Assembly (NCBI GenBank): GCA_016124955.1
Contig: WGMR01000008.1
Location: 18,004-82,003 of the forward strand
Direction: 5' to 3'
Source of the DNA: Alphaproteobacteria bacterium
GTDB taxonomy: Bacteria; Pseudomonadota; Alphaproteobacteria; UBA9219; RFNS01
Length of the DNA: 64,000 bases
Shown here piece by piece: positions 1 to 64,000 of the stretch. Each line of letters starts with the position of its first letter. Within the stretch, counting starts at the first letter, position 1. Below the pieces are notes generated by a model. It was not told the origin of the DNA. It was given only the letters and a program-made list of their open reading frames with translations, and did no database searches. The position numbers and the translations under genes are program-made.

Positions 1-166
1 CAAACATGATCATCGAAACTTCGATCGTGCCGAGCATGACGGAAAACAGCACGGGCGCGATGAACGCGAATTCGACGGCCGTCGAGCCGCGCTCGCCGTT
101 CTGCCTGCCGGGAACGGCGGGGCGGACGCGCCGCATCAGGCGCAATATGCCAAGGCTATTTCGCAT
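1..166 (-). CDS. TadE/TadG-like pilus assembly protein, N-terminal fragment (CDS runs off the window start)
   Basis: My reverse-complement translation of 1..166 gives MRNSLGILRLMRRVRPAVPGRQNGERGSTAVEFAFIAPVLFSVMLGTIEVSMIMF. This is the characteristic TadE-like motif G-STAVEFA-xxPVL. The start codon is read as cat at 164-166. It is not in the ORF track because the ORF is incomplete. Confidence 0.45.
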   Translation of the reverse strand, partial: MRNSLGILRLMRRVRPAVPGRQNGERGSTAVEFAFIAPVLFSVMLGTIEVSMIMF

Positions 167-186
167 GTTTGTCAGCTTACCATGAC

Positions 187-200
187 ATGGTTAACCATGC
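187..200. promoter_or_regulatory. Perfect 14-bp palindrome CATGGTTAACCATG in the AT-rich divergent promoter region between the TadE-like gene and the acylation operon
   Basis: Seen in the sequence at 187-200. It lies in the 167-353 AT-rich gap upstream of the 354..992 gene's 3' end and the tadE-like start. Confidence 0.3.
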
Positions 201-353
201 CCTTAATCATTAAAAAGAATTAATACGAATTTCGACGCACTTTGCCGGTTTTTTGGCCTTGAAAGCAATTGTTTCGTGCACCCGGGACCGGTGCGAGGCA
301 AAAAATAACCTGAAATTTCTTAAATAATCCGGGCAAAGGCAAAAGTTAAGGAA

Positions 354-992
354 TCAGGCGGTTTTAAAGCGGGCCGGGTTGCCAAGCGCAATCGCGCCCG
401 GGGGGACCATATTGTAAACGACGCTGCCCGCACTGATCCGCGCCCGCGTGCCGACCTTAATGCCGGGCGTGATGATGGTGGCGGAACCAAGATAGACGCT
501 ATCCGCCAGCTGCGCGCGCCCGAGCATCAGCGCATAGGGGCTAAGGCATGAAAAATCCCCGATCACGGCTTCGTGGCCGACCAGTGCGCCGACATTCAGA
601 AAAACCTGCGCGCCCAGCACGGCTTCCGCCGCCACGGTCGCCTGGTGCGATATGACGCAACCTTCGCCCAGCTTCGCGCTGGATGCGACATAGGCGCGCG
701 GGTGCACGAGCGTGGTGAATTGCGCGCCGCGGCGTAAAAGCCGGTGGGTTACGGTGCGGCGGTGATCGGGTTCGCCCATCGCAATCACGCATGCATCGCC
801 GTCTTCGGGCACGTAATTGTCGATCGCGCCAATTACCTTGGCGCCGGCATGCGGCGTGCCGACCGCTTTGGTATCGTCAAGGAAGCCGCGAATCCGGAAA
901 GCGGCGCCCGCCGCCATCGCATCTTCGGCGTAGCCCGCCACTTCGAGCCCGAGCCCGCCCGCACCGACAATCACCAGATTTTTCTTGGTCAT
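354..992 (-). CDS. NeuD/PglD/VioB-family sugar N-acyl(acetyl)transferase with left-handed beta-helix (hexapeptide) repeats
   Basis: N-terminal Rossmann-like KNLVIVGAGGLGLEV motif is followed by hexapeptide repeats typical of the PglD/NeuD family. It is the last gene of a co-directional operon with 4-nt overlaps. Confidence 0.8.
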   Translation of the reverse strand: MTKKNLVIVGAGGLGLEVAGYAEDAMAAGAAFRIRGFLDDTKAVGTPHAGAKVIGAIDNYVPEDGDACVIAMGEPDHRRTVTHRLLRRGAQFTTLVHPRAYVASSAKLGEGCVISHQATVAAEAVLGAQVFLNVGALVGHEAVIGDFSCLSPYALMLGRAQLADSVYLGSATIITPGIKVGTRARISAGSVVYNMVPPGAIALGNPARFKTA

Positions 993-2248
993 GACACACC
1001 CGCCTCAAAGCCTGTTTGCACGCACCGCGTCAATTCGCGGACTATATCATACCCGTCCCATATATGGTGAAAAGCCAGCGCCTGTCCGGGCGGCACGAGC
1101 CGGTCGAAGCCGCGCCCGCCGCAGCGGGCGGCAAATTCCTGCAATATGGCGGGCGAAAAACCCGCATGCACCAGCGTCTGGTCGCGGCGCTCGGCCATGT
1201 CCGCCAGTGCCGCGAGGCCGGGCAGCACGCATTCGATCAAAAGCCCGTGCCCGTAACCCACCCGCTTGAACGGCAACAGCGCTTCGGGCGCTATGATGCG
1301 CAAAACCGCAAGCCGCGGACCGAAGGTGCGGCGCAGCGTAATCGGCAGATCGACTTGCGCGAGGTAATCGGCGCCCAGCCGTGCCATATGCGCGCCAGCA
1401 TCAATGCGCATGGCCTTATACCCGGCGGCGGCACTTACGCGCCTGTAAAAATCATCCCCCGCGCCGGTCGCGGCATCTTCCGTGCCTACCCACGCAATCG
1501 CGCGCGGGCTGGAACAGGCCATTTGCTCGTACCAGAATAAATCGTTGGCAAACTGCCCCGCCATTTTTTCGCGCGCGTCTTCGGGCATGGCCGCGTATTG
1601 TTTGGCATCGAACGCCGCCCATGAAAATTTATCAGCGAAAGCGAGGTCTTTGGTCAGCGGCCCGGCGGCAATGGCGCGTACGGCGGCCACCGCTTCATCG
1701 CCCCCCCAGATCATGCGCACGTCCGCCGCGCGGCTCAGAAGCCCGGTCGTGGCGGCATCGTGCGCATAGCGCACTATATATATGTGTGCGGCGATGGCGG
1801 GCCCGGCCTGCGCGCAGGCTTGCCGCAGCAACGCCGCCAGCAATTGTCCCGCCGCGCCGGCGCGCCCGGAAAGGCGTGTGATACTGGCATTGCCGGCAAG
1901 GAGCGCCAGCGCCAGCGTATAGACGAAGATGGTATCGACATTCGCGGGCGGAAAATGCAGCACAAGACCGCGCGGCGCGCTGCGGCTGCCTGCGGGTTGC
2001 GTCATTTTAAAGTGCGCTTCCACCCGTTGCAGCGAAGCCGGGCGCAACCAGAACCCGAGCGCCTGCAGTTCCGGATATTTGCGCGCTCCCGTGTCGTGCA
2101 ACAGCAGTTCGGAAAAAGCGGCAAGGAAATTTTTTGTTTCTTCGGCAAAGGGTTGCAGCGGGTGGTCGCGACGCGCCTGTTCCTGCTGCGCGATCAGCGC
2201 GGCCGCATCGGTTTCCGTTCCCCGGGGGGCGATAACCTGTATTGTCAT
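989..2248 (-). CDS. LuxC-like acyl-CoA / acyl-protein reductase
   Basis: 419 aa. Similarity to LuxC fatty-acyl reductases was recognised from the translation. Start and stop overlap the neighbours by 4 nt (989-992 and 2245-2248). Confidence 0.7.
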   Translation of the reverse strand: MTIQVIAPRGTETDAAALIAQQEQARRDHPLQPFAEETKNFLAAFSELLLHDTGARKYPELQALGFWLRPASLQRVEAHFKMTQPAGSRSAPRGLVLHFPPANVDTIFVYTLALALLAGNASITRLSGRAGAAGQLLAALLRQACAQAGPAIAAHIYIVRYAHDAATTGLLSRAADVRMIWGGDEAVAAVRAIAAGPLTKDLAFADKFSWAAFDAKQYAAMPEDAREKMAGQFANDLFWYEQMACSSPRAIAWVGTEDAATGAGDDFYRRVSAAAGYKAMRIDAGAHMARLGADYLAQVDLPITLRRTFGPRLAVLRIIAPEALLPFKRVGYGHGLLIECVLPGLAALADMAERRDQTLVHAGFSPAILQEFAARCGGRGFDRLVPPGQALAFHHIWDGYDIVRELTRCVQTGFEAGVS

Positions 2249-3321
2249 GCCGCCAGCCCCGCGCCGTGTACATCGCCGCAGCCGCGCAGCGGCGCGCGCG
2301 GAACCCGTCCTTCAACCACGAAGCCCTTGCCCATGCGGCCGTCAACGCCGCTATCGACCGCGATAATGCGCCCGATATCCTCGGTCAGCAGCGAATGACC
2401 GGGATAGCTGCGCGGCAGCGGGGAAAGCACCTGTATCAGCCCGGCTTCGCCGCGCGGCGCGGGCGCCAAGGTCAGCGGGTCGCGAATGATAACGTCGGCG
2501 AAAACCGGCGGGTAAAGCAACCCGTCACTGTTTTCTACAAAGATGCTGCCGACCTGTTCGGCCATGCCGTAAAAATTATGGATACGCCGCAACCCGAAGG
2601 ATTTTTCAAGCCCCGAGCGGAAGGCTTTGTTATCGACCGCCTGTGCCTGCAATTGTTTCCACCCGCCGCTGTGCAACAAAATGCCGTTCTGCATATCGTA
2701 GCCGCGTTCGCGCAGCGGCTGCCGGAAATGCTGCCAGACCATAAAGGTGAAGCCGAACATAAGGAACGGCGCGGTGCCGTGTTCAAGCAGGAATTGCCCG
2801 ATCGCGGCGCGGTTTGGTTCCATATCCTCGCTCAGCGCGAAAGCGTGGTTGCGCCCGAGCGGCATGAGCCCGAGGATCCCGGCCGCGCGCGCATTAATCT
2901 GCTCCGCGCCGCCGACGCTGGAAGGTTTGTCGATGATCAGCATGGGCAGGCGTTCCGTGCCGATCACGTCTTGCATGATGATCGCGAGCGCGCGCGCCTG
3001 CAGCTTCGCCGTTGCGGCATCGAGCGGGATGCGGCTTACGGGCCCGCTTGTCCCGCTGGATGTCAGCGTGGTGCGCACCATGCGTTCGGGCACGCTTGAA
3101 AGCAGCCGGTGCTTGAACAGCGAAACCGGTATAAAGGGCAGCGCCGCCAGCGTATCCGCGCCTTGATAATCGGGGGCGCTGAGGGAAAGGATTTTTGCAT
3201 AAGCCGGGCAATGCGCCGCGTGCTCGGCTGTCAGCATGCGCAAAAGCGGAAGCAGGTGCGTTTCCTTGATCGCCTGGCCAAGGCTGAAGGGCGGTACATG
3301 CAAAAGCTTTTCCAGCGTCAC
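2245..3321 (-). CDS. LuxE-like acyl-protein synthetase (adenylate-forming, PaaK-like fold)
   Basis: 358 aa with a TSSGTSG P-loop-like adenylation motif. LuxE-family resemblance. Translationally coupled to the flanking genes. Confidence 0.7.
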   Translation of the reverse strand: MTLEKLLHVPPFSLGQAIKETHLLPLLRMLTAEHAAHCPAYAKILSLSAPDYQGADTLAALPFIPVSLFKHRLLSSVPERMVRTTLTSSGTSGPVSRIPLDAATAKLQARALAIIMQDVIGTERLPMLIIDKPSSVGGAEQINARAAGILGLMPLGRNHAFALSEDMEPNRAAIGQFLLEHGTAPFLMFGFTFMVWQHFRQPLRERGYDMQNGILLHSGGWKQLQAQAVDNKAFRSGLEKSFGLRRIHNFYGMAEQVGSIFVENSDGLLYPPVFADVIIRDPLTLAPAPRGEAGLIQVLSPLPRSYPGHSLLTEDIGRIIAVDSGVDGRMGKGFVVEGRVPRAPLRGCGDVHGAGLAA

Positions 3322-4754
3322 AAAAGCCCCCGCAATCTTACGTAATCAATTTTGCCCTGTCCGGTCAGCGGCAGCGAAGGCAGGTATTTCAGCTTTATGC
3401 TCTGCGAAGGCAGTTGCATGCGTTCCTGCAATACCTGCTCAAGCTGTTTTTGCACGCTCTGGTCGCGCTGATCGGTGGCGATGACAATATGATCGCCGCA
3501 ATCCATCGCCGCGCAGGGCGTAACGGAACGGCCAATCGCCTCAACCTCATCCAGCATCACGCGCAAACCGTGGATCTTTGCCATGCGCTGCTTGCGCCCG
3601 GTGATGGTGAGAAAGCCTTCCTCGTCCAGCACGCCGTAATCGCCGGTGATCAGTGTGGTGCGCATGTCGTCGCCGCGCGAAAGATCGGCGCGGTCGTCGG
3701 CATAGCCGAACATCACGTTCGGCCCGCGATACACAACCTCGCCCTCCGTGCCCGGCGGGCAGGGATAGCCATCCTTGCTGATGACCTCAAGCGTGCCCCC
3801 TTCAAGCGCTTGCCCGACCGTGCCGGATTTGCGCGCAAAATCTTCAAAACGCAGCGTGGTCATGCGCGGTGATGCCTCGGTTTGCCCGTACATCACGACA
3901 AGCTTGCCGCCGCGCGTGCCAAGCTTGTCGGCGAAATCCTGCAGCAATCCGGCGTCGGCCTTGCCGCCCGCCTGCAGCCAGGTGTTGAGCGTCGGCGCGT
4001 GCAACCGCGCAAGCCCAAGCCGCTGCACCATGGTAAAATGCGAAGGCACGCCGGCAAACAGCGTGCATTGCCGGTTTTGCACCAGTTTCCAGAAATCGTT
4101 TTGCACAACGCTCGCTTCGGTCAGCACGACGCTGCCGCCGCAGGCAAGCAGCGTGTGCAGAACGGAAAGCCCGAAGGAATAGGAAAGCGGCAAATGCAGC
4201 ACCGCCCGTTGTGCCGGGTCCAGCGCAAGCGCGTCAATAACCGCGGCGATATTATGCGCGAGGTTGCGGTAAGCAAGCCGCACGAATTTCTTGCTTCCCG
4301 TGCTGCCTGATGTCGAAAGCAGCAAAAATAATTGCGGGTTGATCCCGGCCGTATCGTGCTTGTCCGCTTCATAAATCTGCATGCCGTCGGCCCCCGCTTG
4401 CAGCCGGCGCAGCCCGGTCGGGTTTGCGAGCGGCGCGGGCGCCACGATCCAGTCGGGCCGGTAAGCCTTGCGCAGGCTGCTAAGCGTGCTTTCCTCGCAA
4501 TCGTGATCGAGCATCATGATTGCGTGCCCGGCGGCGGCAATCGCGAGATAGGCGACCGCGCACGCCGCGCTGTTACGCGCGAGCAGGAAAACCAGATGTT
4601 TGTGATCGCCGGCAAAGGTTTTGGCCATTTCGGCTACGCGTTCGCGTAGCGCGCCGTAGCTGATCCAGTCCTGCAAACTCTGATCGAATAGAGCGGGGGC
4701 GTCGTCCGGCGCGTCGGGCGCAATCAGGTCTTGCGGAAGATCGAGCGCGCGCAT
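3318..4754 (-). CDS. AMP-dependent synthetase/ligase (fatty acid or acyl-CoA/ACP ligase)
   Basis: 478 aa. Carries the AMP-binding motifs LSTSGSTGSKK and YGQTE. Confidence 0.8.
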   Translation of the reverse strand: MRALDLPQDLIAPDAPDDAPALFDQSLQDWISYGALRERVAEMAKTFAGDHKHLVFLLARNSAACAVAYLAIAAAGHAIMMLDHDCEESTLSSLRKAYRPDWIVAPAPLANPTGLRRLQAGADGMQIYEADKHDTAGINPQLFLLLSTSGSTGSKKFVRLAYRNLAHNIAAVIDALALDPAQRAVLHLPLSYSFGLSVLHTLLACGGSVVLTEASVVQNDFWKLVQNRQCTLFAGVPSHFTMVQRLGLARLHAPTLNTWLQAGGKADAGLLQDFADKLGTRGGKLVVMYGQTEASPRMTTLRFEDFARKSGTVGQALEGGTLEVISKDGYPCPPGTEGEVVYRGPNVMFGYADDRADLSRGDDMRTTLITGDYGVLDEEGFLTITGRKQRMAKIHGLRVMLDEVEAIGRSVTPCAAMDCGDHIVIATDQRDQSVQKQLEQVLQERMQLPSQSIKLKYLPSLPLTGQGKIDYVRLRGLL

Positions 4755-4760
4755 GGTCCG

Positions 4761-5018
4761 TTACACGGTGACGCCGTGCAGCGCGAGGATGGAGCGCGCC
4801 TTGGCGTAATCGCTCATATCCAGTATCTGCTCGGTTGTGAACATAACTTCGAACGCCCCTTCGATGGAGGCCACCAGCCGCATATGCGCGATCGAATCCC
4901 ACGCGGCGGTATCCTGGTAGGCCAGCCGCTCGACCGGCTCCTTGCCATCAAGCGCAAGGGCGCTGCGAAAACATTCGGCCAGTCGGTCGGCATTGGTCAC
5001 GGGCATTGTTCCTTTCAA
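4761..5018 (-). CDS. Acyl carrier protein-like
   Basis: 85 aa. The DSIAHM motif is the phosphopantetheine-attachment serine context. Size and acidic helical character are typical of ACP. Confidence 0.7.
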   Translation of the reverse strand: MKGTMPVTNADRLAECFRSALALDGKEPVERLAYQDTAAWDSIAHMRLVASIEGAFEVMFTTEQILDMSDYAKARSILALHGVTV

Positions 5019-5024
5019 GGGCGG

Positions 5025-5444
5025 CTATTCGCCGATTATCTTCACAAGCACGCGTTTGCGGCGCTTGCCGTCATATTCGCCGTAAAATATCTGTTCCCAT
5101 GTGCCGAAATCCAGCTTGCCGCCGGTTATGGCCACGGTCACTTCGCGGCCCATCACCTGCCGTTTCAAATGCGCGTCGGCATTATCCTCGCCGGTGTCGT
5201 TGTGGCGGTACCGGTCGTGCGGCTTTTCCGGCGCCAGTTTTTCCAGCCATTCTTCGAAGTCGTTGTGCAACCCGCGCTCGTCGTCGTTGATAAAAACGCT
5301 CGAGCTTATATGCATAGAATTGCAAAGCAGAAACCCTTCACGGATGCCGCTTTCGGCCAGCGCCTCTTCGACCTGCGGCGTAATATTGATATAGGCGCGG
5401 CGTGAAGGGATGTTGAAAACCAGTTCCTTGCGGTAAGACTTCAT
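5025..5444 (-). CDS. yjbQ: YjbQ/UPF0047 family protein (secondary thiamine-phosphate synthase-like)
   Basis: 139 aa. Family recognised from the conserved [17 protein letters not shown] region. It is the first gene of the operon that continues into the ACP, ligase, LuxE, LuxC and NeuD genes. Confidence 0.75.
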
Positions 5445-5643
5445 GGGCTTGATCCTAAAGACATTGTGCTGCCGGTCAATTTAACGCTTTTCTGCTCTTA
5501 TCAAGTTATATCAATAAGATACAATTTATCCCCAGTGCAAGAAACCCTGAATTCGCGCGGATTGCGCCCCATTCTTGCCATAAGCTGACCCTAACTTTTT
5601 GATGTAAGACGGCACACGCCGTCACAACTGCTCGGAGGAAGAT

Positions 5644-6171
5644 ATGCGCAGCAGGCTTTTCTCGAACTTCGCTTTAACCGCCGCGGTGATCGCGCTTGCG
5701 ATGCCGCTGGCCGCAGCCCCCGCCCATGCGGGCAAGGATACCGCCGGCCTGTTGCTTGGCGCCGGGCTTGGCGGCCTGCTCGGCAACCAGTTCGGTCACG
5801 GTACCGGCAAGGTGATCGCGACCAGCGTCGGCGTGTTCGCGGGCGGCCTGGTAGGCAGCTCGGTCGGCCGTTCGCTCGATCGTGCAGACCATACCTATTA
5901 CAGGGGCCAAACCACCAGCTACTACGCGCCGCAGCGCCACCGTGCGCATTACCGGCCCAACTATGTGGCCCCGGCCTATCACACGACACAAGTGATATAC
6001 GTGCCGCAACCGCAACCGGTCTATGTGCAGCAAGGCTATGTTTCGCCCACATCCTCCAATGGCAGCTATTGCCGCGAATACACCAGCAGCGTGCAGATCG
6101 GCAACCAGTTGCGCGAAAGCTACGGCACCGCCTGCATGCAGCCCGACGGCAGCTGGCAGATAAATGACTAG
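5644..6171 (+). CDS. Secreted/outer-membrane lipoprotein with a glycine-zipper (17-kDa surface antigen-like) domain
   Basis: Signal peptide, then GLLLGAGLGGLLGNQFGHGTGKVIATSVGVFAGGLVGSSVG glycine-zipper, then a Y/Q/P-rich C-terminus. Confidence 0.55.
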   Translation: MRSRLFSNFALTAAVIALAMPLAAAPAHAGKDTAGLLLGAGLGGLLGNQFGHGTGKVIATSVGVFAGGLVGSSVGRSLDRADHTYYRGQTTSYYAPQRHRAHYRPNYVAPAYHTTQVIYVPQPQPVYVQQGYVSPTSSNGSYCREYTSSVQIGNQLRESYGTACMQPDGSWQIND

Positions 6172-6246
6172 ATAAGGTCAAATTTCCGCCACGAATCTGT
6201 GGTGGATTATAGGTCTCACGTGATTGAGCAGCGCGTGAGAGAGGCG

Positions 6247-6287
6247 CCCGGAACCGCTGGATGTAAGCGGTTCCGGGTTTTCTTTTG
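6247..6287 (+). terminator. Rho-independent terminator after the glycine-zipper lipoprotein gene
   Basis: Stem cccggaaccgc / gcggttccggg with a 9-nt loop, followed by tttcttttg. Confidence 0.55.
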
Positions 6288-6341
6288 CCCGCCGCCGCCG
6301 TAATAATGGCCTTCTTCCCCGCCGGGGAACAGGAAAGCGCC

Positions 6342-7379
6342 ATGACCGATCTGCTCACCAGTGATTTTGCCTTCGACCTGCCGCCCGAACTGATCGCGCC
6401 CGCGCCCGCGCGTCCGCGCGATGCCGCGCGGCTTTTGCACGTTACCCCCGCGGCGCTGGCCGATAGGCAGGTGCATGATTTGCCCGGCCTGCTGCGTGCG
6501 GGCGATCTGATGGTGTTCAACGATACGCGCGTGATCCCATCCCGCCTGATCGGGTGGCGCGGCGATGTGCGCGTGGAAACGCTTTTGCACAAACATGCGG
6601 GCGGGGGGCTCTGGCTGGCCTTTGCCCGGCCCGGCAAGCGCTTGCGCGCGGGCGACGACATAATCTTCGCCCCCGATATTCGTGCAAAAATTATGGAAAA
6701 GTGGGAAGGGGGCGAACTGGCGCTGGAATTTTCATGCAGCCATGCCGGTCTGCTCGCCTTCATGCAGGCGCATGGCCATATGCCGCTGCCGCCCTATATC
6801 AAACGCGCGGCTGGCGATACCGCGGAAGACCGCGCCGATTATCAAACCGTTTATGCCGCGCGTGACGGCGCGGTGGCCGCGCCCACGGCGGGGCTGCATT
6901 TTACGCCCGAACTGCTTGCCGCGCTTGATGCAAAGGGCATTGAGCGCATGCATGTGACGCTGCATGTCGGGGCGGGCACGTTCCTGCCGGTCAAGGCTGC
7001 GCGCATCGCCGATCATGTGATGCATGCCGAATGGGGGGAGGTAACGCCCGAAAATGCCGCAAGGCTTTTGCGCGCGAAGCAGGAAGGTCGCCGCATCGTT
7101 GCCGTCGGCACCACGGCGGCACGGCTGCTGGAAACCGCCGCGCGCGGCGGGGCCATTGCGCCGTTTGCGGGTGAAACCGATATATTTATTTATCCCGGTT
7201 TTGCCTTCAGGGCGGTCGATGCGCTGATGACCAATTTCCATTTGCCGGAATCCACGCTTTTCATGCTGGTGTCCGCTTTCGCGGGGCGGGATCGTATGCA
7301 AGCCGCCTACCGCCATGCTATAGAGCGTCGCTACCGTTTCTTTTCCTACGGCGATGCAACCTTGCTGGAACGCGCATGA
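6342..7379 (+). CDS. queA: S-adenosylmethionine:tRNA ribosyltransferase-isomerase
   Basis: QueA family. The likely start is the [12 protein letters not shown] at 6342 inside the longer ORF 6285..7379. It overlaps tgt by 4 nt. Confidence 0.9.
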
Positions 7380-8527
7380 GCACGCAATTCGATCTTCTGG
7401 CATATGATGGCGATGCGCGGCGCGGTCGCGTCACCACCGCGCATGGCAGTTTTGAAACGCCATGCTTCATGGCCACGGCCACGGCCGCGAGCGTAAAGGG
7501 CATGCACTGGCGCGATGTCGCTGCCGCCGGAGCCGAACTTGCCATCTGCAACACCTATCATCTGATGCTGCGTCCCGGGGCGGAACAGATCGCGGCGCTG
7601 GGCGGGCTGCACGCCTTCACCGGCTGGCAGGGCCCGATTTTGACGGATTCCGGCGGTTTTCAGGTGATGTCGCTGACGGGGTTGCGCAAGCTGACCGAAC
7701 AGGGCGTGGTCTTTCGCTCCCACGTCGATGGCACGCAATATAACCTGACGCCCGAACGCTCGATCGAAATCCAGCATTTGCTCGATAGCGATATCGCAAT
7801 GGCGTTCGATGAATGCACGCCGTTCCCGGCTGAACCGGATGTGGCGGCGCAATCCATGCGCATGTCGATGCGCTGGGCGCAGCGTTCGCGCGATGCCTTC
7901 AAGGCGCGCACAGGCTACGGCCTGTTCGGGATCGTGCAAGGCGGCGTGCACCCGCATCTGCGGCTTGAATCGGTCGAAGCGCTGCGCAAGATCGGTTTCG
8001 ATGGTTACGGTATCGGCGGCCTTGCCGTGGGCGAAGGGCAGGAAAGCATGTTCGCCATGCTTGATGTCACCAAAGCGGTGCTCCCGGCCGGTAAGCCGCG
8101 CTATCTCATGGGGGTCGGGCGGCCCGATGATATGGTCGGTGCCGTGGCGCGTGGGGTCGATATGTTCGATTGCGTAATCCCCACGCGTTCGGGCCGTACC
8201 GGGCAAGGTTTTACAAGCCGCGGCGTGTTGAACATTCGCAACGCCCGTCATGCGGCCGATAAACGTCCGCTCGATGAAAATTGCGGCTGCCCGGCCTGCG
8301 CGAACCACAGCCGCGCCTATCTGCACCACCTGTTCCGGGCCGATGAGATGCTGGGTCCGATGCTGCTAAGCTGGCACAACATGCATTACTATCAAGATTT
8401 GATGCGCGGCATCCGGGCCGCCATTGAAGCCGGCGCCTTCGCCGCCTTCGCCGAAGCCTTTTATGCCGGCTATACGCGCGGCGATATCGATCCGCCGGAA
8501 AAGGCCGGCAAACCCGCCGCCGGATAG
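7376..8527 (+). CDS. tgt: Queuine tRNA-ribosyltransferase
   Basis: 383 aa. Tgt family with the Zn-binding CxCxxC...H motif (CGCPACANH). The queA-tgt adjacency is canonical. Confidence 0.9.
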
Positions 8528-8562
8528 TTGCCGGGGGCGCGCGGCTGGTTTAGAAGATACGT

Positions 8563-9078
8563 ATGTATTTCCGCCAAGCCGTCATATTCGTTTTCTGCCT
8601 GTTCGTGGCCGCCGTTGTGGCCGCGATCGGCCTGCGCGCCGATCAGGAAGAAAAAACCGCCACCACGCAAACCCAGTATCCGCAGTTCGCGGCGCTGCGC
8701 TTCAACGAAGTGAACCTGCGCACGGGCCCCGGCAAGCGCTACCCGGTCGAATGGGTTTACCGGCGCGAAGGCATGCCGGTTGAAATTACCGCGACATTCG
8801 ATGTTTGGCGCCGGGTGCGCGATTGGGAGGGTTCGGAAGGCTGGGTGCACAAAACCATGCTGCGTTATCGCCGCACCGCCATCATTACCGGCAAGCAGCG
8901 CAAGCTGCATCTCAAGCCCGATGCCGCCGCGCCGGTAGTGGCGCAGCTGGAAGGCGGCGTGATCGCCCGTCTGGAATCTTGCGAAAGCGAATGGTGCATG
9001 CTCGAAGCGGGCGGCGCCGAAGGCTGGCTGCGCAAGGCGGATTTCTGGGGCGCGGCGGCACCCGAAACATTCGATTAA
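8563..9078 (+). CDS. Membrane-anchored bacterial SH3 (SH3b)-domain protein
   Basis: N-terminal TM helix plus an SH3b-like core (VNLRTGPGKRYPVEWVY...GWV). Confidence 0.5.
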   Translation: MYFRQAVIFVFCLFVAAVVAAIGLRADQEEKTATTQTQYPQFAALRFNEVNLRTGPGKRYPVEWVYRREGMPVEITATFDVWRRVRDWEGSEGWVHKTMLRYRRTAIITGKQRKLHLKPDAAAPVVAQLEGGVIARLESCESEWCMLEAGGAEGWLRKADFWGAAAPETFD

Positions 9079-9190
9079 CATATTGATATAACTGCATAAA
9101 CCAATACGGAAAGTATTGTTTGCGTTGTCGCGCCCGGGCTTTTCTGAGACACTCCCGCGCATCCGATTCAATAAGCGACAGGGGCTGGCG

Positions 9191-10075
9191 ATGGACGGCA
9201 AAAAGCGTGATTTTCTGAAAGTTGTGGGCGCGGCAGGTCTTGGCGCTTCGGCGGCCGGGCTGGCTTCATGCGGCCGCGAAAACACGGCGATCGAGCGCGA
9301 CGCCGATCCGATCGAGCGTGTGCTGCGCACCAACAAGCTGCGCGCCGGCTATATTCTTTATGACGTGATGGTGAAGCGCGACCCGGCCACCGGCCGGCTC
9401 GGCGGCCTTGTCCATGACGTGGCGCAGAAGGCCGCGAAGAATATCGGCGTCGAAATCGAATGGAGCGAAGAAGTTTATTTTGGCAACGCCTTCGAAGGGC
9501 TCAACACGGGCCGTTATGACGTTGTGTTTGCCAATCTGTGGCCCACCGGCCCCCGTATTCGCGCCGCCGGTTTCTGTCAGCCCATGTTCTACAGCGGGCT
9601 TGGCATCTATGCCCGCCCCGGCAACGCAGCGCGCTTCAAGACTGTGCGCGATATCAACGATCCTGGCGTGACCATCAGCACGATCGACGGCGATATTTCC
9701 GCCTATGTGATCGAAGACCGTTTCAGCAGCGCCAAGGTTACTTCCATGCCGCTGAACACGGATTACGCCCAGATGCTGCTGAATGTCGGCATGGGCAAGG
9801 CCGATATCGTGCTGGCCGACATCGGTTTCGCCAACAGCTATATCAAGCAAAATCCCGGCAGCCTGACAGAACTGTTCCCCGGCCACCCCTTGCAGGTGTT
9901 CGCAAACTGCTTCGCCATGAACCACGATCACGCCAAGCTGAAATCCGTTGTCGATCAGTCGGTCGCGGAGCTGTTGAATCGTGGTACGGTGGATGAATAC
10001 ATTGAACGGTATGAAAAACTGCCCGGCGATTATCTGCGGGTCGCGAAAAGCTACCGGGAACAACGCGCTTCCTAG
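9191..10075 (+). CDS. Tat-secreted periplasmic solute-binding protein (amino-acid/family 3 type) of an ABC transporter
   Basis: The KRDFLKVVGAAGLGASAAG twin-arginine signal starts at the ATG at 9191. The body resembles family-3 SBPs. Confidence 0.65.
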   Translation: MDGKKRDFLKVVGAAGLGASAAGLASCGRENTAIERDADPIERVLRTNKLRAGYILYDVMVKRDPATGRLGGLVHDVAQKAAKNIGVEIEWSEEVYFGNAFEGLNTGRYDVVFANLWPTGPRIRAAGFCQPMFYSGLGIYARPGNAARFKTVRDINDPGVTISTIDGDISAYVIEDRFSSAKVTSMPLNTDYAQMLLNVGMGKADIVLADIGFANSYIKQNPGSLTELFPGHPLQVFANCFAMNHDHAKLKSVVDQSVAELLNRGTVDEYIERYEKLPGDYLRVAKSYREQRAS

Positions 10076-10189
10076 GCCTCGTGGCGTTTGGGCTTGTGTC
10101 CTGCGCATGGCCCGGCACCATGAAAATGTCTTACAAATACCGTGCTGACGGGTTAACCTGTCTGCCCCGCCCGCGTTTGCCGGTATCGC

Positions 10190-11953
10190 ATGACCTTAGA
10201 ACAATCCCAGATCATCGCCCTGCTGGCCGTTACGCTGGCGCTCTTTATCTGCAACCGCTGGCGCTACGATATTGTCGCAGCGGCGGCGTTGTTCGCGGCG
10301 GTGGCGTTGGGGCTTGTGCCCGCCGCTGAAGCCTTTTCCGGCTTTGCCGACCCGGTCGTCACTACGGTCGCATGCGCGCTTATCCTCAGCTACGGCGTTG
10401 CGCAATCCGGTCTTCCTATCATCGTGCTCGATCGTTTTCAGGGTTTGATGCAAACACCTACGCTGCGCGTGCTGATTTTTTCGCTGCTGGTGGCGGTATG
10501 CTCTGCCTTCATCAATAACGTGGCGGCGCTGGCGCTGTTTCTGCCCGCCGCGATCGGAAGCGCAAAAACGGCCAAGCAATCGCCCAGCGCGCTGTTGATG
10601 CCGATGGCCTTCGCTTCCCTGCTTGGCGGGCTGACGACGTTAATAGGCACGCCGCCCAATCTTATGATTTCCGCCATTCGCGAAAAGATCACGGGCAAGC
10701 CCTATGAAATGTTCGATTTCGGGCCCGTCGGCATCGTGCTTGTAGTGATCGGCCTGCTTTATCTTGTGTATGCATGGCGCAAGCTGCCGATGCAGCGGGC
10801 GGGTGCGGCGCAGAACGAACAGTTTAATATCGAAGATTATTTGACCGAGGTTGTGGTCGGAGAAAAATCGCTGATTGTCGGCAAAACCATAGCCGAAATT
10901 GAAAAGATGGCGGAGGACAGTATCGCGGTGGTCGGTCTTACGCGCGGCAGCTTCCATCGCATTATAACCGGCACGAAAACGGTGGTTTTCGCGGGCGATG
11001 TGCTGGTGCTGGAAGGCGATCCGGAAACGCTGAATGATTTTGTTGTTCGCATGAAGCTCGAACTTGTGGGCGGCGACAAGAAAGGGGATGCGACCAAAAA
11101 AGAAACCGAAATTGCCGAAGCGATCATCACCGAAGCTTCTTCCCTGATTGGCCACAACAGCAAATCGTTCCAGTTGCGCACACGCTACCAGGTTAATTTG
11201 CTGGCGATCCGCCGGCGCGGCCGTAATATACGGCAAAGGCTCGGCAGCATCACGTTTGAAGAAGGCGATGTCATCGTGGTGCAAGGCTATGCCGGCAACC
11301 TCACGGCCGTGTTGCAATGGCTGCAATGTCTGCCGCTGGCACGGCGCGATCTCAAGCTCGGTCAAAGCCGCAAGCCGTGGCTTGTCGGTCTTGTGATGGC
11401 GGCTGTTATCACGCTAAGCGTGCTCAAGATTTTCCCGGTCGCCGTCGCCTTCCTTGCGGGCGTGCTGGCGCTCATTGTGCTCAAGCGCCTTTCTGCGGGC
11501 GACATATATAAGGCGGTCGATTGGCCCATCATCATACTTCTGGGTGCCATGATCCCGGTAACGGGCGCGCTTGAAACCACGGGCGCGGCGCAACTGATCG
11601 CGGGAACCATCGCCGGGCTTGCGCCCGGCCTTGGCGATTTGTGGGTTGTGGGCCTTGTGATGTTTGCAACCATGGCGATAACGCCGATGCTCAATAACGC
11701 GGCCACCGTTCTGCTTATGGCGCCGCTGGCGGTCAATTTGGGGCAGCAGATCGGGCTCGCGGTCGATCCGCTTTTGATGGCGGTTGCGATCGGCGCTTCG
11801 TGCGATTTTCTCACGCCGATCGGGCATCAATCGAACACGCTGGTAATGGGGCCCGGCGGCTACCGTTTCAGCGATTACTGGAAGCTCGGTCTGCCGCTCA
11901 GCATTTTCGTCCTTATTGGCGGTACGCTCATGATCGAGCTGGTATGGATGTAG
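10190..11953 (+). CDS. SLC13/DASS-family anion permease with two internal TrkA-C (RCK_C) domains
   Basis: 587 aa. Multi-TM halves flank two TrkA-C-like soluble inserts (e.g. VVVGEKSLIVGKTIAEIE). Confidence 0.75.
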   Translation: MTLEQSQIIALLAVTLALFICNRWRYDIVAAAALFAAVALGLVPAAEAFSGFADPVVTTVACALILSYGVAQSGLPIIVLDRFQGLMQTPTLRVLIFSLLVAVCSAFINNVAALALFLPAAIGSAKTAKQSPSALLMPMAFASLLGGLTTLIGTPPNLMISAIREKITGKPYEMFDFGPVGIVLVVIGLLYLVYAWRKLPMQRAGAAQNEQFNIEDYLTEVVVGEKSLIVGKTIAEIEKMAEDSIAVVGLTRGSFHRIITGTKTVVFAGDVLVLEGDPETLNDFVVRMKLELVGGDKKGDATKKETEIAEAIITEASSLIGHNSKSFQLRTRYQVNLLAIRRRGRNIRQRLGSITFEEGDVIVVQGYAGNLTAVLQWLQCLPLARRDLKLGQSRKPWLVGLVMAAVITLSVLKIFPVAVAFLAGVLALIVLKRLSAGDIYKAVDWPIIILLGAMIPVTGALETTGAAQLIAGTIAGLAPGLGDLWVVGLVMFATMAITPMLNNAATVLLMAPLAVNLGQQIGLAVDPLLMAVAIGASCDFLTPIGHQSNTLVMGPGGYRFSDYWKLGLPLSIFVLIGGTLMIELVWM

Positions 11954-12038
11954 GCGCGGCCGTGTTTTGCGGCCGATCAATGACTTAGGCGGGCATATAG
12001 CGCGTGCCTGCGCCGCCCGATTGGGCTATAAAATCTGC

Positions 12039-13268
12039 ATGGAAAACAGCAGTTTCAGTTTGCAGGGAAGGCGCATCCTGCTTGTTATATCGGGCGGGAT
12101 CGCGGCCTATAAAAGCCTCGATCTCATTCGCCGCCTGAAGGAACGCGGCGCCACGGTGCGCTGCATCCTCACCAAAGGCGGGGCGGAATTCGTCACGCCG
12201 CTTTCGGTTTCCTCGCTCTCCGGCGAAAAGGTCTATGACGATCTGTTCTCGCTCACGGACGAACATGAAATGGGGCATATCCGCCTTACGCGAACAGCCG
12301 ATCTTGCCGTTGTCGCGCCCGCAAGCGCGAACCTGATCGCGCGGCTGGCGCAAGGGCGCGCGGATGATCTTGCCAGCACGACTTTACTCGCGTCCGACAA
12401 ACCCATCCTTGTTGTCCCCGCCATGAACGCCAAGATGTGGCAAAGCGAAGCGGTGCAGGCGAACATTGCCGTGCTTGCGGCGCGTGGCACCATGCTGGTG
12501 CGGCCGGGCACGGGTGAAATGGCGTGCGGTGAAGTGGGCGAAGGCCGCATGGCCGAAGTCGCCGAGATTGTAGCGGACATCGAAAAATATTTTGCGCAGC
12601 CCGGCCCGCTTAGCGGCCGCCGCGCGCTTGTTACAAGCGGGCCAACGCATGAACCGCTCGATCCCGTGCGGTTCATTGGCAACCGGTCTTCGGGCAAGCA
12701 AGGCCATGCCATCGCCGCCGCGCTGGCGCGCGAAGGGGCGGCCGTGACGCTTGTTACCGGCCCCGTTGCGTTACCCGACCCTGCGGGCATCCGCACCATA
12801 CATGTTCAAACCGCGCGCGAAATGCTTGAAGCGTGCGAAGCCGCGTTGCCGGCCGATATCGCCGTGTGCGCCGCCGCGGTGGCCGATTGGCGCCCGGCTG
12901 AGGAAAGCGCGCAAAAACTGAAGAAGGGCGCCGCCGAACCCGCGCTGCGGCTGGTTGAAAACCCGGATATTCTGGCCATGATAGCGCGCGAAGGGAACAT
13001 TCGCCCCCGCCTTGTGGTTGGCTTTGCCGCTGAAACCGAAAAGGCGGATGAAAACGCCCGGCGCAAGCTTGCGGGTAAGAATTGCGACTGGATTGTTGTG
13101 AACGATGTTTCCGGCGGCGCGGTTTTCGATGCCGATGAAAACAAGGTCACGTTGCTTGCGCGCGATAGCGCGGGTAAGGTTGTGACAGAATCATGGGACG
13201 CCATGCCGAAGGACGATGTGGCGCGTTTGTTGGCGGCCCGCGTCTCCGATCATTTCAAGGCAGCCTAG
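12039..13268 (+). CDS. coaBC: Bifunctional phosphopantothenoylcysteine decarboxylase / phosphopantothenate-cysteine ligase
   Basis: Dfp family. The start is the MENSSF ATG at 12039 inside ORF 11967..13268. Confidence 0.9.
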   Translation: MENSSFSLQGRRILLVISGGIAAYKSLDLIRRLKERGATVRCILTKGGAEFVTPLSVSSLSGEKVYDDLFSLTDEHEMGHIRLTRTADLAVVAPASANLIARLAQGRADDLASTTLLASDKPILVVPAMNAKMWQSEAVQANIAVLAARGTMLVRPGTGEMACGEVGEGRMAEVAEIVADIEKYFAQPGPLSGRRALVTSGPTHEPLDPVRFIGNRSSGKQGHAIAAALAREGAAVTLVTGPVALPDPAGIRTIHVQTAREMLEACEAALPADIAVCAAAVADWRPAEESAQKLKKGAAEPALRLVENPDILAMIAREGNIRPRLVVGFAAETEKADENARRKLAGKNCDWIVVNDVSGGAVFDADENKVTLLARDSAGKVVTESWDAMPKDDVARLLAARVSDHFKAA

Positions 13269-13280
13269 GAATAGAAAAGC

Positions 13281-13748
13281 ATGAGCCAGATCAAGATCGC
13301 CGTTACCCGCCTTCCGCACGCCGAAGGGCTCGATCTTCCCGCCTATGCAACCGAACAGGCCGCCGGCATGGATCTGCAAGCGGCGGTGGCGCAAGATTTG
13401 GTGATCGCGCCGCAGGCACGTGCCCTGGTGCCTACGGGGCTGTGCATCGCGCTGCCGGAAGGCTATGAAGCGCAGGTGCGGCCGCGTTCCGGCCTTGCGC
13501 TCAAACATGGCGTGACGGTGCTCAATGCGCCCGGCACGGTCGATGCCGATTACAGGGGCGAGGTTGGCGTCATTCTCGCCAATACGGGCACCGAGCCTTT
13601 CACCATTACGCGCGGCATGCGCATTGCGCAGATGGTTATCGCCTCCTATACCCGTATCGGCTGGTCCGAAGTGCGGGAACTGCCGGCGTCCGCCCGCGGC
13701 GAAGGCGGATTCGGTTCCACGGGTACGATGCGGCGCACGGCGAATTGA
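13281..13748 (+). CDS. dut: dUTP diphosphatase
   Basis: 155 aa with dUTPase motifs ([24 protein letters not shown]). Confidence 0.9.
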
Positions 13749-13762
13749 AACGGGATTAATTT

Positions 13763-15079
13763 ATGAATATTGCGATTCTTGGTGCCGGTTATGTCGGGCT
13801 TGTATCTGCGGCATGCTTCGCCGAATTCGGCCATACCGTTGTCTGTATCGATTCCAACAAGGAAAAAATCGCGCGCCTGCAAAAGGGCCAGATTCCCATT
13901 TATGAACCCGGTCTCGATGACCTGGTCGAACGCAACGCCGCCAAAGGCAATCTGAAGTTCGCAGATACGCTCGATGGCGCGGCGGCCGATGCCGACGCGA
14001 TTTTTATTGCCGTCGGAACGCCCAGCCGCCGCGGCGACGGGCATGCCGATCTTTCCTATGTTTACGCGGCCGCGAAGGATATCGCCGGGCGGCTTGATGG
14101 CTATACCGTGGTCGTGACCAAATCCACCGTGCCGGTCGGCACCGGGCGGGAGGTGCAGAAAATCATCCGCGAAGCCAACCCGGCTGCCGATTTCGATGTG
14201 TGCTCCAACCCGGAATTTTTGCGCGAAGGATCCGCGATCGGTGATTTCATGCGCCCGGACCGCGTGGTGATTGGCGCTGAAAATACCCGCGCGGGCGATG
14301 TGATGCGTGCGCTCTACCGGCCGCTCTATATCAACGAAACACCGGTGGTGCAGACCGGTCTGGAAACCGCCGAGCTGATCAAATATGCCGCCAACGCTTT
14401 CCTTGCCACCAAGATCACCTTTATCAACGAGATTGCGGATTTGTGCGAGCGTGTTGGCGCGGATGTGCAGGATGTCGCGCGCGGCATCGGGCTTGATGGC
14501 CGCATCGGCCGCAAGTTTTTGCATGCCGGGCCGGGTTTCGGCGGTTCGTGTTTCCCCAAAGATACGCTTGCGCTTGTGCGCACGGCACAGGAAGCGGGTT
14601 CGCCCATGCGTATCGTCGAAACCGTTGTGGATGTGAACGACAGGCGCAAGGCCAGCATGGCCACGCGCATCATGGATGCTTGCGGCGGGCCGAAGGGCGG
14701 CGGCGTGAAGGGCAAGACCATCGCCATTCTCGGGCTTACCTTCAAACCCAACACCGACGATATGCGCGATAGCGTCAGCCTCGAAATCGTCCCGGCATTG
14801 CAGAAAGCTGGCGCGGTTGTGCGCGCCTTCGATCCCGCCGGGATGGAATATGCCGCACGCGTTCTGCCGGGCGTGACCTTGTGCAAGGATGCCTATGATG
14901 CGCTTGCGGGCGCCGATTGCGCCGCCATTCTTACCGAATGGAACGAATTTCGCGCGCTCGATCTTGCCCGCCTGCGCAGCCTGATGCGGGCGCCGGTGGT
15001 GGTGGATTTACGGAATGTCTATAAGGGCGACGAGATGCGGGAAGCGGGAATCGCCTATGCATCGATAGGCCGCAGATAG
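13763..15079 (+). CDS. ugd: UDP-glucose 6-dehydrogenase
   Basis: 438 aa. N-terminal GAGYVGL Rossmann motif and the catalytic GGSCFPKD motif. Confidence 0.85.
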   Translation: MNIAILGAGYVGLVSAACFAEFGHTVVCIDSNKEKIARLQKGQIPIYEPGLDDLVERNAAKGNLKFADTLDGAAADADAIFIAVGTPSRRGDGHADLSYVYAAAKDIAGRLDGYTVVVTKSTVPVGTGREVQKIIREANPAADFDVCSNPEFLREGSAIGDFMRPDRVVIGAENTRAGDVMRALYRPLYINETPVVQTGLETAELIKYAANAFLATKITFINEIADLCERVGADVQDVARGIGLDGRIGRKFLHAGPGFGGSCFPKDTLALVRTAQEAGSPMRIVETVVDVNDRRKASMATRIMDACGGPKGGGVKGKTIAILGLTFKPNTDDMRDSVSLEIVPALQKAGAVVRAFDPAGMEYAARVLPGVTLCKDAYDALAGADCAAILTEWNEFRALDLARLRSLMRAPVVVDLRNVYKGDEMREAGIAYASIGRR

Positions 15080-15328
15080 TTTATTTTCACTATAAATCTG
15101 GTTAATAATGCTATTGTATATCATAGCAATATCAATATGTTATATTGCAATTAGGGTAAAGAAAAGCGGGCCAAAAAAAATCAAAACGAACGTTTTTATT
15201 TTCGCCTTATTTGGGCTAAACCCTAAGATTGCTTGAATATTTATATACATATTATTGGCAATAAATTACTATTTTGCGGAAAGCGAAATTGATGAGATTC
15301 CCGTTGCGCGTGCTGGGCTATAAGCGAC

Positions 15329-16423
15329 ATGGCTAGTAGTTCACCCAAGAACCTGTTTTCGGAAGACGAGAGCTATGAACTGGTCGCCATTGACCAGAAT
15401 AGCGATAAGGATTTTGTTGCCGAATTGGCGGGCGTGTACGCGGCCGGCTTCAACACGGTCAAAGAAGTCCAGCCGGAATGGGATCTGGAAGGGGCGCTCA
15501 AGCTTCTGAAGCAACGCTTGCAAAGACCTTCTGCAATCCTTGCGGTACGCGACAAAAAAACCGGCAAACTCTGCGCCGGGTTTTTTGCCGATATCATGCC
15601 CGGCAAAGACGGCATGCGCGTTTCTTCCTTCGATATCGTGGTGCTGCCCGAACATCGTAATAACCCGGAAGCAAGGTTGGGCACGAGGCTTCTGCACGAA
15701 GGCATGATCGCCGCCAATACGGCTAGCCGGCAGGAATTCGGGGAGGATTTGGCCGTCTGGGAAGGCCAGACATATAAAAAGCTTGCAGGGAAGCATCCAT
15801 ATGAATGGTGGATGGCCATGGATTACGAGCCGAAATCCCTGTTCCATATTGCCGCCGCAAGCATCACATGCCTGCCGAATTTGCCTGATGCAAATGTCGC
15901 TATCAAGCCATTGGATGTCTCAAATCACAGGGCTATGAAAAAAGTATCCGAGTTCATGGCAAGGAAATCCACCGGCCCGGACCAGGATGGACGAAACTGG
16001 TCGCCGGAACGCGCGAAAAAATATCTGGCCTATATGGCCAGATACAATCCATCGATCATCCGTGTTGCGTACGGAAAGCGCGGCGAAGTTATCGGCTGCT
16101 TTTTCGGTGACACGGTTTTGGGCCGTAGTGGTCCGCACATGACCGATACGCTGGTGTTCGCCGACAACGAAAAAATGTCGGAACAAAGCATAACCGCCTT
16201 GCTGGTCGAAGGGGTCAAGGCCGCCGATCATGCCGCGCAGGATCGTTATGGTAGCCAGCTCCGTGACGTTGAAATGCCCTACTGGTCAAGCAATCGGCAT
16301 ATATGGCCGATTCTGGAACGCGCCGGGCTGCAAGAAGACAAGGATTTCGTCCATGTCGTTGCCGATGCCGACAGGTTCAGGGATAAGATCAAGCTCAAGG
16401 CAAGCGCGCTTAATTTTGGCTAA
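15329..16423 (+). CDS. Hypothetical protein with two tandem degenerate GNAT-like (acyl-CoA N-acyltransferase fold) halves
   Basis: 364 aa. First half has a GNAT-like core (ILAVRDKKTGKLCAGFFADIM ... FDIVVLPEHRNNPEARLGTRLLHEGM). The second half has a weaker copy (GEVIGCFFGD ... TLVFADNEKMSEQSITALLVEGV). Lower GC than the host. No confident family assignment. Confidence 0.45.
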   Translation: MASSSPKNLFSEDESYELVAIDQNSDKDFVAELAGVYAAGFNTVKEVQPEWDLEGALKLLKQRLQRPSAILAVRDKKTGKLCAGFFADIMPGKDGMRVSSFDIVVLPEHRNNPEARLGTRLLHEGMIAANTASRQEFGEDLAVWEGQTYKKLAGKHPYEWWMAMDYEPKSLFHIAAASITCLPNLPDANVAIKPLDVSNHRAMKKVSEFMARKSTGPDQDGRNWSPERAKKYLAYMARYNPSIIRVAYGKRGEVIGCFFGDTVLGRSGPHMTDTLVFADNEKMSEQSITALLVEGVKAADHAAQDRYGSQLRDVEMPYWSSNRHIWPILERAGLQEDKDFVHVVADADRFRDKIKLKASALNFG

Positions 16424-16435
16424 TAAGGCCGGGCG

Positions 16436-17077
16436 CTATTTGGTCGGGACGACCGCTTCCTGCCAGAAAGCATCGAACTGTTGTATCAGCGATTTGATAA
16501 GCTGTTCCGAATATATCGAAACGATCATGACATCCTCGGCCGACGCTTTCATGTAGAAGATGACGTGATTGCCGAAAAGATAGTATGGCAGGGCGTGCGT
16601 GTGGTCTTTCCTTAGCCAGCGGTATTCACCGTATTTTGCGGCGAAGTTGGTGTCGCCATAAGGAATAAGGCACTTCGCATCGAGATTCTTGATGGTTCCC
16701 ATGCGATCAAGATGGGCTTTCGAATAGGCGGAAGTGAAGTTCTCCATCAGATTGTCGCTGAAGTTGAAGTGACGCGTAATCCCGCCTTCGGTCTTCATGG
16801 CGTCAAAGATGTCATCAAGGACTTGCTTGTACCCTTCGTGCCCGATGTAGGTTTTGACCAGCTCTTTGTGCTTTTGCACGCCTTCGTTTTCGGTAAACTC
16901 CACATCGCGTGCCCTGAAGGCCCGCACGATTGCTTCGGCGGTTGATTCCTGCGGGCGGAAGGTGCCGTGCTCAATATTCTTGATGGTTTCGGGGGATATG
17001 CTGGCGGCTTTGGCGAGATCGGCCCTCGTCCAGTCCAGCAGACCTCGTGCAGCGCGAAGTTGTGCGGGTGAGGGCAT
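16436..17077 (-). CDS. XRE-family HTH transcriptional regulator with uncharacterised ~140-aa C-terminal domain (paralog of 18291..19037)
   Basis: N-terminal LRAARGLLDWTRADLAKAASISPETIKNIEHG helix-turn-helix. The C-terminal domain carries a YGD...YGEYRW...YYLFG motif shared with the second regulator. Confidence 0.65.
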   Translation of the reverse strand: MPSPAQLRAARGLLDWTRADLAKAASISPETIKNIEHGTFRPQESTAEAIVRAFRARDVEFTENEGVQKHKELVKTYIGHEGYKQVLDDIFDAMKTEGGITRHFNFSDNLMENFTSAYSKAHLDRMGTIKNLDAKCLIPYGDTNFAAKYGEYRWLRKDHTHALPYYLFGNHVIFYMKASAEDVMIVSIYSEQLIKSLIQQFDAFWQEAVVPTK

Positions 17078-17258
17078 GGCGGTTTCTCTTGCTCTATTTG
17101 GCCTGTATCTGCTCGATTAACTACCATTTTAGGGTATTTGGCAAGTAAAGTAATAGTTTCGAGTTTTTTGCACTGCGTTAAATCATATTAACCTTAAAAA
17201 ATAATGCCTTAGATCATCTGTCTAACGCAGCATGAAACTATTTATGTTATTTAATTGA

Positions 17259-17268
17259 CCAATATTGG
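17259..17268. promoter_or_regulatory. 10-bp perfect palindrome CCAATATTGG in the divergent promoter between regulator 1 and the 120-aa gene
   Basis: Seen at 17259-17268 inside the AT-rich 268-bp gap 17078-17345. An inverted repeat CTGCGTTAAA/TCTAACGCAG also lies at 17174-17183 and 17222-17231. Confidence 0.3.
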
Positions 17269-17345
17269 CATGTATAAAGGCCATCATAGTTGGCGAATCG
17301 TTATCTATAAAAAACAGCTTGCACTTACTCAGCTATGGTTAAGAA

Positions 17346-17708
17346 ATGAATGTTAGAAGCAAAAAGATCATGAACGACAACAGCCGCAAACCAAAAACGG
17401 ATATGGACAGCGCACGCGATGCGCTGGCGCGCGACCTTGCTGATCTGAAGCAGATGAGCGATGCCGTCATGGCCGGTGAATGGGAAGGGCATAAACCGCG
17501 CGGCCTTTCAGAGTCGGAGATTATTTCCATCACCGCGCTTGTCAGCTATGTGGCGCATACACGCGGCAAGAAGGAAGACGATGTCCGCAATGGCCTGTTC
17601 GAACGTTTCGGCGTAGGCGAAATCGAAAGCCTTGCGCCTGCCGCTTATGACGATGCGGTGCGCTTCCTGGTCGATCAGGTGCCGGAAGACGCGACAGGCT
17701 CCGGCTAG
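17346..17708 (+). CDS. Hypothetical protein (120 aa)
   Basis: ORF in the islet, divergent from regulator 1. Its stop overlaps the end of small protein B by 4 nt (convergent). No recognisable domain. Confidence 0.35.
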   Translation: MNVRSKKIMNDNSRKPKTDMDSARDALARDLADLKQMSDAVMAGEWEGHKPRGLSESEIISITALVSYVAHTRGKKEDDVRNGLFERFGVGEIESLAPAAYDDAVRFLVDQVPEDATGSG

Positions 17709-17893
17709 GCTCCTTGTTGGGGGCCGGTAGCGGGCCCTGTTTCTCCTATTCTTGCAAAAGCCGTTTGCAACCGTTCTTCCTCGGTCATATGAACGGCGGC
17801 GGTATTTCCTGTGCGCGCCAGCTTCTCGATGATGACAAGCATATCGAAGGCGCCATCGGCGCCGTAACGCGCGATCATATCCGCATAACGCAT
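17705..17893 (-). CDS. Small hypothetical protein B (~63 aa), paralog of the adjacent upstream gene
   Basis: The likely start is MRYADMIARYGADGAFDMLVIIEKLARTGNTAAVHMTEEERLQTAFARIGE... It shares the EEERLQTA motif and overall pattern with protein A. It sits 7 nt downstream of A's stop. Confidence 0.4.
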   Translation of the reverse strand: MRYADMIARYGADGAFDMLVIIEKLARTGNTAAVHMTEEERLQTAFARIGETGPATGPQQGA

Positions 17894-17900
17894 GGGCTGG

Positions 17901-18104
17901 TTACCCCGCTGCATGCTTGATCGTTTCTGCCTCGTCGATCGGGCACACATCGTCAAGCCGGATCAGTGCGGTTTGCAGCCGTTCTTCTTCCCGCATTGCT
18001 AGCCGTGCGGCATCGGTCTGTATTTGCGCCATTTTCTCAAGCGACATGAGGATATCCATCGCCATGACCTTGCCGAATTTTTTACACATCTGTCCGTACG
18101 TCAT
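17901..18104 (-). CDS. Small hypothetical protein A (~67 aa), first of two tandem paralogs
   Basis: A GGAGGG Shine-Dalgarno lies 5 nt upstream of the ATG at 18104. Translation is MTYGQMCKKFGKVMAMDILMSLEKMAQIQTDAARLAMREEERLQTALIRLDD..., predicted helical. Confidence 0.45.
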   Translation of the reverse strand: MTYGQMCKKFGKVMAMDILMSLEKMAQIQTDAARLAMREEERLQTALIRLDDVCPIDEAETIKHAAG

Positions 18105-18231
18105 ATGTCCCTCCATTTTTCTATGAAGATTCAATCGCTTTAGCCTGCGTGCCACCTCTTGTCCTGTTGCCTGCGGTAACTGAAAACCGGTATTAAGATA
18201 ACATTTTGTTATTTTTATCGCTTGTTAATTC

Positions 18232-18245
18232 ACATTACGTAATGT
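18232..18245. promoter_or_regulatory. Perfect 14-bp palindrome ACATTACGTAATGT; candidate operator in the divergent promoter between small protein A and regulator 2
   Basis: Seen at 18232-18245 in the AT-rich 186-bp gap 18105-18290, about 46 nt upstream of the regulator-2 start codon. Confidence 0.4.
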
Positions 18246-18290
18246 AATAATACATGAAACGGAATTTTTGTCATCAGGAGAATTAATTTT

Positions 18291-19037
18291 ATGGAAAAAA
18301 TCGAAGGGCGGCAAATACGGGGCGCACGCGGACTGTTGGGTTGGAGCGCTGAGCATCTTGCCGAGCGAACCGGTCTGACGCGTCAGGCGATCAAACGCAT
18401 CGAGGATGGCGCGGTGCGCCCGCGCGAAGGAACACTGGCCGACATTATGCGCGTGCTTGACGAGCAGGGCATAGAGTTCAGCGGCAATTCGGGTGTGCGT
18501 TTCAAGCCGCAGGGCGTGGAAGTGCTGACAGGCGACGAAGGCCTGCGCCGGCATTTCGACAATGTCTATGAATATATGTCCAAGCACGGGGGGCTGGTTC
18601 AGCATGTCGGTATGAACGAAATGCAGTTATATAACCACATTAGGTACGAGTTCTCGAGAGTGCATGTTGGCCGTATGATGGATATTGCGGCCGAACGTGA
18701 TGATGTGAATGTACGCGCCATTCTTTGTGAGGGAGATGCATTTTTCGGCAGCGATTATACGGAGTACCGTTGGCAGGCCAGAGGCAGCTATGACGATGTC
18801 GCCTATTATCTCTATGGCGACCGGCTGGCAATCATGTCGTTCGTGGGCGAACCGTCGCCGATTGTCGTGACGCATAAAATTCCGTCCATCGCACAATCTT
18901 ATCGCAGGCAGTTTGAAGCGTTGTGGAAGGACGCCGTTGTCCCGCCCGGCTACAAATTCCGTCGCCCCCGGCCGGGGGACGAAAACAAGGGTGCCGCGCC
19001 AGTCTGGCAGACTGCGGGGGACAAAAGGAAGAGGTAA
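18291..19037 (+). CDS. XRE-family HTH transcriptional regulator with uncharacterised C-terminal domain (paralog of 16436..17077)
   Basis: N-terminal IRGARGLLGWSAEHLAERTGLTRQAIKRIEDG HTH. The C-terminal domain has FFGSDYTEYRW...AYYLYGDRLAIM, aligning with regulator 1, plus a basic C-terminal tail. It ends 1 nt before the tRNA-Gly. Confidence 0.65.
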   Translation: MEKIEGRQIRGARGLLGWSAEHLAERTGLTRQAIKRIEDGAVRPREGTLADIMRVLDEQGIEFSGNSGVRFKPQGVEVLTGDEGLRRHFDNVYEYMSKHGGLVQHVGMNEMQLYNHIRYEFSRVHVGRMMDIAAERDDVNVRAILCEGDAFFGSDYTEYRWQARGSYDDVAYYLYGDRLAIMSFVGEPSPIVVTHKIPSIAQSYRRQFEALWKDAVVPPGYKFRRPRPGDENKGAAPVWQTAGDKRKR

Positions 19038-19038
19038 T

Positions 19039-19112
19039 TGGAGCGGGTGACGGGAATCGAACCCGCGTAGCCAGCTTGGGAAGCTGGAGCTCTACCATTG
19101 AGCTACACCCGC
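19039..19112 (-). tRNA. tRNA-Gly (anticodon CCC)
   Basis: Reverse complement reads GCGGGTGTAGCTCAATGGTAGAGCTCCAGCTTCCCAAGCTGGCTACGCGGGTTCGATTCCCGTCACCCGCTCCA. Cloverleaf folds by eye: 7-bp acceptor, anticodon loop TTCCCAA, T-loop TTCGATT, encoded CCA. Confidence 0.85.
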
Positions 19113-19165
19113 AACTTGGCGCATAATACACTATCTTTTTCCGGCCAAGGCAATAAGCTGTTTCC

Positions 19166-19558
19166 ATGTACACCGCCACAACGCGCGATATCAAAATTAC
19201 CGTCAGGCCCGTTTACCTGGAGGATCAGTCTGCCCCGGCCGACAACCATTTCGTGTGGGCCTATCACGTGAAGATCGAGAATATGGGGCAGGAAACGGTG
19301 CAGCTTCGCAGCCGCGTATGGCGCATCACCGACAGCAAGGGCGAGGTGAACGAGGTGCGCGGCCCCGGCGTGGTGGGCGAACAGCCGACGCTCGAGCCCG
19401 GCGATTATTTCGAATATACAAGCGGCACGCCGCTCGCCACGCCTTCGGGCATTATGGGCGGCACGTACCAGATGGAAAATGAACGCGGCGAGGCGTTCGA
19501 TGTCGTCATCCCCGCCTTTTCGCTCGATAGCCCCTATCAGCTGGTGCGGTTGAACTGA
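19166..19558 (+). CDS. apaG: ApaG (DUF525) protein
   Basis: 130 aa with conserved ApaG signature ([12 protein letters not shown]...[10 protein letters not shown]...[20 protein letters not shown]). Confidence 0.85.
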
Positions 19559-22129
<2,571 letters not shown>

Positions 22130-22176
22130 CTAACTATTTGATTTTCAATATGAAAATGCCGAAGGAAACGCGCTTT

Positions 22177-23130
22177 TCAGGTGGCCGTTGCGCGCGCGCC
22201 AAGCGCCTTATCCAGCAGCCCCGGCAAGCCGCTTTTATCGACCATGTGCGACCACAAAAACGGCGTGGGATCGACCGTACGGTTATCCGGCCAATCGAGC
22301 GTTTCGGGCACGGTATCGAACATGCGTGCGCCGTCTGCCGGCGCCCATAAGGCGTTGATCCCGTACTTTGCCGCCGTTTTACGGTTCATAACCTGATCGT
22401 TGGCGAGGATACGCTGTCCCACCGCGGCGGCATCCAGCATCTTGGTTGGCACCTGCACGATATGCGGGTAATGGGTTGGGAAGTAACAAACGGCGACGCG
22501 TGCATGACGCAGGTTCTCGAACACCTCGTCTTGCGGCATGCGCCCGGCGAAGGTGATATTTTTATACGCCGCATAACGTTCGGTCAGCCAAGGTTCTTGC
22601 TTGCCGGCCAGCAAGAAAGTTTTGTGCGCGCCAAAACGGCGCACGAAGCTATCGAGCATCAGGTGCGATTTGCGCTCGCGCGTAAGCACGCCGGCATAGA
22701 AGAAATCCGGCGCAGGTTTTGCGGTGTCGTGCGATTTGTCGCGTAGCGCGGGCACATAGTCTGGCACGCCGATATCCTGCAAGGCGAAGGGAACGCCGTC
22801 TTTGAAATAACCAAGGTCGTGGATGTAGGGCGTGACGATGCGCAAATCGGGCCGGGCATTGCTGATGCGTTTGATGAAGTTTTTAATGTGCCTGAAAGGC
22901 GGCACGGAAAGCGATTTATAATCGTGAACGGTCAGTGCGGCGGGCAGCTTCTTCGGGTAATAGCCCATCATGTACCAGCAAACCGCCTCATGCAGGTCGG
23001 GCTTTTGTGCGGCGGCGGCGAAGTTCGTTTCCTCGCACTGAAAACGTTTTTCGAAGTAAGTGCAATTCAGCCCGACGCTGGGGTGAAAAACCTTGCTTTC
23101 ATGAATAAAATATATTTTCCGGATGGTCAT
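22177..23130 (-). CDS. Putative glycosyltransferase (GT1/GT4-like C-terminal domain)
   Basis: 317 aa. The C-terminal region (YFPTHYPHIVQVPTKMLDAAAVGQRILAND) loosely matches the GT4 E-x7-E region. No stronger assignment. Confidence 0.45.
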   Translation of the reverse strand: MTIRKIYFIHESKVFHPSVGLNCTYFEKRFQCEETNFAAAAQKPDLHEAVCWYMMGYYPKKLPAALTVHDYKSLSVPPFRHIKNFIKRISNARPDLRIVTPYIHDLGYFKDGVPFALQDIGVPDYVPALRDKSHDTAKPAPDFFYAGVLTRERKSHLMLDSFVRRFGAHKTFLLAGKQEPWLTERYAAYKNITFAGRMPQDEVFENLRHARVAVCYFPTHYPHIVQVPTKMLDAAAVGQRILANDQVMNRKTAAKYGINALWAPADGARMFDTVPETLDWPDNRTVDPTPFLWSHMVDKSGLPGLLDKALGARATAT

Positions 23131-23156
23131 GCTCTGCCACTTTCGCAGCAGTCATA

Positions 23157-23672
23157 TCAGGCGGCGGTGCTCTGCGCAACGGCGGAACAATTGACGATCA
23201 GCGGTTGATAATGCAACGCATTTACGAATCTGAGCAGATCGGCGCTGGCTATCGTCGTGGAATGGTCGTTCCGCAGCGGGTGATAGTTGACATAGGGGCT
23301 TTGCAGCATGCTTTGATCAAGCACGGGCGTGACTCTGCGCGATTGGTCGTTGATGAGCGCGAAAGGCGGCACCGAGCCGGGCGTGACCCCCAGAACTTCC
23401 ATCAGCAAATCGGGCTTCCCGAACGATAACCGCGCGGCCCCGATGATTTTTTCGATCTGGCCAAGATCGGCGCGTGCTGCGGCGGGCATCACAACAAGCC
23501 AGATTTTGCCCTTTTTGTCTTTCAGGAAAAGATTCTTGCAATGCAGCCCGTCCACCAGCGGCCAGACGTCCTTGCCATCCTCCACCGTAAAAACCGGGCG
23601 GTGGGAAATCGTTTTATGCGTGATGCCGAGCTGATCGAGAAAGGCGAACAGCTCATCTTTTGTGGTCGGCAT
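23157..23672 (-). CDS. YbaK/ProX-type aminoacyl-tRNA deacylase domain protein
   Basis: 171 aa. YbaK/prolyl-tRNA-synthetase-associated domain pattern (HCKNLFLKDKKGKIWLVV...). Confidence 0.65.
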   Translation of the reverse strand: MPTTKDELFAFLDQLGITHKTISHRPVFTVEDGKDVWPLVDGLHCKNLFLKDKKGKIWLVVMPAAARADLGQIEKIIGAARLSFGKPDLLMEVLGVTPGSVPPFALINDQSRRVTPVLDQSMLQSPYVNYHPLRNDHSTTIASADLLRFVNALHYQPLIVNCSAVAQSTAA

Positions 23673-23687
23673 GGGACATCCCGAAGG

Positions 23688-24764
23688 TTATGAGCAGGCA
23701 GGATCGTCGCCCGCACAATTTACCACAGGTGCCCACAAAACGTCATCGATAATCTCGGTGCCCGCGCAAAGCATCGCAAGCCTATCGAATCCAAGCGCAA
23801 TTCCGGCCGAAGGCGGCATGCCGTGTTCGAGCGCGGCGATAAAATCTTCGTCGATCGGGTGCCGCTCGCCGTAAAATTTTTCCTTAAGCGCCATATCGGC
23901 GATGAAGCGTGCGCGCTGTTCTACCGGGTCGGTCAGCTCGCCAAAGGCGTTGGCGAGCTCGAGCCCGCAGATGTAAAGTTCGAACCGTTCGGCAAGCCGC
24001 GGGTTTTCCGGCTTCGGCCGCGCCAGCGCTGCCATGCTGACGGGGTAATCGCACAAAAAGGTCGGCCTGCCGTTCCCGAGTCTGGGTTCGATTTTCTCGA
24101 ACATGATGCGGAAGAAAATATCATCCCATGTGTCGGTTTCCGCCACGCGCACGCCGGTGCGTTCCGCTTCGCGCGCCAGCAGCGTGCGGTCGGGGCTGGC
24201 CGGGTCGGGGGCGGTCGCAAGCAGATCGATCCCGGCCATGCTTGCAAAAGCTTCGGCCACGCCAAGCGTCTCCCACTCCGCCGTCACGTCGCATGACATG
24301 CCGCGAAACTGCATGCGCGTCCGCCCTGCGGCGGCGGCGCAGCCGCGCACGAGCTGCACACAATCCCGCATCAAATCGCGGTAGCCGGCGTTTGCGCGGT
24401 ACCACTCAAGCATCGTGAATTCCGGGTGGTGCGTGGCGGACCGTTCGCGGTTGCGCCACACCCGCGCCATTTGGAAAATACGCGGCATCCCGGCCACCAG
24501 CAGCTTCTTCATCGCGAATTCAGGGCTGGTATGCAGGTAAAGCTGCTTTTGGCCGCCCTGCGCGCCTAGCAGCGTGGTCGCGAAGGCGTGCAGATGAACC
24601 TCCATGCCCGGCGATATCTGCAGATAGGGCGTTTCCGCCTCATGGAACTTTTCGCCCGCGAAAAAGGCACGCGTGGTTTGCACGATGCGTTCGCGGGTTT
24701 GCAAGTAGGGCAGGCGGCGGGCGAATGCGTCCGGCCGCCACCATGGTGCGGTCGGCGCTGCCAT
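23688..24764 (-). CDS. epmA: EF-P--(R)-beta-lysine ligase (class II LysRS paralog, PoxA/GenX)
   Basis: 358 aa. Class II aaRS core motifs in the LysRS-like arrangement, without an anticodon-binding domain. Confidence 0.75.
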   Translation of the reverse strand: MAAPTAPWWRPDAFARRLPYLQTRERIVQTTRAFFAGEKFHEAETPYLQISPGMEVHLHAFATTLLGAQGGQKQLYLHTSPEFAMKKLLVAGMPRIFQMARVWRNRERSATHHPEFTMLEWYRANAGYRDLMRDCVQLVRGCAAAAGRTRMQFRGMSCDVTAEWETLGVAEAFASMAGIDLLATAPDPASPDRTLLAREAERTGVRVAETDTWDDIFFRIMFEKIEPRLGNGRPTFLCDYPVSMAALARPKPENPRLAERFELYICGLELANAFGELTDPVEQRARFIADMALKEKFYGERHPIDEDFIAALEHGMPPSAGIALGFDRLAMLCAGTEIIDDVLWAPVVNCAGDDPACS

Positions 24765-24832
24765 GCGGGTGATCCTTCGGGGATTTATGTCTTGGGGAAG
24801 TTAGGCCGGGCGCGCGCGCCGGGCAAGGCCGG

Positions 24833-25486
24833 TTAGAACTTGAACTTCATGCCGAGATCGAGCACTTGCAGATCGACCTGGTCGTTCTGGTTGCGGCCGG
24901 TAAAGGTGGTGGTATCGCCACCCGAAAAACCGGCCTTGTAGTTGAGCGAAAGGTCCCAATCCTTGCCGAGGCGGTAAACCACGCCGCCGCCGACGCGGAA
25001 CAGCGGGACCATATCCCCGCCGCGCAGATTGGTGCGGCTGCCCACTGGGGCATCGGCCATTGCCATGCCGACGCCGCCGCCGACATAAGGCGAAATCGGG
25101 AGGCCGGTGCCGAAATCATAGTTGAAGTCATAGCTGCCATCGATCAGCAGCGCATAAACGCGCTGATCGCCTTCCAGCTCCGCCAAACGGTCGGTGCTGA
25201 AATCGCCGATCACGCCAAGGCCGCCGACGCCGCGGTTGGCCGATGTATCGTTGCCCGAAGCGCGGCCGGAAAAGAAGCTGCTGGAAAGGCTGAAGCCGTG
25301 GCTGGATTGGTCTTCGCGTGCGAACAGAACGGTTGCTGCGCCGCTGGTCAAAGCCTGACTAAGCGCGTCACTATCTGAGCTGATCGCCGCTTGTGCGGGC
25401 GCGGGTAGCACAAAACACATTCCCGCCAAGCCGAGAACGGCAAGGGCGCGGCGCGCAGTGAGGCAATGTGCAATAACGCGATTCAT
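24833..25486 (-). CDS. Outer-membrane beta-barrel protein (OmpW/opacity-porin-like)
   Basis: A signal peptide starts at the MNRVIAHCL ATG at 25486. The rest has alternating beta-strand pattern and a C-terminal aromatic ...MKFKF. Confidence 0.55.
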   Translation of the reverse strand: MNRVIAHCLTARRALAVLGLAGMCFVLPAPAQAAISSDSDALSQALTSGAATVLFAREDQSSHGFSLSSSFFSGRASGNDTSANRGVGGLGVIGDFSTDRLAELEGDQRVYALLIDGSYDFNYDFGTGLPISPYVGGGVGMAMADAPVGSRTNLRGGDMVPLFRVGGGVVYRLGKDWDLSLNYKAGFSGGDTTTFTGRNQNDQVDLQVLDLGMKFKF

Positions 25487-25689
25487 TTCAATGCCTTGGC
25501 TGTCGTATCGGGCATAATAACGCCTATTATGGTTAATCACAATAAACCATATGGGTTAACAACGTGTTTCATGCATGCATGAAAAAGCCCGCTATTTGCA
25601 GGCTTCTATGGTTAGCGGGGCCTATGTATTGTGCCTGCGCGGCCTGTTGTTGCGTTTTCGCAACAAAAACACCATGCGCGTAACGAATG

Positions 25690-27645
25690 TTAATGGGCGA
25701 TGGAGCTGGCCAGCTTGATATTGCTGGCGGCCATGACTTCGCGGGTTTTCTTGACCACGGCCGGCATGAACTGGGCGCGGGGCCATTCGCCCTGCGCCAG
25801 CTCGGCCAGCGAGGTCAGAGGCTGTTCAAGCTGTGCGCGATAGATCCAGTAGTTGGCCAGCACATGTTCGATATAGTCGCGGGTTTCGCGCACCGGCAGG
25901 CTTTCAACGAACAAAAGCGGGTCGTCGCCGTAATTCGTGTCGCGCATCCAGCGTGCCAGCTTCGAAGGGCCGCTGTTATATGCCGTCAGCAGCATCAGAA
26001 GGTTGTTGTTGATCTGCGGGCGCGCGGCGAGGTGGCCGACATAGCGTTGCCCGAGCGAGATATTGATCACCGGGTCGAACAGGTGGCTTTCGTCCGCTTG
26101 CAGCTTGCTGCCGGCCATGACGCTGGCGGTGCGCGGCATAAGCTGCATCAGGCCGCGCGCGCCGCGGTAGCTTTTCGCGCCGGGCTCGAAGCGGGATTCA
26201 TGCCGCATCATGGCATACAAAAGTGCCTGGTCGCCCACGAAGCCCTGCGCCGGCTGCCATGGCGGCACCGGATAGAGCGCGGCGTCATAAAATTCACCCA
26301 TCGCCGGGCGGATGCTGCTGCCCAGCTGCATCAGCAGCGCGGGCATGCCGCTTTCGTGCGCGACCGCCAGCATCGCTTCCTGTAGCGCATCGTCATTGCC
26401 CGGGTGCAGGCGGCGAAGTTCGGCCTCCGCGAGATCCTTTTCCCCCACCTGCAGCAGCGCGAGCGCGCGCCAGCCCGCGGGCTTGGCCGCAAGCGCGCGC
26501 AGCTGCCTGCTGCCAAGGCGCGGCAGATCGAAGCTAAGTGCTATGTCGTGGCCCAGCGCCTGCTGCGCCAGCATGCCGTAGAAGGTACGCTTTTGCTCCG
26601 CCGCCTTTTCCAGCATGGCGCGCGCGCCGCTATCGTCGCCCAGCACGGTCCGCGCCCGCGCGGCCCAGAAACCTGCGGCGGCGCTATCCCAGCTTGCAAT
26701 ATCGTCGTTGGCCGAAAGCGCGCTGAACATCCGGTCCGCGCGCGCGTAATCCTGTTGCCGCCACGCGACCAGCCCGCTGATCCACTGCGCTAACGGAATA
26801 ATTTCCGTCCGGCCTTCCAGGGTGGTTACGGCCTTATCGTCGATCCCTTCGAAGTAATAGCTGGCGGCGATGGCGGCGCGTACATGCGCTTCGAATGCGG
26901 GCGCGAGCCGGCGCTGCTTCAGCGCCGCTTCAAGCGTGCGCAGCGCCTGGCTCGGCCGCGTCAGGCGGATCAGTTCGTTCACGCGCTCGGCCAGTTGCTT
27001 GTCGTCGCTGCGCAGCTTCACATTTTCGTATGCCAGCGGCACGGTGGCGGAGAAGCTGGGCTCGCGTTCGGGGAAGCGGGCCCTGATCGTGTTTCCGGTA
27101 GTCGGTTCGGGCGGCAGCGGGTCGGCGTTGCCGCGCAGCGCCAGCGCCCTTGTATAGATGGTAAGCGCCTGCGGCAGGCCGCTGTAATGCTTCAGCCACT
27201 GGCGCAAATGCTTGTAATCGACACAGCAATGGGCGCTTACATAGCGTTCCCCGAGCGCAACGCCCACAAGCCCGCGGTTATCAACCTCGCCGGCCAGATC
27301 CTTGATTGCGTCGTCGTCGCCGTTGCGTACGGCTTCAAACAGCGCACGGTATTTCGCGGTGTCGCCGCTGCTCAGCTGGCGGGCATTGCGCGGAAGGCTC
27401 TCGTCGCTTTCGAAGGAAGGCAGGTGTAGCGAAACCAGCTTGAGCAGATCGTGCGCCCGCACGGAAAAACTGCGCGCGCCTTCGCTCACCGTTCCTGCCT
27501 CGATGCCCGCGTGCCGTTCCGGCAGCGGTGCATTTTGTGTGGCGGTGTTGATCGAAGAACCCGTTTGGAGCAGCGGCAAACCTAGCGCGCAAATAAAACC
27601 CGTGATGGCTCCGAAACGAGAGAAGTTAAACTTCACTAATTTCAT
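25690..27645 (-). CDS. slt: Soluble lytic murein transglycosylase (Slt70 family)
   Basis: 651 aa. Superhelical N-terminal region plus a C-terminal SLT domain with the catalytic ESRFEPGAKSYRGARGLMQLMP motif. Confidence 0.85.
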   Translation of the reverse strand: MKLVKFNFSRFGAITGFICALGLPLLQTGSSINTATQNAPLPERHAGIEAGTVSEGARSFSVRAHDLLKLVSLHLPSFESDESLPRNARQLSSGDTAKYRALFEAVRNGDDDAIKDLAGEVDNRGLVGVALGERYVSAHCCVDYKHLRQWLKHYSGLPQALTIYTRALALRGNADPLPPEPTTGNTIRARFPEREPSFSATVPLAYENVKLRSDDKQLAERVNELIRLTRPSQALRTLEAALKQRRLAPAFEAHVRAAIAASYYFEGIDDKAVTTLEGRTEIIPLAQWISGLVAWRQQDYARADRMFSALSANDDIASWDSAAAGFWAARARTVLGDDSGARAMLEKAAEQKRTFYGMLAQQALGHDIALSFDLPRLGSRQLRALAAKPAGWRALALLQVGEKDLAEAELRRLHPGNDDALQEAMLAVAHESGMPALLMQLGSSIRPAMGEFYDAALYPVPPWQPAQGFVGDQALLYAMMRHESRFEPGAKSYRGARGLMQLMPRTASVMAGSKLQADESHLFDPVINISLGQRYVGHLAARPQINNNLLMLLTAYNSGPSKLARWMRDTNYGDDPLLFVESLPVRETRDYIEHVLANYWIYRAQLEQPLTSLAELAQGEWPRAQFMPAVVKKTREVMAASNIKLASSIAH

Positions 27646-27725
27646 GGAGCAAGTGACTACCGGGGCGGGACCCGGCAGGCAAGGCTGAAAATACTGTCAT
27701 GCATGGTTAAGCGTTAACCTTTAGC

Positions 27726-28532
27726 CTAAATCAATATGTTGTGCTCTGAAATAAATTTTTTGATCTTAACCATATCGGCCCATGCTTGGCGCTTTGCGGG
27801 CGCTTGGCGCAGCAAATAGGCCGGGTGAAAAACCGGCAGAGTCGGGATCGGTTTTTCCGCGCCGGGCGGCAAATATTCGGCCCACTGTCCGCGTATCTTG
27901 GTGATGCCGGTTTGCGTGCGCAGCAAAGTCTTCACCGCTACGCCGCCAAGCAGCACCAGAAGCTTCGGCTGCTTCAGCGCGATATGCCGTTCCGCGAACG
28001 GCAGGCAGGATGCGATCTCGGTGTCGGTAGGTGAACGGTTGCCCGGCGGGCGCCAGAACAGGATGTTGCTTATATAGACATTCTTTTTGCGGCTGAGTCC
28101 GATGCTTTCCAGCATGCGGTCAAGCAACTGACCGCTTACCCCCACGAAGGGCAAGCCCTGCCTGTCTTCATCCTCGCCCGGCGCTTCGCCTACAAGCATG
28201 ATTTCGGCCTGCGGGTTGCCGTCCGCAAATACAAGGTTCATTGCCGTTTGTTTCAGCGCGCAGCCGTCAAAGGCGGCCACTTCTTCACGCAAAGCTTCGA
28301 TCGTCTGCGCCTTGATGGCGGCATCCGGTGCGGCGGGCCGGAACAGCACGGGCGGCGCGCTTTGTGCCGCGCGCGCGGTCGCAGCAGGGGTCGGGGCTAA
28401 CGCAGAGGGGGCAGGGGCGGTATCTGGCCGCTTCCAGTTCTGCAGCCCGGCTTCCCCGTCTATCGCTTCGTCGGCCCCGGCTTCGATCTGCCAATCCAGC
28501 GCGGCCTTCAGATATTGCATGTTCGCCATCAT
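27726..28532 (-). CDS. Uracil-DNA glycosylase, family 4 (with low-complexity N-terminal extension)
   Basis: Family-4 UDG motifs [17 protein letters not shown] and a C-terminal HPAYLLR-type segment. Confidence 0.8.
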
Positions 28533-28615
28533 ACCGATTCCTTAGCACACCCGGCGCGATTTTGCAGAGTTGCGAATTTTGCCATACACTTGTTCCAACA
28601 AATCAGGGAGGCAGG

Positions 28616-30256
28616 GTGTCCGAACAACAAGCGCGCGAAGCGATGGATTATGATGTGGTGGTTGTTGGCGCCGGGCCTGCCGGGCTTTCCTGTGCCATTC
28701 GCATCAAGCAGGCCGCCGCGGCGCAGGGCAAGGATATCAGCGTATGCGTGATCGAAAAGGGCGCCGAGGTTGGCGCCCATTTGCTTTCCGGCGCAGTGTT
28801 CGAGCCGCGCGCGCTGAACGAGCTGTTTCCGAACTGGCGCGAAAAGGGCGCGCCGCTGCGCGTTCCGGTGAAAAGCGACAGTTTTTATTTCCTGACCGCG
28901 AAAAACGCGTTTCCCATGCCGACGCCGCCCGTGCTGCACAACCGCGGCAACTATATCATCAGCCTGGTTCAGCTCGCCAAATGGCTCGCGGCGCAGGCGG
29001 AAGAGCTGGGCGTGGAAATCTATCCCGGCTTTGCAGCCGCCGAAATTCTCTATAACGAAGCCGGTGCGGTTTGCGGCGTGGCCACGGGCGATCAGGGCAT
29101 CGGCAAGAACGGCCAGCCGACCGAACGTTTCACGCGCGGCATGGAATTGCGCGCAAAACAAACCGTGTTCGCCGAAGGTTGCCGCGGCTCGCTCACCAAG
29201 ATGCTATTCGAACGTTTCAAGCTGCGCGAAAAATCCGATCCGCAAACCTACGGCCTCGGTATCAAGGAAGTGTGGGAGATCGATCCCGCCAAACATAAGC
29301 AAGGCGCGGTGATGCACACCGTCGGCTGGCCGCTCGATAGCCGGACCTATGGCGGCTCGTGGCTCTATCACTGGGATAACAACATGGTCTCGGTCGGGTT
29401 CGTTGTCGGGCTCGATTACGCCAACCCCTATCTTTCGCCGTTCGAAGAATTCCAGCGCTTCAAGCATCACCCCGCCATTGCCGCCGTGCTGGCGGGCGGC
29501 AAGCGCATCGCCTATGGTGCGCGCGCCATCAGCGAAGGGGGGCTGCAATCGCTGCCCAAGCTTACCTTCCCGGGCGGGTTGCTGATCGGCGATGCCGCCG
29601 GCTTCGTTAATGTTCCCAAGATCAAGGGCAATCACACCGCTATGAAATCGGGCATGCTGGCGGGCGAAGCACTGGCCGACCATTTCGGCCATGCCAGCGA
29701 CCAGACGGAGGTAACGGATTACCCGCACCGCCTGCAAAACAGCTGGCTGTGGGATGAATTGCACGGCGTGCGCAACATACGCCCGGCTTTCGCATGCGGC
29801 TTGTTGCCCGGGCTTATCTATTCGGGGCTGGAACTTTTCCTTTTGCGCGGCCGGGGGCCGTGGACGTTGCGCAACCATGCCGACCATAAGCAACTGCGCC
29901 CGGCGTCGGAATGCAGCCGCATCGATTACCCCAAGCCTGACGGCACGCTAAGCTTCGACAGGCTTTCGTCCGTGTTTCTTTCCGGGACCAATCATGAAGA
30001 AGATCAGCCCGCACATCTGAAATTGATCGAACACAGCAAGGCGATTGCGCTCAATCACCAAAAATACGGTTCGCCCGAAACGCGTTATTGCCCGGCGGGC
30101 GTTTATGAAGTGGTTGAGGAAGCGGGCGCGCCGAAATTCGTGATCAATGCGCAAAACTGCGTGCATTGCAAAAGCTGCGATATCAAGGACCCGGATCAGA
30201 ACATCAACTGGACGGTGCCCGAAGGCGGCGGCGGCCCGAATTACCAGATTATGTAG
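28616..30256 (+). CDS. Electron-transfer flavoprotein:ubiquinone oxidoreductase (ETF-QO)
   Basis: A GTG start at 28616 is preceded by a GGGAGG SD. FAD-binding DVVVVGAGPAGL motif and a C-terminal 4Fe-4S ferredoxin-like CxxCxxC motif (CVHCKSCDIKDP). Confidence 0.9.
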   Translation: MSEQQAREAMDYDVVVVGAGPAGLSCAIRIKQAAAAQGKDISVCVIEKGAEVGAHLLSGAVFEPRALNELFPNWREKGAPLRVPVKSDSFYFLTAKNAFPMPTPPVLHNRGNYIISLVQLAKWLAAQAEELGVEIYPGFAAAEILYNEAGAVCGVATGDQGIGKNGQPTERFTRGMELRAKQTVFAEGCRGSLTKMLFERFKLREKSDPQTYGLGIKEVWEIDPAKHKQGAVMHTVGWPLDSRTYGGSWLYHWDNNMVSVGFVVGLDYANPYLSPFEEFQRFKHHPAIAAVLAGGKRIAYGARAISEGGLQSLPKLTFPGGLLIGDAAGFVNVPKIKGNHTAMKSGMLAGEALADHFGHASDQTEVTDYPHRLQNSWLWDELHGVRNIRPAFACGLLPGLIYSGLELFLLRGRGPWTLRNHADHKQLRPASECSRIDYPKPDGTLSFDRLSSVFLSGTNHEEDQPAHLKLIEHSKAIALNHQKYGSPETRYCPAGVYEVVEEAGAPKFVINAQNCVHCKSCDIKDPDQNINWTVPEGGGGPNYQIM

Positions 30257-30497
30257 CCGGCGCCGGCGTATGTGACATTCTGCGGGCCCCGATAAAGGCG
30301 CCACCGCTAATGGTTGCGCTTAGCATGGCGCCAACCGCAAACTCTATTCCCCACAAGAATGCAGTTGGCCCCGCTTTGGATATGGCCAGAAAGGCGGCAG
30401 CTGATAATCCGCCAAGGGCAAGGGCGCCCACCGCCGCTACGGCGGCGACGCCGAATAACAACCCAATGCCGATTTTTCTTCCCGCAGACAGGGGCAT
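30249..30497 (-). CDS. Possible small 2-TM membrane protein (82 aa); may be spurious
   Basis: Hydrophobic, Gly/Ala-rich ORF in the convergent gap between ETF-QO and prmC. Third-codon positions are much less GC-biased than host genes. Confidence 0.2.
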   Translation of the reverse strand: MPLSAGRKIGIGLLFGVAAVAAVGALALGGLSAAAFLAISKAGPTAFLWGIEFAVGAMLSATISGGAFIGARRMSHTPAPAT

Positions 30498-30508
30498 AAT
30501 ATGTTCCT

Positions 30509-31354
30509 TTAAATGTTAGCTATTACGCAACGTTCGATGCCGCTCAAATCGCGCCGCGTGCGTGTGTTTTTCAGCCCCGCGGCGGCCATGATTTCCACGA
30601 CCAAGGCGGCCTGGTCGTGGCCCACCTCCAGCACCGCACAACCTTCCGGCTTCAGCAGCCGGGGCAGGGTTTGCGCGATAGCGCGATAGGCATCGAGCCC
30701 GTCCGCCCCGCCATCGAGCGCGGCGCGCGGGTCGTGCATGCTGACTTCCGGCATCAGCGAAGCAATTTCATCGCTGCGAATATAGGGCGGGTTGCTGACG
30801 ACAAGATCGAACTGTTCTGGCACGCCGCTCGCCCATGCGGTTTCGATGAATTTGGCACGCACATGCAAGCCAAGCGCTTCGGCATTGTCGATCGCCTGTT
30901 CGACCGCGTCCGGCGCCGTATCAGTGCCGAGGCCGGTTGCGCGCGGAAACTCGCTTAAAAGCGCGAGCAACAAACACCCGCTGCCGGTCCCGAGATCGAG
31001 CATGCGCAATTCCCGCCGGTGGTCCGGAAACAGCCCGAGCGCGGCATCGATCAGCGTTTCGCTGTCCTGCCGGGGCTCGAGCGTTGCGCGGTTAAGCCCG
31101 ATCGGCAGGCCCCAGAATTCGCTGTGCCCCATGATGCGGCCGACAGGCTCATGCATCGCCCGCCTCTCGATCAGCGCGGCATAGCCCGCGCGTTCTTCCG
31201 GTGTCAGTTCGCGTGCGCCCTGTGTAAGCAGCGCGAGCCGGTCGGTCTTCAGGCTGAAGGAAGCGAGCAGCTTGGCATCCAGCTCGGCATCCTCGATCCC
31301 GGCTTCATGCAGAACGCGCACGGCAGTGCAAAGGGTTTTGGTCAGTGTCGCCAT
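30509..31354 (-). CDS. prmC: Release-factor glutamine N5-methyltransferase
   Basis: 281 aa. SAM-binding DLGTGSG motif and the catalytic NPPY motif (VVSNPPYI). Immediately downstream of prfA. Confidence 0.85.
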   Translation of the reverse strand: MATLTKTLCTAVRVLHEAGIEDAELDAKLLASFSLKTDRLALLTQGARELTPEERAGYAALIERRAMHEPVGRIMGHSEFWGLPIGLNRATLEPRQDSETLIDAALGLFPDHRRELRMLDLGTGSGCLLLALLSEFPRATGLGTDTAPDAVEQAIDNAEALGLHVRAKFIETAWASGVPEQFDLVVSNPPYIRSDEIASLMPEVSMHDPRAALDGGADGLDAYRAIAQTLPRLLKPEGCAVLEVGHDQAALVVEIMAAAGLKNTRTRRDLSGIERCVIANI

Positions 31355-32415
31355 CAGGTCAGCTCGGCAAGCCGTTCGGCTTCGTCATGCGTAATCAGCG
31401 CCTCGATAACCTCGTCCAGCGCTTCGCCGACAATAATCTCATCAATCCTGTACAGCGTCAAATTGATGCGGTGGTCGCTCACGCGCCCTTGCGGGAAGTT
31501 ATAGGTGCGTATGCGCTCCGAACGGTCGCCGCTGCCCACCTGGCTTTTGCGGCTGGCGGCGCGCTCGGTGTCGCGCTTGCTGCGCTCGGCCTCATAGATG
31601 CGGCTGCGCAGCAGCGTCATCGCCTTGGCTTTGTTCTTGTGCTGCGAACGTTCGGCCTGGCATTCCGCTACAACGCCGGTAGGAATATGCGTGATGCGGA
31701 CGGCGCTGTCGGTCGTATTCACATGCTGCCCGCCTGCGCCGGAAGAACGGTAGGTGTCGATCCGCAGGTCTTTTTCATCGATCTTGATGTCAACATCTTC
31801 GGCTTCCGGCAGCACGGCGACGGTGGCGGCCGATGTATGCACGCGGCCCGAAGCCTCGGTCTGCGGCACGCGCTGCACGCGGTGCACGCCGCTTTCGAAC
31901 TTCAGCCGTGCGAACACGCCGCGCCCGGTGATCGAAGCCGAACCTTCCTTCAAGCCGCCGAGATCGGATTCGGAAAGCGTCAATACCTCGAACCGCCAGC
32001 CGCGCACGGCGGCATAGCGCCGGTACATTTCGAATAGCGTGGCGGCAAACAGCGCAGCTTCGTCGCCGCCGGTCCCGGCGCGCACTTCAAGGATCGCGCT
32101 TTTCTCGTCGTCCGCATCCTTGGGCAAAAGCATGCGCTGCACCTGCTTTTCGAGTGCGGGCAACTTTTCCTCAAGCGTCTCAAGCTCGCCCGCCGCCATC
32201 GCCTTCATATCCGGGTCTTTCAGGAGCGCGCGCAAATCTTCCCGCTCCTTGCCCGCGGCGCGCAGCGCACCGATAGCCTCGGCCACGGGGGTCAGATCGG
32301 CATATTCCTTGGAAAGCTTGGTGATTTTCTCGGCCGCCAGCCCCGGCTGGCCGAGCGTGTCGCGCAGCTCGTCATAGCGGGTCAGCAGGCGGTTGAGGGT
32401 GTCTTGCGATATCAT
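31354..32415 (-). CDS. prfA: Peptide chain release factor 1
   Basis: 353 aa. PxT-type recognition region and the GGQ motif ([16 protein letters not shown]). Confidence 0.95.
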
Positions 32416-32454
32416 GGGGGCGATTATGCCGATGCCCGCAGCGCTGGCAAGCTG

Positions 32455-33630
32455 CTACTCGGCTGCGTGGACCGCTTGCGGTATCTGTGCCTTTTCGGCC
32501 TCTTGCGCCTTTTCGGCTTCCAGCGAAGCGGCCTTTTCTTCCACCAGCTTTACAAGGTGGGCAACGATATCCTCGTTCTTGAGCCGGTGCGCAGTCGCGC
32601 CGTTCAAATAAACCTGGTGCGTACCTTTACCGCCGCCGGTGAAACCGATATCGGTCATCATTGCTTCGCCGGGGCCGTTCACGACGCAGCCGATCACCGA
32701 AAGCGTCATCGGCGTCGTGATGTGCGCGAGCCGCTCTTCAAGGATGCGCACAGTCTCGATCACGTTGAAATTCTGCCGCGCGCAGGACGGGCATGAAATA
32801 ACGGTCACGCCGCGGGTCCGCAGACCGAGCGATTTCAGCATCTCATAGCCGACGCGGACTTCCTCAACCGGGTCGGCCGAAAGCGAAACCCGAAGCGTAT
32901 CGCCGATCCCGGCCCACAAAAGGGAGCCGAGCCCGATCGCGCTCTTTACCGTGCCGGCACGCAATCCGCCTGCTTCGGTGATGCCGATATGCAGCGGGTA
33001 GTCGCACGCCTCGGCGATGCCCTGATAGGCGGCGATGGCGAGGAAAACGTCGGAGGCCTTGCAGGAAATCTTGAAGTTGCGGAAATCGTGGTCTTCGAGA
33101 ATTTTGGCGTGGTTCAGCGCGCTTTCGACCATCGCATCGGGGCAGGGCTCGCCATACTTCTCAAGCAAATCCTGCTCGAGCGAACCGGCATTGACGCCGA
33201 TGCGCATGGCGCAGCCATGGTCCTTTGCCGCTTGCACAACTTCGCGCACGCGTTCGGCCGAACCGATGTTGCCCGGGTTGATGCGCAGGCACGCGGCGCC
33301 GGCCTTGGCCGCTTCGATCCCGCGTTTGTAATGGAAGTGGATATCGGCGACGATCGGAACATTCACCTGTTTCACGATATCCTTGAGCCCGGCGGTCGAA
33401 GCTTCGTCGGGGCACGAAACGCGCACGATATCGGCGCCGGCTTCTTCCATCTGGCGAATCTGCTCGACCGTCCCCTTGACGTCCGACGTCAGCGTGTTGG
33501 TCATGGATTGGACGGTAATCGGCGCGTCTCCGCCCACGGGCACGTTGCCGACCATGATCTGGCGGCTCTTGCGGCGCTGGATCAGCCGCCAGGGGCGGAC
33601 ATGGGCGATATCTTCATGGCTTGCAGACAT
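32455..33630 (-). CDS. ispG: 4-hydroxy-3-methylbut-2-en-1-yl diphosphate synthase (flavodoxin)
   Basis: 391 aa. GcpE family with a C-terminal 4Fe-4S cysteine cluster (ISCPSCARQ). Confidence 0.9.
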
Positions 33631-33717
33631 ATTACAACGTTTTCAACATGTTAGAATTTCACGCGGCGCGTTCCGGGCCGCTATTGCCGCTGTTATAGCC
33701 CTTATGCGGGGGAATTT

Positions 33718-34821
33718 CTAGCGGTTGCCAGCCTCACCGACAACGGAATCGAGGCTGATGTTCCGGGCGATCTGGTTGGGTTTGCCAAGCCGGGGCAGCT
33801 CGTTGCCATCAAAGCTGAGCACAATCCCGCCCGCATTGCCGGTGGTCAGGCGCAGGCCCGGTTCATTCGGCACCCGGTAGCTGTCGCCGCTCTTCAGCAT
33901 GCGGCTGAACAGCTTGTCGCCTTCGCCGTTTTGCACGACAAGCCACGCGTCGCGCTCGGCCCGGATCACAAGCCGCACCTTGGCTTTCGGATCGCCGTAC
34001 ATCTCGCCTGTCGGCGCGGCAGGTTTTTGTGCGGCGGTCTGTTCTTGCGCCTGCGCCGTTTGTGCCTGCGCCGTTTCGGTCTTCTTTACCGCGTCCGAAG
34101 GTTCGCCGATGGTGATGCCTTGCACCTGTTCGGTCTCTTCGCCGGTTTCCGATGCGGTTGTTCCCTCTTCATTCGCGCCTTCCATATCGGTTGCGGCGGC
34201 GATGGCGGCAAGGCCGTCAAGCGCGGATTCCTGTTCGCCGGCTTCGCCGGTCTCGGCGATTTCGGGAAGTGTGGGCGGCGCAATCGTGCTGCGGTCGTCG
34301 GATGAAAAGAAGTGCCACGTGCCGTAAATCAGAAGCGCGAAAACGGCGCTGCCGATCAAAATCGGCATGCTCGGCGTCTTGCCTTCGGCAATCGGTTGCG
34401 GCGGCACGAGCTGCGGCGCGCGGTTGCGACCCTGCATTTCCATGCGGTAATCGTCGAGGATGGCTTCGCCGTCGAGCCCGAGATAGTTGGCATAGGTGCG
34501 CAGGAAACCGACCGTATAGGCGTTCGCGGGCAGCTCGTCATACTGGCCGTTCTCAAGCGCGGCAAGGAAAGCGGCTTTGATGCAAAGTCGCGCGGCAATA
34601 TCCTTGATCGTTTCGCCGCGCGCGTCGCGCGCCGTGCGCAGCCGTTCGCTGATCCGGCGGTAGGAACCAGGCACGGCGGGCGCCTGCGGGATATTTTCCG
34701 CAAGCGACGTCGTGGTCGTGACCTGTTCTTCCTGTTGCCCCTGTCCCTGCGTATTGTGCGGCGGACGGCGGCGTTTGGTTTGCGCCATTTGGCTGTTCCT
34801 TGAAACCTTTCCGGGCGCCAC
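33718..34821 (-). CDS. rodZ: RodZ-like cytoskeleton protein (HTH + TM + DUF4115-like C-terminus)
   Basis: N-terminal HTH (GETIKDIAARLCIKAAFLAALENG), a single TM helix, an acidic/Ala-rich linker and a C-terminal domain. Conserved position downstream of ispG. Confidence 0.65.
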   Translation of the reverse strand: MAPGKVSRNSQMAQTKRRRPPHNTQGQGQQEEQVTTTTSLAENIPQAPAVPGSYRRISERLRTARDARGETIKDIAARLCIKAAFLAALENGQYDELPANAYTVGFLRTYANYLGLDGEAILDDYRMEMQGRNRAPQLVPPQPIAEGKTPSMPILIGSAVFALLIYGTWHFFSSDDRSTIAPPTLPEIAETGEAGEQESALDGLAAIAAATDMEGANEEGTTASETGEETEQVQGITIGEPSDAVKKTETAQAQTAQAQEQTAAQKPAAPTGEMYGDPKAKVRLVIRAERDAWLVVQNGEGDKLFSRMLKSGDSYRVPNEPGLRLTTGNAGGIVLSFDGNELPRLGKPNQIARNISLDSVVGEAGNR

Positions 34822-34889
34822 AAATAGCAGAAAAAAGGCCGCGATGGCTAGGGTATTTTACGCAGCCCGCGCGCCGGAAAATACGGCGG

Positions 34890-37175
34890 TTATGTCAATA
34901 AAACCCCGTGATCCCTTGCAAAATCGGTCAATTTCTGGCGCAGGCTTGCATCCGGGCGCAGCAATTGCGTGGTAAGGTAATCGCTGAGCGGCTTCACATC
35001 CATGCTGCGGACCATCGCCTTGATCGGCACGAACGCGCTCGGCGATATCGAAAGCATGCGCACCCCAAGCCCGACAAGCGTCATGGCTTCAAGCGGGCGG
35101 CTCGCCATTTCACCGCACACGCTCAGCGATTTGCCGGCGGTGTTGCACATGGCCGCCATTTCGCGGATCAAAAGCAGGAACGCGGGCGACAGCGGGTCAT
35201 AGCGGCGGCTGACAAGCGGGTTGGTGCGGTCGGCGGCGAAGAAATACTGCAACAGATCATTCGAGCCGATTGAAAGAAAATCGACATGCGGCAAAAGGCC
35301 GGGCACCTGCCAGATCAGCGAGGGAACCTCCATCATCAGGCCGATACGCAATTTTTCGGGCACGACCTTGCCGCACGCCGTGCGCCGGTCGATCTCGAGC
35401 TGCAAGATTTTCTTGGATTCGATCAGCTCGGCGATGGTGGCGATCATCGGGAACATCAGGTTGAAGGGGCGCCCGTCGGCCGCTTCAAGGATCGCGCGCA
35501 ATTGCTGGCGCAGCATTGAGGGTCGGTCGAGCCCGATGCGGATCGCGCGCCAGCCGAGCGCGGGGTTTTCCTCGCCCTGATCCGTCTGATAAGGCAGCAT
35601 CTTGTCGCCGCCGACATCAAGCGTGCGGATCGTCAGCGCCTTGCCTTCGGTGCGCGCGAAGGCATAGCGGTATATTTGCGCCTGTTGTTCGACATTGGGA
35701 AAACTGCCGCGCACCATGAAAGGAATTTCGGTGCGGTAAAGCCCGACGCCATCCGCCCCGGTGGGTTGCAGATGATCGAAATCGACCGCCAGCCCGCAAT
35801 TCAGCATCAGCGAAATATCCACTGCGTCGCGCGTCGTGCCGGGCAAATCGCGCAGCTCGTTCAGCATGAAGGCGCGCTCCTGCTTCAACGCCATGCTGTG
35901 CACAAACTGTTCCTGCACGTCTTCGTTCGGGCGCACATAAACGATGCCGCGCGTGCCGTCGATGATAAGCGGGTCGAGCGGCTCGAGCCGCGAAAGAATC
36001 CCGCCGCATTGCCCGATCACGGGTATATCCAGCGCCTTGGCGACAATCGCCACATGGCTGGCCGATGTGCCGCTTTCAAGGATCAGGCCCCTGATTTTCC
36101 GCGTGTCGTAATCCAGCAGTTCGGCCGGGCCCAGCGTGCGCGCAATCAGGATCGCGTCTTCCGGCAGCGTAGAAGCCGCCGTGGTGTGACGGCCGGTCAG
36201 ATGCTGCAGCATGCGCGTCGCAAGGTCGTCGAGATCGGCGGCCTTTTCCTTGATCATCGGGTCGTTGATTTGCGAAAACCGGGCGCTGTAATCGTTCTGC
36301 ACCTTCTGCACCGCTGCTTCGGCGGTCAGGCCTTGCTTGATCGCGTCTTCGTGCTTGGTGAGCCAGCCATGGTCGCTGGCGAACACTTTGTAGGTCTCTA
36401 GAATTTCCCGGCTCTCGCCCTGGATGCCGCCGCTGGAAGTGCCCAGAATTTTATCAAGTTCATTCAGCAGCGCCGCAATCGCTTCGTGCAAGCGTGTGAG
36501 TTCGGCATCCGCGTTGTCCGAAACCATTTCGCGGATCGTGATCTGGGGTTTGTGCAAAACGGCGCGGCCCGCCGCCATGCCGGGGCTTAGGCTAAGGCCT
36601 TCAAGCCGCTGCGGCAGCAAAAGCGGGTCGCCGGCGGGTGAAATTTCGCCGGCGCTGACAAGCTCACCCGCCGCGATCAGCTCGGCCACCACCATGCCGA
36701 TGGTTTCCAGCAATTCGATCTCGTCCTCGCGGTACTGCCGTCTTTCCTTGTGCTGGATCGTCAGAACGCCGCGCACGCGCCCGCCGCGCAAGATCGGCAC
36801 GCCCATCATGGATTGGAACGGTTCTTCGCCCGTTTCCGGGCGGTAGGCGAAGTGCGGATGCGCTTGCGCGTTCGCGAGCGCAAGCGGCTGCATTTTGGCC
36901 GCGATATCGCCGACGATACCTTCGCCGCTGCGCAGCCGGGTTTTGTGCACCGCTTCCTGCCGCAGACCGTGCGTGGCGAACAATTCAAGCACTTCGCCCG
37001 CGCGCATGACGTAACAGGAACAAACATCGGCATGCAGCTCGGCCGCGATCAGATGCACAATTTTATTGAGCCGCACCTCGGCGCTGCCGCTGCCCGCCAT
37101 CACGTCCCGCAGCCGGCGCATCAGGCGCCTTGCGGTCAGGACCGCCCCCTGGAAGGCTGCGGTCAGCAGGTTCAT
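34890..37175 (-). CDS. ptsP: Phosphoenolpyruvate-protein phosphotransferase PtsP (EI-Ntr) with N-terminal GAF domain
   Basis: 761 aa. GAF domain then Enzyme I domains. The phospho-His context (GGRTSHAAI-type) is present as ESGTSASHVAIVAKA. Confidence 0.85.
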   Translation of the reverse strand: MNLLTAAFQGAVLTARRLMRRLRDVMAGSGSAEVRLNKIVHLIAAELHADVCSCYVMRAGEVLELFATHGLRQEAVHKTRLRSGEGIVGDIAAKMQPLALANAQAHPHFAYRPETGEEPFQSMMGVPILRGGRVRGVLTIQHKERRQYREDEIELLETIGMVVAELIAAGELVSAGEISPAGDPLLLPQRLEGLSLSPGMAAGRAVLHKPQITIREMVSDNADAELTRLHEAIAALLNELDKILGTSSGGIQGESREILETYKVFASDHGWLTKHEDAIKQGLTAEAAVQKVQNDYSARFSQINDPMIKEKAADLDDLATRMLQHLTGRHTTAASTLPEDAILIARTLGPAELLDYDTRKIRGLILESGTSASHVAIVAKALDIPVIGQCGGILSRLEPLDPLIIDGTRGIVYVRPNEDVQEQFVHSMALKQERAFMLNELRDLPGTTRDAVDISLMLNCGLAVDFDHLQPTGADGVGLYRTEIPFMVRGSFPNVEQQAQIYRYAFARTEGKALTIRTLDVGGDKMLPYQTDQGEENPALGWRAIRIGLDRPSMLRQQLRAILEAADGRPFNLMFPMIATIAELIESKKILQLEIDRRTACGKVVPEKLRIGLMMEVPSLIWQVPGLLPHVDFLSIGSNDLLQYFFAADRTNPLVSRRYDPLSPAFLLLIREMAAMCNTAGKSLSVCGEMASRPLEAMTLVGLGVRMLSISPSAFVPIKAMVRSMDVKPLSDYLTTQLLRPDASLRQKLTDFARDHGVLLT

Positions 37176-38209
37176 GCCCGTGCCCCGCCGTTGCGTTGTT
37201 GCAGCGCGGCCCCGGCCTGCGCCACCAGCTCGGCCAATATCGCGGCGGTTGGCTGGATATCCTTGACCATGCCGACGCTCTGCCCGGCCATCAGCGAACC
37301 GTTCTCCACGTCGCCGTCAATCACGGCCCGGCGCAGCGCGCCCGCCCAGAAATGCTCGATCTCAAGCTGCGCTTCTTCCTTGGTCAGCTTGCCCGCATCG
37401 AACAGCGCGATCACCTCGCGCTGCTTTTCCATGAATTTCTTTACGCCTTCGTTGGCGATGGCGCGCACGGGAATGACGGGGAAGCGCGCATCAAGCTGGA
37501 CCGAAGGCGTGGCGTCGCGCGCCGCGGCGCGGATGAAGGCCTTCTTGAATTTTTCGTGCGCAATACATTCGGCGGCGCAGACAAAGCGTGTGCCGAGCTG
37601 CGCGCCAGCCGCGCCCATTTCAAGGTAGGAAACGATCGCCTCGCCCCGGCCGATACCGCCCGCCACGAACACCGGCACGTCGCGGATGTTGGGCAAGATT
37701 TCCTGCGCCAGGACCGAAGTGCTGACCGGGCCGATATGCCCGCCCGCTTCCATGCCTTCGATCACCAGCGCGTCGGCGCCCATTTTCACCAGCTTTTTGC
37801 CAAGGGAAAGCGCAGGCGTGAAACACATCAGCTTCGCGCCGCTGTCCTTGACCTTCTTGATCGCGGGCACGGGCGGAATGCCGCCTGCCAGCACGACATG
37901 CGTCACCTTTTCCTGTGCGCACACATCAATAAGGTCTTCAAGTTGCGGGTGCAGCGTGATCAGGTTGACGCCGAAAGGTTTTTTCGTAAGTTCGCGCGTG
38001 CCGCGTATCTCGGCGCGCAATATTTCGGCCGGCATCGCGCCGGAAGCGATCACACCGAAGCCGCCGCCGTTCGATATGGCGGCCACAAGGTTGCGTTCGG
38101 AAATCCATGTCATCGCCCCGCCCATGATGGCGAGCTCGGTTCCAAGAAAATCGCGGCCGCGCTGCCATAAGCGTTGCAATGTATTTTCCTGTGACGCCGC
38201 GTTTAGCAT
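37172..38209 (-). CDS. Nitronate monooxygenase / FabK-like FMN enoyl reductase (NMO family)
   Basis: The long ORF 37172..38404 overlaps lysC, so the true start is probably the MLNAAS ATG at 38209. The MRNEIV ATG at 38230 is the alternative. Carries the FMN-binding GGAMTWISE motif. Confidence 0.7.
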   Translation of the reverse strand: MLNAASQENTLQRLWQRGRDFLGTELAIMGGAMTWISERNLVAAISNGGGFGVIASGAMPAEILRAEIRGTRELTKKPFGVNLITLHPQLEDLIDVCAQEKVTHVVLAGGIPPVPAIKKVKDSGAKLMCFTPALSLGKKLVKMGADALVIEGMEAGGHIGPVSTSVLAQEILPNIRDVPVFVAGGIGRGEAIVSYLEMGAAGAQLGTRFVCAAECIAHEKFKKAFIRAAARDATPSVQLDARFPVIPVRAIANEGVKKFMEKQREVIALFDAGKLTKEEAQLEIEHFWAGALRRAVIDGDVENGSLMAGQSVGMVKDIQPTAAILAELVAQAGAALQQRNGGARA

Positions 38210-38219
38210 GGCAACAATC

Positions 38220-39455
38220 TCATTCCGCATCCAGTCCGTATGTGGTGTGCAGCGTGCGCACCGCCAGCTCGGCATATTCCTCCGCCACCAGCACGCTGAC
38301 CTTGATCTCGGACGTGCTGATAACGTCGATATTGATGCCCTTGGAAGCCAGCGCCTTGAACATGGCGGCGGCCACGCCCGCATGGCTGCGCATGCCGACG
38401 CCAACCACGGAAACCTTGATCACCTTCTTGTCGGTCAAGATTTCCTCGAAGCCCAGATCCTTCTTGTGCTTGGTCAGCGTTTCCAGCGTGCGCTCAACGT
38501 CGCCGCGCCCGACCGAAAAAGTGATATCGGCGAACTTGCCGTCATGCGACGCGCTTTGCACGATCATATCGACATTGACGTTCGCATCGGCCAGCGGCCC
38601 GAACACGGCGGCGGCGATGCCCGGCCGGTCGGCAAGATGGGAAACGGTAATCTTGGCTTCATCGCGGCTGTAGGTCACGCCGGTTACGACATTCTGTTCC
38701 ATGCTCTCATCCTCATGTTTGACCAGTGTACCGGGGTGCTCGCTCCCGAGGGCGTTGTCGAAGGTGGACAGAACCTGCAGCGGCACATTGTGCTTCATCG
38801 CCAGCTCAACCGAGCGGGTCTGCAGCACCTTCGCGCCGAGTGATGCCATCTCCAGCATTTCTTCGTAAGCAACGAACTGCAGCTTGCGCGCGCGCGGCAC
38901 GATCCGCGGGTCGGTGGTATAGACACCGTCCACGTCGGTATAGATATCGCAGCGGTCCGCCTTCAGCGCAGCCGCGAGCGCGACCGCCGACGTGTCGGAG
39001 CCGCCGCGGCCGAGCGTGGTGATGCGGCCTTCGTCCGAAATGCCCTGAAAGCCGGCCAGCACGGCAACCTCGCCGCCCATGATCTGGGTACGCATGGCCT
39101 CGATATCTATGTCGGTGACGCGTGCCTTGCCGTGCGCGCGGTCTGTGTGCATCGGCACCTGCCAGCCTTGCCACGAACGGGCGCGCAATCCGCGTTGCTG
39201 CAACGCCAGCGCCATCAGGCCACTTGTGATCTGTTCGCCGGTCGATACCACGGCATCGTATTCGCGCATGTCATAGAGCGGGCTGATCGCGCGGCAATAG
39301 GCGACCAGCTGGTCGGTTTGTCCGGCCATCGCCGATACGTTCACGGCCACATGGTGCCCCGCCTTGACCTCGGCCGCGACCTTACCGGCAGCATGCTTGA
39401 TGCGTTCGATATCGCCGACCGATGTACCGCCGAACTTAAGAACCAGAAGCGCCAT
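38220..39455 (-). CDS. lysC: Aspartate kinase
   Basis: 411 aa. MALLVLKFGGTSV start, amino-acid-kinase domain plus two C-terminal ACT domains. Confidence 0.9.
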   Translation of the reverse strand: MALLVLKFGGTSVGDIERIKHAAGKVAAEVKAGHHVAVNVSAMAGQTDQLVAYCRAISPLYDMREYDAVVSTGEQITSGLMALALQQRGLRARSWQGWQVPMHTDRAHGKARVTDIDIEAMRTQIMGGEVAVLAGFQGISDEGRITTLGRGGSDTSAVALAAALKADRCDIYTDVDGVYTTDPRIVPRARKLQFVAYEEMLEMASLGAKVLQTRSVELAMKHNVPLQVLSTFDNALGSEHPGTLVKHEDESMEQNVVTGVTYSRDEAKITVSHLADRPGIAAAVFGPLADANVNVDMIVQSASHDGKFADITFSVGRGDVERTLETLTKHKKDLGFEEILTDKKVIKVSVVGVGMRSHAGVAAAMFKALASKGINIDVISTSEIKVSVLVAEEYAELAVRTLHTTYGLDAE

Positions 39456-39570
39456 GGGAATCCGTGCCTGAATGACCGTGCTTGCTATATAAAGGCGCCC
39501 TATCCATACTTGGCGGGCCCCGGCGCCGCAAGCATGTTCGGGGGCACCCGGGCCGGGCAGGAAACTAGCA

Positions 39571-40331
39571 TGAAATCAGCAGCAAAAACCACCGTTGCGA
39601 AGGAAGAAATTGCCCGTTTTGAAGCCCATGCGGGCGATTGGTGGGATGAGGCCGGCCCGTTCCGGCCGCTGCACCGGCTGAACCCCGTTCGCATGCGCTA
39701 TATCCGTGATGCTGCGGTTGCACATTTCGGCCTCGAAGGTGCCGATGCAAGGGTGCCGCTGGCGGGGCTTTCCGCGCTCGATGTCGGTTGCGGCGGCGGG
39801 CTTTTGTGCGAACCGCTGGCCCGGCTCGGTGCCGCTGTGACGGGGATTGACGCCGCACCGGGTGCCATTGCCGCCGCAAGCGCGCATGCGCTGGGCGGCG
39901 ATCTCGATATCAATTACCGTGCCGCCGAAACCACGGATCTCGTCCGCAAGCGGCAAAGCTATGATCTGGTTTGCGCGCTCGAAGTGGCCGAACATGTGGC
40001 CGACCCGGCTGAATTTGTCGCAGATCTTGCGCAACTGGTGCGGCCCGGCGGCTTGCTGGTTATGTCCACCATCAATCGCACGGCGAAAGGGTTCCTGCTC
40101 GGTATCGTGGCGGCGGAATATCTTGTGCGCTGGGTGCCGCGCGGCACGCATCAGTGGCAGAAATTCATTCGCCCGTCCGAACTGGCGGCGATGGCCGAAG
40201 CGCAGGGGCTGCGTGTAGGCGATGTCTGCGGGCTCGTGTTCGATCCGCTGGCGCAGGAATTCCGCCTTTCGCCGCAAGACGTCGATGTTAACTACCTTTT
40301 ATGCGCGGCAAAGCCCGTGCGCGGCGCCTAA
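39571..40331 (+). CDS. ubiG: Bifunctional 3-demethylubiquinol 3-O-methyltransferase
   Basis: The start is the MKSAAK ATG at 39571 inside the longer ORF 39132..40331. SAM-MTase motif LDVGCGGGLL. Confidence 0.85.
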
Positions 40332-41395
40332 GTCACCTTTTCGCTGCCAAGCCCGAAAATTTCACCAAATTTGCGTTCTGCCGTGATTCCCGCGTGAACC
40401 GGTAAGGTATGGTTTGTTTGCAGCCATTCCCGCACGAGCCGCCGCATGCGCTGCATGGCAAAGGGTTGCTTTTCATGCAGCGGTATTTGGCCGTGCGACC
40501 GGGCGCTGCGACACACGCGCTGGAAATAGAGATCGTTGGCCGGGTCGAAGGCATGTTGGCGCATCACGCAGAAACGTTCGTGCATATGAATGAAAAGCTC
40601 GGCCGGTATGGTGCTGCGGCCCGGTATTTGCGCGACATATTTAAAACCCGGCAGCGAAGGCCAATGAGCTTCCGGCGGCGCGCGTTCGTATTCGATATCG
40701 AGCGCGCGCAGTCCCAATACACCGGACCATGCGATCCGCTCGAAACAATCAATGCCGCTGGCATGGTGATCAAGCAGATATTCGCGCGGTGTCACCGCCA
40801 TAGGGTGCAGATGGTTTGTAAAAATGGCAAGTCGTGGCCGCGCATTCGGCTTTATATGCCCAATTCCGGCAAGGTAATTGCGTATGTCGCGCTGCGCTTC
40901 GGCATGCAGGCGATCGAACAGGCGGGGCATGCGCGAACGCGGGCGTATCTGCGCCATGGTTCCATATATCGCGGCGTCGTATTCGGTGCTGATTGCGGGC
41001 GGAATCGGCACGATCAGATAGCTCAGCATGCCAAGTTGGGTTTTTTCCGCCGGATCTTCGGCCACGAACCAGCGATAGGTAAAGGTGCCGTATCGTTCGC
41101 GCACCGCAGATTCGTTCGCGCGGCTTAGCCAGCGGTAAAAGGTTTCTTTTTCCAGCGCGCGCGCGGAATCAAACAGCTCGGTATATAATTCATATGCGCG
41201 ATCGAATTCCGGCCCGGGCCCGGTCACGGACATGAAGCGCAACTTGCTGTAATAGTTTTCATAGTCGCCGTACCGCGCCAACACGCGTGTGCGCTCCGCC
41301 GATGCCATCTCGGCGATTTGCTGTTTGCGCGCATCAATCACGGTAAGCAGACCCCGGATTGTATGCGCTTCAAGGGCGGGCGTATGGGAAAACAT
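40328..41395 (-). CDS. Conserved hypothetical protein (355 aa)
   Basis: Host-like GC and long ORF, convergent with ubiG with a 4-nt stop overlap. No family recognised. Confidence 0.45.
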   Translation of the reverse strand: MFSHTPALEAHTIRGLLTVIDARKQQIAEMASAERTRVLARYGDYENYYSKLRFMSVTGPGPEFDRAYELYTELFDSARALEKETFYRWLSRANESAVRERYGTFTYRWFVAEDPAEKTQLGMLSYLIVPIPPAISTEYDAAIYGTMAQIRPRSRMPRLFDRLHAEAQRDIRNYLAGIGHIKPNARPRLAIFTNHLHPMAVTPREYLLDHHASGIDCFERIAWSGVLGLRALDIEYERAPPEAHWPSLPGFKYVAQIPGRSTIPAELFIHMHERFCVMRQHAFDPANDLYFQRVCRSARSHGQIPLHEKQPFAMQRMRRLVREWLQTNHTLPVHAGITAERKFGEIFGLGSEKVT

Positions 41396-41553
41396 GGTGC
41401 CGTTTTCAGCGCAGGATAGTTAAGATTAAGGATTAAAAGGCTTTTTGCCAAAGAATTTAAGGTTAAGAAAGTAACTTTATACTTTTATCCACACCATGAT
41501 TCTCTGTATGTTACGCGCTTCGCCGAACCGGGCCTTATTATAAGGAATTCGCC

Positions 41554-43518
41554 ATGCGCAGCGCAGCCTATCGCCACCCCACATCTTTCGCCAAGCCGTT
41601 CCTTGGCGAAACCGCATCGAAGCTGGAAGAAGCGATCGATGCAGGCACGGGCGCGCTCATGGCCGTGCAGCATGCCGATGGTCATTTTGCCTTCGAACTT
41701 GAAGCCGATGCCACCATCCCGGCCGAATATATCCTGCTTGAACACTTCCTGAACCGCATCAACAGCCCGCTTGAAGAAAAGATGGCGGTCTATCTGCGCG
41801 GCATACAGGGCAAGCATGGCGGCTGGCCGCTGTTCCATGGCGGCGATTTCAACATCAGCGCCAGCGTGAAGGCCTATTACGCGCTGAAATGCGTGGGCGA
41901 CGATATCGATGCACCGCATATGCGCGCGGCGCGTGAAGCGATCCTGCAACATGGCGGCGCCGAAACCAGCAATGTGTTCACCCGCATTCAGCTCGCGCTG
42001 TTCGGCGCGGTGCCGTGGAAGGCCGTGCCGGTGATGCCGGTTGAAATTATGTTCCTGCCGCGCTGGTTCCCGTTCCACCTCAGCAAGGTTTCCTACTGGT
42101 CGCGCACCGTGATCGTGCCGTTGCTGGTGCTGATGGCGCGCAAGCCGCAAGCGATCAACCCCCGTGGCGTGCGCGTGGACGAACTGTTCATCACCCCGCC
42201 GGACCAGGTGCGCAACTGGCACAGCAACAACAACAAATCGGCGCTGGTGCCCGTGTTCCGTGCGATTGATGCGGTGCTGCGCTTCGCCGAACCGCTGATG
42301 CCGCGCCGTCTGCGCCAGAAGGCGATCGATAGCTGCGTCGCTTGGGTGCGCGAACGGTTGAACGGCGATGACGGCCTCGGCGCGATTTACCCCGCCATGG
42401 CCAATGCGGTGATGATGTTCCGCCTGCTTGGTTATGCCGATGACCATGAAGATGCGGCCATCGCCTGGAAAGCCGTGCAAAAGCTGATTGTGGAAGAAGA
42501 GGGCAGCGCCTATTGCCAGCCTTGCCTTTCGCCGGTGTGGGATACGGCGCTGGCTGTCCATGCGCTGCTTGAAACCGGCGGCGATGCCACGGGCGCCGCC
42601 GCGCGCGCGTGCGAATGGATGAAAGGCAAGCAGGTGACGGAATTGAAGGGCGATTGGGCCGTCATGCGCCCCGATGCCACGCCGGGCGGCTGGGCCTTCC
42701 AGTATGAAAACCCGCATTATCCCGATCTCGATGATACCGCGGTGGTCGCCATGGCGCTTGATCGCTTCGATTGGCGCACCTACCGCCCGCAGCTGACCCT
42801 GGCCGAAGAATGGGTCATGGGCATGCAATCGAAGAACGGTGGCTGGGGCGCATTCGATGCCGACAACACCTGTTATTATTTGAACCATATTCCGTTCGCC
42901 GATCACGGCGCGCTGCTCGATCCGCCCACCGCCGACGTGACCGCGCGTTGCGTGAGCATGATGGCGCAGCTCGGTTACCCCAAGGAACATCCGCAGATGG
43001 TTCGCGCGCTTGATTATCTGCGCCGCGAACAGGAACCGGAAGGCTGCTGGTTCGGCCGCTGGGGCACCAACTATATCTATGGCACATGGTCGGTGCTGTG
43101 CGCGCTGAACGCCGCCGGCGTCGCGCCAAGCGACCCGATGGTGCGCAAGGCCGTGCGCTGGCTTATCGCCAAGCAGCGGCCCGATGGCGGCTGGGGCGAA
43201 GACGGCGCCAGCTATATGCCCGGCCAGCCCAAGGGCGAAGGCAAGGCCAGCACGCCTTCGCAAACCGCATGGGCGCTGCTCGGTCTCATGGCGGCGGGCG
43301 AACGTGAAACCCCTGCGCTCGCGCGCGGCGTCGATCACCTGCTCGCTACCCAGAACGCCAAGGGCCAGTGGGATGAAAAATATTACAACGCGGTCGGGTT
43401 TCCGCGCGTCTTTTACCTAAGCTACCACGGCTACAAGGCTTTCTTCCCGCTGTGGGCGCTGGCGCGTTACCGCAACCTGCAGCAAACCAATATGCCTAAA
43501 ATCATGCACGGCATGTGA
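41554..43518 (+). CDS. shc: Squalene-hopene cyclase
   Basis: 654 aa with QW repeats and the catalytic DxDD motif (DLDDTAVV). Confidence 0.9.
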   Translation: MRSAAYRHPTSFAKPFLGETASKLEEAIDAGTGALMAVQHADGHFAFELEADATIPAEYILLEHFLNRINSPLEEKMAVYLRGIQGKHGGWPLFHGGDFNISASVKAYYALKCVGDDIDAPHMRAAREAILQHGGAETSNVFTRIQLALFGAVPWKAVPVMPVEIMFLPRWFPFHLSKVSYWSRTVIVPLLVLMARKPQAINPRGVRVDELFITPPDQVRNWHSNNNKSALVPVFRAIDAVLRFAEPLMPRRLRQKAIDSCVAWVRERLNGDDGLGAIYPAMANAVMMFRLLGYADDHEDAAIAWKAVQKLIVEEEGSAYCQPCLSPVWDTALAVHALLETGGDATGAAARACEWMKGKQVTELKGDWAVMRPDATPGGWAFQYENPHYPDLDDTAVVAMALDRFDWRTYRPQLTLAEEWVMGMQSKNGGWGAFDADNTCYYLNHIPFADHGALLDPPTADVTARCVSMMAQLGYPKEHPQMVRALDYLRREQEPEGCWFGRWGTNYIYGTWSVLCALNAAGVAPSDPMVRKAVRWLIAKQRPDGGWGEDGASYMPGQPKGEGKASTPSQTAWALLGLMAAGERETPALARGVDHLLATQNAKGQWDEKYYNAVGFPRVFYLSYHGYKAFFPLWALARYRNLQQTNMPKIMHGM

Positions 43519-44207
43519 TCGCCATGGCCGGGCTTGCCGACAAAGGCGCGCAAAAACCGGCCACGGTTACGGTCGGCATTGTCACCGGCCTCGCGAAGGA
43601 ATCCGTGATCGCGCGCAAGCTGGCGGGCGGCAAGGTCGCCTGCGCCGCTGCCGTGCCGCAAAACGCGCGCTGGCTTTCGCGCAAGCTGATCGCGGACGAA
43701 GGCGCGACCCGCCTTCTAAGCTTCGGCATCTGCGGCGCGCTTGAACCCGGCTTGCCGCCGGGCTCGCTGATCATCGGCAGCCAGGTGGTGGCGCGCACCG
43801 GCAAATGGGACGCCGATGCCACATGGCTGCGCGAACTGATGGAAAAGCTGCCCGCCGCGCATATCGGCCCCGTCTGGGGCGCGGAGCGCATTGCGGGCAC
43901 GCTGGCGGCCAAGCGCCACCTTTATCAAAGCACCCAATGCCTCGCGGTCGATACCGAAAGCCATTGCGTGGCGCAGGCGGCGCAGGAAGCGCGCGTACCG
44001 TTCGCGGTCGTGCGTGCGGTGTGCGATACGGCGGAACAGCCGCTGCCTTCGGCCGCGCTGGTGCCGCTGCGCGCCGATGGCGCGCCGGATCTGCCGGGAA
44101 TTTTCCGTGATTTGCTGCGCCGCCCGGGGCAGCTGCGTGCGCTGATCGCGCTCGCGCGCGCCAGCAACCGGGCGTTCAAGGCGCTCGGGACTTTAACGTC
44201 GATTTAG
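43515..44207 (+). CDS. hpnG: Hopanoid-associated phosphorylase/nucleosidase HpnG (PNP/MTAN family)
   Basis: 230 aa with purine-nucleoside-phosphorylase-like fold motifs. The GTG start overlaps the shc stop; an alternative ATG lies at 43524. Confidence 0.7.
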   Translation: MIAMAGLADKGAQKPATVTVGIVTGLAKESVIARKLAGGKVACAAAVPQNARWLSRKLIADEGATRLLSFGICGALEPGLPPGSLIIGSQVVARTGKWDADATWLRELMEKLPAAHIGPVWGAERIAGTLAAKRHLYQSTQCLAVDTESHCVAQAAQEARVPFAVVRAVCDTAEQPLPSAALVPLRADGAPDLPGIFRDLLRRPGQLRALIALARASNRAFKALGTLTSI

Positions 44208-44662
44208 CTGCCGGGGCCGCCGCTAAGGCTGGTGCCGGGTTCGCGATGCGGGCCCATATAGGGCGCGTCGGATCTCATAAAGCTCAGGCCACGTTCACCG
44301 CCAATCCCCAGCGTGCTGACCACCTTGCCGGAGACGGGGTCGAACATCGGCGCGCCGGGAATGCGGAGCAAATCGGCCTGCGGCGTTTCGGCGGTGACGC
44401 TTATGGTGGTAGCGGTCGCTTCTTGTCTCGGCGGCAGCGGCGCGGCGCGCACGGTATCGGGTGGCAGGGTCAGTTCGCTCCCCGCCCTGCGGACCGGGGC
44501 AGTGGTATCATGGCGCGCAGGCCTCATATCGCCCAAGAAGGCGAAGGTAAAAGCAAAGGCGGCCAGCCATGCGCCCGACGAACGCCAGAAAGGCTTGTTG
44601 CTGGCTCCGGTGACAATCACAGGCTCCATAACGGGTTGGTTTGCGGGTCTCATGGGCAACAA
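44204..44662 (-). CDS. Hypothetical membrane-anchored protein (152 aa)
   Basis: Single TM helix (SGAWLAAFAFTFAFLG), Pro-rich linker, C-terminal FDPVSGKVVSTLGIGGERGLSFMRSDAPY. Convergent 4-nt overlap with hpnG. Confidence 0.3.
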   Translation of the reverse strand: MLPMRPANQPVMEPVIVTGASNKPFWRSSGAWLAAFAFTFAFLGDMRPARHDTTAPVRRAGSELTLPPDTVRAAPLPPRQEATATTISVTAETPQADLLRIPGAPMFDPVSGKVVSTLGIGGERGLSFMRSDAPYMGPHREPGTSLSGGPGS

Positions 44663-44836
44663 AAATCCTTGTTTTTAATTACGCTGCAAGTCTGGAATGC
44701 GCGCAATATAGCCAATCGTGCCGGTTTTTCGACCATAAAAAGGTCTTTACCATTATTTTTAAGTTTATATAAAACAAACACTTGCCGGAACGGCTGCATG
44801 GGGTGGCTCGTGCGGCCCCGAAAGGACCGCTCCCGT

Positions 44837-45452
44837 ATGACCGCGCTGCTTCTCATCTACGCCAAGGGATTCGTCTTCCTCGCTTCGCTGATCGTCGCGA
44901 TTGGCGCGCAGAACGCCTTTCTTTTGCGGCAAGGCATAAGGGGCGAACATGTCTTCCTTGCCGCCTTCGTCAGCCTGCTCGGCGATATCGTGCTCGTTAC
45001 CATCGGTTGTCTTGGTTTGGGCGAACTGATCTCGCACAACAATTTCCTCATCAGCCTGTTCACATGGGGCGGGGCGGCGTTTCTGGCGTGGTATGCGGTT
45101 CGCTCGTTTCGCAGCGCGCTGCGCCCGCAGGCGCTTGAGGCGGGCGCGGTGAAGGCCTTCAGCCGCCGCGCTGTTATCTTCACCGCGCTGGCCGTCAGCT
45201 GGCTCAACCCGCACTCCCTGCTCGATACCGTTGTGCTGGTGGGTGGCGTTTCGGGGCACTATGCGGGGCTGGAACGTTTCGCTTATGCGGCGGGCGCGCT
45301 TACAGCTTCGGCTACATGGTTTTTTGGCCTTGCCTATGGCGCCCGCGCTGGCGAAGCCGAAAACATGGCGCGCGATTGACAGCATCATCGGCGCGATGAT
45401 GCTCGCGCTTTCCGTTTCACTGATATTGGATGGGCTGGCGCTGGCGGCTTAG
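44837..45452 (+). pseudogene. LysE/ArgO-family amino-acid exporter, disrupted by a +1 frameshift at a T6 homopolymer (45320-45325)
   Basis: Frame 1 from the ATG at 44837 ends ...ATWFFGLAYGARAGEAENMARD* at 45379. The canonical C-terminus LAKPKTWRAIDSIIGAMMLALSVSLILDG is encoded in the +1 frame (ORF 45231..45452). Compare E. coli ArgO ...[30 protein letters not shown]. Confidence 0.6.
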
Positions 45453-45874
45453 TCGACTTCGTGTGCTGTCAAGAACAAGGATTTCTCAAGCGCGGCAAAA
45501 AACTGCTGATACGGTTCCGGGTCTTCTACGGCGACCACGTTATATTGTGCGTTGGCTCTGACAAGGCATTGTTTCTTGTCTTTGTCTCTGACCGTAACCG
45601 TCATACGCATCTGGTAGCCATCCAGTTTTGTTCCGCTGACAGAACCGAGAACGGCATCAGCCTTGTCGATCACAAAGCCAAGATCCTGGAGCGTCGCAAT
45701 AATGGTGCGTAGCATCTTTTACTGGTCGGTTGTATCAAACGACCTGCTTTGGATGCTGCGAAGCTGGACCTGCGATTCCGATGTGGCAAGTACTTGGTTA
45801 CGACTATCTGTCTGACATGCGCTAAGCGATAGCAAGGCAACAAGGCAGCAGGTCGTGGTGAGCAGCTTGGGCAT
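45449..45874 (-). pseudogene. Lipoprotein (paralog of 45885..46424) interrupted by an in-frame TAA
   Basis: ORFs 45719..45958 (signal peptide, LSACQ lipobox) and 45449..45715 are in the same frame, separated only by TAA (45719-45721) plus one codon. The start is the MPKLL ATG at 45874 with a GAGG SD. The C-terminus ends FLTAHEVD, as in the upstream paralog. Confidence 0.5.
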
Positions 45875-45884
45875 AGCGACCTCG

Positions 45885-46424
45885 TTATATTTCATGGGCG
45901 GTGAGAAACACCGATTCAGAGAGTTGGTCAAAAAACTTCTGGTACATTTCAGGATCATTCAAGAATTCGGTTTTGCTTACTTGGTTCTGGGTATTCCAAA
46001 CAATGCGTTGGAAGGTAACGCGTACGGCAGTTTGTTTTGTGCCGGAGGGTTTGGACACAAGGCTAACGCGGATTTTCTGGTTCTTATCAATTGGCACGGC
46101 TACGCCAAACAGCACCGCCATCACCACTGCGCCTACAACCTGACCGGTTTCAGTTGCATCACGGTCTTTTGACCCGACAATCAGCCCTAGCTTGGTTTCG
46201 CTTTCTTCAAGCGTAAAGCCAAGGTCTTGCAGAACCTGAGCGCTTGCGGTTAACAGCTTGGTTTCATGCTTGGTGTCGAACAGGCGAGTTTGTAGTTGCC
46301 TGTCTTCAAGGCTTTCTTCCTTCAGCAGTAAGGCGTCTTTCGGAATAACGGGCTGGCAGGCAGACAGGGATATTGCCGCGATAACGGCTGCTACCATTTT
46401 CGCGCTAAAACGTTTCTTTCTCAT
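45885..46424 (-). CDS. Lipoprotein of unknown function (179 aa)
   Basis: Signal peptide with lipobox ISLSAC. Shares N-terminal (LQ.R.FDT...) and C-terminal (LQDLGF ... FLTAHEI) blocks with the downstream disrupted copy. Region is lower in GC than the host. Confidence 0.55.
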   Translation of the reverse strand: MRKKRFSAKMVAAVIAAISLSACQPVIPKDALLLKEESLEDRQLQTRLFDTKHETKLLTASAQVLQDLGFTLEESETKLGLIVGSKDRDATETGQVVGAVVMAVLFGVAVPIDKNQKIRVSLVSKPSGTKQTAVRVTFQRIVWNTQNQVSKTEFLNDPEMYQKFFDQLSESVFLTAHEI

Positions 46425-46430
46425 GTTGTT

Positions 46431-46883
46431 CTAAAAGCTGGAGGAGCGGTAGGCGAAGTCACGTACTTTGCTTTGATTATCAAATTTGATGATGATTGTA
46501 AGTGTGCGCTGACTTGTGGATGTTGCGCCAGCGGTAGAGCCATAGTTGCCACCAAGCCCCCCGCCCAGCAGCGCGCCGCCCGCAAGTCCGCCACCGAGGA
46601 ATAGGGTGTTCACGCCACCCGACGATGCCGAGTAGGCCTTTTCGGTAGAGATTTTGTCATACACCCAGGTTTCGCGCCGTTGATCGTCCGTCGTCACCAT
46701 GTTCGGGGAGCCAAGCACGGTCACGACATCGGAAGAACTCATGCCGACACTGATTTCTCTTTGAACGGTTCCAACCGTCAGCCTGTCTGTATCGTTGTTG
46801 GCAACGGCGGCGCGATGTTCTTGTGCCGTGGTGCAAGCCGAAAGCGCAATGGACAACATAATTGCAAGAAACCGATGCTTCAT
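46431..46883 (-). CDS. Lipoprotein with BamE/SmpA-OmlA-like core and Gly-rich insert (150 aa)
   Basis: Signal peptide with lipobox LSACT. Motif VQREISVGMSSSDVVTVLGSP ... LTIIIKFDNQSKVRDF resembles the SmpA/OmlA fold. A GGGLAGGALLGGGLGG stretch is inserted. Confidence 0.5.
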   Translation of the reverse strand: MKHRFLAIMLSIALSACTTAQEHRAAVANNDTDRLTVGTVQREISVGMSSSDVVTVLGSPNMVTTDDQRRETWVYDKISTEKAYSASSGGVNTLFLGGGLAGGALLGGGLGGNYGSTAGATSTSQRTLTIIIKFDNQSKVRDFAYRSSSF

Positions 46884-46988
46884 AGGATTTCCCCCTAGTG
46901 TGAGGGCTTAACCGTAGCTATCAGTATGCAAGTCGTCAATTATAGGAAAACCCTGAAATCACAACACATTAATGTATGCGGTGACTGC

Positions 46989-48185
46989 TTATTCCGCCGC
47001 GTGCGTAAAGGCTTTGGAGGTGCCGGGGGCCGCCGCTTTTTCCTCGCGCTTCATTTTGTCGGCATGGATCGCGCCCATGGCATCGGCCACCTGCTTGTCG
47101 AACATCCATTCGGCCTTGCGCTGTTTGGTCAGGTCGATTTCGGGCGCCATCGGGCCTTCGGTGCGCGGGCCGCGGATGCTGAGCATGAAAGACCGCACCG
47201 GGTGGTTCATCGCCGCTTCGGCCGCAGTGGGTTCGTAGCCCGAATGCACCATGCAGTTGGCGCACTTTTCATAATTACCGGTGCCGTATTTTTCCCATTC
47301 GGTGGTTTCGAGCAATTCCTTATAGGTCTTGGCGAAGCCTTCACCGAGCAGGTAGCAAGGACGTTGCCAGCCGAACACGTTGCGCGTGGGCAGGCCCCAT
47401 GGCGTGCAATGATATTCCTGGTTGCCGGCAAGGAAATCGACATAGTTCGAAGAAACGCTGAAACGCCACTTCTGCTTGCCCTGCTTTTCGCTTTGCTGGC
47501 CGCGGCGCAGCACGTCGCGGAACAGTTCCTTGGTCGCCTTGCGGCTCAGGAAATGCTCCTGATCCGGCGCGCGTTCATACGCATAGCCGGGCGAAACCGT
47601 GATCGCGTTGATGCCCATGTCCATGACGCTGTCGAAGAACGCGGCCACGCGTTCCGGCACCGCATTGTTGAACAGCGTGCAATTGATGTTGACGCGGAAG
47701 CCGCGTGCGATCGCTTTCTTGATCGCGCTTACGGCCTTGTCATAGACGCCGTCCTGGCAGACCGATTTGTCGTGCTCCGTCTTCAGCCCGTCCAGATGCA
47801 CCGACCAGGTGAAATAGGGCGAAGGCTGGTACTGGTCCATCTTCTTTTCCATCAACAGGGCGTTGGTGCAAAGATAGACATACTTCTTGCGCGCGATGAT
47901 GCCGGCCACGATCTGCGGCATTTCCTTGTGCAGCAGCGGCTCGCCGCCGGGGATCGAAACCACGGGCGCGCCGCATTCATCGACCGCCTCAAGGCACTCC
48001 TCGACGCTCAGGCGCTTGTTGAGAATCTCGTCGGGGTAATCGATCTTGCCGCAACCGGCGCAAGCGAGGTTGCAACGGAACAACGGCTCGAGCATCAGCA
48101 CGAGCGGGTAGTATTTATTTCCCGCAATCTTCTGCTTGATGATGTAGGAGCCGACATCGAAAACTTGTCGCAACGGAACCGACAC
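46989..48185 (-). CDS. hpnH: Adenosyl-hopene transferase (radical SAM)
   Basis: 398 aa. Radical SAM CNLACAGC motif near the N-terminus. HpnH family. Confidence 0.85.
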   Translation of the reverse strand: MSVPLRQVFDVGSYIIKQKIAGNKYYPLVLMLEPLFRCNLACAGCGKIDYPDEILNKRLSVEECLEAVDECGAPVVSIPGGEPLLHKEMPQIVAGIIARKKYVYLCTNALLMEKKMDQYQPSPYFTWSVHLDGLKTEHDKSVCQDGVYDKAVSAIKKAIARGFRVNINCTLFNNAVPERVAAFFDSVMDMGINAITVSPGYAYERAPDQEHFLSRKATKELFRDVLRRGQQSEKQGKQKWRFSVSSNYVDFLAGNQEYHCTPWGLPTRNVFGWQRPCYLLGEGFAKTYKELLETTEWEKYGTGNYEKCANCMVHSGYEPTAAEAAMNHPVRSFMLSIRGPRTEGPMAPEIDLTKQRKAEWMFDKQVADAMGAIHADKMKREEKAAAPGTSKAFTHAAE

Positions 48186-48387
48186 TTGATCCTATCCTTC
48201 CCGGAGTCGTAATAAGCGAAAAAGCAAGCCGCGTTTCTACCGCATACGGCTTTGTATTGTCTAGGTTTTTTGCAAGCCGGCCGTTCGGCCCGTGCTTCCG
48301 GTGCCGGGCCATAATATAAGGGGCTTCAAGGGCTTACCGGCTCCCTGCAACAGCGGCGGGTTTTTGTGCTGCCGCCTGCGGCAAGGG

Positions 48388-49338
48388 TCAAGCGGCGGTG
48401 GTCGTGCGCGGCTCGGCCTTGGTCAGCTTCATCGGCAGACGGAAATGGACGCTTTCTTCCTTGCCGGGCAGCAGCGAGATTTCCACGGCCTCGATCTGGC
48501 GTAGCCGCTCGATCAATCCCTGTACAAGGTCTTCGGGGGCCGAAGCGCCGGCGGTGATACCCACAACCTTTTTGCCCGCCAGCCATGCCGGGTCCAGCTT
48601 GCTGGCGTCTTCGATCAGATAGGCGTCCACGCCTTCTTCGCGCGCGCATTCTTCAAGCCGGCTGGAATTCGAGCTGTTGCGCGCGCCAATCACCAGCACA
48701 ACATCCACATGCTTGGCCAGTTCGCGCACCGCTTCCTGGCGGTTCTGCGTGGCGTAGCAAATATCCTTGGTGGCCGGGCCGATGATGTTCGGGAAGCGCT
48801 TCTTCAGCGCTTCGATCATTTCCTTGGTGTCATCGAGCGAAAGCGTGGTTTGCGTAATATAAGCGAGCTTGTCCGGGTCGGCGACCTGCAGCGTTCCCAC
48901 ATCTTCCACTTCGGAAACCAGATGCACGCGGCCGGGCACGCGGCCGAGCGTGCCTTCCACTTCCGGGTGGCCGTCATGGCCGATCATGATGATTTCATAG
49001 CCTTGCTTGGCGTAGCGCTGGCCTTCCTTGTGCACCTTTTCCACGAGCGGGCAGGTAGCGTCGATGATATCGAGCCCGCGCTCGATCCCGTGCTTTTCAA
49101 CTTTTTCGGAAACGCCGTGGGCGGAAAAGATAGTGACGGCGCCTTCGGGGATCTGGTCGGTTTCCTCGACGAACACGGCGCCCTTGGCGCGCAGCCGTTC
49201 GACCACATGCGGGTTGTGCACGATTTCGTGCCGCACATAGACCGGGCGGCCGAATTTCTCCAGCGCCATCTCGACGATGGCGATTGCGCGCTCGACACCG
49301 GCGCAGAAACCGCGGGGCTGGGCCAGAACTACCTTCAT
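48388..49338 (-). CDS. ispH: 4-hydroxy-3-methylbut-2-enyl diphosphate reductase
   Basis: 316 aa. IspH/LytB conserved Cys ligands (GFCAGV, ATCPLV). Confidence 0.9.
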   Translation of the reverse strand: MKVVLAQPRGFCAGVERAIAIVEMALEKFGRPVYVRHEIVHNPHVVERLRAKGAVFVEETDQIPEGAVTIFSAHGVSEKVEKHGIERGLDIIDATCPLVEKVHKEGQRYAKQGYEIIMIGHDGHPEVEGTLGRVPGRVHLVSEVEDVGTLQVADPDKLAYITQTTLSLDDTKEMIEALKKRFPNIIGPATKDICYATQNRQEAVRELAKHVDVVLVIGARNSSNSSRLEECAREEGVDAYLIEDASKLDPAWLAGKKVVGITAGASAPEDLVQGLIERLRQIEAVEISLLPGKEESVHFRLPMKLTKAEPRTTTAA

Positions 49339-49855
49339 CCATCAATCCCTTTTCTAAAATCTTTGCAGGCCCGGAACTTAAAGGAAGCAGGCTTGTAAGT
49401 AAACGAAAACTGTTGCGCGTGCCCATAGCAAAAACCATAATTTTCCAATGCGTTAGGCTGGTCCGCGCGGCTCATGCATCGGGTTTTCGGGTGATTCGTT
49501 TTCTGTTTTGCGGAGGCAAACGGTCCGCTGCCGGGCACAATGAAACCATGTTTGGATCGTATCGATAACGTCATGGACGGACTCAAAATTGCCCACAAGG
49601 GTATTTTTTAGCTGCTACGATCAATATCTAGGTGCCTGGTCAAAAGACGGCCCGTTTTTAACAAAAAAGCAATAAAATTATCAGGTCCTACAGGTAGTTT
49701 TCTAATAACAAAATCAACAACTAACTGAAATTAACCGGGCCTTTGGATAGGGTGTTAAGGCCTGTGTTTGAAAGGTGACAGCGAGCCGAGATGTGGTAGC
49801 ATCCTCGGTCCTAAGATCAATATCTGGTACAAATATCCCCATTTCTCAGTTATAG

Positions 49856-49864
49856 TTATCCACA
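49856..49864 (+). promoter_or_regulatory. Consensus DnaA box TTATCCACA, with an inverted weaker TTATCAACA half (49867-49876), about 55 nt upstream of nrdA
   Basis: Seen in the sequence: agTTATCCACAgtTGTTGATAAc. DnaA boxes in nrdAB promoters are established in E. coli and Caulobacter. Confidence 0.3.
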
Positions 49865-49917
49865 GTTGTTGATAACTTGGATGAAGATCGGTCAGCAACC
49901 GGTGGCAGGAGGTTTTA

Positions 49918-51756
49918 ATGTTTGACGTAATGCAAGTAGAGCGCGGCCCCCAGGTAAAGCTCGATCGGTCCCGCGATTCCATGATCACCGTTTTTGGCAA
50001 AGCCACCCTTGAAGATCGCTATCTTCTGAAGGGGGAAGGCTTCCAGGATCTTTTTGCCCGCGTTTCAATGGCTTACGCGGATGACAGCGCCCACGCCCAG
50101 CGTATGTATGACTATATAAGCAAGCTCTGGTTCATGCCCGCGACCCCGGTTCTGTCGAACGGCGGCACGGATCGCGGTCTGCCCATTTCCTGCTTCCTCA
50201 ATGAAGCGTCCGACAGCCTCGAAGGCATCGTCGGCCTGTGGAACGAAAATGTATGGCTGGCTTCGCGCGGCGGCGGCATCGGTTCCTACTGGGGCAACCT
50301 GCGCTCGATCGGCGAAAAGGTGCGCGACAACGGCAAGACATCCGGCATCATTCCCTTCATCCGCGTGATGGACAGCCTGACGCTGGCGATCAGCCAGGGC
50401 AGCTTGCGCCGTGGTTCGGCCGCGACCTATCTGCCGGTCAGTCATCCGGAGATCGAGGAATTCGTCGAAATGCGCCGCCCCACCGGCGGCGATCCGAACC
50501 GCAAGGCGCTCAACCTGCATCACGGCATCGTGGTTTCCGATGCTTTCATGCGCGCGGTGGAACGCGACGAAGAATGGGCGCTCACCAGCCCGAAGGACGG
50601 CACGATCGTGCGCCGCATCAGCGCCCGCGCGCTCTGGATCCGCATCCTCACCGCCCGCGTCGAAACCGGCGAACCCTATCTGCTGTTCATCGATACCGTA
50701 AACCGCGCGATCCCCGAACATCACAAGCTCGCGGGCCTGCAGGTCAAGATGTCCAACCTGTGCAGCGAAATCACGCTGCCCACCGGCATCGACAAATACG
50801 GCAAGGAACGCACGGCGGTCTGCTGCCTGTCTTCGCTCAATCTCGAATATTTTACGGAATGGGAAAACCATCCGACCTTCATCGAAGATTGCCTGCGCTT
50901 CCTCGATAACGTGCTGACCGATTTCATCGCCAAGGCGCCCGACAGCATGTCGCGCGCCGCCTATGCGGCGGAACGGGAACGCTCGGTCGGTCTCGGCGTC
51001 ATGGGCATGCATTCCTTCTTCCAAAGCCAGAACGTGCCGATCGAAAGCGTGATGGCGAAGGTGTGGAACAAGCGCATGTTCCAGCATATCAAAAAACAAT
51101 CCGATGCCGCCTCGGTCAAGCTGGCGGAAGAACGCGGTCCGTGCCCCGATGCCGCCGATTACGGCATCATGGAGCGTTTTTCGAACAAGATCGCGATCGC
51201 GCCCACGGCGTCCATATCCATTATCTGCGGCGGCGCCAGCCCGGGCATCGAACCGAACGCGGCCAATTCCTTCACGCACAAAACCCTTTCGGGCAGCTTC
51301 GGCGTGCGCAACAAGTACCTCGCGCAAACGCTGGAACGCTATGGCCGCAACGACGATGATACATGGTCATCGATCACGACCAACGAAGGTTCGGTCCGCC
51401 ATCTCGATTTCCTGACCGACCACGAACGCGATGTGTTCAAGACGGCGTTCGAGCTTGACCAGCGCTGGCTGATCGAACTGGCGGCAGATCGCGCGCCATA
51501 TGTTTGTCAGGCCCAAAGCCTCAACGTCTTCCTGCCGGCCGATGTGCACAAGCGCGATCTGCACCAGATCCACTTCCAGGCATGGAAGAAGGGCGTGAAA
51601 AGCTTGTACTACTGCCGTTCCAAATCGCTGCAGCGTGCCGAAAAAGCCGCGCCGCAGGTAGCCAGCGTCGCCAACGACGACAAGGCGCGCCGTGCCCAGC
51701 ACGAGCTGGCGGAGGCCGAGCAAAACAAGTACGAAGAATGTCTGGCGTGCCAATAA
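49918..51756 (+). CDS. nrdA: Ribonucleoside-diphosphate reductase alpha subunit (class I, no N-terminal ATP-cone)
   Basis: 612 aa. Active-site NLCSEI motif, the PISCFL cysteine and a C-terminal CLAC redox pair. Confidence 0.85.
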   Translation: MFDVMQVERGPQVKLDRSRDSMITVFGKATLEDRYLLKGEGFQDLFARVSMAYADDSAHAQRMYDYISKLWFMPATPVLSNGGTDRGLPISCFLNEASDSLEGIVGLWNENVWLASRGGGIGSYWGNLRSIGEKVRDNGKTSGIIPFIRVMDSLTLAISQGSLRRGSAATYLPVSHPEIEEFVEMRRPTGGDPNRKALNLHHGIVVSDAFMRAVERDEEWALTSPKDGTIVRRISARALWIRILTARVETGEPYLLFIDTVNRAIPEHHKLAGLQVKMSNLCSEITLPTGIDKYGKERTAVCCLSSLNLEYFTEWENHPTFIEDCLRFLDNVLTDFIAKAPDSMSRAAYAAERERSVGLGVMGMHSFFQSQNVPIESVMAKVWNKRMFQHIKKQSDAASVKLAEERGPCPDAADYGIMERFSNKIAIAPTASISIICGGASPGIEPNAANSFTHKTLSGSFGVRNKYLAQTLERYGRNDDDTWSSITTNEGSVRHLDFLTDHERDVFKTAFELDQRWLIELAADRAPYVCQAQSLNVFLPADVHKRDLHQIHFQAWKKGVKSLYYCRSKSLQRAEKAAPQVASVANDDKARRAQHELAEAEQNKYEECLACQ

Positions 51757-51769
51757 GGAAAAGTTTCTG

Positions 51770-52078
51770 ATGTCGTTACTCCATGCCCGCAAGATCATGC
51801 CCCGCCGCCAGCCCGCAAGGCTGGAGGATTTCGAAGAAAAGCTGATGTTCGGCGATCTGGCCCAGCTTCTGCAGGAAATGGAGCATGACCGCCACGCGCC
51901 TGAAGATCTGGTGCGCGGCCTCGAAAGCCTCAAGCACTTCCGCGATTTCTACCACGCGCAGGGCAAGGCATTGGATAGCGACAGCCGCGCGCGCGTCGCG
52001 ACCTATGATGCCGCGTGGTGCATGGAACTGATCGAAATGGCGGCCCGCGAACGCGGCGTCCGGCATTACCGCGCCTAG
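51770..52078 (+). CDS. Hypothetical protein (102 aa) between nrdA and nrdB
   Basis: An AAGGAAAAG SD precedes the ATG at 51770. Host-like GC. Translation MSLLHARKIMPRRQPARLEDFEEKLMFGDLAQLLQEMEHDRH..., no family recognised. Confidence 0.4.
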   Translation: MSLLHARKIMPRRQPARLEDFEEKLMFGDLAQLLQEMEHDRHAPEDLVRGLESLKHFRDFYHAQGKALDSDSRARVATYDAAWCMELIEMAARERGVRHYRA

Positions 52079-52084
52079 GCGGGC

Positions 52085-52825
52085 GTGGTGGAAGGCTCCG
52101 CATCAAAGCCCGGCGTTTTTGAGCTTCTCGGCCGCAGTTGGGGGGAGATCAAGGCAAGGCCGCAATCAACCGTTATCTTGGCTTTGCTTTTTTCGACCGC
52201 GCTTGTTTTTTCTGATTTCCTGAAGGGAGATGGCAAACCAGAAAATGTGACAATGCCTTTTATCGCCCAAGTTTTCATGAGCCAGGCATGGTTTTATGCT
52301 ATGGGTTTTTCTGGCGATGCTTTGTGGAGGAAAGGTAACAGCAAGGATCAACAAACCTCTATGCACAGTTCGCTAAAATATGGCGGGTATGCGCTGCTGG
52401 CTTTCTTGCTTATCTTTTTTTCAGGGTTTGTCGGTACTGTTCTTGTTGGAAAAGCCGGGAGTATGCTGGTGTCAGTTTTGTTCGCAGTCATTGCAGGCTT
52501 ATTTGTTGTTCCATTTCTGTTTGTTTTTCCGGCCCTTGCTTTTGGCCACCAAGCGTCTTTGCCGTTGGCATGGAGGCAAAGTAAAGGGTGGTATCGCAGA
52601 TTGCTCGGCGGCATTGTCGTTATTACCCTGATACAACTCGTCGTGGGTGTTTTATTGGGTGTTCTGGTTGGCTTGCTTATTCCAGCTTCGTTGGGTTGGT
52701 TGGCTACAGGCATACTCTATACGGCTGTCATGGCGCTTAACCTGTTATCTTATGGCTATCTTGCCCATACTTATCTTGCCGCCACAGGCCTGTCCAAACC
52801 CGATTTTTCTGTTACAGTTTCCTGA
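52085..52825 (+). CDS. Low-GC integral membrane protein of unknown function (multi-TM) inserted between nrdA and nrdB
   Basis: About 45% GC by eye against a 65-70% background. Several hydrophobic helices (FFSGFVGTVLVGKAGSMLVSVLFAVIAGLFVVPFLFVFPALAF; VVITLIQLVVGVLLGVLVGLLI). Start uncertain: GTG at 52085 or the ATG at 52247. Confidence 0.5.
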   Translation: MVEGSASKPGVFELLGRSWGEIKARPQSTVILALLFSTALVFSDFLKGDGKPENVTMPFIAQVFMSQAWFYAMGFSGDALWRKGNSKDQQTSMHSSLKYGGYALLAFLLIFFSGFVGTVLVGKAGSMLVSVLFAVIAGLFVVPFLFVFPALAFGHQASLPLAWRQSKGWYRRLLGGIVVITLIQLVVGVLLGVLVGLLIPASLGWLATGILYTAVMALNLLSYGYLAHTYLAATGLSKPDFSVTVS

Positions 52826-52849
52826 ACCCCGAATCCGAAGAGGTAAGCA

Positions 52850-53812
52850 ATGTCCGGTCTTCTCACTCCGAACCCCGTCTATAAGCCCTTCCGCTATCCG
52901 TGGGCCTATGAAGCATGGTTGAAGCAGCAGCAAATTCACTGGCTGCCGGAAGAAGTGCCGCTGGCGGACGATGTGAAAGATTGGCGCCACAAGCTCAACG
53001 CGGCCGAACGGAATTTGCTTAGCCAGATCTTCCGTTTTTTCACGCAAGCCGATGTGGAAGTGAACAACTGCTACATGAAGCATTACGCGCAGGTGTTCCA
53101 GCCGACCGAAGTCAAGATGATGCTTTCCGCCTTTTCGAACATGGAAACCATCCATATCGCGGCCTATTCGCATCTGCTCGATACCATCGGCATGCCCGAA
53201 GTCGAATATTCGGCCTTCCTCCGCTACAAGGAAATGAAGGACAAATACGATTACATGCAAGCCTTCAATGTCGAAAACCCGGTCGAGATTGCGCGCACGC
53301 TGGCCGTGTTCGGCGCCTTCACCGAAGGATTGCAACTGTTCGCTTCTTTCGCGATGCTGATGAACTTCCCGCGCTTCAACAAGATGAAGGGCATGGGTCA
53401 GATCGTCACGTGGTCGGTGCGCGATGAAAGCCTGCACACCGTTTCCGCCATTCGCCTGTTCCGCGCCTTCATCGATGAAAACAAATACATCTGGACCGAA
53501 GGTTTCCAGCGCGAACTGTACCTCGCCTGCGATACGATCGTGGACCACGAAGATGCCTTCATCGACCTGGCGTTCGAGCTGGGCGGCGTCGAAGGGCTGA
53601 CGGGCGACGACGTTAAGGCCTATATCCGCTACATCGCCGACAGGCGTTTGGGCCAACTCGGGCTGCAGCCGATCTATCGCGTGGCCAAGAACCCGCTGCC
53701 GTGGATGGATGAAATGCTGAACGGGGCGGAGCACGCGAACTTCTTCGAAGCCCGCGCCACCGAATATTCCCGCGCCGCTACGCAAGGCAGCTGGGAAGAG
53801 GCGTTCGAATAA
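52850..53812 (+). CDS. nrdB: Ribonucleoside-diphosphate reductase beta subunit (R2, ferritin-like)
   Basis: 320 aa. An E-x-x-H-x-x-x-Y motif (METIHIAAYSH) shows the radical tyrosine is present. A second E..H motif (RDESLHT) is also present. Confidence 0.9.
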   Translation: MSGLLTPNPVYKPFRYPWAYEAWLKQQQIHWLPEEVPLADDVKDWRHKLNAAERNLLSQIFRFFTQADVEVNNCYMKHYAQVFQPTEVKMMLSAFSNMETIHIAAYSHLLDTIGMPEVEYSAFLRYKEMKDKYDYMQAFNVENPVEIARTLAVFGAFTEGLQLFASFAMLMNFPRFNKMKGMGQIVTWSVRDESLHTVSAIRLFRAFIDENKYIWTEGFQRELYLACDTIVDHEDAFIDLAFELGGVEGLTGDDVKAYIRYIADRRLGQLGLQPIYRVAKNPLPWMDEMLNGAEHANFFEARATEYSRAATQGSWEEAFE

Positions 53813-54109
53813 GACATCCGAAGCCCCGCAAGTCGCCGGTCGGCGTTACTGCGGGTCGGTCGGGCTGGTTCCGCGGTTTTTAGCTACTTTGCTTTCGATG
53901 CTGCGCTGAGCGTCCGCTCTTTCTTGCGGGCTCAAGCCAATCGTTTCGCCTATGCGCCTGAAAAGCTCTATAAGCCAATGTGTTTCGTCGCTATCGCCGC
54001 GTTGCGCTTTCATATCCATGCTCCCCATATATATTCCGTTGAATGGGGGGCTGGATATCACAAGGCTATGCCATTTTCAAACGCTTGTTATGGTTAAGGC
54101 GTAAAACGC

Positions 54110-55243
54110 TTATTCCACCGCGACCAGCTTGCCGAACACGCCGTCCGCTTCGTCGGCCGGGCCGGCGGTGAAGTAAAGGTGGTTCTTTTCACCCAAATGC
54201 ACGCCGTTGCCGAACAGCATGGCCCATAACCCATCGATCATGATCGGCTTGCCATCCGGGCGGCGCAGGTAATCGATCTGCTTGCCGCTGTCCGGGTCGA
54301 ACGCGACGATGGTGCCGTCGCCGAAATTTCCGACCAGCAAATGCCCGCTATGCTTACCGAAGCCGTCCGGTGCGGCGGCGATGCCCCAGGGCGCATCGAG
54401 CTTGCCCGCGCCTTCAAGTGCGCGAATGAACTTCCCGTTGTAATCGAACGCGGCCACATAGCCTTTGCCTGCGCCCTTGGTTTCCTCGCCCGGCTCCTTC
54501 GAAAGCTCGGCATACACAATGTAAAGCGTGCCGTTCAGCGCCTGAATGTTAAAAGGCGCATAATTGGCGGGGATGGTCCCGGCGGGTACGGCAAAGGCTT
54601 CCTTGCCAAGCGTCATGGGCTTGAAAGCGCTATCGAACACATCGATGCGCTTGTTGCCGAAATCCGCGAGGTAAAGCCGGTTGTGGTCGAGCCCTTCGGA
54701 AATCGCCATGCCCTTGTATATCGCGCCCTTCTTGCTGTTATCGACCATGGTGATGGAGTTGACGGGGCGGATGAAGCTGCCGTCTTCCTTCTTGTTTTCG
54801 GTCCAGCCGACGATGGAGCCTTCCTCGGTGGCGAAGATAAACTTGCTCGGCCCCGTGATGCCGTCATGCGTCACGATAAATTCGTCGTCGCGGCCATTGA
54901 ACACGTCGCCCGTGGGGTGCGAAGGTTCGGTCTGCCCTGCGGGTGCGGCGATGTTGATGAAGGGCGTTTTATCCTGATGCAGCGCGACGCCGTTCACGTC
55001 GCCGATATACATGCTGTTGGTGCCGCTATCGGTGTTGTTGATCCAGAAATGGCCGCCAGCGCCGGCGGGGCGGATAGCAAGGCCCCACGCGTTGAGCATG
55101 CGCTCGTCGATCAATTGCGGTTCATAGATCTGCTTGTTCGCGACAAGGTTGATCAGCTTATAGCCTGCGGCCTGCGAAGGCGCGGCGGAAATGGCAAGGG
55201 CGACGCCGGCAAGAATAAGGGGGCGGATAATCATGAGTATCAC
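54110..55243 (-). CDS. Secreted beta-propeller protein (TIGR03118-like conserved hypothetical)
   Basis: 377 aa. Signal peptide plus repeated Gly/Asp-rich blades (FGNKRIDVFD, GNFGDGTIVAFD). Confidence 0.5.
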   Translation of the reverse strand: MILMIIRPLILAGVALAISAAPSQAAGYKLINLVANKQIYEPQLIDERMLNAWGLAIRPAGAGGHFWINNTDSGTNSMYIGDVNGVALHQDKTPFINIAAPAGQTEPSHPTGDVFNGRDDEFIVTHDGITGPSKFIFATEEGSIVGWTENKKEDGSFIRPVNSITMVDNSKKGAIYKGMAISEGLDHNRLYLADFGNKRIDVFDSAFKPMTLGKEAFAVPAGTIPANYAPFNIQALNGTLYIVYAELSKEPGEETKGAGKGYVAAFDYNGKFIRALEGAGKLDAPWGIAAAPDGFGKHSGHLLVGNFGDGTIVAFDPDSGKQIDYLRRPDGKPIMIDGLWAMLFGNGVHLGEKNHLYFTAGPADEADGVFGKLVAVE

Positions 55244-55335
55244 CTGTGTGGGCTGGAGGGGCTAAGCGAGTGCCCCCTCATAGCCTAGATGATAATAGGT
55301 ATCAATAGCAATTTTAAACTATTGTTATAAATAGA

Positions 55336-56595
55336 CTAACTGGCCCATCTTGTTAGAACCTGCGCCGCTTTCAGGCCGCTGCGGATCGAGCCTTCGATGG
55401 TGGAAGGCAGGCTGGTATCGGTCCAGTCGCCGGCGAGCACGAGGTTTTTCCACTGTGTCCATGCGCGCGGGCGGCGCTTCACCTGTTCGGGCGTGGCGGC
55501 GAAGGTCGCGCGTTTTTCTTTCACGATCCGGTGCGGCGGGATTGTATCGGGGTCGAGCCCGTAAAGCTTCGCCACATCAGCCCAGATCATTGCGGCGCAG
55601 GTGGAAGCGGGCAGATCGACATAACGTTCGGCCGCACTCACGGTCACCGAAACCACGCCCGGCTTGGCGAAAATCCATTCCGCTACGCCGCCGATGATGC
55701 CGCAAAACCCGGCCTGCGTGCGCGGCACATCGATGCGGTAATGCGCGTTGACGATCGCGCGGAAATCGTTCGGCACCGTAAGCGCGGGCACCAGTTCGCC
55801 CGTTACCCATGCCGGTGTCGCCAGCACGACCCAATCCTTCGGGCCCATCTTCAGCGTCGCGCCGCCGAAATTCAGCCCGTTCACGCGTTCGGCATCCATC
55901 TCGACCGCGCGCAGCCGCTGCCCCAGATGCACGGAAACCTTCATCGCCTGCAGCTTTTTCAAACACGGATCGACGAATGTTTCGGAAAGCCCGATTTTGG
56001 GAATGCGCGGCATGCAAGCCTTGCCGCCCGCGCCGAAGGTTTGCGCGAACACGTTGGTCATCAGCTTCGCGGCGGCGTTGGCGGGTTCCGTGTTCAGCAC
56101 CGCGACCGTCAATGGCTCCCAGAAACGTTTATACAGCGTGCCATAGCCGCCCAGCAGCCCTTCGATCGTGTCGTCGTCGCGCGCGGTGAACAGCTTGACG
56201 ATCGAGGCGTAGTCGGCCGTTCTGGTTTCCGGCACGCGATGGCGGGGGGAGAAAATCCACCACGGCACCATGCCCTTGTTCATGCGCACGACCCATCGCC
56301 CGCCATGCGCGACGTCGGCGAACGGGAAAACCGGCTCGTCCGGTCCCGCCAGCGTATCTTCGGCGCCGGTGAAAAACAGATAATCCATCATCACCATGTT
56401 GCCGGAAAGCACGAGATGGTTGCCGTTATCGATCCGGCAACCGAGCTCGCGATCGAAATAGGAACGGCAGCGCCCGCCCGCCAACAGGCTGGCTTCATAA
56501 AGCGAAACCCTGAAGCCGCTCATGGCCAGGTGCAGTGCGGTAGAGAGCCCGGCCAGACCGGCGCCAACGACGTGAATATGATGTTCTTTATGCAT
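55336..56595 (-). CDS. hpnE: Hydroxysqualene dehydroxylase (FAD amine-oxidase family)
   Basis: 419 aa. N-terminal FAD motif VVGAGLAGLSTAL. Positioned after hpnC-hpnD. Confidence 0.85.
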   Translation of the reverse strand: MHKEHHIHVVGAGLAGLSTALHLAMSGFRVSLYEASLLAGGRCRSYFDRELGCRIDNGNHLVLSGNMVMMDYLFFTGAEDTLAGPDEPVFPFADVAHGGRWVVRMNKGMVPWWIFSPRHRVPETRTADYASIVKLFTARDDDTIEGLLGGYGTLYKRFWEPLTVAVLNTEPANAAAKLMTNVFAQTFGAGGKACMPRIPKIGLSETFVDPCLKKLQAMKVSVHLGQRLRAVEMDAERVNGLNFGGATLKMGPKDWVVLATPAWVTGELVPALTVPNDFRAIVNAHYRIDVPRTQAGFCGIIGGVAEWIFAKPGVVSVTVSAAERYVDLPASTCAAMIWADVAKLYGLDPDTIPPHRIVKEKRATFAATPEQVKRRPRAWTQWKNLVLAGDWTDTSLPSTIEGSIRSGLKAAQVLTRWAS

Positions 56596-56610
56596 GCGGG
56601 CGTTTTTAAA

Positions 56611-57471
56611 CTATAGGCTCGAAAGCGCCAGCCAAATTTTCCGCCACAGCGGCAATTCCACGCGTTTGCGGGTTTCCTGCCAATCCTGTTCGATCAGGCG
56701 GTCAAGGATGGCACGGTAATAGGCGCCCATGATGCGCGCGGGGCGCATGGCGCGCCGGTCGCATTGCCGCATGGCGTCGCGCGCCTCGCGGAAATGACCG
56801 AGTGCGACTTCGGCAAGGTCGCGGCACACGCGCGGCAAATCCACATGCGCCAGCACCATGCGCGGGGTCGCATCGGCCATGCCGTGTTTATACAAAAGTT
56901 CGTGCGGCAAATACAGCCTGCCGCGCCGCGCATCTTCGTTCAGATCGCGCAAAATGTTGGTAAGCTGCAGCGCGCGCCCCAAATGGTGCGCAACCCGCAT
57001 CGCCTGTGCGCTGCTGTCGCCGAAAATCCGGACCGAAGCGCGCCCGACCGCGCTCGCAACCCGGTCGCAATAGGTATCGAGCTTGGCCATGCTCGGTTTG
57101 CAGATGGGTGCGCCCGCATCCATCTCCATGCCGTCGATGATCGCCTGAAAATCCTCCTCCGCCAGCCCGTAGGCGGCGACGGCGGGTTGCAGCGCCTGCG
57201 TGATCGCGTCTTCGGCCGTGTTTTCCCGGAACAGGCGCGCGATGCGCGTGCGCCAGAGCGCGAGCCCGGCGCGGCGCGCCTGCTCGTTCGGGCCGTCGTC
57301 CGCGATATCGTCCACCTCGCGGCAAAATCCATACAAGGCATACATGGCGTCGCGCCGCGCGCGGGGCAGCGCCATCATGCCGGCGGTAAAGGATGAGCGC
57401 GATGCGCGCACGCGCGCCCGCATCGCCGCTGCGGGGTTGTTTATGTTTATTGCCGCCGCCGTCATAGCCAT
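56611..57471 (-). CDS. hpnD: Presqualene diphosphate synthase
   Basis: 286 aa. Squalene/phytoene-synthase fold with Asp-rich motifs (FCREVDDIADD). Confidence 0.85.
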   Translation of the reverse strand: MAMTAAAININNPAAAMRARVRASRSSFTAGMMALPRARRDAMYALYGFCREVDDIADDGPNEQARRAGLALWRTRIARLFRENTAEDAITQALQPAVAAYGLAEEDFQAIIDGMEMDAGAPICKPSMAKLDTYCDRVASAVGRASVRIFGDSSAQAMRVAHHLGRALQLTNILRDLNEDARRGRLYLPHELLYKHGMADATPRMVLAHVDLPRVCRDLAEVALGHFREARDAMRQCDRRAMRPARIMGAYYRAILDRLIEQDWQETRKRVELPLWRKIWLALSSL

Positions 57472-58340
57472 GCCGTCAGCAAACCGCGCAGCGCCGCCAA
57501 GGCGGCGGCGGGCTTGCCCAGCTTTACGTTATCCGCCAGCGGGTCGCGGCGCGCCAGAAGCTTCACAAGATCGTCCGCCAGCACGCAGATGATCGAAGTT
57601 TCGATCCGCAACCGCATGTCGCCGGCCTGGCGCGGCAGCATGCGCGCCTGTTTCAGCATCGGGCCGAGCAGGCCGAGCATATCGTCGAACGTGGCGCGCA
57701 GCGCAGCGCTCGATTGTTCGGCGGCAATATCGCCGATTGCCGCCCCGCGGGCCGCCAGCATATCCTGCGGAATATAAACGCGGTCGAGCGCGGCGTAATC
57801 CTTGGTGCAATCCTGCATGTGGTTGATGATCTGCAGCGTGCTGCAAAGCGCGTCGTTGGCGGGCCATGCTTCTTCGCCGGTGCCGTGCAGCGCCAGCACA
57901 AAGCGCCCGACCGGTGCGGCGGAATAGCGGCAATAATCGACCAGATCGTCCCAATCCTTGTAGCGCAACTTGATGGCGTCGCGGCGGAAGGCGGTCAGGA
58001 GATCGAGGCAATGCTGCGGTGTGATGCCGGTTTCGCGCAGACTTTCGCGCATGTGCACGGCCGAAGGCACATCGTCGCCCGCATCCGCCTTGTCGCACAG
58101 CACGGCGGCGAAGCGATCAAGGCGCGAAATTTTTTCCTTGGCTTCCAGCATCGGGTTATCCGCCACATCGTCCGATGCGCGGGCGAAGCCGTAAAAGGCG
58201 TGCACGTGGCGGCGGGCATCGGGGCGGATCAGCCAGGATCCGACAGGAAAGTTTTCATCGCCCGCGCCCTTGCCGCTCGGCGTTTCGGTCGCGCGCGGCG
58301 CGTCCGGCGCATGCGCCGTCATGTCTCTTGCCGGTTCCAT
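57462..58340 (-). CDS. hpnC: Hydroxysqualene synthase
   Basis: 292 aa. Squalene/phytoene-synthase fold (YGFARASDDVADN). Confidence 0.85.
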   Translation of the reverse strand: MEPARDMTAHAPDAPRATETPSGKGAGDENFPVGSWLIRPDARRHVHAFYGFARASDDVADNPMLEAKEKISRLDRFAAVLCDKADAGDDVPSAVHMRESLRETGITPQHCLDLLTAFRRDAIKLRYKDWDDLVDYCRYSAAPVGRFVLALHGTGEEAWPANDALCSTLQIINHMQDCTKDYAALDRVYIPQDMLAARGAAIGDIAAEQSSAALRATFDDMLGLLGPMLKQARMLPRQAGDMRLRIETSIICVLADDLVKLLARRDPLADNVKLGKPAAALAALRGLLTAWL

Positions 58341-59483
58341 TTACCGGCGCGCCTCGGTGCGGCCCTTCCATTCGCCGCCCGCACCCGCCCATGTCAGGCG
58401 AGCGGAATCGCACGTCGCGCCGATATAAACTGCGCCCGCCGCGGGCAGCGCCAGCGTCCAGGCAGGCGGCAACCCGTAAAGCCGGATCATCGGCAGATAG
58501 GTGAAGGCCATCGCCGCGATGGCCAGCAACGCGAACAGCTTGCCCCAAAGCCCTGCGAACAAAATCGCCGCCAGCGGCGCGATGAACAAAATCGCCATCC
58601 CGAGCACGCAAGCGAGCAAAAGAAAGACCGAATGTTTAAGCTGTGTGAAGGCGGTGCGCGCGATCATTTGCCAGATCGGGCCGGTTTCGCCGTATGCGCG
58701 TACGCTTTCCGTATCGTTGCTCAGCGCCAGCAATGTGCGTGCATACGCGCCGGGCAGGCTTTTGTGCTTGATCAGTTTCGCCAGTTCACAATCGTCGATC
58801 AGCGCGCGGCGGATCGCGATCAAGCCTTCGACCTTGTCAAGCGCGCTCTTGCGCACCAGCATCACGCCGCCCGCCGCCGCGGCGATCGCGCTATCGTGGT
58901 CGTTCGCGAGCCGGAAGGGATACAGCATCTGGAAAAAATATACGAAAGCGGGGATCAGGATTTTTTCCGCCCGGCTGGCGCAATGCAGCTTGACCATCAG
59001 CGAAACAAGATCGGCGCTTTGCGTTTCCGCCTGCGTCACAAGGCGGCGGATATTATGTGCTGGGTGCCTGATATCGGCATCGGTGAACAACACAAAATCG
59101 CTGTCGGCGTGTTCCTGCCCTGCCTGCATGGCGCTGACCTTGCCGGTCCAGCCATCCTTGGGTTCGGATGCCGCAATAACTTCAAGCCGCTTCGCGAGCC
59201 CGAGTTCGTTCGCGATCTTGCGCGCCACGTCCGCCGTGCCGTCGCTGCTGTGGTCGTCAAGCAAAAGCACGCGCCATGTGCCGGGGTAATCCTGCTGCAA
59301 AAGGGAAGGCAGCGTCTTGGGCAGTTCCTGTGCCTCGTCGCGCGCGGGCACGATCACGGTGACGGAAGGCCAGTAACCGCGCGGCGCGGTTTCCGGCAGG
59401 AAGAAGGGCTGCCAGAACCGGCGTCCGTGGAGAAATGTAAGGTATAGCCAGCCGATCAGGCTCAGGAGTGCGAGGGATGTCAT
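58341..59483 (-). CDS. hpnB: Hopanoid-associated family-2 glycosyltransferase
   Basis: 380 aa. GT2 motifs (VIVPARDE, LLDDHSSDGT, DAD) plus a C-terminal membrane domain. Confidence 0.8.
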   Translation of the reverse strand: MTSLALLSLIGWLYLTFLHGRRFWQPFFLPETAPRGYWPSVTVIVPARDEAQELPKTLPSLLQQDYPGTWRVLLLDDHSSDGTADVARKIANELGLAKRLEVIAASEPKDGWTGKVSAMQAGQEHADSDFVLFTDADIRHPAHNIRRLVTQAETQSADLVSLMVKLHCASRAEKILIPAFVYFFQMLYPFRLANDHDSAIAAAAGGVMLVRKSALDKVEGLIAIRRALIDDCELAKLIKHKSLPGAYARTLLALSNDTESVRAYGETGPIWQMIARTAFTQLKHSVFLLLACVLGMAILFIAPLAAILFAGLWGKLFALLAIAAMAFTYLPMIRLYGLPPAWTLALPAAGAVYIGATCDSARLTWAGAGGEWKGRTEARR

Positions 59484-59510
59484 CGGGCGTGCCAGTCGTT
59501 GGTTGCCGGG

Positions 59511-60548
59511 TCAGTAATTGTTTTGCTTGAACCAGTTTACGGCATCAAGGATGGCATCATACGCCGCGCGGGCGCGATAACCAAGCCGGCTTTCCGCCTT
59601 CTTGATGCTGAAAAACATCTTCTTTCTGGCCATATTCAGGCCATCAATGGTCACGAACGGGTCGCGGCCCGTGATGCGCGCGGCCAGCTCGGCCCCGAAG
59701 GCAATGGGGTAGATAAGCCCGCGCGGCAGCGCCAGCGTGGGCGGTTTGCGCCCGGTGATCTCGGCCACGTGGCGCAGAATATCGCGCAGCAGAAGATTCT
59801 CGCCGCCAAGAATGTATCGCTCGCCCACCTCGCCGCGGTCATAAGCCAGAACGTGGCCGATCGCGACATCGTCCACATGAACCACGTTCAAACCGGTATC
59901 GACGAAGGCGGGCATGCGGCCATGCATGGCCTCGACGATCATGCGCCCGGTCGGCGTCGGCTTGATATCGCGTGGGCCGATCGGGGCGGAAGGGTTGACG
60001 ATCACGGCGGGCAAGCCCTTTTCCGCGATCATCGCTTTCACCGTTTCCTCGGCCAGGAATTTGGATCGCTTGTAATGCCCGATCATGCCGCCAACATGCG
60101 AAGGCGTGGTTTCGTCAGCCGACGTGCCATCGGCGTTGCTGCCCAGCACGGCAACGGAACTGGTGTACACGATGCGCTTAACGCCCATCAAAAGCGCGGC
60201 GTTCATCAGCGCCTGCGTGCCTTCCACATTGGCCTGGTACATAGCGGCGGGGTTAGGCACCCAGATGCGGTAATCGGCGGCGATATGAAACAGCGCGTCG
60301 CATCCTGCCAGCGCGCGGGTCAGGGAATCGTGATCCAGCAGGTTGCCTTCCGCGATCTCGATATCAAGCCCCGCCAGGTTGCGCCTGTCGTTGTCCGGCC
60401 GGGTCAGGATCCGGACCCGGTGCCCTGCGGCCAGAAGCGCGCGCGTCACGGCCGCGCCGATGAAGCCGGTCGCGCCGGTCACAAGGGTTTGCTGCGGGAC
60501 GGTTTGCTGCGGCGGGGCTGGCTGGTTTGGGGTCTGCTCGGTTGTCAT
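59511..60548 (-). CDS. hpnA: Hopanoid-associated NAD-dependent sugar epimerase/dehydratase
   Basis: 345 aa. Rossmann GATGFIG and YxxxK (YKRSK) motifs. Confidence 0.85.
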   Translation of the reverse strand: MTTEQTPNQPAPPQQTVPQQTLVTGATGFIGAAVTRALLAAGHRVRILTRPDNDRRNLAGLDIEIAEGNLLDHDSLTRALAGCDALFHIAADYRIWVPNPAAMYQANVEGTQALMNAALLMGVKRIVYTSSVAVLGSNADGTSADETTPSHVGGMIGHYKRSKFLAEETVKAMIAEKGLPAVIVNPSAPIGPRDIKPTPTGRMIVEAMHGRMPAFVDTGLNVVHVDDVAIGHVLAYDRGEVGERYILGGENLLLRDILRHVAEITGRKPPTLALPRGLIYPIAFGAELAARITGRDPFVTIDGLNMARKKMFFSIKKAESRLGYRARAAYDAILDAVNWFKQNNY

Positions 60549-60975
60549 GGGGGCCGTTTATACCATCCTGAAACCGGTGGGCTATCGAGATTTAGGCCAC
60601 GTTGTAATTCTGCAACAAGGCGTGCCAGGCGGGCAGGGCGGCTGACAAAAAGAATCCGGATCAATGGCTTAGCCATGGGCTGTTTTTCGTGTCCCTGAAA
60701 CCGTTCCGGACCCGGTTCAAAAAACCATGCTTTTCCACACGAATATAAATCGCTTACCCATTGATTCAAATAATAAATACATTGCCATGGCAAAGATATC
60801 CACAGACAATAGCCAAAGCATCATTCTGCCACAAAAAACACCGGTAAATTAGGTTAACGAAATCTCAATCGGTGGGGTCTTAACTGATGAATTGGGCATC
60901 CAGCGTTTGGCTCAAAGCGCTTTGTCCGTCCGTGACTTACGGGTCATGCGGCTAGCTGTATTGGGGGATACAAAA

Positions 60976-62784
60976 GTGCTCGTTTCGCTTCGCCTGCCGA
61001 TGATACTCGCGCTCTGCGCGCTGGCCTCGCTTCTGGTGCTGCCCGCTTGCAGCCCGGTCGATGTGAAGGAAGCGCAAAGCAACTATTCGCGGCAACCGGA
61101 ATTACCCGAAGTTCCCGATCCTTCTGAAACCGTTCGCGGCGCAGACGATCCGCCGGTGGTGACGTTGAAGATCGGCAGCTCGCTGCGCGACCGTCGCCTT
61201 TCGTCCGGCGATGAATTACCCGAAGATGTCATCTTGCCCACCACCAATTTGCAGGGCGTGCCGGTTACGGCCGCGCTTGAAGCCGTGCTGGCCGGTACCG
61301 ATATCGCGCTTTCCTACGAAACCGCGGCCTTCGACGACCGCATCATCAACCTGCTGAACCTCAGCGGCCCGTTGCCGCAGGTCGTGGAACGTATCTGCAA
61401 CGCCGCGCGCGTGTTCTGCAACAACCGCAGCGGCAGCCTTGAACTGGTGGCGCAAGACACCTTCATCATCGAACTTCCGCCGGTCGAAGATGAAAACGCC
61501 GCCAGCAGCACGATCGCGGATGCGATCAAGCAGCTTTCCGGCGGCGATGTGCAGGTCGATACCGCCGGCGGCAATCTGATCTATTCCGCCGATTATGAAG
61601 GCTATCACCGCGTCAACCAGTATCTGTCGCAGCTGCGCAACGGCCGTCCCTTGATCGTGATGCAGATGTATATCTGGGAAGTTTCGCTCGATGCCAACAA
61701 CAATTCCGGCATCAGCTGGACCAGCTTCGACCAAAGCGGCCTCGGCGGCCACCTGCAATCCGTCGATAACATCACCTCCAGCCTGTCCAACTCCGCCATC
61801 TCGGCGATCACCGGCGGCATGAGCCTCGGTGCCGTGCTGCGCGGCAAGGTGGATGCCAACCTGGTGGCCAAGTTCCTCTCCACCCAGGGCGTGGTGCAGA
61901 CGGTCAGTAACCCGCAAATGACCTTCGTGTCCGGCTCCAGCGCCAACTTCGTGATCGGCGGTACGCGCCGCTTCATCTCGCAGGTCGGTCAGCTGGTATC
62001 GAACACCGTGTCCGGCTCCAGCACGGGCACCAGCGGCATCGGCACCAACACGGTATCGACCGACGATATCGATGTCGGGCTCACGATTGATGTGCGCGGC
62101 AGCTATGAAGGCGGCGTGATTTTCGCGAAAATGAGCCTCGCGACCACCGATATCATCAAGGTTGAATCGGTTGATACCGGCTCGACCCAGCTGCAGCTTC
62201 CCGAAACCAGCGAACGCAAGCTTGAAACCGTGCTGCGCGTCCGCCCGGGCGATAACCTTCTGCTTGCGGGCATGAACTCGTCGCGCGACGAACTGGGCCG
62301 CGACAATATTCCGCTCCCGCTGCTCGGCCGGCTCCCGCTCGGGACATCCGACATCAAGCAGAACCGCGAACTCGTGATCCTGCTCAAACCCTCGATCGTC
62401 CTGTTCGCGGACGACGAACAAATCGAACAGGCCCGCAAGGAAGAGCGCCGCCGCCCGCTGCCCGAACCGGTGGTGATCGACAGCGCCGGCACCCGCCCGA
62501 TCGTGTATGAAGAAAAGCCGCGCACGCTCAGCGATGCGGCCGACGAAGCGGCGGCTTATGCCACGCTTAGCTCCGAGACCGAAGCCGTACCCGGCGAAAC
62601 GCCAGTAACGGCGGCAATCGCCAGCGGCAATCAGCAGGTCCTGTTCGGCCAGGTTGGCGGCACGCCGGTGGGCGAACCGGGGCCGGATGTTTCGCTGGTC
62701 GATCGCGGCATGCTGCAGCGCGGGTTTTCCTACGCCTTCGATGAACTGCTGACCCCGTCGCAGGATGTGGAGGCGCAGCCATGA
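60976..62784 (+). CDS. Secretin-family outer-membrane lipoprotein (type IV pilus / T2SS-like secretin)
   Basis: A GTG at 60976 is preceded by a GGGGGA SD. Lipoprotein signal MLVSLRLPMILALCALASLLVLPAC. N0-like domain (LQGVPVTAALEAVLAGTDIALSY). C-terminal secretin domain (VVQTVSNPQMTFVSGSSANFVIGG ... LRVRPGDNLLLAGMNSSR ... ELVILLKPSIV). Confidence 0.75.
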   Translation: MLVSLRLPMILALCALASLLVLPACSPVDVKEAQSNYSRQPELPEVPDPSETVRGADDPPVVTLKIGSSLRDRRLSSGDELPEDVILPTTNLQGVPVTAALEAVLAGTDIALSYETAAFDDRIINLLNLSGPLPQVVERICNAARVFCNNRSGSLELVAQDTFIIELPPVEDENAASSTIADAIKQLSGGDVQVDTAGGNLIYSADYEGYHRVNQYLSQLRNGRPLIVMQMYIWEVSLDANNNSGISWTSFDQSGLGGHLQSVDNITSSLSNSAISAITGGMSLGAVLRGKVDANLVAKFLSTQGVVQTVSNPQMTFVSGSSANFVIGGTRRFISQVGQLVSNTVSGSSTGTSGIGTNTVSTDDIDVGLTIDVRGSYEGGVIFAKMSLATTDIIKVESVDTGSTQLQLPETSERKLETVLRVRPGDNLLLAGMNSSRDELGRDNIPLPLLGRLPLGTSDIKQNRELVILLKPSIVLFADDEQIEQARKEERRRPLPEPVVIDSAGTRPIVYEEKPRTLSDAADEAAAYATLSSETEAVPGETPVTAAIASGNQQVLFGQVGGTPVGEPGPDVSLVDRGMLQRGFSYAFDELLTPSQDVEAQP

Positions 62785-64000
62785 TAGGCCGCCGCCGCTC
62801 AGCTTTGCCGGTGGCCGCGGTTATGCTTCTGGCCGCGCTGTTGTTGCCGTCCGCGGCGTTCGCGCGCGATGCGTCGTTTATCGAGCCGGGCACATCGGTC
62901 GGCAAGGGCGCCACCAACGAAGCGCTGGTGGCCGAACCAAAAGAAGTGGATACGGGCGAATCCGTCGTCGGCGTGGCGCGCCGCATCACGCTGTTCTTTT
63001 CAAACCAAAGCAACACCGGGGTTACGATCCGTGACATGACGGTCAACGGCGATGGCAACGTCACGACCGAAATTACCAGTGACGATTGCAAAAAGGTCGG
63101 CAAAATCCCGGCCTTCACCCGCTGCGCCGTGGTCATGTCGATCACGCCATCAAGTCCGGGCCCGTGGACGGTGGAAATCCTTGTCACGCATGACGGGCTC
63201 GGGCGCATCGCGCGTGCGACCGTCAACGGCATGACGCTGGGCGAACGCAAGGAATCGCAGGAAAAAAAGATGGGCCTCGCGCTCAACAACCAAAAGACCG
63301 ATCCGATCGATTTCGGCGAAGTTGAAATCGGCGTCGGCAAGCCGGTGCGCTCGGCGCTGATCTATAACGATAGCAACGAAGACATCACTATCATTTCCAT
63401 CGATCTGATCGCGGCCAGCAACGGCCTCGCGCGCCTCAATCAGGGCTGCGAGGTCGATATGACCCTGCGTCCCGGCGAGTCATGCCCGATCACGCTGCAA
63501 TGGACCCCGTTCCGCCGCAACACGATATCGACCGATCTGATCGTGCGGCATAGCGGCCGTGTCGGTTTCATGGTCGTGCAGGTGCGCGGCAAGACCACGG
63601 GCGAAGCCATGGCGGGCGCTGAAGGCGAAGGCGCCGAAGGCAATATGACCCGGATACCGGGTTTACCGCCGCCGCCGCCCTCGGCGGCCGAGCTTGGCAA
63701 TCTTATGAACAATGTCCCGCCCGTAAACGCCGGCGCGCTTTCCGGCCCGCCGCCGATGGCTTCGCAATCCTCTTCCGCGCCCGTGCATGCCGATATCTAT
63801 CTTGTCGGCACGGTCGGCAAGCGCGCGATCCTGCAACGCGGCGGCGGCGCCACCAAAGTCGTTGCCGAAGGCAGCGAAGGCAATGTTGGCGGCGTTTCGG
63901 TCCGGGTTATCAGCGTAAACCCGCGCGCCGCATCGGTAGAAATGAACGGCGAGACGCATGAATTGAAGCTTGGCGGTTCGCCCTACCGTCCGAGCCAGAA
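62781..64000 (+). CDS. Secreted protein with two ASH/PapD-like beta-sandwich repeats, Pro-rich linker and a PilP/GspC-like C-terminal domain (truncated at window end)
   Basis: Not in the ORF track because it has no stop. I translated it myself from the ATG at 62781, which overlaps the secretin stop as ATGA. It has a signal peptide MIGRRRSALPVAAVMLLAALLLPSAAFA. Two repeats carry C...PG.SC/C...PGESC motifs. A PGLPPPPPS linker leads to LVGTVGKRAILQRGGGATKVV... Confidence 0.5.
   Translation, partial: MIGRRRSALPVAAVMLLAALLLPSAAFARDASFIEPGTSVGKGATNEALVAEPKEVDTGESVVGVARRITLFFSNQSNTGVTIRDMTVNGDGNVTTEITSDDCKKVGKIPAFTRCAVVMSITPSSPGPWTVEILVTHDGLGRIARATVNGMTLGERKESQEKKMGLALNNQKTDPIDFGEVEIGVGKPVRSALIYNDSNEDITIISIDLIAASNGLARLNQGCEVDMTLRPGESCPITLQWTPFRRNTISTDLIVRHSGRVGFMVVQVRGKTTGEAMAGAEGEGAEGNMTRIPGLPPPPPSAAELGNLMNNVPPVNAGALSGPPPMASQSSSAPVHADIYLVGTVGKRAILQRGGGATKVVAEGSEGNVGGVSVRVISVNPRAASVEMNGETHELKLGGSPYRPSQ

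Follow-up and report, generated by a model that had tools for sequence, protein, structure and literature searches.

At the 3' edge of the analysed window (64,000 nucleotides of contig WGMR01000008.1, from the Alphaproteobacteria assembly GCA_016124955.1) lie a gene encoding a secretin and, overlapping it, a gene encoding a secreted partner with ASH-type domains. Both open reading frames are present where a first-pass annotation of this DNA had placed them, and the presence of a secretin with a secreted partner at the window edge was confirmed from the sequence (Table 1).

Table 1. Features of the secretin/partner gene pair (positions are those of the window)
Feature	Position	Strand	Remarks
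Intergenic region hpnA/secretin	60549..60975	.	Divergent, AT-rich; presumed operon promoter
Lipoprotein secretin gene (predicted)	60976..62784	+	602 aa from GTG 60976; alternative start ATG 60946
Signal peptide with lipobox LPA-C	60976..61050	+	Cys25 = 61048-61050
Weak STN/N0-like match, N-terminal periplasmic region	61240..61311	+	Pfam STN E 0.16
N3-like domain and secretin pore domain	61555..62400	+	Pfam Secretin portion = 61876-62400
Secretin C-terminal tail, ~125 aa	62401..62781	+	Pro/Ala/Glu-rich linker, then conserved terminal motif D.RLMQRGFSHAFD.LL (family consensus)
ATGA overlap, secretin stop/partner start	62781..62784	+	Translational coupling
Partner gene	62781..64000	+	Codons 1-406 of 439; secreted periplasmic protein, putative secretin-to-platform connector
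Partner Sec-type signal peptide, MIGRRRSALPVAAVMLLAALLLPSAAFA before RDASF	62781..62864	+	Hydrophobic segment aa 6-29
ASH-type beta-sandwich 1, invariant Cys pair	62925..63239	+	AF2 residues 39-143, pLDDT >90
ASH-type beta-sandwich 2 (C...PGESC)	63306..63599	+	Pfam ASH aa 173-259; AF2 residues 166-263
Partner linker, disordered, Gly/Ala/Pro-rich	63600..63794	+	AF2 pLDDT <60 except helix 292-299
Small 7-strand C-terminal beta domain	63795..63968	+	AF2 residues 329-386, pLDDT 91-97

The secretin and its 5' region

The region preceding the secretin has a GC content of 0.46-0.50 vs ~0.62 in the flanks and contains two sigma-70-like sites (0.4 expected) that were recognised by consensus alone; no motif upstream of the secretin was shared with the other loci. 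Its size of 427 bp, from the hpnA start codon at 60548 to the GTG at 60976, is as first reported; its description as "downstream of hpnA" has to be corrected, because hpnA is encoded on the opposite strand and the region is therefore divergent. The GTG, preceded by GGGGAT, is the likely start of the secretin gene.

Based on a signal peptide that ends in a lipobox Cys, the secretin is predicted to be lipidated and thus of the lipoprotein type. The LPAC read in the first-pass annotation is indeed present; its Cys is a conserved residue that stands in a canonical L[LAVST]GC in the majority of 120 homologues, the LPAC of the window being an atypical variant. The C-terminal secretin domain held up in profile searches, with Pfam Secretin (PF00263) matching aa 311-485 of the 612-aa ORF at 60.1 bits (cutoff 27.5, E 2.6e-16). 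Among NCBIfam models the best was MshL, positions 3-290 of which align with aa 204-485 (E 1.3e-28, 99.9 bits vs a cutoff of 250.2), and the PilN-family model scored 47.6 bits vs a cutoff of 287. Homologues number at least 258 at E<=1e-10, some of them labelled CpaC or MshL by JGI; the best PDB match of the family profile was BfpB (7.4e-15), and hhalign against E. coli GspD covered N3 and the secretin domain (E 9.5e-6). An N0 domain is less evident, as hhalign of the N-terminal profile with residues 1-330 of E. coli GspD gave no alignment. In the C-terminal tail, V575, Q581, G583, F584 and A587 are nearly invariant across the family alignment.

The ASH-domain partner

Full-length homologues of the partner were collected (75 sequences). 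In the family alignment the mature N-terminus RDA.F is conserved, and R19 and F23 are invariant. The AF2 model consists of two beta-sandwiches and a C-terminal beta domain, the three folded parts all with pLDDT >90. Foldseek searches with the first sandwich retrieved ASH-domain ciliary proteins, CEP192 SPD-2 and the Ig domains of VesB and VesC, with values down to 2.6e-12, and a choice-of-anchor D model covers this sandwich in a homologue from another locus; on the partner of the window the NCBIfam choice_anch_D model stays below its cutoff (33.1 vs 45). The second sandwich passes the Pfam ASH threshold (33.9 bits vs 27, E 3.8e-8). The two ~100-aa halves are 23% identical (E 6e-5) with their Cys pairs in register, in agreement with the tandem ASH repeats described at first; the PGESC pattern then attributed to both is confined to repeat 2, repeat 1 having C...FTRC instead. 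Such a tandem had been considered unusual in a secretin partner, which agrees with the fact that no family model or paper describing one was found. The Pro-rich linker that follows is, as the AF2 model indicates, disordered, with a nearly invariant P289 and one short conserved helix.

The C-terminal beta segment had been thought to be PilP/GspC-like and to continue beyond the window. The domain is in fact wholly contained in it, and what lies beyond is a 33-aa disordered tail only. Its kinship has moderate support: Pfam T2SSC gave sub-threshold matches in 3/30 members of the family (best E 5.4e-5), at model positions 80-141 of 141, the C-terminal third, which we take to be the HR region. The partner sequence of the window itself did not match T2SSC, and a PDB sequence search with the domain retrieved no match. 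It can be proposed, with moderate support, that the domain is GspC-HR/PilP-like and would be a secretin-binding module. As in PilP and GspC-HR, the protein is encoded beside the secretin and carries a small all-beta domain C-terminal to a long disordered linker, and the order of linker and beta domain resembles that of PilP. Unlike PilP, the partner is not a lipoprotein, unlike GspC it is not membrane-anchored, and in contrast to both it carries two N-terminal ASH beta-sandwiches.

That the partner is a cargo or surface adhesin exported through the secretin, and no part of the machine, is very unlikely. This idea draws on the frequency of ASH/choice-of-anchor D domains in surface and secreted proteins, on the fact that VesB and VesC are T2SS substrates, and on a cleavable Sec signal without a membrane anchor. 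However, the gene is invariably placed between those of the secretin and the ATPase, and in most loci it overlaps each neighbour by 4 nt (22/25 junctions with the secretin, confirming the ATGA overlap noticed earlier, and 19/25); there is one copy per operon with many invariant residues, the C-terminal domain shows the GspC-like sub-threshold matches, and it is the pilin-like gene described below, not this one, that varies and occurs in several copies.

The seven-gene operon

The secretin had been regarded as the start of an operon whose 3' genes would decide what machine it encodes. Five further genes were read on an independent contig that is 100% identical to window positions 53731-64000 (10.3 kb) and extends 3' of them, and the order there is secretin, partner, ATPase, platform, p351, p191 and pilin-like gene. 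These genes do not form a canonical Tad, MSHA or T2SS locus. The order is strict in ~25 metagenomic and genomic loci sharing 38-69% identity. On this evidence, the secretin and partner genes are best explained as opening an operon of seven genes that is inherited vertically in Micavibrio-like Alphaproteobacteria. That the locus is a decaying remnant devoid of function is hardly credible: none of the seven ORFs is disrupted in the ~25 loci, even at 38% identity, each protein has dozens of invariant residues, the composition is that of the flanks, and candidate genes of Micavibrio aeruginosavorus ARL-13 (see below) are transcribed. For such a remnant speak the lack of a linked peptidase and one distant locus that retains secretin, partner, p351 and p191 without ATPase, platform or pilin-like gene in the following 8 kb.

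The ATPase (582 aa) is of the GspE/PilB type (Pfam T2SSE 3.8e-82); its sequence contains the Walker A, Walker B and His boxes as well as a CxxC...CxxC motif. Among solved structures GspE comes closest (GspE/EpsE 207 bits, PilB 181, BfpD 86), and it is also the top NCBIfam model; the TadA-family model reached 46.7 bits in a homologue; no T2SSE_N/MshEN domain was detected by profile search. The platform protein is of the GspF/PilC type (Pfam T2SSF 8.4e-15), with two T2SSF stretches in a single gene. The occurrence of this ATPase and this platform in one locus places it in the type IV filament superfamily. The proteins p351 (351 aa) and p191 (191 aa) are predicted to span the membrane once. Since neither resembles GspL/M, Pfam families or PDB entries significantly (hhalign gave E 0.37 for p351 with GspL, and E 0.0047 at 7% probability for p191 with GspM), GspL/M-like roles are proposed for them from position and topology only.

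The product of the last gene is pilin-like. It has a short basic leader, the final residue of which is Gly, and a hydrophobic helix of very high conservation; its globular domain is variable and contains a conserved pair of Cys. In 52 aligned members the N-terminus, G followed by IAIGPILF, and residues C149 and C194 are invariant, and hhalign places the Gly in register with Gly(-1) of GspG, GspK and a canonical pilin. The AF2 model shows a long N-terminal helix and a beta domain (pLDDT 90). Matches to GspK, PilA and GspH are weak, no pilin model reaches threshold, and Foldseek returned no match among PDB folds. Position +5 is Pro, where pilins carry Glu5, a residue normally needed for pilin assembly. 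The family comprises at least 1258 cluster representatives at E<=1e-3, in which the N-terminus is kept, the C-terminus is diverse and tandem paralogues occur.

Searches with a single E. coli GspO query, which could miss a small TadV-type enzyme, found no A24 prepilin peptidase in the window and no GspO-like peptidase within 10 kb of the ~25 loci (E<50); the enzyme may be encoded elsewhere, a possibility to which the TadE-like gene at the left edge of the window and a leader peptidase gene listed for ARL-13 (see below) point. The Tad-like fragment reported 60 kb away is real, a TadE-like N-terminus (Pfam TadE 4.4e-8) running off the left edge of the window, and belongs to a separate locus.

Relation to known machines and predicted function

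Type IV filament machines are sorted into few classes, namely T4aP, T4bP, Tad, MSHA, T2SS, Com and archaeal, and models of fibre assembly lean on the pilin Glu5 and on a GspL/M or PilM/N/O alignment complex. Judged by gene content, the locus conforms to none of the canonical types (T2SS, MSHA, type IVb, Tad), and the sequences of the connector protein, the two membrane parts and the fibre subunit match no described family.

With MSHA the locus shares a lipoprotein secretin for which MshL is the best model, over N3 and the pore domain, an ATPase of the GspE/PilB/MshE type, a single two-domain platform and the lack of a retraction ATPase. In contrast to MSHA, the MshL score lies far below its cutoff, hpnA stands upstream in place of MshI/J/K, the ASH partner occupies the place of MshM/MshN between secretin and ATPase, no MshEN domain was detected in the ATPase, and there are no canonical pilins of the MshA-D type; none of these msh genes (MshI/J/K, MshM/N, MshA-D) was present in any of the ~25 loci. 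As for type IVb systems (the EPEC BFP and the R64 thin pilus), the likeness extends from BfpB as the best PDB match of the secretin to the compact operon of secretin, accessory protein, ATPase and platform, reminiscent of the BFP gene order bfpB-C-U-D-E, and to a pilin leader of 10-25 aa with a variable +1 residue. Yet the ATPase is far closer to GspE/PilB than to BfpD, the operon has no peptidase, retraction ATPase or minor pilins, and the pilin-like protein has no Glu5. Tad/Flp differs in having a short CpaF/TadA ATPase, where a long CxxC-bearing protein is found here, a TadB and TadC pair instead of a single platform gene, and Flp. Hence a canonical MSHA, type IVb or Tad locus that looks odd merely by lying at the window edge, for which the lipoprotein secretin and some of the JGI labels could be invoked, is most improbable: every NCBIfam score is far below cutoff, and the full gene content of ~25 loci, with no in-operon peptidase, canonical pilins or TadB/C pair, contradicts it.

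The T2SS (Gsp/Xcp) deserves more consideration, especially in those forms, Hxc among them, whose secretin is a lipoprotein. Likeness is seen in the ATPase, the GspF-type platform, the HR-like sub-threshold matches of partner relatives and the two single-pass proteins placed where GspL and GspM would act. The partner, however, is Sec-cleaved and soluble, with ASH domains instead of the TM segment and PDZ of GspC, GspL/GspM homology is undetectable, there is no GspG signature, GspH-K or GspO, and the subunit has Pro at +5 where T2SS has Glu. No GspG-like ORF was found in the contig that extends the window or in most loci, only the non-canonical pilin-like gene(s), and neither PilMNO or GspL/M nor minor pilins were recognisable in the locus. 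A minimal T2SS, in which a short periplasmic pseudopilus would push folded exoproteins through the secretin and the ASH domains would replace the GspC PDZ in substrate recruitment, is considered a rather unlikely alternative. A gene order resembling D-(C)-E-F-...-L-M speaks for it together with the GspE-like ATPase and the T2SSC matches, and so does the report of a T2SS in M. aeruginosavorus discussed below. Against it stand the absence of GspH-K minor pseudopilins, a hugely diversified subunit family with tandem paralogues, where GspG is normally highly conserved, and a secretin more similar to pilus liposecretins than to GspD.

The reading we prefer, with a probability of about 0.6, is that the product of the operon is a compact machine of the type IV filament superfamily, non-canonical in its make-up, which would make a pilus. 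It would best be read as a new compact subtype, in which the ASH partner links a self-piloting secretin to the platform in the inner membrane. A surface pilus by which Micavibrio-like bacteria would attach to prey or host is favoured over a T2SS-type piston because the subunit is diversified, minor pseudopilins are absent and, among secretins, those of pilus systems (the liposecretins MshL and BfpB) are the nearest. In the proposed mechanism, the secretin would insert in the outer membrane without a separate pilotin, since it is itself predicted to be lipidated. Like GspC-HR and PilP, the C-terminal domain of the partner would bind the periplasmic N-domain of the secretin, while a periplasmic ring would be formed or decorated by the ASH domains. 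The proteins p351 and p191 would take the GspL/PilM-N and GspM/PilO roles, clamping the ATPase to the platform; a peptidase whose gene lies elsewhere would cleave the pilin-like subunits behind the Gly of the leader, and the ATPase would drive them into a fibre passing through the secretin.

Several observations count against the pilus machine thus proposed: the pilin-like protein has neither a pilin model at threshold, nor a PDB fold, nor Glu5; no linked GspO-like peptidase was found with the single GspO query, and p351 and p191 have no detectable relatives; the HR-like assignment fails for the sequence of the window and the N0 match is weak; GspE is what the ATPase resembles most, and the Gsp-type genes of Micavibrio have been treated as a T2SS (PMC3189940).

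The broader possibility is raised more tentatively that the operon represents an undescribed, ancient class of machine restricted to Micavibrio-like and other uncultured Alphaproteobacteria, with a pilin family of >1000 clusters having Pro for the near-universal Glu5, novel stand-ins for GspC/PilP, GspL and GspM, and a mode of fibre assembly, and possibly of maturation, unlike that of any type IV pilus or T2SS studied so far; such a class may serve epibiotic predation or host attachment. No published description of the seven-gene system was found in a literature search. Widespread and strictly syntenic, it has only secretin, ATPase and platform as recognisable parts, and it accounts for hundreds of genes labelled "hypothetical" in metagenome-assembled genomes of Alphaproteobacteria. 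If the system works, it would show how few conserved parts a filament machine needs and provide a natural test of the dispensability of Glu5.

In M. aeruginosavorus, a T2SS was reported to be "functional" despite the lack of GspC, G, H and K, with most of it up-regulated on attachment to prey (PMC3189940). A candidate cluster of strain ARL-13 (GMV_1931-1937) rises 1-5 fold on attachment, which could be taken in favour of a minimal T2SS; nevertheless, gene lengths and annotations, not sequence, identify it as the system described here. ARL-13 seems to carry the seven-gene system, folded into the "incomplete T2SS", and the system probably accounts for part of the "incomplete but functional T2SS" of this predator. 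As M. aeruginosavorus is cultivable, the system could be studied directly there. In ARL-13, a 507-bp "type IV leader peptidase" gene is listed two genes from the candidate cluster.

Organization and conservation of the operon

The first-pass annotation placed the start of an operon at the lipoprotein secretin and its tandem-ASH partner and pointed to the 3' side for ATPase, platform, pilin and prepilin peptidase genes. Five genes located 3' of the partner, outside the window, were read on an independent 17.4-kb contig (L003) that matches window positions 53731-64000 without mismatch and extends 7.1 kb further. ATPase, platform and pilin-like genes were found there, while a prepilin peptidase was not: an E. 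coli GspO query gave no match in the window or within 10 kb of any locus, a single query that could miss a small TadV-type peptidase. In NCBI the same proteins appear as hypothetical proteins GC131_08040 and GC131_08065 (alphaproteobacterial MAG, 213-kb contig).

Features of the operon, its surroundings and the candidate cluster of Micavibrio aeruginosavorus ARL-13
Feature	Location	Strand	Length	Remarks
hpnA	window 59511-60548	opposite to secretin		hopanoid-type gene
Secretin ORF	window, GTG 60976 to stop at 62784	+	602 aa	ORF listing and sequence
Secretin C-terminal tail	window 62401-62781	+	~125 aa	3' of pore domain
Partner ORF	ATG 62781, runs past window end 64000	+	439 aa on L003	
ATPase	L003, 3' of partner		582 aa	Pfam T2SSE 3.8e-82
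Platform	L003, after ATPase		409 aa	two T2SSF stretches
p351, p191	L003, after platform		351 aa, 191 aa	no family match
Gap upstream of pilin-like gene	L003 15004-15295, 7 kb past window		292 bp	same gap in ~20 loci
Pilin-like protein	L003, after the gap		214 aa	no family match
GMV_1937	ARL-13		1785 bp	secretin; PMC3189940
GMV_1936	ARL-13		1632 bp	hypothetical; PMC3189940
GMV_1935	ARL-13		1842 bp	type II/IV ATPase; PMC3189940
GMV_1934 to GMV_1931	ARL-13		1221, 996, 531, 738 bp	hypotheticals; PMC3189940

The loci compared comprised two genome loci, from a Micavibrio sp. MAG (45% identity) and another alphaproteobacterial MAG (38%), a JGI contig (69%), 37 metagenome loci retrieved with the partner profile and two long contigs. 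The order secretin-partner-ATPase-platform-p351-p191-pilin-like, in which p351 and p191 are single-pass membrane proteins, is kept in every sufficiently long locus (~25). The ATGA overlap between secretin and partner at 62781-62784 is real, and a 4-nt overlap occurs at this junction in 22 of 25 loci and at the partner/ATPase junction in 19 of 25. The base composition of the operon is that of its flanks. Hopanoid genes, present at window 53731-60548 (an HpnA-like epimerase, a glycosyltransferase, two squalene/phytoene synthase-family genes and an amine oxidase), also precede the operon in three other loci (L004, L045 and L046), and the genomes sharing this neighbourhood have secretins just 45-69% identical to that of the window. 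Cytochrome oxidase genes follow the pilin-like gene on L003 (16205+) and lie 3' of the operon in L043. This neighbourhood is a long-lived synteny with unrelated pathways. Source names are nearly all uncultured Alphaproteobacteria or 'Bdellovibrionales', the latter being NCBI's placement of Micavibrio, and the operon is interpreted as a chromosomal locus of long standing that has been passed on vertically.

One locus, L039 (1-8300), keeps secretin, partner, p351 and p191, with ATPase, platform and pilin-like genes absent from the next 8 kb; it is possibly a version that has degenerated or been split. Genes for a response-regulator-EAL protein and a 7TMR-DISM hybrid histidine kinase follow the cluster in L039 and L045 (20320-21776), a hint of c-di-GMP control.

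The secretin and its periplasmic partner

The secretin assignment was upheld by the Pfam Secretin model, whose threshold was passed (60.1 bits, E 2.6e-16). The best NCBIfam matches, all well under the cutoffs, were to MshL (1.3e-28), GspD (1.5e-20) and the type IVb PilN family (9e-13), and the best solved structure for the family profile was the lipoprotein secretin BfpB (7.4e-15). Alignment with E. coli GspD by hhalign covered N3 and the pore (E 9.5e-6); the N0 domain proposed for the N-terminal region was not confirmed, as this region matched Pfam STN weakly (E 0.16) and its profile gave no hhalign alignment with the N-terminal 330 aa of E. coli GspD. The lipobox Cys (LPA-C in the window) is conserved, and a canonical L[LAVST]GC is found in the majority of 120 homologues, so the lipoprotein call is sound at the family level; the LPAC of the window secretin is an atypical variant. 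The C-terminal tail consists of a low-complexity Pro/Ala/Glu linker followed by a conserved terminal motif (D.RLMQRGFSHAFD.LL in the family), unlike a known S-domain.

The stretch described as a 427-bp gap downstream of hpnA has the length reported but is a divergent intergenic region, since hpnA lies on the opposite strand. It is AT-rich (GC 0.46-0.50) and contains two promoter-like matches; a shared promoter motif, sought 5' of the secretin across loci, was not found. GGGGAT precedes the GTG start, and an ATG is present at 60946. An independent Logan assembly contains the GTG-start product (P0001) at 100% identity, and an exact-sequence look-up with the secretin begun at the ATG gave no match.

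Only a 33-aa disordered tail of the partner is missing from the window. Across its 75 full-length homologues numerous positions are invariant, two Cys pairs among them. In the AF2 model (mean pLDDT 80) the signal peptide is followed by two beta-sandwiches (pLDDT >90), a Pro-rich disordered linker with one short helix, and a seven-strand beta domain (pLDDT 91-97). The two-repeat structure was borne out by alignment of the halves to one another (E 6e-5). Foldseek retrieved ASH-domain ciliary proteins, the CEP192 SPD-2 domain and the Ig domains of VesB/VesC, down to 2.6e-12; with the whole partner as query only such Ig/ASH matches appear, and these mask the small C-terminal domain. Against PDB sequences, the whole-protein profile gave nothing meaningful and the C-terminal domain profile no match, and hhalign of this domain with E. 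coli K-12 GspC was insignificant (single-sequence template, low power). The PilP/GspC-like character proposed for the C-terminus was recovered in part: Pfam T2SSC was matched at positions 80-141 of 141, which we take to be the HR region, in three of 30 family members (best 5.4e-5, 23.5 bits vs a cutoff of 27), but not by the window copy. A GspC-HR/PilP-like domain is thus moderately supported.

The motor, the membrane proteins and the pilin-like subunit

The ATPase carries Walker A, Walker B and His boxes and CPAC...CDLC, and scores highest with GspE (207 bits), followed by PilB and PilF (175-181), with BfpD far behind (86). This GspE-likeness, together with the putative GspC-like domain of the partner, would fit a T2SS-like piston acting in secretion as an alternative to a pilus. 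In p351 one TM segment (~aa 210-243) is preceded by a ~200-aa cytoplasmic domain, and p191 has one at ~aa 50-73, topologies that are those of GspL/PilM-N and GspM/PilO. Profile searches of both against Pfam and PDB sequences gave no match, and hhalign of p351 with E. coli GspL and of p191 with GspM was insignificant (single-sequence templates, low power); their putative roles follow from position and topology. A weak p191 match at window 48388-49338 was spurious, the region being LytB/IspH.

The N-terminus of the pilin-like protein is invariant in 52 aligned members, with a short basic leader followed by AG|IAIGPILF[IV][IV]A[IV]LGILAAAIAAGSGSF, and two Cys are invariant in the variable C-terminal part. 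Set against GspG (RG|FTLLEIMVVIVIIGVLA), the protein has its Gly and hydrophobic core in register and a Pro at the Glu5 position, in alignments that are not statistically significant. The AF2 model shows a long N-terminal helix and a beta domain (pLDDT 90); no pilin model scored above threshold (weak GspK, PilA and GspH matches), and Foldseek against PDB returned nothing below E 1. An exhaustive search gave at least 1258 cluster representatives (E<=1e-3). Among 149 newly listed top matches screened, 115 contain a strict G-x-A-x-G-P and none the canonical G[FMILV][TSA][LIM][ILVP]E; among those without the strict pattern, many are close variants or fragments truncated at the N-terminus. Tandem copies occur in L010 (two) and L045 (three). 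With its conserved N-terminus, diversified body and multiple paralogues, the family looks as a surface-exposed fibre subunit would be expected to look. The pilin-like gene is preceded by a conserved promoter-like sequence to itself, TTGAC[TA]TTT, 100-250 nt 5' of the start in 19 of 21 loci; a recurring GAATCA[AG]nTTGTTA motif follows 25-35 nt further on in ~8 loci. The motif does not occur 5' of the secretin.

In two loci a canonical type IV pilin gene (RG|F[ST]LIEL…) lies divergently just 5' of the secretin (L020 7456-8028 and L034 7393-7953, minus strand), so standard prepilins are produced in these genomes as well.

A pilus or a secretion machine

Neither a retraction ATPase nor minor pilins were found in the loci, and when the operon was tested against T2SS, MSHA, type IVb and Tad systems in turn, it did not show the features that define each. 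The diversity and paralogues of the subunit, the lack of minor pseudopilins and the affinity of the secretin to liposecretins argue against the piston, and a pilus is preferred on these grounds (probability of about 0.6). An expression table of M. aeruginosavorus ARL-13 (PMC3189940, supplementary file 4) contains a candidate cluster that fits this operon by gene lengths and names, two genes from a 507-bp 'type IV leader peptidase' (GMV_1939). Within the cluster, expression is highest for the last gene (9.9 in attack phase, 53.8 on attachment), and the T2SS of this organism was called functional despite missing GspC, G, H and K (PMC3189940). Up-regulation on attachment would again fit secretion, the less likely of the two readings.

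For the preferred pilus, a computational model can be proposed in which the lipidated secretin would be self-piloting and the partner, a soluble periplasmic connector, would bind and dock on it via the C-terminal domain, its ASH pair and linker reaching inner-membrane proteins; p351 and p191 would clamp the ATPase to the platform, and ATP would drive Gly-cleaved subunits into a fibre. Literature searches, incomplete in coverage, returned no description of the AIGPILF motif, of an ASH partner with a secretin or of the operon, nor of the system in work on Micavibrio/Micavibrionales pili.

The reported Tad-like fragment was confirmed as a TadE-like N-terminus (window 1-165, minus strand; Pfam TadE 4.4e-8; …ERGSTAVEFAFIAPVLF…) that runs off the left edge. 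A Tad/Flp pilus locus therefore probably lies just beyond it, possibly with its own prepilin peptidase. Nearby on the minus strand, three successive ORFs (5594-8329; 390, 223 and 327 aa) have no Pfam match even at E<=1, and genes for a PglD-like hexapeptide acyltransferase, a LuxC-like acyl-CoA reductase, a LuxE-like acyl-protein synthetase and an AMP-binding enzyme are clustered at 357-4754.
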